From assembly GCF_001194135.2 (NCBI RefSeq), contig NC_068985.1, forward strand, positions 22,625,510 to 22,689,509: a stretch of DNA of 64,000 nt, read 5' to 3'. The translations under genes were made by a program, and so were the position numbers. The notes under the pieces were generated by a model. That model did not search any database. It had not been told where the DNA came from and worked only from the letters and a program-made list of their open reading frames with translations. This document shows, piece by piece, positions 1 through 64,000 of this stretch; position 1 is the first letter of the stretch; every line of letters starts with the position of its first letter. Source of the DNA: Octopus bimaculoides. Its lineage: Eukaryota.

Positions 1-380
1 TTCCATTTTATCATCTCAATCCTACCTGAAAGATCCATTTCTGACATATATAAAAAGTCCTAGTGGTAGAACCAATTGTACGAGTTTAAATTTGTCAAAC
101 TAGGGCTAGTCTGAATGGTGTGTGTATGGTAGATGTGGTGGTGGTACTGTTGTTTATCACGCAACTTTGCAATAAGTTCCAAGTTGACAAATTATATCAT
201 TGTTTTGATGAAAATTGTTCATTGCTTGAAAAATATAGTTGAAGTTTAATAGAATTTAATATGTACGGAATGCATGAAGTGTCATTGTTGGGCCCAAAGT
301 TTAATGAAGAGCCCACTGCAAGAGTTAGCTTAAAAGCTTTTAAGGTAGTGTATATATATATATATATACACACACACACG

Positions 381-710
381 AGGGGTACCAAAAGTAACTG
401 GAAACAAACATTCTCTGTGGGACAAGCCCATGTAGTTCAGGCTTCCGCCACTAGAACTCACTTGATGTGACCCTCAGCATCAGTCTCACAACTGGCATTG
501 TCAACTGAGGTCATACTGCCATGTGGTGCTTCTTTGTTTTGCAATGTTTCTTCTCTCTGTCAATTTTTGAGATGGCTAAAAAAACTGAACAGCATGCTTC
601 CATGAAATTCTGTTGGGGAGAATGGTGACCAAAACAGCTGCCTCAAACAGCTTACAAGGCCACTGCCATAAGCAAAACACAAGTTTATGAGTAGTTTTCA
701 CGCTTTTGAT
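381..710 (+). mobile_element. Mariner-type transposon 5' fragment (degenerate N-terminal HTH region)
   Basis: Broken translation resembles mariner N-terminus (EQHASMKFC...AYKATAISKTQVYE*FSRF). The left end (gggtaccaaaagtaactggaaac...caagcccatgtagttcaggcttccgc) recurs at ~62908-63070. Confidence 0.6.
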
Positions 711-714
711 ATGG

Positions 715-1965
715 CTCCATCAGTTTGTACCATCTTGAAGCAAAAGGAAGATTATTTAAATAAATTTAAAGGAAGTCACTTTCTAAAATTCAACTTGGTT
801 ACGAAGAAAAGATGAAAGTTTAATTGCACGCATAGAAAAACTTTTGACAGCTTGGATTAGCAATCAAATTCATAGATTTCATATCCCACTTAAGATATAA
901 TTTACAGTAAAGTAACTTCCCTTTTTAACTTGTTTAAGGATAAATCATTTGTAATGAGCAATAGTTGGTTTGATCACTTCAAAAAGGGATCCAAGGAGAA
1001 TTACCTAGTGCAAATCAAAAAGCTGCAGGAACCTTTCCTTGCCAATTAGAAGATTTGATTGAAGAAGAAAGCTTTGTACTGTATCAAATCTTTAATGTGG
1101 ATGTGACGGGCCTATTTTGGAAACGAATGCCTTCAAGGACTTTTACTGAGAGAAGAATCTTCAATGTCAGGACTCAAAGCTGTAAAAGATAGGATAACAT
1201 TGCTTCTGAGAGGAAATTCTGAAGGGAACTGCAAACTCAAGCCCATGCTTACTTATCAATCTGAAAACCCCCATGCTTTAAAAGGAATTGATAAGACAAA
1301 ACTTCCTGTAATCTGGAAGTGTAACAAAAACACTTGGGTGACAAAAACTCTCTTTGAAGATTGGTTTTCTAATCAGCTTGTTCCTGAAGTAGAATAATAT
1401 TGTAAGGATAAAAAAAATTCCTTTCAAGATTCTTTTGATAATGGATAATGCCCCCAGTCATGCTGCATTTTTAAAGCATCATCATCAAAATATTAATGTT
1501 GCTTTTTTACCTCCCAGTGCAACATCTATATTGCAGCTTATAGATCAAATTTAATGCTTGTTATCATGAAATCTACCATGAAATGAAGAAAGTTTTTCAA
1601 CAACTTTAGATAATTTTTTAACAAAGAAAACCAATGCAAACCAAATATCAAAACAAGAAACTCAACAAATGGAAATGACATGCGCTCAAGAGGCCGCAGT
1701 GACAGCAGACCCAATGGATACGAATTAAATTTCAGTTAAATTTTGTTTTATGTTTTTCTTTTTCTTCATTCAGTAGTTAGTGATTTAATAAAAAAATTAT
1801 TCTCTTTAATATTGCTATTTAAAAAAAAAAAGTTAAGAATCAATTTCTTTAGTGAGAACGAATTAAAGGTATATTGTTTTCAATGGACGATAACCCACTA
1901 TATGAAATTTTCACTTTACGAATCTAGTCAGGAATAAATTAATTCATAAACATGGGGTTTGCCTG
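715..1965 (+). mobile_element. Tigger/pogo (TIGD1-like) DNA transposon remnant, degenerate DDE_1 transposase
   Basis: Frameshifted pieces include IFNVDVTGLFWKRMPSRTF and KAVKDRITLLLRGNSEGNCKLKPMLTYQSENPHALKG...ILLIMDNAPSH. The right end reads as a Tigger-like TIR (reverse complement CAGGCAAACCCC) followed by TA at 1966-1967. Confidence 0.8.
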
Positions 1966-2049
1966 TATATAAAATTGAAATTCTGTCTGCTTTTTTTCTC
2001 TGACAAAATGAAAGTAAAGACAGCAAATCTGTTAGAGTAGTCTCACCCT

Positions 2050-2310
2050 AATTCAGGGGAAGTAACACTGGAAGAAGCTTCAATAACAAAAACACCAGAG
2101 GTTTTTCTGCTATTATTGTTGAACTGTGGAATAAGTTTAGAAATGAACTTGAAGATTTCAAGCACCAAGTTCAGTTGAGTAATCCTGAGCAAGATACTTG
2201 TTTCACTGATGCTATATACAATGCATCTTTGATTGAAATAGATCAAATTATTTCTATGGGAGGTGAACCTATAGAAAATTTAGGTCTCCCGCTAATTGAG
2301 GGGATCTTAA
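2050..2310 (+). mobile_element. Helitron RepHel fragment (segment between Rep and PIF1 helicase)
   Basis: Spliced-frame reading gives ...LWNKFRNELEDFKHQVQLSNPEQDTCFTDAIYNASLIEIDQIISMGGEPIENLGLP. This fits the Helitron pattern LW..K..L.ED....N.AL..I...L...G..L..FGLP (recognised by eye). Confidence 0.6.
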
Positions 2311-2555
2311 GTTTGTTCACTGAAATAATGAGGGGAAAAGGATTTAAACTTAAGCTTGACTAAGGTAGGATTTCATATTATAAAGTGGTTGAGGGATTCA
2401 AAGTTCACTTCCCAACCATGTGATTTCAGGGTTGCTCCCTTGCATTGCATCTAGGGCAAGAACCTCCTACTATATAGCCCTTAACTGACCAAAGCCATGA
2501 GGGGATTCTGGCAGGGAGCTGAAAGAAGCCCATCAAATATTTGTGTGTATGAGTG

Positions 2556-2586
<31 letters not shown>

Positions 2587-3801
2587 GTGCATATTTCTTT
2601 TTGTCTTCATGTGTTGGTTGGTTGTAAATAATGTCACTATTTGCTTGCAGTCCACTGAAGAAAAAAAATGTTTGGGCTTCTTGAAAGAAACAAAGAAAAA
2701 GAAAAGTCTATTAATGTGGTGTCATTTGTTTCCAGTTCTCCATGGTAACTATTTGTTGGTCAATAAACTGGGAGATTACCTCAATTGTAAGTGGATTTAG
2801 TAGATGGAAACTGAAAGAAGTTTGTGTGTGTACATACAGACATACATATATCATCATCATCATCATCATTGAAAGTCTGTTTTCAATGCTAGCATAGGCT
2901 GGATGATTTGACAGGAGCTGGCAAGGCCAGGAGCCATTCAAGGCTTCATTGTCTGTTTTGGCATGATTTCCACAGCTAGATGCCCTTCCTAATACCAACC
3001 ACTTTACAAAATATAGTGGATGCTTTTTACATGGCACGAGCACTGACAGGGTCACCAAATACTTTGTAAGACAAACATCCCTCAACTGGGAACAGGGAGT
3101 ACTATTGAGTGGGTGTGGCTTTGTGCCAGGACAGGGATAGGTGTCTTGCTGTAGATTAGATACATGGATACCCAGTTGGAAAACAAAGGAGGATGAGTCA
3201 GAGGGTAAGATAAGGAGAGCTACAGTGAGAGAGATGATGTCAGGACATGCTCTCAAGAGACACTGGGGGTGCCTGAGAATGGAAGTGGACTGGGTGAGCT
3301 GGCAGGATTGAAGTGGTTGTAGCAAATGGAGAGAAATACAAGAGACTAGGAGCAGATATGTGAGGGCACTGAAGGTGATAAGCTGGTAAGTGAGGTGTTA
3401 ATGATGGAGAACAGCACAGAAAGGAGATGATTGGTGGGGAGATAATGGGAAATGGAAGTGTTTTGGGGTGGGGGAACTGAGGAAGCTACCAGATATTGTA
3501 TGTGCCTATTTTGCTTTTAAGTGATAAAGAAGTGATGGGTGTCAGAGAATGAAATGTGTGAGGGGGGGTGAAAGGTTGATGGGGCAGAGAAGATGGCAAC
3601 AGGAAGGGCAATCAGCCATTGAAGACTCAACTTACTCTAACCCATGCAAGCATGGAGTAGATAAAAAAAACAGTAACTTCCACTTTCTAGCATTTATTAT
3701 TTACATCAATGTTAGTAAATTATTACTTACATCAATGTTAGCTGTTTTGAGACAGACTTAGCAGTAACCTCCATGGTTCTACGATACAAATTTTGTGTTT
3801 T

Positions 3802-5195
3802 TGTTGTATAGTAAAACTAACCTCCAGGTGAAAAGTGGTAGTAGCCAGCCATTATAAATAGATGGCCATGTCTGTGCTGATATTGTAATTATACTGCGAT
3901 ACTGAGTGGATGTTATAACAATCCAGCCTTCTGAGGATAACAACATTGTATGACTGGGAGTCATACAGTGCCAGATAGAAACATTCTATCAACAACTTCG
4001 GACTATAACAATATCAATCAGAGCGACAACCATCGTCAAAAGACATACAGTGGCAATGAGGAAAAACAAATTTACACGGATTGAAAAAAGAAAAAAATTC
4101 AGAGTTTAAATAAATTCACACAGAAAAATACCTAGACGAAAATAAATAAATAAAATTCTTGTTGTGCAAACTATTGAAAATCATAAAATATGGAAGAGCA
4201 CAATCGCAACGTCGCCAATGCCAGTGGCACATAAAAGCACACACTACACCCTCAGAGTGGTTGGCATTAGGAAGGGCATCCAGCTGTAGAAACATTGCCA
4301 GATCAGATTAGAGCCTGGTGCAGCTGCTGGCTTTCCAGACCTTAGTCAAACCGTCCAACCCATGTCAGCATGGAAAACAGCGTTAAACAACGATGATGGT
4401 AGACTTGTTAGCTGGAATAGTTGAGTTGCAAAAACAGCAAGGATTGCAGCAGCAAATGTTGCAACTAATGAGGTTATTAACGCAACTGGAGAATACATTT
4501 TCACCTGACCATGAAGCAAGTTCCATAAGTGAATTCAGATATGTTCCTGAAGGAGGAGTAACCTTCGAGGCTTACCTTTGAAGATTTCAACTAATTTTTG
4601 AAAAACAATGTCAGGATAGGATGCATGAAATGAAAATGCATCTAGATTTAAGAAAACTAGCAACAGTAAAGCATGAGAAGTATAGTAATTTCATATTGCC
4701 AAAAAAAAGCGTAGTGGGTGCTTTTCTGTGCCACTGGCACAGGGGCCAGGGGAGCTGGCATCGACCACAATCAGATGGTGGTTTCTACATGCCACCGACA
4801 CAGAAGCCAGTCAAAGCAGCACTGGCATCGGCCACGTCCAGATGGTGCTTTTTATGTGCTACCAGCACGGGGCTCACAACTACAATTTCCATTTGATTAG
4901 ATTTTGCTGTTGATGCACTTGACTCAGTAAGTCTCCTCAAGCACGGCATGTCGCCCTACTATCCAACGTACTTTTGAGTGGGCTGGCTATGCAATAATGG
5001 TGAAGGTTACAGCTGTGGACTTGCTTTATTTGCCGGGTCTTCTCAGTCACAGCATACCTTCAGAGGTCTCGATCTTTTGTCATTGCCTCTGTTGAGGCCA
5101 AATGTTCGAAGGTCATGCTTCACCACCTCACCCCACGTCTTCCTGGGTCTCCCTCTACCCTGGATTCCTTCCACTGTTTGGGAGTGGCACTACTT

Positions 5196-5232
<37 letters not shown>

Positions 5233-5610
5233 ATAAAAAGATGTGGGGTGATTAAAAGAGATTGATTGTTAAATAAGAAACTAAAAGAGAAAATGTATAG
5301 TGAAACTGTACATCTCTCCCAGCAAAAAGTGGTAGTAGCCAGCCACTATAAATGGACCAGTAGCCGGTTGACAGTACATGTAGACAGAGTGCATGTAGAC
5401 GATAGTTGTGCCTGTACTGATATAGTAATTATACTGTGATACTAAGTGGATATTATAACGATTCAATCTTTTGATGACAACAGTACTGTATGACTGGGGG
5501 AGGGGGGGGGTTACAGTGCCAGATAGAAACTTTCTATCGACAACTTTGAAAGATAATATCTGTCAGAGCAACAACAGTCATCAAAAGACAGATACAACAG
5601 TGGTGAAAGA
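3802..5610 (+). mobile_element. Degenerate Gypsy-type LTR retrotransposon: LTR-like repeat, PBS-like site, gag remnant, second LTR-like repeat; interrupted by SINEs
   Basis: Two alignable direct repeats, ~3802-4049 (TGTTG...ACA) and ~5294-5599, are each followed by TGGCAATGAGG or TGGTGAAAG (PBS-like). Between them, 4393-4710 reads ASSISEFRYVPEGGVTFEAYL*RFQLIFEKQC...LRKLATVKHEKYSNFILPKK, typical of Mag/K02A2.6-like gag. Confidence 0.6.
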
Positions 5611-5859
5611 CTGCTTGACAACAGTTTTAAAGAGATCTAAATTAAAACCTGTCAATATTTCATGTTAATATATATTCCTAACACCAAATCAATGAGTTAT
5701 TTTGCTAAATTCTTCATTATTTTAAAATCAATTGCAACAGAATATATTTCAACAGAAATATTGTAATAAAAAGGTTAATCCTTTCAAAAAAATTCCAATT
5801 TTTTTTATAGTATGAAGTCTGAAATGCACTATGCAAATGTTTTTTTATGGTTTCTAGAT

Positions 5860-6240
5860 GAAAAATGCTAGTATGCAGATACAAACTTGGGAACAATTCA
5901 GGAAATTGGCTCTGAAATTTTCATTGATATTAACCCTAAAAAATGCACTCCAAAATTAGTTTCTAGCCCTACCAACCTAATCTTTCCTTCTCTATAAGGA
6001 ATTAGATTGGGAGTCGATGCTGAAATAATTTTTGACTGATGAAGGGCAGTCTTAGCTACACTGAGTATGTGTGTACATAAGATCAAGAATTTATGAAGTC
6101 TAGCATTTGCAGTGACCTCTAGGGTTCTAGTTGAGGAATGTTCACATTTAGGAAGAATGGGATGAGATGTTTTCTTGATATGTGTAGTTATTGCGTCTTT
6201 GTGATGATGGTGATGAAAACAAGATCGAGTTGACTCTGCA
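5860..6240 (+). mobile_element. Possible LINE reverse-transcriptase remnant
   Basis: TATGCAGATACA gives a YAD(D)-like motif followed by ...QEIG...IDINPKKC; heavily degraded. Confidence 0.3.
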
Positions 6241-8543
6241 GGAGGATGTTTTTGTGGTCTGTTCATGGAATCAGTCCAGAATTGTCACAAGGTGACTACA
6301 CTGCATATGGTGACACTTGGGTGCAGAAGGTTAAGGGGGGAATTAAAGGTTGTATCATCTGCATAGTAGTGAGCATTGGTGACAGCAAGTCAGTCAATGA
6401 GGAAAGAAAATTGAACCTAGGGGCACACTAGAATTGACAGTCAGGGTCACAGAAAGCCCCACACACTTGTCAGCTCATGCTGTGAAAGAGCAATCCAACA
6501 GGAAGCCATCAATCCAAGGGACAGTTAAGGTCATTGATAATTTTCCTAAAATTTTGCTGATGTTTAGAGCAAATAACAAATTTACAACTGAAAGCTTATT
6601 GCTCAGAGATTTTTGTCACTATAATCTCTTTTAGATAAAAACTTGCTCTAGACAAAACTAATAGAATAAAAAAAGTAAAAATCCCAGGTGTCTGCCTTAT
6701 GGAGGTAGCAGCCGACAGGAGATGAAGAATTTTCCTGGTTTGATGAATAGTCAAGACAATTGTAGATTAACAAGAATATAGGTCTTTGACAGATCAAGCT
6801 TTATGAAAACCATACTAGTGGTCATTAAAAAAACAAACACTGAAAGGATGGTGATACTTCTACCACACAAAGTAGACATTTCTGTTGAGTAGCACAGAAA
6901 CTCACAACTAATTTCAGAAAATTATTCAGAAGTGGAAGGCTAATGCTCAGGACAATTTTTAAGGTTTTTAAGACTTGTTAGGGAATTATCAAATCTGGCC
7001 AAATGTTTGCAACAAAGTACTCCACTAAAAGACACTCATGAGCCAGGCTGTGGTGTCAAATAAAGCAACAGGTAAATCTACTGGTTCAGGTGTGCCTTTC
7101 ATTCTGTTTCCTGTCTTAACTAGCATATTGCCCAACTTCTTGAAACTCCCTCTCTGATCCTATTCACTTGCAAATATTCAAATTGAATATCAACAACAAT
7201 CTTAACAGCCTAGGAAGGGCTATAATGCTCATGGATACAACTACACTTAAGTATGAAAAAAAATCTACTGTACTGGGTTGAATAGAAACAGTCAATTGCA
7301 AAAGACTCAGATTGATAAATTTAATTACCAACATTAATCTAAATTGCTTATGAATTACAAAGGGGAAACAACTATTTTTTTTTTCCAAGTCCCAAATTGT
7401 TTCTTGTTGAAAATAGCATAATCAAAATGACACATGAATACTAAAATGCAATAGCCAACACAATATGTGCAAAAATATTTACATTTAGCAGCAGGTATTA
7501 TTTAAATGTGTAAATGAAAACAGTTTAGCACTTGTTTAAAAAAAAATCTGATTTGCAATTTAAAATTTCTAATAAGTATTTTTCTTTTAAAGTCTTAAAA
7601 AAGTGGGGAAAAAAATTGGCAGAATTTAAGAAATTATGCATTTTGATAGCTTAATACTATGAAAAAACAACAATCTTAATGATTTACAAATCATTTTGCT
7701 AAAAATTAACAAGGTTTCCAAAATTTCCAATTCACTGATCCACTTCGACTTGCATTCTTTAATCAAAAGAGACAACTCTATATGAATTGTCAATAGGATA
7801 AACACCAAAACTTAAAAACAGATACTATTTTTCTGTGTTGAACTAATTAAAAAATCTAGGACCGTCAGAATCTGGCTAACTACTGAATGACAATTGTGAA
7901 AAAATAGTTCGACACCATAAATGTGAATTATATTTTATTCATAGAAACTATATACTAAATTCTAAAAAGAAGTTATCTCAAATTCCTTATTCTAAACACT
8001 AATATGCTTTCGTAATAGTTATATTTAACTGGGGAAAAAAAATGAACTTTGAGTAAACTGGTTTATTAAAAAAAATAATTTCGAAACTTTCAAAGTCACT
8101 ATATTTCTATAAAAAAATTTTTCCAGATGTTAAAAAAAAATAAAAAAGCCGAAACAATTTTTTTTTGTTTGTTTATATTAGAATCCCCCTTTAATTTAGC
8201 TGAATTTCTCCAGTATTTTGCTGATTTCAGATAATACTCATACATGTACTACAAAAGAAAAATTTAAAAACACAGCCAAAATTAAATAAGAATTCGTCAC
8301 CTTTCAGGTAAGATATAGTTCGGAAATTTTAAAAAGTCAAAATGCCAAAAATATCGGTCTTTATGAAATTTTGTACAGTAAAATAAAAATACAGCTTCTG
8401 TCAGAACCTGTCACCAACCACAAACACTCAGCATTTTCAGGCAATTAATCATTCATAATCAGAAATGTATCACTATTTTCTGTGATGTTTAGGTGGTTTC
8501 TGTGCATATTCTATATTTACACTTTTCAGATGAGGCAACATGA

Positions 8544-11500
8544 TTAATCTAGTTGTGCCATTGACAATTTAGGAATTTCTGCTACTTCCATGAAAACTCT
8601 GGAAAATAAAAATATAATATATATAATAAAACAATATATATATATAAATTACTACAAACACACAAATCCTAAAAATATTGCACACAAAATCTTTAAAATT
8701 TTCTAATCAAAAAGTATCTTTCATAGGCACAGGCACGCTTGTGTGGTAAGAAGCTTGCTCCCAACCACATGGTTCCAAGTTCAGCTCCATGCATGGCACA
8801 TTGTGCAGCTGTCTTCTACTAAAGCCTCAGGCTGACCAAAACCTTGTGAGCGGATTTGGTAGATAGATACTGAAATATCTCTCTCTCCCTCTCTGTGCGC
8901 GTGCATGCGTGCGTGTGACTCCACTGCTTGACAACTGATGGTGTGTTTGTGTCCCTGCAACTTAGCGGTTCAGCAAAGAGCAATAGAATAAGTACTAGGC
9001 TTAAAATAACTCCTGGAGTCGATTTGTTCAACTAAAACCCTTCAAGGCAGTGCCCCAGCATGGCCACAATCAAATGACAGAAACAAGTAAAAGATAAAAA
9101 CAGTCAGAGAGATTACATTATTACATGCTCAAAACTATCCTCATTTACATTCCAATAGGAACAAGAGTCATTACTTCATTTATTAGGTTGTGTGAGTGAC
9201 AAAGTAGCATTTGTAACTGTATTTCAGAGTCCCAAGCAGTTCCAGTTTTTTTGTCAGTAATTATGGCCTTACATCAAAAAGATATACAATAGGCTTCAGC
9301 AAGTTTCAGTTTGTGGAAATTCACTAAAAATCTGAGTGAATATATGAAGATGGAAACTGGCGGACAGAAGGCAAGTAATGGTAATAATGGAATTTAAGTA
9401 GATGGAAACTCAGTAATGATCAACATGATGCTATGCTAAAAGTTACTTATCCAAAGTGCCATGCAGTGTATTTGAATCCAAAATACTGAGCCACACAGCC
9501 AAGCCAACTACCAGTTAAAAAATATATGTTAGAGTCACAATAAAATGTACCCTGTTGTCATCATAATTTGGTGTGTGTATTCCATGCTGGCATGCACTGG
9601 ATGGTTTAGCAGGACTGCATCAAGCTCTAGCTTTGGCTTGGTTTCTGCAGGTGGATGCCTTTCCTAATGCCAGCCACCTTACAGTATGTATTAGGTGTTT
9701 TTTAGTGTCACTGGCACTAGTGAAATCAAGTAATTTGAAAGACAAGAGAAGGAAAAGGCCCCTCGACTGTGGGACTGTATGAGAGAGGGGGTGGTGGGTA
9801 TATTTGATAGAGGAATGCACATGTTGCAAGGATAAAGTATGATAGAGGAACAAACACAGGTGTTTTGCTAGATGAGTTACATCATAAAAGAGTAGGTGTT
9901 GAGTCACTGGAAAAACTGAAATGGTGGTCATGATTTGTCAGAAATTAGGGAAAGGGAGGCAGCAATAGAAACTATGCCAAAAACAAACTGTACAAACAGG
10001 ATATGGACTTGGAAAACTGCATTGCAAGCTACCTGTCCAGGAAGACAGTACACTGAATAAGAAAAGATTGAGTAGAAAGAATGATCTAACCACAAACATT
10101 CTCGTGTGCCAGTAGCATGGTAAAATGCCCCCAGTCTATAGTAAGACCTGCACTAAGTTGGCTGGTTTTCTGTGTTGTCGTTGCTGTGAGTCAAATGACA
10201 GATTATGTTAACCCTTTCGTTACCACATTTCTAACCAAATTACACCCCTTATGTGTTTCAATTAATTTTTAACATAATCATAAATCTAGGGTGGTTTCAT
10301 TAAACAACTTTAACTTTTTTATTTATCAACATATTAATGTGATTTTTGGAAGATAATTTAACAAAAGGTTCTCAACCAATTCTATACCAAAATTTTTGTC
10401 ACAAAGTGACTTTAATTACAGGTAAATTCAACAAAATATAAAATTATTAAAATTTTTGTTCAAACATCGCTATAGAAAATGGGTTATTAGCTAATATTCA
10501 ATTGGGTATACAACAAAATATTATTATAGAAGAGTTGTGCACATTACTGGATTCATTACTGTCTCTTTTGCCAGTATAAAATTAAAATCCAGAGCAGTAC
10601 CCAGTATTTGATTCACAAATCTTTTCCAAACTTTGATCCCCCGTTTTGTGGGCTTTCCTGGCATATACTGTCGAAAACGCACTCGGCCTTTATAGCCCAC
10701 CATATCCTCATCTATAAACTGTTTTATATGTGCTTTGAACACAGTCAATGAGGGGTCTTATTTTAAATAAGGGATCAAAGTCTGGTTTTCTACGTACTGG
10801 TGTACTGCTTGTGTCTCTTACATGTAGATATTGAGTCAATTTTAAAAACCGTATCCTCGTCATTATACTTGAGACATATTAGTCTCCAAAGGGTTCATCA
10901 CTACTCCAGTAATTTGTTATTCGAGGTAACTTTCTAATGCCCATAATAATATTTACGGCAAAATATGCTTTAATTTCATTCAAGTTTATGGGAAACCACA
11001 AACTATCCTTTTTTACGCTTTGTTTATGCCGTAATCAATTCAAATAGGTACTTCGGAAAAAGCAAAAAGAAATAGTCTAAAGCTTTACTCTCCTGGGTAA
11101 GACTGTGACTTGGTCCAGTTTCTTCAGAAAAATCACTGAAAAAAGGAGTTTTTAAATTTTCACTCCATTCAGGTACTAATTCATTCTCTTTATCGCTATC
11201 ATCGGAGCTCTCGGATTCACTGCTTTCATTTTCGGAAAATGAAAACTCAGATTCATTATCAAATACNNNNNNNNNNNNNNNNNNNNNNNNNNNNNNNNNN
11301 NNNNNNNNNNNNNNNNNNNNNNNNNNNNNNNNNNNNNNNCCACGTGCTTTTTTTTTTTTTTTTTCGGTTACAGAGTTAGATTTATCAAGGTCTTCAACGG
11401 AAAATCCTTCGAATTCTGACTCGATGCTTGACAGAATAAAATTCGTATCCATTTTTTTGTCAGGATTACAAATTTTGAAAACACAACAGGAACAAATTTG

Positions 11501-14500
11501 GAAAAAAATCTCCCAAAATTCACAAAATTAAAATAACACGTTGATCGTCGTACAAAACTATAGCTGAACTGTTTACACAAATAATCACGTGTTTTCACGA
11601 ATGTACTAACGAGATTTGCTCGGATATTCTCATTTAAATATGAATAGGTGATTAGGGGCGGTTTTGGGCGGCTTGGTCACATGAACCAAAATTTTTGTTC
11701 GGGTGGCTTTGGGTGGTTTGGTAACGAAAGGGTTAAGATACAACTAATCTTTGTCAGCATGGAAAAGTGGACATAAAATTATTAAGTTAAATGAAGAAAA
11801 TCAGTTTTAAATAGACACTCTCTTTAAACAAAATTGTGTACAAAGTAAATATCTCTTCCACTCAGTTACACACAAAAAGAAAAAAAAAAAACTTACTCAT
11901 TTGAATATTTATTATAAACTTCATTGACTGCATTGAATACAGGATGTAACAACATATAATTAAGTTTCTTAGCCATTTTCTTTGCTTCTTCTTCAGAATA
12001 ACCAGAGTGATGAGTTAGTATAGCATTCTGCAATTTAGATGGAATTTAAAAATTATGTAGTGCAAAAAATAAACAAACAAAAATAAATCTTGCAAAAGAT
12101 ATATGGTAACTAACCCATTCAAGAGCCTCCATCTTTAATGCCAACCACAAACAGCCAGCTGCCTTCAAAGACTCTTTTTCATAAACAAAACTGTAGTCCA
12201 GAAGTGATAATTCAAGTATGTAACGGGCTAGTGTCAGCGTTTTGGTTTCAAAATTAGCAACCTACAATGTTTAATAGATCACATATGAGAAGACAGGAGA
12301 GAAAAAAAAAAAAAAGTAAATTATAAAAGAAAACATCTAGCAATAACTTACCTTACAATAGCGCCGAAGAAATCGATAAGAGAGAGGGATACCCAATCGA
12401 AAGTCCACAGCAACAAAAATTTTCTTCTCCATATCAAATAGTTTCTCCATTGAATAAGCATTGTCACACATATACAAGAAATCATCACATTGTGGAAGAA
12501 TGCGTTCCTGTTGAGAAAAAAAAAGACTTGAATTAAATTCAAAATATATTCTACAGTTAACACGTGACAGGTAATGTTTCATCAGCCCCATACATACACA
12601 CAGTCTATTTGCTTAATGCAGTCCTCATGACAACTACATGCGTTAAACCACTGGACAGGAAAAGGTGAACTGTTTTAGGGCTGCTTCCATATACATGTAC
12701 AACATCAATTTTCCAAAACCTTTCTTTCCAGATTATTGATTTTACCAAAATAGGGACAGTCACCTTGTTAACACACTAAAATGTACTTGAATAATTAAAT
12801 GAAATTATAAGTCTCAGGCCATCAGTGTATAGAAAATTGGTGTTGTACCTGTGACTGATTTTATAGAAGGTACTCAAAAAGAATTAAAAGAGCTTAGTCC
12901 CAGGTCAGCTCTGATTGGTCAGATATTCCAAGATATTCTATCCATGAGTATCCAGTCAGAGCATAATGTATCTAGAACTAAATCATCCAATGCATTCCTT
13001 TTAAGACAGCGAGGTAAAAGAAAAAATATGCCTGAATGGAGATTCAATGTGCTAAACAAGAGTGACAAGTGGACTAAAATAGTAAGCTAAAAACAAGATA
13101 TGGGAGCAGGTTTTGAAAAGGAAGGGATAAGAAAATTCAAGTCAAATAGCTCCCAACATGCTGCACATATTAGACATATTTAAAACATACACTTACATCA
13201 TATTTACAGGCAATAAACATTGCAGCAGTCCCGACAAGTTGAAGATGTGCACGTTTGATAGTGACTTTAGAGAGATACGTATCAACAAGCTTGACAGCAA
13301 GGTAGAGTGTTTCATGATGTAATTCAAAGTTGGTCTGAACTTCAACCAACCAGTCCATAAGAATGGTTCTCATTTCACTTGTAATATCATTTTGTTTACT
13401 GGACATGTAATCCGGTACAACATATTTGCACTATAAAAATTTGAAATCATAAGTACATAAATTAGGCATTAAAATTGTTGTAAACAGGTAAAATTTTGGA
13501 ACAGGTAAACATTGACAGTTATTTTTGTATTGTTATCAAAATCCTCTATTACAAAAATATACAATGCAACTATTGAAGAGAATTGCTTTAGTCAGCTAAA
13601 AACATTCAACTTTAGTACTCCGTGTAGAAGTGTAAGCGTCCCTATTTATTGCAAGCAGCTGGCTGCCAGTCTTCAGTGAATGCACCTGGCTTGGAACTAC
13701 CAAATTCATAGCATTCAATGGCATTTTAAAAAATTTAGCCCTTCCAGCAGTTTCCTGATCTTTGTTCAGTGATGAGGCATCATAAGTAGTGGAGCCATGA
13801 TTTTCTCTTTAATAATCAGATCAGCATTGGACTGCTCCCTCTTATATACTTGTTAAGCCTGACTTCTCAATATGGTAATCCCTAACAGAACATATCCTTC
13901 AACAGATCAGATTCATCAAAAAGTTGATAATGCAACCACCAACTGAAGGCTTTTATAGAACCAGAGTAATGAATTTCTTGTGGAACTTGGGTGCCTACAT
14001 CGAAGTATACCTTGATTGAAACATAATTTAACAATCCGGATATTTGATAAAAGCATAACGACGTGTAATGTCAGGTCAAGAAGATTAACCATTGCTTATT
14101 TTTATCCAACCTATAAATACAAGCCAAAGTTTCTCCATGTTCAAACAGCCATCCAGGTAAAGAATGACACATTGACAAACAATGTTCAGAGAGTCATCCA
14201 GATAAAGAATGGCACATAGGCGAGCAATGCGTATAGTTATGAGACTTTTTGTAAGGAGAGATCTAATCACATGGAGTGAATCACCTCTAAATGTCACATC
14301 ACTTTTTTCTGGTAGCACAACATAGTTCAAAGTCAATCTGTGCCAAATGTCTTCACTTTGCATGCTTTAGCTAAGTTTCTATGGCAACGGTCTGGATACT
14401 TATTGATCAGAGCATTATAGCCACATACAACAGCCAAAATATTTTAGATTGAGAGATTTTTGATTGGAGCAAACAAGAGTTCTGCAGAAAGAAGTAGCAT

Positions 14501-17500
14501 GCTCATTACATTATAAAAGGATACTTGTTGAAGTCACAGAAACATCGATTTTAAACAGTTTATGGAACTTCAGGTAAAATAAGTGAGAGAGTCTGAAAAT
14601 TCAGCAAGAAAATTATGAATATAATTTTCCCTTGTGTTCATTTTGTGCTCACATCAAATGAAGTGCCATTGTACTTCACTGGAGAAAGCCAAGCCCTAGT
14701 GCATTTCCTGGTTGAGCTCGTGAGGTAAGTTTTCACATTTTAACTAATTAAATTGTTGTGACAAGAATTAGCTGCTAAGAGTTGTTTTATTCAGTATTTG
14801 AAGTACAAGGCTGGTGCCAGCCTTCAACTAAAATATAGTATAGTGAACCTGGACTGGAAGTAATAGTTCAGAACAGCAAATCTGTTAATCACTTCAATAA
14901 TTTACAGTGTATGAAGACATCTAAATCTTTGTGGAAATTGGTTTATAAAAAGGAAATAAAAAAGAAAAGTTAGTCTTACCTCTTGTTCTTTATAGTAATC
15001 AAAAATATCTCTAGCATATATAGCTTCCCAGAAAGGATCTTTCATATGTTCTTTATCAAAAGCATCATAATCAACCTATTAAAATAAAAGTAAATGTCTA
15101 ATACTACTACTACTGTTAGTATATACTAATTCTTTTTAAACCTAAATAGCAGAATGTCAGTGAACTGTAATTAAAAAAAAAAACCTAATTAAAAAGGTCT
15201 AAAAGTCTCAAATGAAAGTGCCAAACTCAGAGCACTGAGAAAAAAGTATGAAAGAATTTAATAACATGTATTTTTGCATACCATTATGGTTGATAGAACG
15301 AATATACACACACACACACACAGGCACAGACCAGAGTTCCAGCAGACTGACAAAAAGGAAACATTTAGATATGCTAAAACACACAAATAATTCACAGAAA
15401 GAATACCAATCCCACCTCAATCCACTATTTGTTTCCTCTCTTATGCACTCCCCCTTGTACCTGGCACCCCAACATTATCATCTTCATTGTCTCCTGAGCT
15501 ACACACCCTTATATAATGCATGTTAGCCATATATCTCCACTACAGCAAGATCCTGTGCTTATTCCTTTTATACTTTAAAGCACCAGCACTAGCACCACAT
15601 AAAAAGCCTGGTGCAGCCTTCTAGTCAGCCAAACCATCTAACCCATGCTAGCATGGAAGATGGACATTAAATGGTGGTGATGACTAGCCTCTCAGTGCCC
15701 AATTTTATGCCACCTCCCCTCCATTTAGTCAAGGGGGTTACTACTGGTGGCACAAAAATGCCCAATACACACCATAAAGTGGTTGGCATTAGGAAGGGCA
15801 TCTGGCTGTAGAAACCATACCAAAGCTGACAATAGAACTTGCTGCAGCCTTGTGGCTTGCCAGACCCTGTCAAACTGCGCAACTCTTACCAGCATGGAAA
15901 ACATGTTAAATGAGTAAGTCCCATAAACTACACAGACAGCTCACTAGAAGTAGTTGAAAGTTTGTTACTTTAGTGTAGAGTAGATGTTGCAAAAGCAAAG
16001 TGAAAACAGAAGAAATTAAAACTGTTACTTCTGTAGACAACAAAATGTTTCTTTTCATACAAAAGCAGGTGTAGGAAATACAATCCATGATAGAAAGTCT
16101 TGACTATAGATCTACAGAAGCTGAAGAAAATGATCCACTGGATCTGTTGACTTGCATGAAAGTAAATGTATGAGTTGAGAGAGCATTTTCACATTAAACT
16201 GGTGCATGTGAAAAATTTAACTGTACTAATACAGCCATGGGGGCCCCAGATAAGTCAATGGGTGCTTAGTTAAAATTGTCATGCACTTTCAATGAAAAAG
16301 AAAACCTGTACTGATGGCAGAGAAAAACACAACAGAAGTTGTAAAGTTAGAGTGCTCTTAGTATTCACAGACCTGGAGAGCTGATGAAATTGATGCAGCT
16401 CATGTTCTGCTTAGACTGTTGAAAATTGGCAATTGCAGAAGGGATATGACCAGAGAAGGAGTTCCAAAAGGCTGACATTCTGAAAGGACTGAAAATAGTA
16501 GTCTGGGACTTGAACATAAAAATGGGTAATGAGAAAAGATGAACAAGAGTGCCTGAGTGGAGGGAGCATGAGAGTAACCAGCTCCAAAGAGAAGAGGATA
16601 CTGTAACAAAAGTAGAAATGGTAGAGAGAAGACAACATCAGTGGACCAGAAGTTGGAGAATGTTTGTAGTTAAGTGGCTTTTCTCTGGTGGAAGTCTAGA
16701 ATGTCTGAGTAGCAGTCGTGCTGTCCCAGATGTAAGAGCTTATACTCCTTTGTTGATCCCAGCCAAGAATTATAGTGGGTTAGTAATTAAGGCTGAAAGG
16801 TTTTCTAGTTCTAAAGGGAAGGGACACTCTACAAGATGTGGTTCTAGATATGTTAAGGACATGTATTCATCTGGAGTGATTGTTGCATGATACTTATGTA
16901 TAAAAATGCAATAATGTTTCCATACGAATAGCAATTGTGTTTTAAAACAAGACTATAATGGGTTTTGAGAAATTGTAAGCCTCACAAAGCTGTATCTGGA
17001 CAGAGATAAAAAAAAAGTTTTAAATGATCTTAATTTTACCTTTGGTACTTCTGGTTCTTCAACTTTAGGTGGCTCCAGATCAATTCTAGAATAAAATATA
17101 ATTGAAAAAATAAATAAATAAATAAAATATCTAATTATAAGTTACCATTTCTACAAAACAAAGTATATGAAAAAAAAGCCATTTTAGATATCTGAGCATT
17201 AAAAATTTGCTTAATAATTTATTAGGGATTCATTTGTTTTATTCCTAAAATATTTTAATTCACTGCAATACGGAAAAAATTGAGCAATAGAAGATACAAC
17301 AATCATCATCATCATCATCGTTTAACGTCCGCTTTCCATATAGATCCTCTTGGTATAGTGAATTGATCAGCAAAAATCTTGGATAGATCCCATCTGAGAG
17401 CATACAAGTGACTGAGTGAACACATTAGTAAAGAAACTTAATAAAATTCAATAGAAAAAAGAATATAAGTTTTAAGAGAAATTTAAATAGAGATTCATAA

Positions 17501-20500
17501 TTTTCTTTCCATTGAAAATATCACCATCATCATTTAACATCCAGTGTCCATGCTGGCATGAGTTGGACAGTTTGACCAAAAGTGGCAAGAAGGGGAGCTG
17601 TACCAGACTCTTTGAAATTATTTCTATGGCTAGATGCCCTTCCTAATGCCAATCACTTTACAGAGCGTCCTCAGTGCTTTTATGTGGCATGCCACGAGTA
17701 CTTTACACCACCAGAGACTGGTCTTAACACTTCTGCTGCACAGTATGGGTCTTCTGCAGTACAGCAAGGCATGAGGCATTTCAGTCCTTTGTCATCTCAC
17801 CGGAAGGGTTCAGCATACTGAGGTTGTTCTTCAGTACTTCAACCTATGTCTTCCATGTGTTTCATCTACTTTGAGAGACCTGCATTTCTTTATGGAGCTG
17901 TCAGCATCCATCTGCATCACATGAACAAACCAGCACAGTCATCTTTTACACACAGGAATTAATTCCTCTTATGCCCAACTTCTCTCTCAAAACACTAGCA
18001 CTTACATTATACATCCAGTGGAGCATACTAGCCTCATTCCTCTCTAAACTTTGCAGGTCCTCTGCATTCAGGAACCATGTCTTACTACCATTTAGAATTG
18101 CTGTCTTTATACATGCTTCATGCGGAGGCACAATGGCCCAGTGGTTAGGGCAGCGGACTCACGGTCATAGGATCGCAGTTTCGATTTCCAGCCCGGTCGT
18201 TTTGAGTGTTTATTGAGCGAAGACACCTAAAGCTCCACGAGGCTCTGGCAGGGGATGGTGGCGAACCCTGCTGTACTCTTCCACTACAACTTTCTCTCAC
18301 TCTTACTTCATGTTTCTGTTGTGCCTGTAATTCAAAGGGTCAGCCTTGTCACACTGAATATCCCCGAGAACTAAGTTAAGGGTACACGTGTCTGGAGTGC
18401 TGAGCCACTTGCATGTTAATTTCACAAGCAGGCTGTTCTGTTGATCGGATCAACTGGAACCCTCGACATCGTAAGCGACGGAGCGCCGCCAACAACAAGA
18501 TGTTTCATACAATCTTCCTTTCATTTGGAAAAAGAAAACTTTCATGACCAACAGTGGTAACAGTTCTTTGAATTGCCTCCATCTTGTTACTTCTTTTAAA
18601 AGACACAGAGCGAAAAAGCAAAAAGTGGGAAGTATACTCAGTGAGAGAAATGGTAAAAACAGTGATAGAATGTTGCCACTGCACTGTTTTCTCAGCATAC
18701 TTCACTTATGACAATTTACTCAATGATAAGATGAATTTTAAAATAGCTGTAATAAAATAACCATTCAACTATTTATTGGAATGGCTGAATAGTGGCAGCT
18801 GAGATGGACAGCATCTGAGAGTTGTCTAGATTACTTGTGTACTGAGCAAGAGATCATGGAAAAAATAATGTTAGATAGATGGTATTTCTTATTGAGAAAA
18901 AAGTCACTCATTAAACTTTGACAGAAAAAAATATTTTTAAGTTTAAGAGAAATTTAAAAAACAGATTCATAATTTTCTTTTCATTTCATAATAAAGTTAT
19001 AACTTTCATGAAATTTTCAAAAAATGGTATCTTTAACAATCTTGTTAAGGAATATACTTGTGTGTATCTGTGTATGTAGATACATACGTAGGGGGAGAGT
19101 GAGAGGGGAGGGGAACTTGAAAAAGATTTCACAAAAATGTTGATTAGTTATTGAAGTATACAACTAAAATTATTTTATCCCATTTAAGATTGGGCAAACT
19201 ACAGATGGCTCAGTCAAAATTCAGAACCAGCTGAGAGACTGACATTTTACATGGTATTGATGGGCAACATACCTGAATCAAAAAAACCAAGTCCTTCGCT
19301 TGGATAGATGCAAGTTATGAAGTATGGTAAAATTCACTAAACAGCAGCAACCTTGTGAAATTAGATAATACATAGATCTACCATAGAACTAAGCATCAGA
19401 AAGAATTAGCTATTGAAAAGTTATAATTCTAAATATCTTTCTAAATTTAATTTGAGTGGAGAAAAAGAAAAATGATAGCACATCAATCACTGTAAGACAA
19501 TATCTAAAAAAAATAATTCTACATGTAATTGCAAGGGTGCAAAATATATTATCTGATTCACATTTTAATTGGAATGTAAGTAACAAAGTCATTTTAATGT
19601 CTACTTTTCCATGTTTGCATAAGTCAGACAAAAGTATATTGGGGTTGAATTTTCTGCAGCTAAATTCCCTCCTTGTTGCCAAGCCCCACTTATTACCAAG
19701 TGAGATAATTATCTCCCAGACAAGCAGCCCAGAGATGTTTATGAGAAGAACTGGAAACAACACTGTATGAATAAACCTTTTGCTTACACAGATCACACAA
19801 AATATATCAAGAAAATTGGCCATACTTCTGCAGCAGACAACACTCAGTAAAGCCATCGTTTACAACCAGCGAGTCAACACACAATCATGATGGGCTTCTT
19901 TCAGTTGCCATCTACCAAATCTACTCACAAGTCAGCCCAGGAATATAGAAGACACTTGTCAATGGTGCCAGACTAAACCCAACACTACACGAGTAAATAC
20001 TGAATTTAACCATACAGCTATGCTTGCATCTAATGCTCAAATATGCACAAGGCATTCATTTGAACTGGCAGCGATCCAAGTTCAGCTAAATATGAAATAC
20101 ATTCTCGAAGCATTTACAACTTTAAGTCAAATTCTTTTCACTTGCATTAGTTTGATATAGCCTCACAGAGAACGAAACTTTTAATTCAATCAGTGCAGTC
20201 ATAGTTAATATGTTCATTTCGTTACAAGGTTTCAGGATCAATCCATGTGACATGCAAGTGAAATTTTAGCAAAAGGAAACTGTATGAAAGGCTGCTATAC
20301 ACATGCACAAGTGTGTTTGTGTCATAATTTAATGGGTTGGATGGTTTGACAGGATTCTATAGGTTCAAAAATTGCATCATGCTCCAGTATTTGCCTTGGT
20401 ACAGTTTCTACAACTGGATACCCTTCCAAATGCCAACCATTCCAGAGTACTGGGTGCTTTTTTACATGCCATCAGTCCTAGTGAGGTTGCTATGCAGCTT

Positions 20501-22664
20501 GCAAGACTGAAGTCTGAGAGGGTGGCTTTATGCTAAGAGACGAGAGGTAAAAATATGAGAAAGGGCCTAAATAAGAACAGGTTTCCTGCTGTAGAGGAGC
20601 TACATGACTACTCATATTTTAGAACAGAGGATGGGAGAGAGTAGTGATAAAAACAAGTATTGAGATGACAGAGTGGACCTTCAAGGTAAGAAGTGGGTAG
20701 AAGTGAGAGGGATCAGTAGCAGGTGGATGAATGTTACAGCTGAATAGTAAGAGAATCTGAGATGGTGAATGGATGAAGAAGGGGAAGTAGGCAATCACTA
20801 GCAATGTAAGAATTAGAAGGGGAGGAGGAGATGACTGACAGTACAGAACAGCAGAATTATGATGATACAGCAGATAGGAGAAGGATGACAGGATGTTAGG
20901 TAGGTTGCAGGTGTAAGCAGGGAAGAGGTAGGCATAGTGCATGAAGGCGAGGAAGGAGCGAATACTAATGGATGAAGGATGGGAAGCAAGTGAATTGGTT
21001 CTAGGTAGTAAGAAAGTGCTATCAGGGAAGAATAGCGATTAGTGAGGGTGTGGATGTGTATCCTCATGAGCCTTTGCACAGACATGGGCAACAGTGACAG
21101 TTCTTTCCCACAGCTCAATAGTTTGATATGCAAAGACAAATGCTGACATCAAGAAGGGTAACTGATCAAATACAACCTCAAGTCTCATCCAAACCATGAC
21201 AGTTTGAAAAGAAAAAACATAAGGATTTGGGTTGACAAAAAAAAAGAAGAAAAAAAAAAGAAAAAGAGTAGGAAAAAAACCCATTTAATGTCCATTTGCC
21301 ATGCTGGTATGCAGACAGAAACATCTCTCCAGATCACTGCAGGGGTCGTTAAACCAACAAGGGAGTTCTCAACTTGTTGGACATAGCAGCTTTACACATT
21401 ATCTAGATGTATAAAAAGGCAAGATTTGTGATGACTAGAATGACCTTTGAACATACTTCTGGCCAACCAGCTCATTTTTATTTGGCCAATAAAAAGCTGG
21501 ATTCAATAAATGTTAATAAGAAGAACTTACATTATAACTGGAGAAGATTCTGGGTTATCTCGAGCCAAGTCAATTGGTTGTAATGCCTTGGTAAGTTCTT
21601 CAATTTGGGGTTCTTCTTGCTTTGGGTTGCATTTTGGCTTCAAAACGATTGTAGATCTTGTTATTTTAGTTACACCTTGTTTTTTAACTGGCAGTTTGCT
21701 TTCCTTTTCTATTATTTTCGTATTCTTCTTTTTCTGCAGGGGTAGAAAAAGTGAAAATGTAATTGTCCATTATAACAATTCATGTGTATTCATTAATTAT
21801 TAAATAAATTGTCGGTGCATTCTCTCTTACATTGGTAATATCGCCAAATACAGCTCTTCGTTTCTGGTCTGGTCCTTGGGTGACTTCAGTCTTAGAACGG
21901 GTGCGTTTCAGGGGACCTAAATTATCAGCAACGCAATGAATCTAAAATTAAAATAAAGAAAACTTAGAAGAAATTTTCAAAATGCAGACGAACAAAGTTT
22001 TAACTACAGCATAAAGATGTTCGAAGGGCAATCCTTCGGTATTCGTAGACGACATCTTTCACCCACACGTTACCTCATGACAATAAAGAGGCTAGGCTTA
22101 AAAAGACGGATTGCTGTTCGAAGTCGAATGATTTGAGTCGGGGCCAAATATTAAAATTAACATTTAGTTACAGGAATACATTCGCGAGATGGCATTTAAA
22201 ACATCCGAATTTCAGCTGAGACAAAAATTAAAGATAAAATGTATAAGCTATTGAATAAACAGGAAATTATGCAACCAATGAGAGACTAATTTAGCAATTC
22301 AGAAAAGAATATTTTTTAAAACGTTTTCATTCAAAGGAAGATAATGAACTTGCAACGGTCAAGAAAAAAAGAAAAAAAGGAAAACAAAAAAAAAGAAAAA
22401 ACTATATTTGTAATAGCGGCTTGAAATTAAATATTAACCAATGAATATTAACATCATATAAACCAAAAATAATTTCAACTGAAATGAATAAAAAGAAAAT
22501 ATAATAAAGCTTTAGATAAGCAGTTGCAAATTCGACATAGAGTATATGTGAATGCTTTCGGGTATATAAATAATATTTACCTTTACAGGAGCTTCGTTTT
22601 TAGATCGAAGAGAAGGCCCTTTGGTTAGAGGAACTATATCTCTTTTGAATTTGCGAGTGGCCAT
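8544..22664 (-). CDS. CCNB3: Cyclin B3 (G2/mitotic-specific), 420 aa, 10 coding exons
   Basis: Exons (all GT-AG, phases consistent, total 1263 nt): 22664-22581, 21941-21831, 21733-21531, 17085-17040, 15075-14980, 13430-13197, 12507-12352, 12261-12115, 12027-11897, 8598-8544. D-box RAVFGDITN; cyclin box MRTILMDWLVEVQTNFELHHETLYLAVKLVD; IPLSYRFLRRY; TLTLARYILELSL; C-terminus VFMEVAEIPKL. EVQxNFELxHETLYLAVK and IPLSYRFLRR are B3-type signatures. Confidence 0.93.
8727..9095 (+). mobile_element. tRNA-derived SINE
   Basis: Head GTGTGGTAAGAAGCTTGCT...GGTTCCAAGTTC; ends ...GCAGTGCCCCAGCATGGCC...GAAACAAGTAAAAGATAAA. Related heads at ~2385 and ~58545. Confidence 0.65.
10212..11732 (-). mobile_element. 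Internally deleted piggyBac (PGBD4-like) element in the last intron of CCNB3
   Basis: Perfect 14-bp TIRs CCCTTTCGTTACCA (10212-10225, 11719-11732) flanked by TTAA (10208-10211, 11733-11736). Transposase remnants: acidic N-terminus and ALDYFFLLFP (11452-11024), and DEDMVGYKGRVRFRQYMPGKPTKRGIKVW (~10715-10625). Confidence 0.92.
17830..18640 (-). mobile_element. RTE-clade LINE fragment split by a SINE insertion
   Basis: Reading across the insertion gives RWRQFKELLPLL...KGRLY|EACIKTAILNGSKTW...EDLQSLERNEASMLHWMYNV, the RTE C-terminal pattern. Confidence 0.7.
18124..18498 (+). mobile_element. Full-length tRNA-derived SINE
   Basis: A box TGGCCCAGTGG (18134-18144), B-box-like GTTTCGATTT (18178-18187), (AAC)n tail, degenerate TSD atgcttcatgc/atgtttcatac. 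A close copy lies on the - strand at 57739-58118. Confidence 0.85.
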
Positions 22665-22741
22665 ATCTCAGGTATGAACGGAATAAAATATATCAAATGT
22701 AAATACAACGATACACACGAACAGCAAGTAAACTGTTTATA

Positions 22742-22800
22742 AACTGAGGAAACTGGACCGTTTGAATTTCGTACGTTTATTTCCTGCTTGCTGATTGGTT
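22742..22800 (-). promoter_or_regulatory. Putative CCNB3 core promoter: CCAAT box, CHR-like hexamer, Inr
   Basis: AACCAATCAG at 22800-22791; TTTGAA (on the + strand) at 22761-22766; TCAGTT at 22747-22742, 81 nt upstream of the ATG. A second ACCAATCA is at 23060-23053. Confidence 0.45.
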
Positions 22801-24479
22801 CAGTTCCCCCCACCATCACTTAAATATGTTAAGGGACATAACTCAGTCTTCCTATTCCTAACGTAGTTTCGATTCTTTGAAACCACTGTTTTTATGTCAC
22901 TTATTTCTTTTTTTAAAAATGCACGAACGTTACACACTCTTTTATTTTAAATCCTATTTTTAAAAAAATCATGCTAATTTTCGCAGGTTTCTTAAATCAC
23001 TCACAGACTCACTCTTGCCCACAATCGTGCTTGTCCCTTCTCTTTACCCCATTGATTGGTATTAAATCACTCGCAAACATATCCCTGCCTTGGCCTACCA
23101 GTATGCTCTCTCTCCTCCTCCTCTCTCCCTTTTTATCACTCCCAGCTAGCTACCTCCGCTTATCATCCTTATCCTGTTCAATCACATAGGCACCGCACTT
23201 CCCAGAACGACGAGCCACTGGAATCTTTCTTATGTTTTCTATTTTTTACGTTTCAGTCATTTCACTACGGCCATGCTGGGGCACCGCTTCAAAGGGTTTA
23301 GTCGCACAAATCGACAATAGTACTATTTTTTTAGTGTAATACTTATTGTATCGGTGTCTTTTGCTAAACCGCTAGGTCACGGGGATGTAAACAAACCAAC
23401 ACCTGCTGTCAAGCGGTGGTGGGCACGGACAAACACAAAGATACTCGCATGCGCACACACATATATATATACAGATATACAACAGGCTTCCACACATTTT
23501 CCGTCTACCAAGTTCACCCACAAGGCATTGGTTGGCTCGGGGCTATAGTAGAAGACATTTGCCAAAGATGCCGCGCAGTAGAACTGATCCGAAACTATGT
23601 GGTTGCGCACACCCATACTTGTGCCTAAAACTAATGATTTCAATCACTGTGTCTGGTTTGTGAAACCGAAAAGATCCGTTGTTCACTTAAAACAGGTTAA
23701 AACGGAAGATTAACAGCATCGTGCTCGCTGGCCTCGGAGAGCCTGGAAAAGTCATGGATACCGCCCCTTCCTCAAGACTGAGCAATTAAAAATAAAACGT
23801 CAAAAATAAAAGCCTATTTCACATTGCTGCTAATGATCTTAGGAAACACACGCAGCAGAACACTAAATTTCTCTTACCTTACAAATCTCAAATATTTCAT
23901 ACATGTATATAAAGAATTTCTTTTGCAATTTTTACGTTTGACATTCTAATGCATAAAACAACTAAAGGATTTTGGGGAGGGTCACGAACCAACTAAAGAA
24001 TCTGCTAAAGATAGTAGCCAAATCTCCTTCATATCACAACCAACAGTCATAAAAAGGAAGGATACTGGATAAGTTGGTTAGATTGTCTTTGATCGTAAGT
24101 CTGCTTAACATTCCCTTAAATCACATCTTAATGTACTGAGAGAAAAAAGAAAGATGAATGCATTGGATTATGTACTTCTTGTTAAGCTATCTTGCAAAAA
24201 AAAAAAAAAAAAAAAAAAAAAAAGGAACGGTCGCGGCCAGATTGCTTTTAATCATATATACACTTAATCAGGGCTGACATAAAGTTAATGTAATTATCTC
24301 CGAACCTGCTAATTACTAACATATTACATGCACCACCAGGTTTCTCTGGCTATTGTAAATATACTGTTTACTGCGAGAAACAAATTCAGATTCATTTGAA
24401 ACTTAATAGTGTATTTAACAAAACTTTCCTAGGTGGTCGATGTTCACCTCCGATTTCAATGACGATAAGTACGTAAGCA

Positions 24480-24790
24480 TCCCCTGGACCGGTGGTCAGA
24501 GCGTTGGGCTTACAATCATAAGATTATAAGTTCGATTCCCTGCCGAGCTGTTTGTTGTGTTCTTGAGCAAGACGCTTTATTTCACGTTGCTCCGATTCAC
24601 TCGGTTACAGAAATGAGTTGCGACTTTACTGGTGCTTTTGCCTTTCCGATGTGGAGAGGGGAGACTAGTATGCATGGGCAACTTCCACAAACAACCTTAC
24701 CTGGACTTGTGCCTCAGAGGGGAACTTTCTAGTTCCGATCTCATTGTCATTTGTGACCGAAAGGGGTATTTAAGTACACGAAGTTCCTCG
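24480..24790 (+). mobile_element. tRNA-derived SINE
   Basis: GGACCGGTGGTCAGAGCG...AAGTTCGATTCC head, followed by a body shared with 27340-27625, 59805-60125 and 63080-63300. Confidence 0.65.
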
Positions 24791-25150
24791 TTCTGTAATG
24801 AATTCAGTATTATAAATTCAAACTCTGTCGATGTCAACTTGGCCTTTTATTCTTTCGGGATCAGTAAAAAAAAACAAAAAGACACTTCAATCTAGGACGG
24901 TGATTTTGTGAAAATGAAAGAACAGTTAACCTTGCGGTATTTGTTCTGACCTTTTCATTCCGAGTTCAAATCCTGCCACGGCATACTTGGTCGTCCGGTT
25001 TATCACTACCATTTGGCACTCTAAGTGCATTTAGCGGAGTCTACTATGTTGAAAGCATTCGAGCGAGACCTCTGGTTTCATTATACCTTTCCCCTTCCCT
25101 CCCTTCAGTTATGGAGACCCTGTAACAGAGTAATGGGTACTACCTCTCCG

Positions 25151-25185
<35 letters not shown>

Positions 25186-26427
25186 GCTAACATATTACTC
25201 GTCAATTTTACTGTGCTGACGCCGTTACAACTTTGTACTACGGCACTCACCTTCGTTACAACTTTGTAGCGAAGGTGAATGGCGTAGTGGTTAAGGTGTT
25301 TAGTTAAATACGATAATGTCATGGATTCAATCGCTGGACCGGTTGACAGATTGTGTCTTTGAGAAAGGTACTTAATTTCAAGTTGCCCTAGCCTGCTCAC
25401 CCGTGAGTATTATCCGAGTGTTGATGCACCTTTCTCCTTCCAGTTGTCATATCCTGGGTGCGCCTTTGGGTCAAGGGTGAAGAAGCTGAGAGGATGTCGA
25501 TGTCTGCTCGGGATGACCAAGGTACTTAAAACAAATAGCGAAAGCATGGTACATATATCTATCTGCTTGAGAGTGGAAGGTGGTCGTACATTATACAACT
25601 TTATTATACCGGTGAACTGAGTCGTTTAGATCTTAATGAACAAACACTATTGCAAGAATTCGAATTGACCACTACTCAGGTGGTTTACGACACCCATCAA
25701 CTTGAATGTTCCTATGCTCGGAGAAGTTTGATGCAAACAACTTTTGTTTTAAGCATCATCAATGCTTGTCAGTCGTGTATAGCATGAATAATTTCGAATT
25801 AAAAGTGCTCCCTTACAGGCTTTCATTGGAACGTATTCCTACAAATCACTCAATTTTAAGAAACAGTGATATTACTAAGTCAGCTTTCATTCTATTTTTG
25901 CTACCTCCATAACAAACTGTTTTATGTCGAACTAGCAAGGTAGTCATTGCATGATCCTAGAAATAGCAGCAAATTTCTCTGTCTTAAAAGACTGCGTTAG
26001 GTAATATAGTATTAGTTAAATAACGTTTGAATAAAAGGCAGGTAGTCGTAGGTTTAACACTTTTGGCCATAGGTCTACCAAGGGCATTCTTAACAACCCT
26101 ATGGGTCTCTGAGCAAAACAATACATTGTGGACTCTACATTTATTTATAAGCAGCAAACTACAAACCACAGCAAAGTATTGAGTTCCTAAACCTGTAGGG
26201 CCCCTGAGCAACTGCCCGGTGTACTCATGCCTGAAGACACTGTTAGTCAGGTTTAATCCGAGGCCTAACGGCATCACTGTGGAAGGCTTACTTATTTTCA
26301 CTGACTAGGATATCATTAAAACATTCTGCAATAGCGATTTCGAAAACTTAATCTCTTTCAACAACGCTAAAACAGATTCATAATACATATCGAGGAAACA
26401 AAACTATCATTAAACTACAATTTAAAT

Positions 26428-26600
26428 GCCGCGAGCTGGCAGAATCGTTAGCACGCAGGACAAAATGTTTCTATGTATTTTGTCTATCGTTATGTTCTGA
26501 GTTCAAATTCCGCTGTGGTTGACTTTGCCTTTCATCCTTTCGGATTCAATGAAATAAATACCAGTTGAATACTGGAGTCGATGTAATCGAGTAACCTCCT
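26428..26600 (+). mobile_element. SINE (GCGAGCTGGCAGAA...GAGTTCAAATTCCGC family)
   Basis: Near-identical head and body at 33166-33330. Confidence 0.65.
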
Positions 26601-27339
26601 CACACCAAATCTTATTGAAAATAGGTAACGTAGTTTTAAGGACAGTGTATCTGAGTACAATAAGATGACCACGGTTAGAATGTCTTTGATCGTAGTTTTG
26701 CTGGATTAGGACTAACCTTGAACTAAACAATGACAATGATAACTTATAAAACAATTTCCGACAAGCTCTCGCAGAAAAATTCATCTGAAAGATTGAGTTT
26801 CATTTGCAATCTCGAACAGTTGTTAATCCGTTTCAAAACATAAATTGTATTTAGTTTAATAATTATAATTCCTGTTAAAATAATCAACACAATAAGTGGA
26901 ATGATCAAAGCTTGGCGAAAGATAAATGATAAAATCGTAAAACTCGTTTAAATTGTATACTTTCTTTAATCATATTGGTAATTGTCGACAATATTTCAGA
27001 TACTTTGTGCATGTGTATAACTACACATCAGTGCTCCATTTTGTTTCCTTATAACTTTCTTAGAAATGCATACATTTTTATGATGTATTGTAGATACATT
27101 GCGGAGAGGATAAATTACCATTATATGTATAAAAATAACTCTCTTTGATATTGTGTAGCAAAAAACGTTTTGGAGAGAACGCAGATTACGTAGCATTGAT
27201 GTTTCAAACACCACATGATTTCGAGTTTAGGTAGTCCCACTGCATGGCACCTTCAGCAATCCCGAGCCAACCAATGTCTTGTGAGTGAATTAAGATGGAA
27301 TCTACGCGGAAGTACGCCGCGCACGTGTGTATACCGGGA

Positions 27340-27625
27340 AAGGAGCGCATGGCTTAGTGGTTAGAATGTTGCACTCAGGATCACTAGATCGCGATTTCAA
27401 TTTCTAAACCGGGTGGTGCTTTGTGTTCTTGAGCAAAACACTTTATCTCACGTTGCTCTGCGATCACTTCGAAACGTGACGCGTGGCACACAGCGCACCT
27501 GTTCAGACAACGCCGATTTGATGGAGAGAGTGAGCTAATGTGCGGCACGAACATTTGATCATTATAAACAGATCATTGTGCAAGTCGTCGTCTGTGTCCA
27601 ACAGCGCTTGATACCACATTCCAAT
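27340..27625 (+). mobile_element. tRNA-derived SINE
   Basis: A box TGGCTTAGTGG, B-box-like GATTTCAATTTC, body shared with other copies in the window. Confidence 0.65.
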
Positions 27626-28220
27626 GACAGAAACAAGACAAAAGATATAACTAAAAAAACAAACAAACAAAAAAAAAAAACAAGAGTGAACAATGCACAA
27701 GTTACGGGAATTAGTGATATCAAAATCAAGATGGGAGGAGGAAGAACGATTCGAAATTCACTCAAAAAATCATCGGCAAAATAAAAAATATGCATTTTAA
27801 AGAGAGTTATGAGGAAACAGAATCGAGAGTGGGTGGAAAATTATTCCAAACTCCTTAATTATTACAATCGTAATCGACATCCTCGAAATGTTTCTCTGGA
27901 AAATAACATGGAAAATTTAAAATTTTCATGAAGTTATGCTGAAAGAATTTCGGTAATGGAAGAGAGACACCGATCTGTTTTGCCTAGTTTCGTTTTAGTG
28001 AAAATAAGTAAATTATTGCTTATTTTTTTAAAGTAAAATCATCGCCTAGTTTGATCCGCGTGACGAGTACGTAATTCCAGCCTTCGCTCATTGTTGATCT
28101 GACAAAAAGAAAATGAGATAAAACGTTAAATGAAACGTTAAAAAATTAATTTAGTTTGAAACTTAATAATAGTGACAAGCACCGAGCATACACCGTACAT
28201 TCTAATGAGCATGCCATTAA

Positions 28221-28242
28221 GCCATATTTTCACGCATGCGCA
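28221..28242 (+). promoter_or_regulatory. YY1-like (GCCATATT) and NRF1-like (CGCATGCGCA) motifs upstream of the AKAP7-like ORF
   Basis: Motifs read directly at 28221-28228 and 28233-28242 in a locally CpG-rich stretch; function is inferred. Confidence 0.4.
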
Positions 28243-28350
28243 CTTATCTGATTTCGAATGCCTCGCTCTGTGTCGAAGTTGTTTATTAACTTTCATGGTA
28301 TCATACGCTCTCTACAGCTAACGTTGAAGTTGTCGCAGCTTACACTAAAC

Positions 28351-30117
28351 ATGGACTGGGGTTATAGTGATACAGATACTTCTTCAACGAACAATCCTTC
28401 TTCCCGTGATGAATGCCTTACTATGTCTCCGTCACTGTCTTCAGAAATGTCAGCAAGTGATTCTGACCCTCCTCCGAAAACTGATATTTCTCCTCCCGAA
28501 TCAATACAAGAAACAAAGTCGAAACTTAAGTCGCGCATTCTTCCTAAATCTTTATTGGACTCAGTGACAGAAAAAATTCGCGATGGAATTGTTCCTCAGG
28601 CTGACATTGTAAAGAGTCCTTGTAATTTCAACGATAACTTTTGTATTGGAGAGGAACATCAATTAACTAATACAACTTGTTTTCTGGAAGACGAAACTGT
28701 TTCTCTAACTTTTTGCCCTAAAACTTTTATTGATAAACAAGAGGCAGAAAACATAACGGTTGTTCCTGAGGGTGAAGTCTTGACATCTTCGGAGTGCAAT
28801 GACAGTGTTACGAAACAGACAGTTATCGATGAAGAAAGTGGAACATTAACTTTTAATAATTTAAGTGATGAGAATTCGATTTTAACCGTGTTTAGTGATG
28901 AAGAAACACGAACGAAAAAGCAAAATAAAAATTCGTTCAAACAAATTCCAAATTATTTTATTTCAATCCAGTTTTCTGATACAGAAATTAATACAAATTT
29001 AAAAGATGTACAGAAATCTGTTATGAAAAAAAATGGAAATTATTCCTTGGCAGTTGTACCGCTTCATAGTCTTCACATGACGCTTGCTGTGATGCATTTA
29101 GGGGGAGACGACGATATAGACCGGGCCAGAGCAGCATTAGATCGGTCTGGAGTTAAACTGACACCAAAATATGAAAAGGAGATGTTAAAGCTTCCTTTAC
29201 AAGGTCTGGGAAACTTTAGAAATTCAGTAGTTTTTGCTAAAGTCCAGCCAGGAGACCATGTTGCAAAGTTGGAAGAAATTGCTGAAGAAATTCAAGCGCA
29301 ATTCTTTGCAGAAGGGTTAGTTGGAAAACAATCAAATTTCACGCCTCATGTTACGGTGATGAAGTTATCGAGGGTTGGAAAAAAATTAACTAAAAAGACA
29401 GGATTGAAAAAGATTTATCCTGACGTTTATGATGAATTTATCGACAGTTATTTTGGCTGCCAGCCTGTAGGTAGTATACAACTCTGCTCAATGTTAAAAC
29501 AAAAAGGCATCTCTGGTTATTACCATATAGAGCATGAAATATATTTTGGTACTAGTTCTAAAAATGGAACTAAAAATAGCAACGCTGCTCCAGAATCGGT
29601 TAGTGAAAATCAAATGAAGTTGGGTTCAACCTCAAAACCTTCACCTGACAATGAATGTGAAAAAGCTACTGATATATCAGAGAAAACTAATTCAACTTCC
29701 GATGAAGCAGTCAACCATGCGGATGAAATGAACTCGTCATCAACTTCAACTCTGAAGCCCGATTCGTCCCATTCTGTTATAGGATCTCAGTCACAATTAG
29801 ATACAGAATCAACATGTCCTGCAGAAATAGTAACTGTTATAGAACCACTGGTTGTTGCAGAAATCAGTCCTATATCTGTGAGTGAACCTCGCAGTCCTTG
29901 TAAAAGTTTCGTTGATGTTATTGAAGAAGGTTTGGAACTAGCCGAAGAGGCAATAGAGTATGTTAATAAGGGTTCATCTTTACCTCGTGCCTCTTCACCG
30001 AGTGAATCGCTTCCAAATCCAGATCCACATGAAACAAATATTCAAATTTCAGGTAATGAAGGAAGTTCTCCTCTTACTAAAAAATTAAAAAAGACACCGA
30101 ATTGCAACATTATGTAA
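28351..30117 (+). CDS. Intronless AKAP7-like protein with a 2H-phosphoesterase (AKAP7 central/2'-5' RNA ligase-like) domain, ~588 aa
   Basis: Uninterrupted ORF (in-frame upstream ATG at 28258; ATG 28351 has AAACATGG context). PNYFISIQF, HMT (29074-29082) and PHVTVMKLSR (H at 29347) parallel vertebrate AKAP7 PNYFLSIP / LHITL / PHLTFMKLSK. S/T/E-rich flanks; AATAAA at 30357 and 30442. Confidence 0.85.
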   Translation: MDWGYSDTDTSSTNNPSSRDECLTMSPSLSSEMSASDSDPPPKTDISPPESIQETKSKLKSRILPKSLLDSVTEKIRDGIVPQADIVKSPCNFNDNFCIGEEHQLTNTTCFLEDETVSLTFCPKTFIDKQEAENITVVPEGEVLTSSECNDSVTKQTVIDEESGTLTFNNLSDENSILTVFSDEETRTKKQNKNSFKQIPNYFISIQFSDTEINTNLKDVQKSVMKKNGNYSLAVVPLHSLHMTLAVMHLGGDDDIDRARAALDRSGVKLTPKYEKEMLKLPLQGLGNFRNSVVFAKVQPGDHVAKLEEIAEEIQAQFFAEGLVGKQSNFTPHVTVMKLSRVGKKLTKKTGLKKIYPDVYDEFIDSYFGCQPVGSIQLCSMLKQKGISGYYHIEHEIYFGTSSKNGTKNSNAAPESVSENQMKLGSTSKPSPDNECEKATDISEKTNSTSDEAVNHADEMNSSSTSTLKPDSSHSVIGSQSQLDTESTCPAEIVTVIEPLVVAEISPISVSEPRSPCKSFVDVIEEGLELAEEAIEYVNKGSSLPRASSPSESLPNPDPHETNIQISGNEGSSPLTKKLKKTPNCNIM

Positions 30118-30626
30118 AATGTTTATAGTTGCAATAGAAAGTATAAATATTAAGATCATAAGATATTATTTCAGGACTTTGAAAAATCATCTGTCATTTG
30201 TCATTTTTGCACATGGTTTTGTTTTGCAGTTTCTTTTCTTAAAGTTTTTAGTTTGGTGTAAATATATAAAATTATGAGTTGTTAACAAATTGTGATCGAA
30301 TTACATGATTACAAAATTTAGGAAGTGCCTTGATTAATGCTTTTTTGTTATTTATAAATAAAATCCCTGGCCCCTCTCCCTCTTTTTTTTTTTAAATTTA
30401 AAATTAAATTTTAAGGAAAATCTATTTTACTGTCATTAGGTAATAAAATAAAACCAAAAGAACTTGACATAAAACAACTTCGAAATGTTTTGTAAATTGT
30501 CATCTTTTAAACACTTTGGCAGTCTGTCTCTGGAAAGATAATGAATGACTATATAAATGTGATCTTATTGCACTTTCTTTTTAATACGCTTAGATTTTTT
30601 AAAATTTTTTTGTAGATAGTACTTCA

Positions 30627-30627
<1 letters not shown>

Positions 30628-30692
<65 letters not shown>
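30628..30692. repeat. Compound (CA)n(TA)n microsatellite
   Basis: Read directly. Other (TA)n tracts lie near 350, 2556, 5188, 25155 and 50112. Confidence 0.95.
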
Positions 30693-30696
<4 letters not shown>

Positions 30697-32153
30697 GTAC
30701 TACCTTATAGCTACATTCAATTAAAATTTAAATCTCTATATTTTTTAAATTTACTGTTTCGTCATGGTATATTCTTGTTAAAAGCATCATTTAATTTTAT
30801 AGGCAGTAGTAATAGTTGTTAATCTGTTATATTCACTGACATTTTCTATAAAGAAAATCTTTATTTTATTAATTATTAGCTTGAACATTTAACACCCACC
30901 GCTTTCCCCAAGATCTTCATAATTTACTTATCCAGTGTTATTAATTTCTAAGGTGTACTTGCATTATCAATCTAGTGTTATCGCCGACACCATCTGAAAG
31001 CTAAATATTGCTTCTAATGAAACCAAAGTTAACTTTTGTTGCTAATTAAGCACAACTCATTTCTTAAGAACATTCTAGCATAAAACTGATTATTTTTGGG
31101 CATACGTAAAGTTACGTCTTTCATTATTTGTTTTTCTTATATGCGAAACATTTCTTGTATTTTATAATTATTACTGAACAGTTGTTGCCGAATTCTACTT
31201 CGAAATAGTAGTTGATGTCAAGATTAGTAATAATTTTTTTTTTCCAGTTGTTAAAATGACTAAAATTTGCTTTTAAAGATAGACGAACAGTGTATTTATA
31301 GTTTGGTGCCTCAAAATTGCGCAGCACTTTATAATATATCCAACTCGTTCAACATGTTCATTACCTTGCATGGTTTCAAATTTTCTCTCAATGTTTAAGC
31401 TATCGGGCACTATTATTGTAAAACTTGCATCACACAGAAATTTTTACAATTATTGAACCAGCAAAACAATCTCTAATGATGTGTGTAATTAGTTTAAATT
31501 TACTTTATATGGTCTTCGTTTATCATTTACTAAGTATATAATCAGAACGGCTTTTTCGTGTTGACACCTCGAGATGTGAGGTGCTCACGGAAATTGATAA
31601 ACAAAGTGTGAAGTTATTTTTGTGATGAATATTTGGAAATACTATTAATATAACATGCAATGTTTCTAACCTGAAAATAAATAAATGAAACAAAAACTTA
31701 TTAAAGAAAAGAATTACATGTCTAACCTGCTAAATATTTATATTTCAAAATGTTTGTATATATATATATTTAATGTGCGTTTGTTTGCGGGTGCGCAGCG
31801 GTATGACAATCCCCTCCCCTTTTTTTGTTACTTTGGTTGGCAGTTGCTTTCACCAAAAGACTTAACTATTTGATTGAATTGATTAAATTCTTCAATTATG
31901 ATCCTAAAAATATCTACATAGTCACTGTCATCTGGCTGCTAAGGAATTATTTTCTAATTTATTTAAATGTAAGCAGAGATTTCTCAACCAACAACCAGTG
32001 CCATTGTTGAAATTCTGAGGTAGATTAAATAAGTTGTCAGACGAAATCCTGTTCCAGGCATTGTATTATGCTTTTATTATTCTACTTGTTTAAACTCACC
32101 TAATTTAGAAAAAGGTTCCTGGTTTATGTTAGGAATGGTAATCCTGCTGTAAA

Positions 32154-33647
32154 ACACTTGAACTTCAACGTTTAGGTCATGTTGGAACCTGCTGTACAAT
32201 TTTACTTGGATAAACTATATAAAAATATTTTGAAGAATGCCTCCACCAATAAACATCCCTCTTTTTTTACATCTTCTATTTTGGTGGTTTAGACTCAGCA
32301 ACCAGTAATAATCTTAAAGCACCTTAGCCATTCTTGGTGCAATAGATGAAAACTTCATCAGGTGTTCAATAGTTATGCCTAAATATTCCTCATACCATCA
32401 TTCAACATTTACCGTCCATGCTGGAATGTGTTGGCTGGTTTGACAGGAGGTGGTAAGCCAGAGGACTACATCAGGTTTCACTGTTTTGGCAGTTTATACA
32501 GCTGGATGCCCTTTCTAATGCCAACCACTTTACAGAGTGGATTGGGTGTTGATAATGTCAACAATTTTAGTTTATATTTCTTGACAAGAGCTTAGATCCC
32601 ATATTAAATACATCAGATTCTTAAACTGATTCTCCCATAATTTTTGTACTCCTATCTCCTCCCAACATGAATCAATAAATCTACAGTTTTTGTAAATGCC
32701 ATGGGTTCTGCCTCTCCACCTCAGACTAAAACTTTAAAAGTAACCTTTAAGAAGGCCTATACAAAAGGCTACAAGTACCGTCCACCTTTTCCAATTTAAC
32801 AGATAAACTGTGACTGATATGCAGAACTTTCCTTTTTTTATTTTTTTTTTTTTACATATCCAAATTAAATTTCGTTTTCACACCCAAATGCATAATAATC
32901 GTATTTTTTGATATCCCTTTATAGGTTAAAAATTTTTTTTATACATGGTTTTTCTTAATCCTTTTGATACCAACCCTGCTGAAACTACCTCCAACATTGT
33001 AGTACAAATGTCTTGTTTTCAAAATTCTGAATTAAAATCTTCCACCAAACCTTAGTCACAATTTATGTTCCTAACACTAGCTTAATGATAATTATTTTAC
33101 TATAATCTTTGTTATATTTAAAATTAATTGAAAGAGCATCTCAACAGAAATATGGTAACAAAAGGCGGCGAGCTGGCAGAAATGTTAGCACGCTGGGCGA
33201 AGTGCTTCACGGTATTTCGTCTGAGTTCAAATTCCGCCGAGGTCGACTTTGCCTTTCATCCTTCCGGGGTCGATAAATTAAGTACCAATTACGCACTGGG
33301 GTCGATGTAATTGACTTAATTCCTTTGTCCCCTTGTGGGCAATGAAGAAAATAACTGGTATAGATGTTGGTTGATTTCTCTAGACATGCTTTACATTATA
33401 TATATATAGGAAGGAATGAGAAACAACATAAGGGGTGCACACTTCGACTTCAACGTTTGGGTCATGTTGGAACCTGCTGTACAATTCTACTTGGATAAAC
33501 TATATAATATATAAAAATATTTTGAAGAATGCCTCCACCAATAAACATCCCTCTTTTTGTTTTTACATTTTCAATTTTGGTGGTTTAGACTCAGCCTTGG
33601 TGCAATAGATGAAAACTTCATCAGGTGTTCAATAGTTATGCCTAAAT
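32154..33647. repeat. Local direct duplication of ~210-230 bp (32154-32384 and 33439-33647)
   Basis: Long identical stretches (e.g. gaagaatgcctccaccaataaacatccctc, gatgaaaacttcatcaggtgttcaatagttatgcctaaat), differing by small indels. Confidence 0.85.
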
Positions 33648-34969
33648 GTTCCTGGCAGGTAAAAAAAAATACTCATAATGAAGGAAAGAGAATGCATATA
33701 ATGAACTTGCTCTTGTTGGTTTCAACATTTAAGGATTTGATAACCTACACTTTGCCAGTCATGTTTATGACGAAAGTAACATTCAAGTCCCGGAGAATTT
33801 CCCATTAAATAAAAATCAACAATTTTAAGGTATTTTTTTTTTTTTTGAAAATTTGTATTAATTTCATTTTGTATGAGTGGGTTAAATTATACTTCTCAAT
33901 ATTACCCACAGCAGTAAAAGATACTTCCAAAGTTGTCATGAGTGGTAACGCTAGTATAGTATGCATTTCTTCAGTTTGTGCTCACCCAACTCTACCCTCA
34001 ACATATAGGTTTTCCACTTGGTTGCTCTGTTCAGGCTTTCCTTTCTTTTGTTTCATCCCTCACTCTCTGCCTTTTGCCATCTTTCTGCTTCTCTCACACA
34101 ATACTTACCAAAGTTCAGACTTTAGTTCTCTGATGATCTATAGAGGTTAAACAACCACACTGTTGAAATGAAGTCAATTTGCCTTTATCTGAAACATTTG
34201 TTGATCTCAAAGCTCAGTGCACTATGTATTTAATATTATTTTAAATTATTCAGCTGTTTGTTTTCTGAAATCTAATTACTGCTTTGTTTTAACTATATAT
34301 TTATGTATTTTTAAAATATATATATTTTTTATGGTTTTAAAGAATTTTGTATTTCAAAGGAATTTTATAATAAATTTTGATAAAAAAAAAATTGAATTTC
34401 ATTTTCTTGTTTATTTAGTCACTAGACTATGTTATATTTATTTAAAGTTTGGTACCTATTCTACTGGTCAATTTTTATTGAACCCTCAAGTTATAGGGGA
34501 TGTAAACAAAACTATCAAGCAGCAACGCATATACACACAATAGGCTCCTGCAATTTCCCTAAAACATTTGTTGGCCAGTGTACTGTAAAACATTTTAACA
34601 CCCATATAAATATATATATATTTTTAAAGTCTGAGTAGTGTTCTAGCAACTTTTGTTCAGTTTGAAATTGTATAGAATTTTGACTGTATGAAGAATATGG
34701 AAGGAAAATAATTCCAGAGCCAGTAATTGCATTTTACTTGGATTTTGACATCATTTAAAGGGTTGTTTGTGTGAAACAAGTTTATTAATGCAGCATAGGT
34801 CATTTTGTTATACTCAGTGTAACAGTGAAGACACATGGCTTAGTGATTAGGGGATTTGGCTCACAATTTTAGGGATGTGAGTTTGATACTTTGCAGTGGA
34901 TTGGGATCTTTTTCCCTTTGGCAGGCACATTTAAAAAATAAATTTTTGTAACTAAACACTTTCAAAATT

Positions 34970-35500
34970 CGTATACTGGTAGAATGTGTCACATAAAACA
35001 TCATTTACTCTTGGCGTTTTTGAGAAAATTGTGTTTTTTCAACCAATCAATGACGTCTATTGAGGTGAAAACAATTACTGCTGTTGTTTGTCATTGTTAT
35101 TTATAACATATTTCATCTCATTTACGTTTGTATGAATAAACGAGTGTATCTGAAGCAGGTTTACTTCATGGCACCACCACAATTGTTCGTGCATTTCTAC
35201 TGCTTTTAGTCTTTTTCCCCGGTTTTTCAGCTATTTTTGGAAAGACATTTTGCCCCCCCCCCTCCAATTTCTTCATTTTTTCCAAAACCCTAAAACCAGT
35301 ACAAACACAAACGATGTCATAAATACCAGTGACAAACACCAGCAGTAATTTTATTCAGCTGAATACACATCATTGATTGGTTGAAATTACTGAAATACAA
35401 CTTTTAGCAAGAAATAACTTTGAAAAAATATAAACTTTTCTCAAAAACACTAAGAATAAAAGATATTTTATATGACGTTCTACCAGTGTCCAAAGGGAAA
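34970..35500. mobile_element. MITE-like element with imperfect ~70-bp terminal inverted repeats
   Basis: actggtagaatg..tcacataaaac...tttttgagaaaa (~34975-35040) is the inverse of ttttctcaaaaacac...tatgacgttctaccagt (~35435-35490). Confidence 0.55.
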
Positions 35501-37801
35501 CGATCCGTGGATTGTCCCAGAGCATGATACTTTTATTTCACATTGCTCCAGACCACTCAGCTGGCAAAAAGGAGTTGTACTTGTAATTCAGAGCGATGTT
35601 GAATCTTCCAGAGAACTACGTTAAGGGTACGTGTGTCTACAAAATTTTCTTAGATGCTATAGTTGATTCCATAAGTATGCTTTTCAATCAGCCCATTTAA
35701 TGTACATACAATTTGTCTATCTTTGTACATCCTCCACATTCATTATCTGTTTTGCAACCATGCATTACATAATGTGCCTTTCACTGAAAAAGAGGCTCTC
35801 TAAAGTAATACCTACCTCAATTTAGTCACCCTGTTATACTTTGGCTGTCAACTTCTAGGCATTTGAAGGTACTCATTGCTAATTAAATCTGTGTATACAA
35901 AATCTTTCTACCAGCCAGTCGTAATAAACCAACTTTATTCCGTAGGCTTTGCTTCTATATTCGGAATTTGCTCCTAATTAACTGAGTTGTCTGACTTTCT
36001 GTAGAATTGCACCCAGACCAACAAATTTCTGGCCTATAATGACGACTACTACCTCATTCCTTGGACTACATGATCAAAAACTTTGCAAGAGATTCAATTT
36101 CAGCCATAAAAAAATCTTTACTAGGTTGTTTAACTGCTAATCAGCCCTATGATCTAAGTTATTTCCAGCTGTGATGTATAGGTTAAGAATCAAATTATTG
36201 TCTAATTAGATTTTGTACATAATTACTCCTTCTCTCAAGATACCTGCCTATAATAATAGAAGCATGTAACTAAACTATTTTACCTCCCCTGTCATTTTCA
36301 TCTGGTTAAGTGCTTTGTTCTCATCTCTGGTAACACATCCGAATGCTATTCTCTTCTCAGTCAGATTTGATTGTGAACCATAAATGGCCTCAAACTCAAG
36401 CAATCATAAAATCTAAAGCCACAGCACTGCTATCTGCTCAGATTTAAAACTGTCTCACATATACCTTTTGTAGACTGGCACACTTTTGTGCTGTATCTTC
36501 CAGAAATATCTTTTCTTTCAAAGCATAATGAACTTCAGAACTTCTTAGCTGTAATCCATGTAACATATATGAAAATCTGGTTGGAATGTAATAAACAGCA
36601 ATGTGCAATATAACAATTTCTGTTCATAATTCTTGGTAAAGAAAAACACCAGAACTTCTTGGTACTTTTTTCTCATAATACGTGTCCCTCCCTCCTGCAT
36701 TCCCATCAGATCTTAACAATTGACGTTCTCTCCCCTGTACTTAACTATTCTATTGATGTTCTTAAGTCTTTAACAGTTTTCTGTCTCCAATTGATTCAAT
36801 GAACTGTCCCATAAACTGCAATTGGTGTGCAACAGAGGTACTTGCTACTCTCTTGCAGATGTCATTTCTAACCAGCAAATATGGTCATTGAAGAGGAAAC
36901 AGTCATGTTTTAAGCATGCAGATACATGCTCCCTCCAAGAATGCTATACCCAATTATATCTTTCTGGGAAATCTTACATATTTGTTTGAAAAAAAAAAAA
37001 AAAAAAAAAACCCCGGGGCCTACTCCAGCTCTAGACATCCATAGAGTTTCCTGCAAATCACCTCTACAATAGTCTTGCAAGCACCTTAGATATTCATTTG
37101 TGATGTAGAGACAGTATCAAGCTCTTGTTGGAAACAGTAGGAATAATTAAATAAGCATACAAAATAGTGTACTTGCCAGGAAATTGAACAAACCCAAGTC
37201 GTATACTAAATGTACAAACGTTCAAGAGACTATTCTACTGGTCAGAAAAACTTTTTGTTCTAATAAACAAATCGTGATTATTAAATGAAATTTATTCTTA
37301 AATTGCAGTACTCATCTAGTCATGATAGTAAATCCATGCTTTACTTTGGCAAAGCATATACATCTATTAAGAAACTTTTACCAAATTATTTCCGACTCCC
37401 AACATACAAAATTCACTTCACAATGTCTCACTCTAAAGCTATATTATAACAGATGAATCTTTGTATTTGAGAAACAATACTTCTGCTCTTCAGAATGAAT
37501 CCTTACCAGAAAGGTATAAGCCTCTCTGGTTACTATTGAAACATCTATTTCCATTGATGATTAAATGACATAAGTAACAAAAGGTATGAACTACATTTAG
37601 GAAGTCCTAACATAATCATTTGCATGTGGTTGTTGAAATAACAATGAATACACCAAATAATTCACGAATGAAATTTGGTGCTTCAGAAATTGAGCACAAC
37701 ATAAAATATAGTAGGAATAACTTCAGAAAAATACAGATACCAGGAACAACTTTATTCCACAGTAAAAACAGATATCAAACAGATGCCCGGGATCATTCTC
37801 C

Positions 37802-40800
37802 TCACTAGAAAGAAAAAAGAAAAAGAAAAATTAGAAAATCATTTAAGCACGAACTACAGTTTAAATTCACAATGAATTTCAAAATGAAGTGTATATGTAC
37901 ACACACATCAGCAAACGATGTTAGTAAAAAGAACCCAGTGGTAATACAAAGTTATCAAAAAAAAAAAAAAAAAAAAAAAAGTCAACACTTCAAACAGGAA
38001 ATGGTTTGCATGCTATAGTAATCATATAACAATTTAAGTCTTTTAAATCTATTTTACTGATATAACTAATATTGTAATTCTAAAAACAAATTAACAACAG
38101 GAACTTTAACAGAACACTCAATTTCACATCAATTTACCTAACTGTTAAACACAAAATCTCAATGTTACATAAAGTGGGATGATTTAAGCCGACGGCATTC
38201 TCACACCCACTCGAAGTCGAGGTTCATACTTGTTGCAGTATGGATACCAGCAACCCTCCTTTTAATGAACTCATTATAAACTGACTTTTATAGTTATAAA
38301 ATCTCTAAACTACTTTCAATATGTGCAGTAGCACTTTTACCACAAAACCAACGTTACTGAGTATATTTTATGGCAAAAAAATATACTCAGGAGATTAGTT
38401 TTAATTCAAAACAAAAACAAGGTGTATGAGAGCAGGTGATCAGAAAGCAGACTATTTGTGATTTTCAATGCCTACAATAACCGTCACGCACTCTCTGAAT
38501 TAAATGTTAAGTTACATACAGAATATGGCAAATTGACAAACAGTGACTAACACTAATTTCACCTTTCATTTCAGAGTACAAATTATGATGTGTGTATTAA
38601 TAAGTTTTTTAAAACTTTGCTCTGAAGATAATTTTGGGTTAACTACTTTAGTAAAGTTAAACCCCCAAATTTTCAAAGCAAGAGGAACTATATTTACAAA
38701 CAACATAATGGTACATGGCAAAAAGTGTACTGTCAGTCATATTTTGTATGTAACATGCAAAAAAAGGGAACACACAACAATACAAACCTTTTCATGTCTG
38801 TACAAAAATAATCTATACAAATTTCTGAAAAGACTTGAAAATTGGCCTATATAATCCAAAATGAATGAAACGGCATTAATATTTTATGGTGAATTACAAC
38901 GACCAAAGTGCTGGAGTAGTAATTATGAATACATACAACTGCCATTGTACTGTTCCTTTAGGCAATGTATGTTTATGTCTCAACACATGCAGCTGTGTAA
39001 ATTAACCAACCCATACTTTTAGGTTGAGGGGTTAAAGGTAAGAAAATTGCTAACAGAACTGCAAAAAAATATGCTCCAGCATTATGCCTGAAATTCCCAG
39101 ACCATCATGCCTAAGTTAGCATGGATAAACGGAAGTACAACAGTTAAAAATTTAAACGAATATTTACAGACATGAAAAAGTTAATGCGTAAAATAAACTA
39201 TTCTAAAAAGGTAGACTGGTGCTAGGAGGTAATTAAGAATAATTTAGATGAACAAGGAAAACATCAGTTCAAAAGTGGAGCACAACATTCAGGAAACACT
39301 GGTGGCATCAACATTAAAACGAAGATATATCAACCATCTTACCAGATATAGAAATAGTAGAATCTTATTTTTTCTAAAAATGAAACAAAATATTTCATGA
39401 TGTAAAACATACCAAAATACAGGAAATACAGCATTATCTACATCACTACTTTAAATGGGAAAGCAGAGTATTGATAAATAGAAAATTACAGAATGAACAA
39501 CAACAGCCGTCTTGGAAGAAGCACCGCTCACAAAGAATACTGAAAGCAGACTTTGCCGCATTTACAGCAAAAACACAAAAAACCTTACCTTTTTGCCAGC
39601 ACCAATTTTGGTTTTAGCCACACCCCGTACTTTCTTTTGCCTATTCTTTCTTTCTTTTCTCTGTTTGCGGCTTATCTTTCCTTTCTCATAGAGACCATGC
39701 TAAAAGAAAAACAAAAATCATTCTCATGTTTTCGTTTTCTTCTACATCTTAAATCTATTTTATCAATTTTTACATTATCCAATTCAATATTAAACAACAT
39801 TTATTTTTTTTTCAATTTACAAAGCTTTAGCTAAATGTTGATTCAAAATACACATTTAAAATTCAGGGAAAGAAAAATACATACCCTTGCTAATCTGTGT
39901 TTAGGCTCAAATTTCTTTGCAAAATCTAATGTGTCATATATCATAGCAAACCCCGTACTTCTTCCACCGCCAAATTGTGTCCGGAAACCAAAGCAGAAAA
40001 TCAGATCTGGTGTAGTTTTGTATTTAGATGCTAATTTTTCACGGATCTCTGTCTTAGGTACAGTAGCCCGTCCAGGATGTATGACATCTACCACCTATTT
40101 GAAGAAAAATAAAAAATGTAATTCTTTATCATTTCAAGAGAGCATCAACAGACTAGCACAGCATGACACACCTAATTTTCAGACAACAATGCCTGGAAAT
40201 TTGAGATAGAAAATACCAGGGAGATGTTTTCACAGGAAGTGTGCAAGAGTTGGAAGGAAATGATGTGACCATTCCTTGCTGGATAAGTAATGTGTAAAAA
40301 ATGAACTGAGGGAAAAATTAGATATGAAGAATCAGAAGTAGTGTAAGAGAAGACTATGCCTGCACAGTATGGAGGATGCCAGTCATGTAAAAAGGTGTAG
40401 AACACCTTAAAGATTACACAGAACTGAAATTTGTGAGGAAGTGATGTGCTGGAAAAGATTCGCCCAACATATCTGTGCAGGAACGGCAAAAATTGATGAC
40501 AATGAGCTATGGGATGCAGAATATCCACATTTGTATCTTTCCTTAATATTCAGTCTTAGTCTTCTTAATATTCTACTGACTTTGTAGCTACCTCACAACT
40601 ATCACCATATTTATTCCCATCAAACCATCCATGTAAAGAAGGAAAGTATAATTTTGATCTGCCTATATCAAATCCCAATTCTTTATTGTTAGCCACTACT
40701 CACTGCTTCCCCTACTACATGCCACTATCCAATCTCCTTAAAATATTTACCGAACATTGTTCCATCATTATATTCTCTTCCACTGCTCGCCTCTATTTGC

Positions 40801-43800
40801 CAGGGATCAGCATGGCAACACAGATGTAAAATGATGAAATATATTGAACTGGCTAATCCAAAACCAACTCATAAGAAATAACCATATCACAACATTTGTG
40901 AACTGAGTAGATGAAGCAGTTTTATGTCACTATTCTCTACATCAATGCCATAAGATTAAGAAATATTATGAAGTGAAACTAGTTACACAGTTCCATGCAT
41001 AAGAGCCTCCTACTATAGGTTCAATCCAACCAAAGCCTTGTAAGTGAAACTTAAGAGACAGGAACTATGTTGAAGCTCATTGTGAAGACTGTTCCTCATT
41101 CTGAGAGTGCATGGATGCCATAAACAGAAGCCAGTCTGATGCAAGCATCCTAGCTGGTTTCCCTGGTCTGAGAACAATACCCAGTCAACAGAATGGTGAA
41201 ATGAAAAACCAAGTGCTGTTTACAGAACCATCATGATTGAAAAGTAGAAGACATCCTTCTGGCAAGGTACCAAAAGGATCAGTTGCAATTTTGTGAGGCA
41301 AAAGAGGCACAGAGCTAGTTTTTGGGATGATGGTCCCACATGGTTGTAATGTTGGGTAGCAACCACCCATCCAGCTTATGGGGATGTATGATTTGCTTAA
41401 AGCATTGCTCTCTGCCAGAGTGAAGCACATAAAGAACTGTTAATATTGACGAAACAGAGCACATATCTATCAGCCCAGTTACAAAAAACAAAAATCAAGT
41501 AAAAAAACAATGTTATTTGTCACGACATTCTCGGAACCACTGAAGAATAAAATCAAAAGCAGCTCGATTTATATGAAGTAATTAATGTAGCTATTATGAA
41601 CAAGATCCACATAATATCTTAAAAAAGACCATGTGGGGTGAAATAGCATTTGACAGAGCCGTAAGAATAACTCAAACAATTTTGCTGTCAATATAATTGA
41701 AAACAGTTGGAAGACTTTCATCACCCACTTGTATATAATCCATAAGCATGTTTTTCCTACAAGTATAGCTTCTGAGTACCTTCATCCAATTAGAGACACA
41801 TGAAAGAGAGTAAAATCAGCTCAGCAGGAATTAAGTTTATTAGAGAAATGATGTTTGCAGCCATATGTTAGTGCTGTAAATGGCACACTGGATATAAGGG
41901 CAAAAGCAACATAACTCATTTTCCCAGAAAGCCCAGCAAAGTATCATTTGAAGAAAAACAATTTACTAAATACAGAAATAAAAACAAGAAAAAAATTTTC
42001 AATAACACAATCAGGAACAATGACAAAACACCCCATATCTGTATGCAGATATGCTTGTACAACATTGTGTGAACAAAGCAACTGTAATTTATGTAATTGT
42101 TTTAAAAACCCAACACCAACCGAGTCTGATTAAAGAAAACAAAGTCATGTAACAACAGTTGCGAAACCACAAGGACAAACATACCAAATGGTTCGATTAG
42201 ATGAAGTAATTTTATGTAGCTATTGTATATATATATCAATGCCACAATATGAAATAAAACATACCGTGGAGTAAAAATAGCAATTTATAATGTAGGGATT
42301 TAGGAGATTTCATGAGCAACCAGACATGTGTACCATCACTTTACAAAGACATGCTAGTTTTAAGGTATACATTTATGTTAGTATTGTAAAAGGCACACTG
42401 GATATAATTCACAAGCAACATAACTCATTTTCCCCAGAGAGAGAAAAAATAAACACAATCAGGAACAATGACAAAGCAACAGTAATTTATTGTAGTTGTT
42501 TAAAAAACCCAACACCAACCCAATCTGATTAAAGAAAAAGTAAAATCATGTAACAACAGTTGCGAAACCACTAGGATAAACATTCCAAGAGGTTCGATTA
42601 GATGAAGTAATTTTATGTTGCTATTGTATACNNNNNNNNNNNNNNNNNNNNNNNNNNNNNNNNNNNNNNNNNNNNNNNNNNNNNNNNNNNNNNNNNNNNN
42701 NNNNNNNNNNNNNNNNNNNNNNNNNNNNNNNNNNNNNNNNNNNNNNNNNNNNNNNNNNNNNNNNNNNNNNNNNNNNNNNNNNNNNNNNNNNNNNNNNNNN
42801 NNNNNNNNNNNNNNNNNNNNNNNNNNNNNNNNNNNNNNNNNNNNNNNNNNNNNNNNNNNNNNNNNNNNNNNNNNNNNNNNNNNNNNNNNNNNNNNNNNNN
42901 NNNNNNNNNNNNNNNNNNNNNNNNNNNNNNNNNNNNNNNNNNNNNNNNNNNNNNNNNNNNNNNNNNNNNNNNNNNNNNNNNNNNNNNNNNNNNNNNNNNN
43001 NNNNNNNNNNNNNNNNNNNNNNNNNNNNNNNNNNNNNNNNNNNNNNNNNNNNNNNNNNNNNNNNNNNNNNNNNNNNNNNNNNNNNNNNNNNNNNNNNNNN
43101 NNNNNNNNNNNNNNNNNNNNNNNNNNNNNNNNNNNNNNNNNNNNNNNNNNNNNNNNNNNNNNNNNNNNNNNNNNNNNNNNNNNNNNNNNNNNNNNNNNNN
43201 NNNNNNNNNNNNNNNNNNNNNNNNNNNNNNNNNNNNNNNNNNNNNNNNNNNNNNNNNNNNNNNNNNNNNNNNNNNNNNNNNNNAATAAAACATACCGTGG
43301 AGTAAAAATAGCAATTTATAATGTAGGGATTTAGGAGATTTCATGAGCAACCAGACATGTGTACCATCACTTTACAAAGACATGCTAGTTTTAAGGTATA
43401 CATTTATGTTAGTATTGTAAAAGGCACACTGGATATAATTCACAAGCAACATAACTCATTTTCCCCAGAGAGAGAAAAAATAAACACAATCAGGAACAAT
43501 GACAAAGCAACAGTAATTTATTGTAGTTGTTTAAAAAACCCAACACCAACCCAATCTGATTAAAGAAAAAGTAAAATCATGTAACAACAGTTGCGAAACC
43601 ACTAGGATAAACATTCCAAGAGGTTCGATTAGATGAAGTAATTTTATGTTGCTATTGTATACACCGATGCCACACTCAGCCATAAGATTAAGACATAGAG
43701 TGGAATGAAAATAGCAGTTTATAATATATATATACACACACAAAATTTCATGAAAAAGTAGACGAGTACTGTCACTCTACAAAGACGTGCTAGTTTTAAG

Positions 43801-46800
43801 GTATACATTCATATAGTTTTATCTAAGTTTAGGAAAATCAGTTAAAGAAGAAGCCACCAACCTAAGTTGCTACTTTTTGGTTATCTCATCCCCATTAAAA
43901 AACTGGGTTATCTCCCCACTAATAAAAACCTAGTTAATGTGGCGACAATAGATTGGATTAAGAGAGATCCTTTGGCCTCCTCAATAGGCATAGTATGATT
44001 AATTATCAGATTCAGTAAAATGTTAAATTTTTCTTTGTTTTATTGAGGGTTAAACAACTTTTTTAGTTGAAGGAGATAACCAAAGTACCGATATTTCTCG
44101 TAAAACGGAGGGAAATAACCCAATTTTTTAATGGGGGTGAGATAACCAAAAAGTACCCCCAAAGTTATAGATACTTAAGAAATGTATGTGTCCATACTAG
44201 AGACCGGCACTGTCATGGTATTAGCTGTCAGAAGTGAATGTAGAAAAATCTGACAAGGAACGTTACTGCTGGTTTGAGTTGATTCTTTGGCTACTGACAG
44301 CTAATACCATGACTGGCCGGAGCGAGCTATCTGTCTGTCTGTCTCTCTCTCTATCTATCACTCGAAAGTTATTGGAACAAATTTGACACCTATATCCATG
44401 CGTTTGAAAACACACAGAGTATAAGGGTACTACTAAAGCAGAGTGGTCCCGAACGCGCAGTCGCGCGTCCGCGCTAGCTAGTCGTGAGTGGTCGATCCTA
44501 TTATTTTTTAACTTCAAACTTCATTTGTTTTCTATTTAGATAAATTCTCTCTGTTGAAAATTATATTTTTATATTTTAAATAATTTGCAATTTCAGAAAA
44601 TATATTTTTATATTAAATTTGCGTTTTCTAATTTGATAAATTCTACGGACACAAACAGGTGAACGAGTGATAGATAGATAGATAGATATAGAGAGAGAGA
44701 TAGTGAGATAGACAGACAGACAGACAGATAGATAGCTCTGGCTAGTCAGTAGCCAAAGAATCAACTCAAACCAGCAGTAACGTTCCTTGTCAGTTCTACT
44801 TTCAATTCTGACAGCTAATACCATGACAGTGCCTAGAGACCACCTGGTATGTGATGGTCTCGAGTGTGGACGCTTGAATTTTGACTTGTAGATGTTTGCA
44901 GCAGACTGCTCCAGCTTTACAAAATAGACATTTAACAAAATAACTCAACAGAGAACATGCTCCTTCATTTTTCTTAAAGACCAGCTGGTTTTAAAAAGAT
45001 ATACCAAGGAATAAAATTGCCTATTATTACACTACCACTTGGCACATGGGTGTCTTACCCTTTTGTTGCCATATTTTTGATAAAATAAGCTGCTTTTGTT
45101 TAGTTAATTTTAAGATAATGAAGAATTTTATTAAAACAAATTTATGTCATAGAACTGGAGGCGGTCCCAAAAGGATTAGAGTCCAGTGTGCTGCATGTCT
45201 ATGAGGTAACACACCCGGGGAACTCAGTATTATCACAAGAAAATATAAGTAAAAGTCATGTAACAACAGTTGCGAAACCACTAGGATAAACATTCCAAGA
45301 GGTTCGATTAGATGAAGTAATTTTATGTAGCTATTGTATCACCAATGCCACAATATGCCATAAGATTAAGACACACTGTGGAGTAAAAATAGCAGTTTAC
45401 AGAGTCAAGAAAGGATCCACATTTAACAAAACAACTAGACAGACAACATGCACCTTCATTTTTCTCAACAAGACCAGCTGGTTTTAAAAAGGTAAACCAA
45501 GGAATAGAATTTTCCCAATATATGACTACTGAAATGATCATACACAAATTTATAACGATGCTTGCTTACTTAAATATTACACATACAGAATAGTGATCAT
45601 GATGGTGTGGAGGGTATTTGTTTGAAATTTAGCTTCTTTTCAGCTGGACAATTAAGTTGGCAGCAAAAAGGCCATTTCCATGCGAGTAACTGCATACAGA
45701 AACGTCGATCACAAGAAGAGGACTCTCCAAGCTTGTAGGAATTCCTCTGGCAAAGGGATCGATGAAAAGGATTGTCAAATATATTGCTTATTCATTCACA
45801 TTATTTTGACTTAATCATTCACTACCTCATATCTTCAATGATGTAATTGTATTCTTTGAGAATGACATTGTAAGGTAGGAGTGTGAGGCTGGTTATGGCC
45901 AGTTTCAATGCTAAAGTGTGAGCAGCAAGAGAACTATCAGGCCATGTAATGCATGGAAGAATCCTTCATCAGCTGATGGTCTTGTAGGGGTTGCAGTGCT
46001 GGGTCTGATTTACGGAGGTGGGAGATTTTGTTCAAAGCATTATTCTTTGCCCAAGTGTACTAATTTGGGAATGTAGTGGTTATGTATAGGGGGTGGGAGT
46101 ACTTGGCTAAAAGGATGCGTTTACTATTGCACTCCTGTATGATAGCCCAGAGATGAAGAACATGCACTACCAGAAAAAAATTAGCACAGAACTAGCGGAG
46201 CCCCATCCAGTCAGGTAATATTGCATAGTATGCATATGGCAAAAAGATGAAATACCTATTTCAAGAGATGGACTTCTCCCAAGTTGATTTTCCTCATTGA
46301 CTTACAAAAGTACACTAAGATAGGTATCTTGTAATAATCAACAAAGGAAGGAGATTAAAGATGAAAAGTGAATAAATAAAAACATTGTCACAACACTCTC
46401 GGAACCACTAAAGAATTTGTCGATAGCAGCTCGATTTTATGAAGTAATTAATGTAGCTATTATAAACAAGGTCCACATAATATCCTAAAAAAAAGGACTA
46501 TGTGGGGCGAAATAGCATTTATACTATTATATTCCTTATCATCATTTAATGCCTACTATTTCATACTTGCACAGGTAGATTGTCTATGGTCAGATGCTTT
46601 TCCTATCACCAACCCTCACCTGTTTCCAAGCAAAGTAATATTTCTTCATGGTTGGCATATTTTCAAAAGAATGAAAACAAAGGCTACAGCGTGTGTGATG
46701 GCAAGTCTCATCTACAACTCTCATAACACGACAACTTCTTTCAAATGTTACTTACCAAATCTACAGCAGAAGACATTAACCAGAAGTGCCACACAGTTGG

Positions 46801-48732
46801 TCTGCGCCCAAAACTAAACCTAATTGGAAATAGCTGAAGAGAAATGTGAAGTTCTAGTGGAAAACTCCCCACTCACTTGTATACAATACATACGTTTATG
46901 ATTTTGTGGTTTTTTAATGCCAACTTTTATTACGGAACCTTATAAAAAAAAAAACTTCATACTTATAAGTGAATATATCTGCATAAAGTTATATGAACAA
47001 AGCAAGAAGGCGATATTACGCATAACTAGCACAAAAATTATGCACACAAAGCTAAGATAGTACTTCATCAAAGGTAGTGAATTGAGGAAGGAAAAAAAAA
47101 TCCCGGCTTTTTCTACAAGTCGAATATTAAAATTAAGCACAGTTACCCTACAGCTTTTATCATCTATCCTGAATTGCCTTTCAGCTCTTTCTGTTTAATC
47201 AATTTACCTTTAACCTGTATGCAGGTTTTCTCACTATTATAGAGTCCTGTTTCAACGAAGATATTCAACCACTATACACAATTGCATGGACCAGAAAATT
47301 TACACACAAATGCTGAGAGGTGGAAGGCAAAGCTTCTCCCTTTGTAATATAACGCACTAAAAACGAATAAAATAGCAACCAGATTCGAGGCAGTGTGGTT
47401 TCGAAGCCGATCCATACACTACGGGCAAAACTTCAATAGTCATAACTGAACAAATGAAAAGAAACAATTCTCACTAATTACAGCTAAAGCCAGGCATTTC
47501 CGATGCCCTTTCGATGTCTCGGGAAAATATATTAAGTTCTAAGTTAAAAAACCATTGTGTAGAGCTATAGGTTAAGTCCTGACATTAAAGATCACCATAG
47601 CTGCTACATCAGTACTGAAAGTCTATATCAAAGAACCATGTTGAACCCATCTCAGTACCCTTATTAGAACACTGTCCACATTACCTTTCTTGTAAACAAT
47701 GAAATATTTTTCATCGGTCAGTTTCAGAAGTTTAGTTGGTCTGTAATCTTAAATGATATACTCACCATCTGCTTTCTGCATAATAGACGGTTCGTTAAGA
47801 ATTTCCTGGTACGTATTGTAGCTGCGCTTTCAGCCTGAAATAAAATTCACAACAATGAATTCACCAGATGGATGTTTGAAAATAAGTGCTAAGTTCTTTT
47901 CAATCAGCCTGCTTTTGAAATTAATATTCACAAACTAAGAAGTTTTATATCGAACTCGAAGGAATGGACATGACGTTTTCGCTTCAGAAGCATTTGAAAG
48001 TTAATGAATAAAGGCGTAGTGCTTCTATTTAAATACCGTTCATAAACAAGCAAGTTATAAAGTGCAACATGTTGAGAAGTCGGCAGGAACCGAAAACTAT
48101 TTCAAAAGATATTTCACTAAGAATGCCGTGTAATTAAACATTTACTTCAAAGCAAATGTAATGTAGGTGTAAACAATTATACCGAATTAAAACTTGAACT
48201 ACTTCAAGTCATATGATTATAATTTTTTTCCAATTTATATACTGTATAGCAACCCATGTTGTAACATGTATAAAATCATATTAGTGTTAATTTGGTAATA
48301 TTCAAAGTTACATTCCACGTGTTCTTGAAATGAAATTATTTTTACTTCGTTCCTTGATTAAAGAATATTTTACTGATAGTTTTTTAGGAATACTGAATTT
48401 AATACCGCTGTTTTCAATACCAACGATATATGAAATGCACCTCTACTAGCTCAGATATAAAATGAATTACGTCGCATTTGCCAAGAAGTGAGTACAAATT
48501 TGAATCAATATTAAATATATACAACACATGCACATCATTAAAATGGCGACAAGTGCCATCAACATGAGAAATAAAACTAAAAAATATAGCTTATTACCAT
48601 TATTTTAACGGAAAATCTCAATTTTAAATAAGTTAAATTCTTAAGCAATTAAAACTAACATAATTGAGCCTATAAAAATATTTTAAAAAACGACGATTGT
48701 AAACGATTTAAAGAGACAATCTAACTTACCAT
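37802..48732 (-). CDS. RPS24: 40S ribosomal protein S24 (eS24), 131 aa
   Basis: Exons: 48732-48730 (ATG only, donor GTAAGT), 47834-47766, 40094-39885, 39699-39589, then a terminal exon starting at 37804 with TGA (acceptor after a long pyrimidine tract; AATAAA at 37756-37751). Protein [38 protein letters not shown]...[14 protein letters not shown]...[14 protein letters not shown]...[16 protein letters not shown]. Confidence 0.95.
39343..39373 (-). CDS. RPS24: Candidate 31-nt RPS24 cassette exon encoding KK-stop
   Basis: ttttgtttcatttttag|AAA AAA TAA GATTCTACTATTTCTATATCTG|gtaaga; in frame with exon 4. Confidence 0.6.
41515..41649 (-). ncRNA. Candidate H/ACA snoRNA, copy A (subfamily 2)
   Basis: 5' hairpin (GCTATT/AATAGC, CCACAT/ATGTGG), H box ACATTA (41588-41583), 3' hairpin (AGCTGCT/AGTGGTT), ACA (41520-41518). 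Sense to the RPS24 intron. Confidence 0.7.
42145..42283 (-). ncRNA. Candidate H/ACA snoRNA, copy B (subfamily 1)
   Basis: H box ACATAA (42217-42212), ACA (42150-42148); stems CCACGG/TTGTGG and AACCAT/GTGGTT. (TA)n expansion in the 5' pocket. Confidence 0.72.
42546..42631 (-). ncRNA. Candidate H/ACA snoRNA, copy C (subfamily 1), 3' half only; truncated by the N gap
   Basis: H box 42618-42613, ACA 42551-42549. A matching 5' half appears after the gap at 43284-43314. Confidence 0.65.
43577..43717 (-). ncRNA. Candidate H/ACA snoRNA, copy D (subfamily 1)
   Basis: H box 43649-43644, ACA 43582-43580. The 5' upper stem is changed to CACTC/GAGTG (pairing retained). Confidence 0.72.
43870..44155. mobile_element. 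Unclassified MITE with ~45-bp TIRs
   Basis: tactttttggttatctcatcccattaaaaaactgggttatctccc is the inverse of gggaaataacccaattttttaatgggggtgagataaccaaaaagta. Confidence 0.7.
44206..44833. mobile_element. Non-autonomous DNA transposon with ~160-bp TIRs and an 8-bp TSD (Merlin- or Mutator-like)
   Basis: Termini GGCACTGTCATGG...CCATGACAGTGCC; exact TSD TAGAGACC at 44198-44205 and 44834-44841. Confidence 0.88.
45256..45395 (-). ncRNA. Candidate H/ACA snoRNA, copy E (subfamily 1)
   Basis: H box 45328-45323, ACA 45261-45259. Pocket strands TCTAATC (45312-45306) and TTCGC (45276-45272); the pocket apex is 15 nt from ACA. Confidence 0.75.
46383..46518 (-). ncRNA. Candidate H/ACA snoRNA, copy F (subfamily 2)
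   Basis: H box ACATTA (46454-46449), ACA (46388-46386); stems CCACATA/TATGTGG, TCCT/AGGA and AGCTGCTA/TAGTGGTT. Confidence 0.72.
48540..48548 (+). promoter_or_regulatory. YY1-type site AAAATGGCG in RPS24 intron 1
   Basis: Exact motif ~215 nt downstream of the predicted TSS, a known position for YY1 sites in ribosomal protein genes. Confidence 0.5.
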
Positions 48733-48757
48733 GGTGAATGGATCAGTACAGATACCG

Positions 48758-48764
48758 GAAGAGG
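48758..48764 (-). promoter_or_regulatory. TCT initiator / 5'TOP start of RPS24
   Basis: CCTCTTC fits YC+1TYTYY; the transcript would begin CTCTTCCGG, 31 nt before the ATG. Confidence 0.75.
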
Positions 48765-48921
48765 ACGTGCAGGTCGAAAACCCGCAGTAAATTCAAGATT
48801 ATATTATCAAGATTTTTATTTTTATAAAAGATAAATTTAGTAAATTATTATTTTTTTATAGTATAAAAAATTAATGCTCTTTTATAATTATACTTCAAAA
48901 GTATTACTAATAATTTTGTAT

Positions 48922-48929
48922 TATCGATA
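48922..48929. promoter_or_regulatory. DRE-type palindrome TATCGATA between RPS24 and PARG
   Basis: Perfect DREF-type element ~160 nt upstream of the RPS24 TSS. Confidence 0.5.
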
Positions 48930-50098
48930 GCTATTTGGGAGTAAATTAGTCGGTAAGTGAATGTTTACCAAAGTTTGGAGGTATTCATCAGTGGTTTCCT
49001 TGTCACAAGGTATTATGTTAAAAACAATCTTTGTGTGAGCTTTTGAAAGATATACAATAGAATCTTTCGTTAAACGAAGCTATCACAGAGAATATATGAT
49101 CTTTTACATATTGTTTAATTAATTTATGTCCATCCCATGATAAAGAAATAGCAGGTCGTATTTCTTCGATGTAATTTCTTTAAAATGTGGTTTTCCTCTT
49201 CGAATGCACCTGAGGATGTTTATAGGTTTCGATTTCTCAGAGAATGTATATGCTTTAACCTGATACTTTTTTTCTCGACTATCGGTATCTCATCATTTAT
49301 TTATCTCTAATCACACAAACAAAGCAATTGTATTTAATAAAATCTAAGAGAGTTTATTGAATATATCCATTATCTATCTGCATATGTTTATACAAATAGA
49401 AATTAGCCTTATATCAAAGTTTATCTTACCCGTGCTTATTGTTCTCTTTTAATTTGTAATATGTTACATTGAGTTTCTATGTGTGTTGACAAACATTTTA
49501 AACCTTATTGTTTTATTATATGTCGGTTTATGCAATATAGATATGGTTCCTTACAGATACCAACTTATCTATCATCTCCCAATCAATACGTCATTTCCTC
49601 GGCATTACTGAATAACTTGGGTTTCCTTTCGATTAAAGTTGCGTTCTTTAAATCCTGAAATTTGAAGACACTCCCTTCTTCTAGCGGAAGACACACTACC
49701 AGCTTTAATAAATATTGACTAAAAACAATATATAAGAGCCAACGACTGAACCTCAAAGTTGTTACGATTTCGACATCTATGTATGTTAACCCTAGTTTCT
49801 GAGGAGGGTGTTATGTAGAATATCTTTCGTATGATCTTAAGAAAATCCAACAGTGCTGGAGCCTAGGTTAGCCCTGTTCCAGCTGACTAATAATCAAGTA
49901 TGTTCCAGTTATAACTATCCCGTTATTTTTCATTTTATGAAAGACAGTGCTTAAGCTAACGAAAGTGCTTTCGATTAAAAGACCAAATCCAACATTTCCC
50001 AACGAGAGAACCTCCACCTGGTCGCAATACCTGCTAGGGGAAAAAAAGGAAATCTCCCCCAAGCCTCACTCTACCGTCTTAAAAAGAAAGAAAGAACA

Positions 50099-50148
<50 letters not shown>

Positions 50149-50893
50149 GCACACATATATATGATAACATTATGTCTGTAAAAAGACAGTATGTTTATGG
50201 TTGTAAGGTACAATAATAATATAAATTTGAACATTTGTAAAACGTATGAATACTGTTGCAAGTAACCAAGCAAAATAATGGAAGTAATGTTTATTCAATA
50301 TTGTGAAAGTATTAGTGTTCTGTTGTTTCATTTTCTTAAAAATTGAAATGCTGTTCCAATTTGTTTAACAATAAAAATGTAATTGGAAATACTAACAAAA
50401 ATATTTCTACACTTAAGATGTAAACGAAATACATTTACGAGGTAATCATTTGAATTAAAAATATTGAGAAAACATTCTTAGAGAAATGATACAAAATTCA
50501 AAAAGAATGTTTCTATAGAATTTGAAATTCTGTGGCTTTAATTTTCTACATATATTTATGATTATCATTTACATTCAAAACCTTGTGAAAAAGTAAAAGA
50601 GTACAACCCTAAGGCACTCATTAATGAATATTCAGGTATTCTGTAATAAATCCAGTATTTGAATGAATATTTCTGTAGCCGGTACTCTTCCTGTAGCTAA
50701 CCAGTCTTTCCATGATGTAGCCCTGGTGCTTGTCAATCATTGTAGACTGATGCAATACAATTCCATCACATTATTTTTATAACCCTCTTAAATACCACCC
50801 ACTTACAAAATAATAGAAGTCATTCGTTGTTATGTATTCTGATGTATATTTCTAATATTATTTTCTTTATTGTTTTGGTGTTTTAGTTTACAT

Positions 50894-53800
50894 ATGATGA
50901 GTCATGGGACCTCCCCTAAAAAGCTAAAACAATGTACGCTTGATGATCTATTCAATAAAAGATCAACACCTGGACACAAAGGTATGTGTAATTGTCAATC
51001 ATTTAAATTTCCTAGTTATTTCCTTATTTTGGCAAGGATATTGAAGCATTGAACTAGGATCATTGATGTATCCAGTTCAGTGATTTTGGTTTAAAATTAA
51101 ACACTATGAATTTTGCTCGATCATCATACTTGAGTTGATATCCGTTACAAAACAGACTTTGTATTCTGTAAAAAATTATGTTTATCCCTTGATTACCTCC
51201 ATAATGTTGGTTTCTTTAATATTTGTGGTGACTGGAGTCAGTACTAACATTTGTATGAAGCTGAATTCATAAAGTTGTAATATTTTTGCTTTTCCTTGTT
51301 TAAATGTTCCCCACTCTTCAGATTTCATGGATGTCAGAGATGTGAAGGTTACTAAGAAGCTTCATTCCTTCTACTTCTCAGCCATGATAATTCTGTAAGA
51401 AGTATTGCTGTTGAGAAAGCTCCTACATTTGCTGCCTGCTTTGCCTCCTGCACACACTTGGTAAATCTTAAATCTCCTTCAGAACTATCCCTCTTCATTC
51501 CACCAGGTTCGCCATATTCACCTCTGTGAAAGCACGTCTAGTTGCTTCAAACCGACAAGGAAGTGAGCCCTGACAATGTCCCCTCTTTCACTCTCAAATA
51601 ATCTACCCTAGAACTTGCCAAATTCTTCAAACTTTCTGTCTGTCTGTCTCTCTCTCTCTCTCTCCCTCCAAAAACCTACCATAGTCTTTGTAAATCCACT
51701 TCAGTGCATGCCGTTCCCAAAAGAGCAACTCCTTTGACCCTTCCAGCTACTGCCCAATCACTTTCAATCAGCTTTGAGATGTTAGAAGTGAGACAGTCAT
51801 TAACAACCACCTTCTCCATCACCTTGAAAATCTCTCCCTTTTCAATAACTCCTCTTAATTTTGTTTTGTTCCATGGAATTTCCATGGGTCACATTAGTTA
51901 CTAATATTTGCATATTTATTGTAACTGTGTGGTGAGAGAGAAACAGATGAGACTGATGATGTTATTTATTACTTCCTTATGGAAAAAATAAAGTTTAGGG
52001 AGAATTATATCAATAAATAAGATTTATAAAAAAGGAAGTATATTGCAATTTCTAGTGTATATGTAACACTATTTTATACTTAATTTTAACTGAAGAGACT
52101 AGGGTGTAATTTATACATGAGGCAAAACTGGTATCAAATTTGAATATGAAGGGAAATAATATTGCATCAAGATTTGACACCAAATTTTAAGTGCTACTTA
52201 AAATTGAGAAAATACAGTAGTTTTTAATCTCAAAATATATCAGAAGTGAAGTGAAAAATATTTTCAGTTTAGCTAATAAAAATAAATAAAAATAATAGCA
52301 TTACTAGGATAATCTGTAATTTTCAATTTGATAGTTATGTACAAACATTCATTGAGATGTTTCTAATGGATATTGTATTGAATATCTCTCATACATTTTG
52401 AAATATATATATTCATATATTTTTGACTTCATAGCTACAATGCAAGATTCCTTCAAACGTGATGATAAAGATCTAAAAGTTACTGATTCTCAACCAATTC
52501 TGGATAATAAATTATCAGAAAGTGATGACTTGTTGGGAGAAAAGAGGTAATTCCTTTACTATTCCATTTATTTTTCTCATTCTTTTTTTCTTCTTTTATT
52601 TAAAGATTTATATAACTTCTATGCGTTTATTCTTGTATGTTGGTTTGAGTTTATGGAAAAATGTCTAGGAACTGATTACAACTGTTTCTTTAGTAGTTAG
52701 CTTCCATGAGAATTAAGAGTCTCTTTTACAGTAAGAATCATTTAAGGATATATTCCCTACTTATCTCTGCTATTTGGCTGATCTCAATCCAAGTGGCACA
52801 ATTGTTGTTTTGGACAATGACTTCTGCTCCAGTGTTAAGGAATGTTAGCTCTGTCTTGGCAAACTATTAGGTTGGCAACTAAGTTCCTGCCGTTTTTTTA
52901 AATTTAAATTTTTTAAAAGGTTTAATAAAAAATAACAACTAATTAATCAATAATGTATTCACCCTTGTTGTTTACAACTTCTTCTCAACGTTCAACAAGT
53001 TGGTAGAAATCCCCCGATTTTGACTCGAAAAATTGATTCAACCAAGCTCTCAAATCTGTATCAGTATTGAATGAAACTCCGTGCATAGCATTTGAAAGAG
53101 ATCGAAAGAGGTGAAAATCCATTGGTGCCAAATCAGGAGAGTACAGCGAGTGTGGCAGCACTTCCCAGCCATGCGTTTGAATGGCTTCCTTGGCCATATT
53201 GGCAATATGAGGGCTGGCGTTGTCGTGCAGTAGAAGAACTCCATGCTGTCGATTAGGTCTTTTCTCTTGAGTTGTTCCATCTGTTGAACACAGATTCCAT
53301 GTTGACCATTTGGTTCCGTTCAAGCGATTTGTAATGGATAATCCCTTCCCAGTCCCACCATACACACAACATTGTTTTACATAGATGAAGATCTTGTTTC
53401 ACACGCAGTGTCGTTTGTTTACCGGGGCTAAGCCATTCCTTACGCTGCTTCATATTGATGTACAGGCACCATTTTTCGTCACCAGTAACGATTCAGTAAA
53501 GAAATCGTTGCTTGTGTCCATGAGTTGAGCGGTGACGAGCAAGCAAACCAGCGGAGATTGTGGCTTGTTGATTTTGTTGGTTGGCATTAGGAAGGGCATC
53601 CAGATCAGATTAGAGCCTGGTGCAGCTGCTGGCTCTCCAGACCTCAGTCAAACTGTCCAATCCATGCCAACATGGAAAATGGACGTTAAACGATGATGAT
53701 GAAGATGATGATATTTGTGTGTGCATGTGTATGTCTTTGTGTTTTCTTTCTGCCACTACTTGTGTCAGTCTGTTTTTGTCCCCAAACTTAGTGGTTCACC

Positions 53801-56800
53801 AAAAGAGACCAGTAGCATAAGTAACAGGTTTTAAGAAATAGGTGCTGGGGTTGATTTGTTCAGCTAAAATCTCTTCACTGACCCTTCAATGTCATTCTAA
53901 AAATAATCAGTCATATCATTGAGCTCTCAAAGCTATGAGATTATTAAAAACAATGAATAAATACCATAAATCCTCGAGTATAATCCGCACTTTTTTCCCA
54001 AAATTTAAAGGTCAAAATTTCTAGTGCGTACTATATACGAGGTTAAAAATGTAAAATATTTTCTAAGTGATAAATATGTAAAGGCAGTTTATTTAATATT
54101 TATTTTTCACGGACGTTATTACTGTTATTTCTTTATCTTCTGCAAAGTGCACAGAAAAGCTACATGTCTGCATTATGTTATATATACAATAATAATAAAG
54201 GACGTTACCGTATATACGTTTACAAACCAAGGACGTTATATAGACCTCCTTGACTCAAGTTAGAGAAGGGGTGCGTATTATACACAAGGTTTAGGTTTTT
54301 CAGAGGTGCAGCCCCCTAAAAATCCCCTGCGTATTATACTCGAGGATTTATGGTATTCATTACATTTGACAGTAATCTGAATGCAAAAGGATTAAACAGG
54401 ATATTTAAAAAAAATTTTTTTTTCTTTTTAAGAATTCAAATGGATGAAGACTTGAGTGAGTATATTTACTAATACTTTATTTCTTAAAAACGTTTGAATG
54501 ATGTTTAGCAGTTATAACAGTTTTAAATGTCATCAGAGACAATTACTTACAGAGTAATAAGACAGCTTTTTTTAGAATAAAATATTTAATTTTTCTTGTA
54601 AAATTAGAATGTTGAAAATTGACAATTATTAGTAAGCTAGAATATTTTGCATCTTAAAACTTCTGGACGAAGTGGTTGTTAGTGGCATGCTGTCTTTATT
54701 GCTGTGTTTTGTAGGAGGTTGTAAGGGTCATGAAATAATGTTGCCCATCTATCTTCTATGTTCACTATTCTGAGGGTAGAATCCTCAGGCACCTCATCTG
54801 TAGGGTCCTGTCAGAAACAACTGTCATTAAACTTTTTCTCGCTGAATTCCTAAGCACGAGCATCTGATACTATGGACATTATTCAGCCATCTTGATCATG
54901 GTCTACCATAGGAATAATGTTGTTACTGATAAAATTCATAATCAGAGGATTTAAAATTTTAACCATTAACCTCAAGTTATGCTTAGCACCAATAACAGTT
55001 CTTGAGTACTGTATCTTTGAGATAATTTTTGGTTTATACTTTGCTATTAATAAAACTTCTGTTGCTGATCTACAAAAGTAAAACAAAACAGCTTATGGAA
55101 TTTTAAAAACTTTCAGTATTTAAATTAGCCACATTTTGCTCAAATATTCTACCTGTTTTATGTTCAAACTGGACAAATCCAACCTCTCACACCTAGCCAT
55201 TTTAAAAGGAATCAATCACATCATCAAAATCTCAATGCTACAAGATAATACATGATTAATTCAAAACAATGTGAACAAATAAATATTTCATTTGACAAAA
55301 TAATCTAAATGCTAAAAGGTTAAAGGAAATTGTTGTTTATATTGCTAGATACTGTTAAATGTTTTATCTCTTTCTTATTTCTAGCTGACAGTCAGTCTTC
55401 CTTGAAATCTCTGCATGACACAGCATTTTGTATAGATAATACTAATGTAATTGAAGACATCCTTGAGTATGCAAAATATTTTTCATTTTAGTTGTATTTT
55501 GATATTGTACAAAACCTTATTTGCATCATCTCAAAATCCTTATTTGACTGTTACATCATTATTGAAATGTTAAAGAGTTTACTTAGTGTTTGATAAATAA
55601 TTTTCCCTCTTCTAAATGTAATATTTCTTATATGCTTAGAAATATTTTAGTTAAGATGGTGCATTTGGCTGAAATAGTAGTTCATTGCCATTCTGTTCAG
55701 AGCTAAAATTGGCTTTACCGTTCATCTCTTTAAGGCTGTTAAGACAAGTTCTATTAATATATTAATAATTAATTAAACCCACTGTACCTCTTCTTATAGA
55801 AAATTGGCCTTGTAGCTTGTCAAAATAAATTTGTTTGATTAAGATATATATTATTTAAATATGCTTACACAAATATGAATAACTTTTATCAAAGTACATC
55901 ATCTTTATATTGTCTGATATTATCACACCCATTCTAGGTTGGTAAGTGTCATACTTATATTCTTTTGTTATTTGAAGAGAGCAACAAATGATAGAACATC
56001 CTTCTACATCCAACCCTCAACCAAGCTCCAGTGACTCAAAATTAATCAATGCAGTCCAAGGTTATTTTGATGTGCAGGAAGAGAATGATGATGAACCTCA
56101 GCATAATGTAAGAGATAGTCTGCTTAATTTCTAACTTTCTTTAGCATAACAGAGCAAATATATTTAGTGCAATGAAATTCACTAATGAACACATTAAACA
56201 AGAAAACTTCATAAAGTTGTACAATTGCTTTATGTTTCTAATGATTCATTCTGAAAACATTTCTATGTTAGTTTCACCGTCAGTTTTAATTAGATAATCT
56301 TTATCAAGCATTACCTTTGGCAATGAAGAAATACTTTGGTATGGTTTTCTTAAAATTTCGTTGGTTTATCACCATGGTCTTTACCTGTTCAGATTTATCA
56401 AATTCAAAGCCATCAACATAGGGAAAATGGTACATCACATTACCAAAAATGTAAAGTGATTAGGAAACTGGTTTATGACTGTAGACATTATGAATTCACT
56501 AGAAGATCTGATTGGAACAAGTACCAGATCATCTGGTGTTTTATCATGAGTCAGATTAATCTACCATTTTCTTTACACCATAGAACTGAAGCTAAGTATT
56601 AGCTTTTAAGAAGCACAGAAGGCCAAAGAGAGAGAAGTGACTTGGATCAACAAAAAAATAAATAATAAAACCTATTTTATTTCTTAAGGTGCTATTCTGA
56701 TAAACACTGACCGACATACGAATGTAAAGCCAATGTACTTATATAAATAATATGATCAAGCTGTGGAAGTTTTATACTGGAAGCTTTGTCAGAAATGGGT

Positions 56801-59800
56801 GTTTGAAGGAAGAAGTACATGGGACAGTCACTGGATAGAAAGAGTACTTGAGTCAGAAATATGCAAAATTTTGTTGGATTTTCTAATTCAAAAGGATAAG
56901 AAGATACAACATAGCAAGCCAGATATTACAATAATAGACAAGGAAAATCAAATTTGTTTACTGATTGATCCATCATGTCCATTTGATTCCAGGATTGGGA
57001 AGAAAGAAGATGAAAAGTTGAAAAAAAACAACCTCTTTAAAATGTATGATTGTGAGGATTTGGAACATGAAATTTATAAAGGTTATACCTGTGATAATTG
57101 CTGCATTAGAGACTGAATGATGACATAGACAAATGATTAAAGATCAGAATGGAATGTTTTGTTGAGCTTCTACAAAAAGTTTGTCTCTGAAGAATAGGAA
57201 AGATCATGAGAAGGGTTTTGAGTACTCGACGGCATATTGAGATCATGGGGGTATCTAGGGTTACATGTAGTAACTTACTACCTGCTTAAATTCTGTCAGG
57301 AATAAGACCAATCTTAATTCAAGTCTAATAATAATGAACTCATTGTATACAGCACTCAGACATGCTATAATTTGTCAGAAAAAAGTAAATGAAGGGAGAG
57401 AAAACACCAACAAGGCAACTAGAAGATTCAATAATAGTCATAAGTTCACGCACAGTACACAGAATAAGACACAAAAAGAAAGTAAAGTGGACAATAAGAG
57501 CCATAAAGAGGAGAGGGTGAATAGGCATGTCAAGAATAGTGTCAGTAAATTTCAGGGAGCATGGAATTTTTGAAGGATGCAGTTTCCTGACTTAGGTGAG
57601 TTTATTCCCTGCTTTGACAGTTCTGAGAATGAAAAAAATGTTTATGAAAGTGATGGCTGCTGAACTATTTTTGATTTTATAAGAAAGTCCACATTCCTTA
57701 CGAAAAAAAAACTTGTGGAAATATATTTGATGAGTTTCTGTTGGCACTTCGTCGCTTACGACGTCGAGGGTTCCAGTTGATTCGATCAACAGAACAGCTT
57801 GCTCGTGAAATTAACGTGCAAGTGGCAGAGCACTCCACAGACACGTGTACCCTTAACGTAGTTCTCGGGGATATTCAGCGTGACACAGTGTGACAAGGCT
57901 GACCCTTTGAATTACAGGCACAACAGAAACAGGAAGTAAGAGTGAGAGAAAGTTGTGGTGGACGAGTACAGCAGGGTTCGCCACCATCCCCTGCCAGAGC
58001 CTCGTGGAGCTTTAGGTGTTTTTGCTCAAAAAACACTCACAACGCCCGGTCTGGGAATCGAAACCGCGATCCTATGACTGCGAGTCCGCTGCCCTAACCA
58101 CTGGGCCATTGTGCCTCCACATTTGATGAGTAGCCAATGGTTAAATTAATCATTATGATCCTTTTTGTTTATATTCTGTTTTGCGATTTCTTAATATAAA
58201 TCTATGATTGGGAAAAAAACTTTCTTTAACCCTTGTGTTTCAGAATTCCTATCCAATTGAGAAAATGCATTGTGCTCCAACCCCTTGGTCAGAACTTTTC
58301 CCCAATACAAATAAGGAACATTATATTATGTTTACATTACCTGTAAGTATTTTTTATGTTTCTTTTTTAGTCATTAGATCTAGTAAACTGATATCAGTGT
58401 AGTAATAAGGTAATGAACTTTCAGTTGATTGCTCCTGTAAATTAGTTATTGTTTGTTGCTTGGCCCAACATTGGCTTTGTTCAAGTAGTCCTACGATAAA
58501 ACATGTTTCAACCATGTTCATTCCAACTTTTTCTCAGACATACAAGTGCAGGCATGGTTCGGGTTGAGAAGCTTGCTTCCTAACCATGTGGTCTTGAGTT
58601 CAGTTCCACTGTGACACCTTGGGCTTCTACTATAGCCTCGGGCTGACCAAAGCCCTGTGAGTGGATTTGGTAGATGGAAACTGAAAGAAGCCTGTTATAT
58701 AATTGTAAGTGAATATATGTTTGTATCTCCTTGTCTTGACGTCACATGATGGTTGTAAATGAGTGTCACTGTCATACAAGCAGTGTCAGTCATTTCCAAT
58801 CTTCTGCAAAAACATGTCTGGCCTTGGGGAAGTATTATTTTGCTTGGAGATAAGTGAGGATTAGTTGACAGGAAGGACATCCACCTATAGAAAACCTGTC
58901 TCAATGAATTCCATAGGACCCATACATTGCATTTTGCTCACTTTGATTTCCAATAAAAACATAATCAACATCATCATCGTTTAACGTCCACTTTCCATGC
59001 TAGCATGGGTTGGACGATTGACTGAGGACTGGTGGACCAGGAGGCGACACCAGGCTCCAATCTGATTTGGCAGAGTTTCTACAGCTGGATGCCCTTCCTA
59101 ACGCCAACCACTCCGAGAGTGTAGTGGGTGTTTTTACGTGCCACCAGCAAAATGAAGTTGATAACCTGAAAATGAATTTAATAACTGAAAATGTAATAAC
59201 CTGAAAACATTATAGTGTCAGGTTAAATACACTACAGTGTTTAGTTTCCAAATTAGCTGGTATCTGCTTTATCTTTAATTCTTTCTTGATCAATACCTAA
59301 TTGTTCACTGGGGTCAGTTCAACTGAGATTACCACTGACCTGTAAATGTTACCCTTGTGCCTAGTCTTAAAGAATCAATATGATAAATGTTTGTGGTAAG
59401 TGTTGTAGCATCTGTACAATTCCTGATTGTAACTTTTTCATTTTATTTACATTGCTCATGCTTTCTTGAACTGCATCGTATTTCATTTCTCTTCTCTTAT
59501 AAACCCAGAACTTTGCTAACCAATAAGTGAACTTCTACATGATCATTTGCCCTGCTACAGTTAGCTGCTAAAGCTCCCTCAAGTCATTCCCTTTTATCTT
59601 AACAACAGAAGTCAGACATATTTAGATTTGCTGTTTTGCAGCTAGCAGCAACAAAATTCCAGGGTTTTGTTCTTTTGTAAGTAATTAATATAATTCAGGT
59701 TTAACTAGAGAAGTGCTGTTTCATTATCTGAATAAATTATGTTGTTTGTACTTGACCACAGACCCCCATGAATATCCAGCAACTGTTTGGGATAATATTT

Positions 59801-62776
59801 AAATATACCAATGGTTTAGTGGTTAAAATATTTGGCTCATGATCATAAGGTCGTGAGTTCAATTACTGGTGGCATGTTGTGTTCATGAGCAAGATACTTT
59901 ATTTCATGTTGCTCCAGTTCACTCATCTGGCAAAAATGAGTAGTACCTGTATTTCAAAGGGCCAGTCTTGTCACATTTTGTGCCACGCTGAACTCCCTGA
60001 GAACTGTCTTAAGGGTATGTGTGTCTGTGGAATGCTCAGCCATTTACACGTTAATTTCACAAGCAGGCTGTTTCCATTGATTGGATCAACTGGAACCCAC
60101 ATTGTTGTAACCAATGGAGTGCCAGGTTTATACACTCTCAATTCAGCACCACAATTGTATTTCATTAATTGCTAAAACCTCTGTGAATGTGGTGGATAAA
60201 TGTTGATGTTAAACCAACTGTATCCATTTTGCTATTGAGCGATTCATTATTACTAGTAAGACTCATGTAAATTCCACTGAATGGAAAAAATTAAGAGGAT
60301 CTATTTAAGAAAGAAAGGATGATTTGCATTTTTATAGTATTCATAATTTAGCATTCTTAAAATATTCTTGATGTTCGTCTACATTCATTTCCTCATGTCT
60401 ATGTCGGTGTTGTCTTTTTCCTCTTTTTATCATATCTTCTTGCTGTTCCTCTCTGATCTGTGCTCTATATCTGTCTATCCTTCCGTGGGCAGCTTTGCAA
60501 TGGTGTTTCTTGTGAATCCAGAGTTGCGGCTAGATTAACCCTTATAAACAAATATCAATTTTTTAAGCAAGCTGACAATAAATAATTAGGAGAGTATTGT
60601 AGTTTGCTTGAAGCATTGTGTATTGTTTGTAAAGAATAAAAGTTTAGAATGGTACAACAATGCACTATAGAAATATAACCAAATTACAACAGGTATATAG
60701 TCCATTTTTTGTTCTATAGTGCATTGTTGTACCATTCTAAACTTTTATTCTTAATAAATAATTGCACTTATGTGTATGCGATGGTCGCTATAAAAAAAAA
60801 TTTGTTCAATAAAAAAAATACTTTTCAATATCACCACACCACCACCACCACCGCCTCCACCACCACTGCTATCTGCTTCCTTCTCTCTCAATATAACTGC
60901 CTCCCCTGTCCATCTGTCTATCTACCTTCAACTAATTTTTTAACCATGTAATAAATATTCCTTCCTCACCCCACTGCACATAGTTAACACTTCTCTCTCC
61001 CTCTTTTTTCTTGTCTTTTTCTGTCTTCGCCTCTACCTTCAGCTGACCATGTGACCATTTGGACTAAGTGTATTAAAAGTAATCACCTTTCTCTACTTTT
61101 TCTTCTCTTCTTTCTTCACTCCTCCCTCTCTCTCACTTACTCCACCTCTCACTCATTCCACCACCACCTCTCTAACTAACTAATGTATAACGGGCAAAGG
61201 AACAAGCAGAATATATAGATTAATAAAAAATGTTAATAAATATTTATTATTATTACTTTTTTATTTCATTTAGGATGGCTATGACTCTGGAAAAGATGAT
61301 ATCCTTCCTAAACCTAGTTCAGGAAACCTCATAGACTGCTGGGATGAGAACCATGTTAAGATGCCGTGTTCCATACAAAGTGAATGTGTTGTTGAAAAAC
61401 AAGTTTGTATTTGTTTTATCTCAAACTTCAACTAAACCATTTTAGTTTAAACCCTTTTCACTTAGTTATGAAGAAACTGTTGTAATGTTCTCACAGAAAT
61501 CATGAGTTTCAATCCCGTTTGTTTTTTAAAGTAAAACTTTAATTTAATTCTAGAGTAATCTTGAATTTAGTGTTTTGTTAGCTGGAAATACTCAATTCAG
61601 TTCCTGTTAGAGAAAATAATGCAAAGCCTATCTAATACTAAGCTTTCAGGTTAAAGATTTCAATTGTCTTGAATCTTGCATTTGTACTTGGGCTGGAGTT
61701 TTGATTCAGTTTGTGATGGCCCATATGCAACTATCCAGCTTATGATTCCGTTTAACTTGTCACGTATCCACCACTAGGTGGCCTCATGTTGTTTGCAATA
61801 CATACTTCTGTGAAATAGACTCGATTCATCTTTTCATGTTTTTAAATGTGATCGTTTTGCAATTTAGAGATTTGCATATTGTTGAGTAAAAGAAGTTTTG
61901 CAGACTCAGCTTACCATGGATGGTATATTTGCTGATTAGTTGCAGTAGTAAAGAAAAGCAACAACTGCAACAATTTTATGTTACTATTCACTTCACAAGT
62001 CTTCTTTCAGAAAATTGCAATGTTCTGGAACTTTCTTTTTGTCCAAACAGAAATTCAAGTAGAGCATTAGTCTCATCAACTTCACAAGTTTGGGAAGGCT
62101 TTGAGAGACAAGGGCACAGCCCTTTTTATTCAGGATAAATAATAATAAACTGAGTAGTGGCAGCAAACTGCATTAATTTTCCAGCCCTACATAAGCTCCT
62201 GTTATAAATATAGATGTTGAGAATATTGTCTGGGTTGTTACAAATATGGTCATTGACATATTTTGACTTGGAGAAGACTTCATTCTGTAATCTGATAGAT
62301 TTTGAGAAATCTAGCTGTATTTAAATGGTTTCTGAAGAGTTTTCAAAATATGTATGATGGGACTAAGAACAAAATTGGCAGTGAGGAGTTTATTGTCTAC
62401 TAAAGCTCTTCTTTCAGGTTCTTTTGGTATATATTTTATATTTTTACTGTAGTTGTTTAAGTTAAACTGAAAATAGATGTAAACTGATAGAAAAATAGTT
62501 CTCATTTGTAAGTCACTTCTATAGTGTGACTATATTGATAATGTATGTTTGCTCTTAGCAAATAAATAAACTTGCAACAATGAAACAATCAAACTGGAAA
62601 TATTAAGAAATATAATTGTTTGTGTCTGTGAGGTAGGAAGAAAGTAAAACTTTGTAAATTCAAATCTGAATTTGACTATATTCTTTTTTCTATGTATGTA
62701 TATTTAGCTAAAGGAACGCTGGGAAGTTATCCAGAATGCATTAATATCAAATATAAAATCACCCCAGGAACTTGAG
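50894..62776 (+). CDS. PARG: Poly(ADP-ribose) glycohydrolase, 5'-partial model (244 aa in window; continues beyond it)
   Basis: Exons (GT-AG, phase-consistent): 50894-50981, 52435-52546, 54433-54455, 55385-55466, 55978-56107, 58244-58342, 61274-61402, 62708-62776. PIEKMH...EHYIMFTLP, LPKP...DCWDENHVKMPCS and ERWEVIQNAL match the PARG regulatory segment and the start of the catalytic region (human PIEEMRR, DLWDNKHVKMPCS, SRWELIQTAL). The GGG/QEE catalytic loop is not in the window. Confidence 0.88.
52867..53575 (-). mobile_element. Mariner (DD34D) transposase 3' part, 5'-truncated, in a PARG intron
   Basis: IVTGDEKW, MLCVWWDWEGIIHY, LLHDNASPH, HSLYSPDLAPMDFHLF; TIR TTAGGTTGGCAACTAAG with TA at 52865-52866. 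Confidence 0.9.
53964..54353. mobile_element. pogo/Tc1-type MITE
   Basis: Perfect 21-bp TIRs CCATAAATCCTCGAGTATAAT; TA at 53962-53963 and 54354-54355. Confidence 0.88.
56740..57230 (+). mobile_element. Non-LTR retrotransposon fragment with a restriction-like endonuclease domain (R4/NeSL-like)
   Basis: LYWKLCQKW...KILLDFLIQKDKKIQHSKPDITIIDK...LLIDPSCPFDSRIGKKEDEK (PD..D..K pattern). Confidence 0.75.
57739..58118 (-). mobile_element. Full-length tRNA-derived SINE (same family as 18124-18498)
   Basis: Reverse complement aligns along its whole length; A box TGGCCCAGTGG, B box GTTTCGATTCC. Confidence 0.85.
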
Positions 62777-63749
62777 GTATGTTATTGAGAAAATATTCTG
62801 TTTCATACTTTTTGTACAATACTTCAAGTTATTGTCATTTAACAAATTGTCTCTGCTGGTATGATGTTTTTTTTTAATCTCATTATGTTGTTCAGAATCC
62901 ATATGAGGAGTACCCAAAAGTAACCGGAAATGTTCTCTTAGGGACAAGCCTGTTGTAGTTCAGGCTTCCGCTGCTAGAAGCCACTTGATGTGACCCTCAG
63001 GCATAAGTTTGCCAACCAGCGTCATCGAGTAATGTTGTGCTGCCATGTGGTGTGTCTTTCTTTGTTGATTTTTCATGTTGCTCCCGTTCACTCAGCTGTA
63101 GAAATGAGTTGTGACATCACTGGTACCAAGCTGTATTGGCCTTTGCTTTTCCCTTGGATAACATCGATGGTGTGGAGTGGGGAGGCTGGTATGCATGGGC
63201 GACTACTGGTCTTCCAAAAACAACCTTGCACAGATTTGTATTTTAGAGGGGAACTTTCTAGGTGCAATTCCATGGTCATTCATGACCGAAGGGGTCCCTT
63301 ACCCTATATATATATCATCGTCATCATCATAATCATTTAACGTCTGTTTTCCATGCTGGCATGAGTTGGATGCTTTGACTGGGGACTGACAAGCCAGTAG
63401 GCTGCACCAGGCTCCAATCTGATCTGGCAAGGTTTCTACAGCTGGATGCCCTTCTTAACACCAACCACTTTGAGAGTGTAGTGGGTACTTTTTACATACC
63501 ACCAGAACGGGAGCCAGTCAGGTGGCACTGGCATTGACCCACGCTTGAATGGAGCTTATTATGTGCCACCATGTATATCCAAATTGAGGGAGTGGACCCA
63601 AATTTTTGACCTCTTCCTTCAATTCTCTTACCTACCATTTTATTTCTTCATACATTTATTTATTTATTTTTTTACTCCATTCTTCCAGCTTCATCACTCA
63701 TTTTAAATTATATCTCCAGTGAGTTAATTTGAGATTCCTTAATGACAAT

Positions 63750-64000
63750 GTAACATCATCATCATCATCATCATCGTTTAACGTCCGCTTTCCATGCTAG
63801 CATGGGTTGGACGATTTGACTGAGGACTGGTGAAACCGGATGGCAACACCAGGCTCCAGTCTGATTTGGCAGAGTTTCTACAGCTGGATGCCCTTCCTAA
63901 CGCCAACCACTCAGAGAGTGTAGTGGGTGCTTTTACGTGTCACCCGCACGAAAACGGCCACGCTCGAAATGGTGTCTTTTATGTGCCACCCGCACAAGCC
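63750..64000 (-). mobile_element. Abundant SINE/RTE-tail repeat ending in (GAT)n
   Basis: (CAT)n-CGTTTAACGTCCGCTTTCCATGCTAGCATGGGTTGGACG...GGATGCCCTTCCTAACGCCAACC. Other copies at ~2850-3110, 4203-4395, 15600-15900, 17520-17800, 32400-32540, 53575-53705, 58970-59150 and 63320-63560. Confidence 0.8.

Follow-up and report, generated by a model that had tools for sequence, protein, structure and literature searches.

Octopus RPS24 and its short alternative exon

The window, i.e., the whole stretch of 64,000 nt of Octopus bimaculoides chromosome CM046605.1 analysed here, carries on its minus strand the RPS24 gene, which encodes the ribosomal protein eS24. Its parts, in the order of transcription, are as follows.

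48730..48764, minus strand: exon 1, read from the sequence; ATG at 48732-48730, then gtaagt
47766..47834, minus strand: exon 2, 69 nt, 23 aa
39885..40094, minus strand: exon 3, 210 nt, VVDVIHPG...HRLAR
39589..39699, minus strand: exon 4, 111 nt, ending ...IGAGKK in phase 0
39374..39477, minus strand: conserved upstream intronic flank, holding the polypyrimidine tract and acceptor
39343..39373, minus strand: alternative cassette exon, 31 nt, AAA AAA TAA plus 22 nt
39257..39342, minus strand: conserved downstream intronic flank, the GTAAGA donor and ~80 nt rich in UGUUG and GAUG
37730..37804, minus strand: terminal exon, first codon TGA, AATAAA at 37756-37751; 3' end putative

The start region of exon 1 is pyrimidine-rich and TOP-like (CCTCTTCC), its 5' end and the length of the 5'UTR being placed provisionally by analogy with the ~30-nt 5'UTR of a decapodiform mRNA contig (L004). 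The four constant exons add up to 1+23+70+37 = 131 amino acids, or 133 with the cassette, and the spliced product is 100% identical to Octopus eS24 and 76-81% identical, exon by exon, to the human protein; the matches carry PF01282 (Ribosomal_S24e). The last base of exon 4, 39589, closes a codon (...GGT GCT GGC AAA AAG, then gtaagg), and the exon is followed by an intron of 215 nt (39588-39374), the cassette (AAAAAATAAGATTCTACTATTTCTATATCTG, between the acceptor ttttgtttcatttttag and the donor gtaaga), a second intron of 1538 nt and, at 37804, the terminal exon, whose acceptor reads ttcttttttctttctag/TGAGGAG.

Two products follow from this arrangement. When the cassette is skipped the protein ends ...GAGKK (131 aa) at the TGA which opens the terminal exon, and when it is spliced in the protein ends ...GAGKKKK (133 aa) at the cassette's own TAA (39367-39365), which lies 22 nt 5' of the last exon junction. 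The 3'UTRs differ as well, since the inclusion form gains the 22 cassette bases after TAA together with the TGA of the terminal exon. Because one stop is in the last exon and the other 22 nt before the last junction, neither mRNA should be an NMD target, judging by the geometry of the stops; the corresponding distance is 15-34 nt in Argonauta, the decapodiform, Haliotis, Ostrea, Branchiostoma and Pongo, stops less than ~50 nt from the last junction being the ones expected to avoid NMD. A sequence-only reading of this DNA had proposed the exon with its acceptor, GTAAGA donor, AAA AAA TAA start, 215-nt spacing and TGA-first terminal exon, all of which proved correct to the base. It had also predicted the -KK and -KKKK products, which match annotated Octopus isoforms X2 and X1 exactly, and an escape from NMD with the stop 22 nt before the last junction, which is the geometry found.

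The cassette is thus already known to the databases, being present in RefSeq and ENA gene models. The 133-aa form is isoform X1 in the RefSeq sets of O. bimaculoides and O. sinensis (exact matches XP_014789219.1 and XP_029636794.1), the 131-aa form is isoform X2 in the same sets (exact matches XP_014789220.1 and XP_029636795.1), and both have exact matches in the O. vulgaris annotation too, in the ENA gene models CAI9722764.1 (133 aa) and CAI9722763.1 (131 aa). That annotation used Iso-Seq and RNA-seq and was built with PASA (PMC10700109). Support for the two forms in Octopus itself takes the shape of gene models (Gnomon, PASA), the Logan collection holding no transcript contigs of Octopus RPS24 and the exact proteins being found on three genome assemblies only. 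As the cassette exon is annotated already, there is nothing to correct in the octopus genome annotation. Full-text searches of the literature returned vertebrate accounts only, the invertebrate isoforms being unremarked database entries.

Conservation of the exon and its flanks among cephalopods

Over the 3' half of the gene (2617 alignment columns) the identity between O. bimaculoides and O. sinensis is 91.4%. The longest identical run of the alignment, 221 nt, has the cassette at its centre, and all runs within coding exons 3 and 4 are shorter. The upstream flank (39374-39477) is identical between the two species, its proximal ~60 nt being kept in Argonauta, where the downstream flank (39257-39342) is nearly invariant; the latter can be regarded as a candidate intronic splicing regulator. 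In Argonauta three islands alone can be aligned: the two exons 4 and terminal and, between them, the cassette together with the flanking intron sequence. The orthologous cassette is 30 nt long there (AAAAAATAA) with both splice sites intact, and the TGA-first terminal exon is kept in O. sinensis and Argonauta alike. A hairpin that would hide the cassette donor, by pairing UAUAUC in the exon with an intronic GAUAUA, was considered and rejected, its folds being no more stable than those of shuffled sequences.

Transcript evidence comes from RNA contigs of a squid or cuttlefish relative. Two of these, one skipping the exon (L004) and one including it (L006), are identical over 1166 nt save for a 24-nt insert, AAATAAATCTTGCATCTACCACTG (AAATAA…), which sits exactly at the junction of exon 4 with the terminal exon; the path assembled in the two runs SRR5319789/90 was the skipped form, and that in SRR8281693/64, likewise two runs, the included form. 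We place the contigs L004-L008 as decapodiform, on the grounds that the PARG of L006 has 85% identity to that of Acanthosepion pharaonis and 56% to that of Octopus, and that the nucleotide sequences of the remaining contigs are nearly identical to that of L006. A second cephalopod-like contig has a 30-nt cassette, AAATAAATCG...CTG, and AAATAA...CTG is common to the octopus, Argonauta and decapodiform cassettes. Both inclusion and skipping are represented by annotated isoforms in three Octopus species and by decapodiform RNA contigs of either kind.

How often such an exon would arise by accident can be judged by scanning the window on its two strands at the cassette's own stringency (at least 14 of 20 pyrimidines, an AG-exclusion zone, a GTRAG donor and a length of 3-60 nt). 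The 128 kb scanned gave 29 pseudo-exons, i.e., ~0.4 expected in the cassette's intron, and among them the cassette alone reads at least one basic codon and then a stop. Given its conservation and its annotation, the cassette is well beyond chance.

The eS24 tail in other animals and its origin

In vertebrates the same end of RPS24 varies through three small exons (a, 3 nt; b, 18 nt; c, 22 nt), the resulting proteins being S24-2K, S24-3K and S24-PKE (PMC11162997, PMC8563012, bioRxiv 10.1101/2025.03.28.645676). The octopus locus resembles this system in the gene, in the intron after ...GAGKK and its phase 0, in having a short exon with an early in-frame stop (after 0 or 1 Lys codon in vertebrates, after 2 in octopus), in the C-terminal residues being the sole difference between products, and in every stop falling within 50 nt of the last junction. 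Conservation of the flanking intron is high in both, the region around exon a having been termed 'ultraconserved' (PMC8563012). On the other hand, octopus has one 31-nt cassette instead of three microexons, and adds two lysines (KKKK), a variant unreported in vertebrates. Its stop-first exon is terminal, whereas vertebrate c is an internal cassette followed by the PKE-encoding exon 6. Its cassette has no demonstrable sequence similarity to a, b or c, with which, in a side-by-side reading free of any alignment statistic, it shares a Lys-stop start and scattered short matches only. An eS24 orthologue, the intron position and phase, an early stop and a stop geometry predicted to avoid NMD were nonetheless all found in octopus, as in the RPS24 C-terminal system of vertebrates.

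Similar loci exist in other animals. The layout common to those compared is a short exon with few codons and a stop, and then a stop-first exon: Haliotis has a 24-nt cassette (AAGTAA...) and Ostrea, whose locus was reached through isoform X1, one of 21 nt (AAGTAAACC...), each before a TGA-first terminal exon; Branchiostoma has a 36-nt cassette (GGACGTTGA...) before a TAA-first one; Tachypleus, a horseshoe crab, has an AGATAA... exon and a TAA-first exon; and Pongo, the orang-utan, has exon b (AAATGA...) and exon c (TGA...) after an exon 4 ending AAA AAG/gt. Across loci the exon measures 18-36 nt and the residues added are K, KK, R, GR or PKE. Annotated pairs of ...GKK and ...GKK plus 1-3 residues are found in molluscs, an annelid, amphioxus, sea urchins, chelicerates, insects and a crustacean; for hemichordates and crinoids the match list holds the 131-aa form only. 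The compared loci were picked because databases list their isoform pairs, and so carry an ascertainment bias; a P-value for the stop-first next exon, seen in 6 of 7 lineages, was discarded as circular, the loci having been chosen for an annotated ...GKK isoform.

Among molluscs, the cassettes of Haliotis, Ostrea, Crassostrea, Saccostrea and Gigantopelta are known solely as RefSeq isoforms X1, X2 and X3. Those of Haliotis and Ostrea have the octopus order of exon 4, a 21-24-nt cassette opening AAG TAA and a TGA-first terminal exon, but where octopus has two extra lysines and a strong GTAAGA donor, the abalone and oyster cassettes have one extra lysine and a weak GTAYAA, and their similarity to the octopus exon is confined to the AA(A/G)TAA start. 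Gastropod and bivalve cassettes have AAGTAAAC..ATGGTG..CAG/GTAYAAAG in common. Cassette similarity can thus be traced within cephalopods, and between gastropods and bivalves, but not across phyla.

The sequence-only reading had suggested looking for the exon in squid, bivalves and annelids, and each of the three gave a positive result: the 24-nt decapodiform exon, included and skipped in RNA contigs; a 21-24-nt exon in bivalves and also in a gastropod; and annotated KK and KKK products in the annelid Owenia. It had left the choice between a deeply conserved and a convergent mechanism, of which deep conservation fits the distribution better, even if homology of the exon sequences between phyla cannot be demonstrated.

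We consider it highly probable that the octopus exon is a genuine, alternatively included 31-nt cassette of eS24, the invertebrate version of the vertebrate a/b/c system, most likely inherited from the bilaterian ancestor. Exon 4 ends in phase 0 after ...GAGKK, and the next exon chosen sets the tail. Inclusion of the cassette adds two further Lys codons and TAA, for the -KKKK protein of 133 aa, and skipping it brings the terminal exon's TGA to be read first, for the -KK protein of 131 aa. The outcome would be two presumably stable mRNAs, and proteins unlike only in the length of a solvent-exposed lysine tail. Inclusion is probably governed by the unusually conserved intronic flanks, its use may be regulated by tissue or cell type, the one hint of this being that separate decapodiform runs yielded different forms, and the extra lysines may have an effect on the ribosome.

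The bolder claim, that the tail switch is a single regulated alternative-splicing event passed down from the bilaterian ancestor, opposing -KK to an extended basic form, is one towards which we lean only slightly. If it were true, the switch, which lies in a core ribosomal protein, would rank with the oldest alternative-splicing events known to be conserved, and ribosome heterogeneity at the eS24 tail would be functionally important across animals. The occurrence of the same switch in octopus, other molluscs, an annelid, arthropods, echinoderms and amphioxus argues for selection over more than half a billion years. Splicing of mammalian RPS24 is among the most tissue-variable events and is being put forward as a marker for cancer, hypoxia and neuroinflammation; non-vertebrate systems are now on offer for testing the function of the tail.

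A competitor is convergence, where the intron after ...GKK is ancient and the cassette was gained separately in cephalopods, other molluscs, amphioxus and vertebrates, a short AG...GT segment in so A-rich a context readily giving Lys and a stop. We regard it as somewhat unlikely, yet it has points in its favor: the cassettes have no evident similarity across phyla when read side by side and differ in length (18-36 nt) and residues, an alternative terminal exon, not a cassette, seems to be used in Tachypleus, and the vertebrate extras (the 3-nt exon a and the PKE exon 6) are missing from the invertebrate loci examined. It would, however, have to produce the same position, phase, order and -KK baseline in all three bilaterian superphyla, from pseudo-exons which are rare by chance, and it sits badly with the motif shared by gastropods and bivalves and with the AAATAA...CTG of the cephalopods. 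The layout, at least, judged from its recurrence at these loci, was most likely inherited from the bilaterian ancestor.

Alternative use of the exon and its level of action

The splicing choice could act at the RNA level, through 3'UTR content or the translation and stability of a TOP mRNA, with the lysine tail being incidental. Some human RPS24 variants encode identical proteins, for which Olivieri et al. propose a function at the nucleotide level (PMC8563012), and in octopus the exon's 22 non-coding nucleotides and the flanks are as strongly conserved as its 9 coding ones. What stays constant across phyla, however, is that the number of C-terminal basic residues changes, the non-coding part of the cassette not being conserved between them, and we find this explanation unlikely.

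Quite improbable is that the 31-nt exon serves in practice as a constitutive last exon of the coding region, isoform X2 with its -KK end being a rare mis-splicing caught by annotation pipelines. The splice sites at either end are strong, so that near-constant inclusion is possible, and the intron before the exon is a short one of 215 nt; RefSeq lists the inclusion form as X1, and strong conservation of the exon fits this account too. Against it, gene models of the skip product were produced independently for three Octopus species, with two pipelines, the decapodiform skip form was assembled in as many runs as the inclusion form, and the stop-first terminal exon is kept in O. sinensis and Argonauta, although nothing would maintain such a stop in an exon consisting of 3'UTR alone. 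Moreover, the conserved intronic flanks are longer than the exon itself, which is typical of regulated and not of constitutive exons.

That the conserved island is no exon at all, serving instead as an intronic enhancer, snoRNA or miRNA, is barely credible: small RNAs are often hosted by ribosomal-protein introns, but Rfam has no matches anywhere in the window, the 221-nt island and the 80-nt segments of Octopus and Argonauta fold no better than shuffled sequences (z = -1.0, +0.8 and +0.2), the equivalent sequence is spliced into mRNA contigs of other cephalopods, and the cassette is included in gene models.

As an alternatively included exon, the cassette also invites comparison with known programmes of splicing. 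For human RPS24, the regulators implicated are PTBP1, ESRP2, RBM47 and QKI. The microexon programmes of bilaterian nervous systems rely on exons no longer than 27-51 nt, whose flanks are conserved. The octopus exon is like these in being very short and in the strong conservation of its intronic flanks, but differs in terminating the reading frame, with no insertion of residues into a protein surface. By a microexon cut-off of 27-30 nt or less, the 31 nt of octopus fall just above, Argonauta has 30 nt, and the decapodiform, abalone and oyster exons (21-24 nt) qualify.

The RPS24 gene and its optional exon

On either side of a low-complexity stretch, the window is 100% identical to Octopus bimaculoides chromosome CM046605.1 (GCA_001194135.2), over 6217 and 6131 bases. 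A tblastn search with human RPS24 as query places the eS24 gene on the minus strand of the window, where its exons read as follows.

Ending with the ATG at 48732-48730, minus strand: exon 1, a pyrimidine-rich start region (CCTCTTCC) preceding the ATG
47834-47766, minus strand: exon 2
40094-39885, minus strand: exon 3
39699-39589, minus strand: exon 4, ending ATT GGT GCT GGC AAA AAG before the donor gtaagg
39373-39343, minus strand: 31-nt cassette, AAAAAATAAGATTCTACTATTTCTATATCTG, between acceptor ttttgtttcatttttag and donor gtaaga
From 37804, minus strand: terminal exon, TGAGGAGAATG after acceptor ttcttttttctttctag, with AATAAA at 37756-37751

Exon 4 ends at a codon boundary after IGAGKK, and introns of 215 nt and 1538 nt separate the cassette from exon 4 and from the terminal exon, respectively. 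The cassette had been predicted in a sequence-only reading, all of whose coordinates and sequence statements agree with our re-reading of the minus strand, including the 22 nt between its TAA and the last junction.

Both predicted products already exist in public annotation. The 133-aa form (GAGKKKK, cassette included) exactly matches XP_014789219.1 (O. bimaculoides X1), XP_029636794.1 (O. sinensis) and CAI9722764.1 (O. vulgaris), and the 131-aa form (GAGKK, cassette skipped) exactly matches XP_014789220.1 (O. bimaculoides X2), XP_029636795.1 (O. sinensis) and CAI9722763.1 (O. vulgaris); the cassette belongs to the known C-terminal splicing of RPS24. For O. vulgaris, Iso-Seq and RNA-seq data went into the annotation via PASA, which gave only 1.36 transcripts per gene (PMC10700109), so that its extra isoforms are transcript-driven. 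A third O. vulgaris model of 141 aa, ending KKVTFFFCVFLL, continues past the donor of exon 4 into intron 4. The same read-through in the window (39588-39562) would encode VRFFVFLL before a stop, so the extension is not conserved, and the 141-aa product probably represents a retained-intron transcript rather than a functional isoform.

Could such an exon arise by chance? When the window was scanned on either strand for 3-60-nt segments between AG and GTRAG whose pyrimidine tract was no worse than the cassette's own, 29 candidates emerged in 128 kb, or about 0.4 expected for the cassette's intron, and the cassette alone among the 29 encodes at least one basic codon followed by a stop. This makes the sequence by itself suggestive; it is the comparative data that decisively settle the case.

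Elsewhere in the gene, about 25 unbroken T occur on the gene strand (37980-37956, minus strand), some 150 nt before the terminal acceptor. Intron 2 (7.7 kb) is packed at about 46500-41500 with AT-rich dispersed and tandem repeats (GC 0.22 at 42001-44000), among them a 379-base block present twice at 100% identity and, by self and cross-species BLAST, many copies at 75-90%; this part aligns poorly to O. sinensis.

Conservation and use of the exon in cephalopods

Between exon 3 and the 3' end, the alignment of O. bimaculoides with O. sinensis spans 2617 columns at 91.4% identity, and its longest identical run, 221 nt (39477-39257), has the cassette at its centre, the longest inside a coding exon being 198 nt. 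Only three islands align in Argonauta hians: exon 4, the cassette with its flanks (39435-39260) and the terminal exon, which is also TGA-first. There the cassette is 30 nt long, and almost no change is seen in its acceptor, in AAAAAATAA, in the GTAAGA donor or in some 70 nt of the intron downstream. These octopod alignments contain no further conserved island in the introns, and hence no hint of additional hidden microexons. Neither a stable RNA structure (by folding) nor a match to an Rfam family was found that would account for the conservation around the cassette; UGUUG and GAUG motifs abound in its downstream intronic element.

Direct transcripts come from Logan RNA contigs, whose encoded eS24 is 91% identical to the octopus protein. 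Two of them (L004 and L005) read GGCAAAAAG then CAATAAGAAGC, giving KKQ-stop, and two others (L006 and L007) read GGCAAAAAG, AAATAAATCTTGCATCTACCACTG, CAATAAGAAGC, giving KKK-stop. L004 and L006 differ solely by this 24-nt block, with zero mismatches in 1166 nt, so that one species makes both forms; PARG on the opposite strand of L006, 85% identical to that of Acanthosepion (Sepia) pharaonis and 56% to that of Octopus, identifies this species as a decapodiform. The check proposed for squid is positive in this squid or cuttlefish relative, which has a 24-nt equivalent, both included and skipped. In a close relative (L008) the terminal exon begins TAATAAG, giving KK-stop, and in the more distant, cephalopod-like L009 a 30-nt cassette, AAATAAATCGTTCATCATGATTGACATCTG, precedes CAGCAGCAACAACAGTAA.

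In octopus, two mRNA and protein forms are annotated, the splice sites of the cassette are strong, and the intron sequence on either side of it is highly conserved. These flanks may bind splicing regulators that set inclusion per cell type, by analogy with PTBP1, ESRP2, RBM47 and QKI in human RPS24. Two versus four lysines could alter the solvent-exposed, modifiable end of eS24 (PMC8563012, PMC7025504) or, as has been proposed for S24-PKE (bioRxiv 10.1101/2025.03.28.645676), change how stable the protein is.

A shared layout across Bilateria

Comparable exons occur well beyond cephalopods.

Haliotis rufescens (abalone), 4722-4745: 24-nt cassette, AAGTAAACATGGTGCACACTCCAG; terminal exon begins TGATCAAG
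Ostrea edulis (oyster), 9270-9290: 21-nt cassette, AAGTAAACCATGGTGTCTCAG; terminal exon begins TGAGATGG
Branchiostoma lanceolatum: 36-nt cassette, GGACGTTGAG... (GR-stop); terminal exon begins TAAACTG

The abalone layout, in which exon 4 ends GADKKK before gtaaca, agrees with isoforms X1 (KKKK) and X2 (KKK), and that of the oyster with isoforms X2 (KKK) and X3 (KK). Both cassettes share CAG before AAGTAAAC, an ATGGTG, and CAG before GTAYAAAG. This donor is weak and unusual (L010, the abalone locus, 4746-4753; L013, the oyster locus, 9291-9298), whereas octopods have the strong GTAAGA, and the means of limiting inclusion may thus differ between mollusc classes. In Tachypleus an AGATAA-first exon (R-stop) and a later TAAACAAGG-first exon explain isoforms X1 and X2; an AATAAA of its own makes the AGATAA-first exon look like an alternative terminal one. 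Pongo shows the published human scheme (PMC11162997, PMC8563012): exon a AAG, exon b AAATGAAGTGTCTAGCAG, exon c TGAGCTGGAGATTGGATCACAG and exon 6 CCGAAGGAGTAA. Annotated isoform pairs contrast GKK with GKK plus K, KK, R, RH, GR, GK, GKK or AKK in oysters (six species), abalones, Gigantopelta and Owenia, in three amphioxus species and Lytechinus, and in scorpions, a horseshoe crab, Hemiptera, Odonata and Artemia. Bivalves and annelids, also proposed as places to look, are hence represented by the Ostrea exon and the Owenia pair.

We interpret the octopus cassette as one version of a design general to Bilateria. In this design the last regular coding exon closes at GKK in phase 0, an optional short exon adds a few mostly basic residues and a stop, and the next exon is stop-first, leaving the bare KK form on skipping. 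In octopus the stop-first exon is terminal; in vertebrates the stop-first exon c has become internal, as a cassette, and PKE is encoded by one more exon. In all cases examined, 15-34 nt separate the cassette's stop from the last junction, so that by the usual 50-nt rule neither mRNA should be an NMD target; the escape expected for octopus at 22 nt holds as far as geometry goes.

The exon had been proposed as either deeply conserved or convergent. Deuterostomia, Lophotrochozoa and Ecdysozoa agree in position, in phase, in order and in the baseline product, among loci chosen with a bias towards species having annotated isoforms, which favours common ancestry of the architecture; the cassettes themselves are too short and diverged to prove their homology across phyla. 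Full-text literature searches returned descriptions of RPS24 splicing in vertebrates and none in invertebrates, its homology having been traced as far as the electric eel; RefSeq and ENA contain the invertebrate isoforms, which, as far as could be searched, have drawn no discussion. The broader pattern is of more interest than the octopus exon itself.

The PARG neighbour and mislabelled entries

The gene for poly(ADP-ribose) glycohydrolase (PARG) lies head-to-head with RPS24.

50897-50968, 58250-58342 and 61280-61405, plus strand: PARG in the window
L001 and L002, 1-866; L003, 1-1673; L006, 640-2604; L011, 1-921; L013, 1-2820: PARG on other contigs

The same arrangement is seen in O. bimaculoides, O. 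sinensis, Argonauta, the decapodiform RNA contig, Ostrea edulis and Branchiostoma lanceolatum. Locus tags of the two genes are consecutive in the mussels Sinanodonta and Potamilus, and the equal size given for the longest contig in several echinoderm and hemichordate entries suggests a shared contig. The pairing has the appearance of an old microsynteny of Bilateria, and the two genes may share a bidirectional promoter. Over their whole lengths L006 and L007, from two independent RNA-seq assemblies, fuse a spliced RPS24 mRNA to the full opposite-strand PARG CDS, through either divergent transcripts overlapping at their 5' ends or assembler chaining across a short intergenic region.

Finally, '40S ribosomal protein S24, partial' entries assigned to Salmonella sp. 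and Clostridium perfringens (clusters P0190, P0192 and P0195) cluster at no less than 90% with sea-cucumber and oyster eS24, and are eukaryotic contamination of bacterial assemblies.
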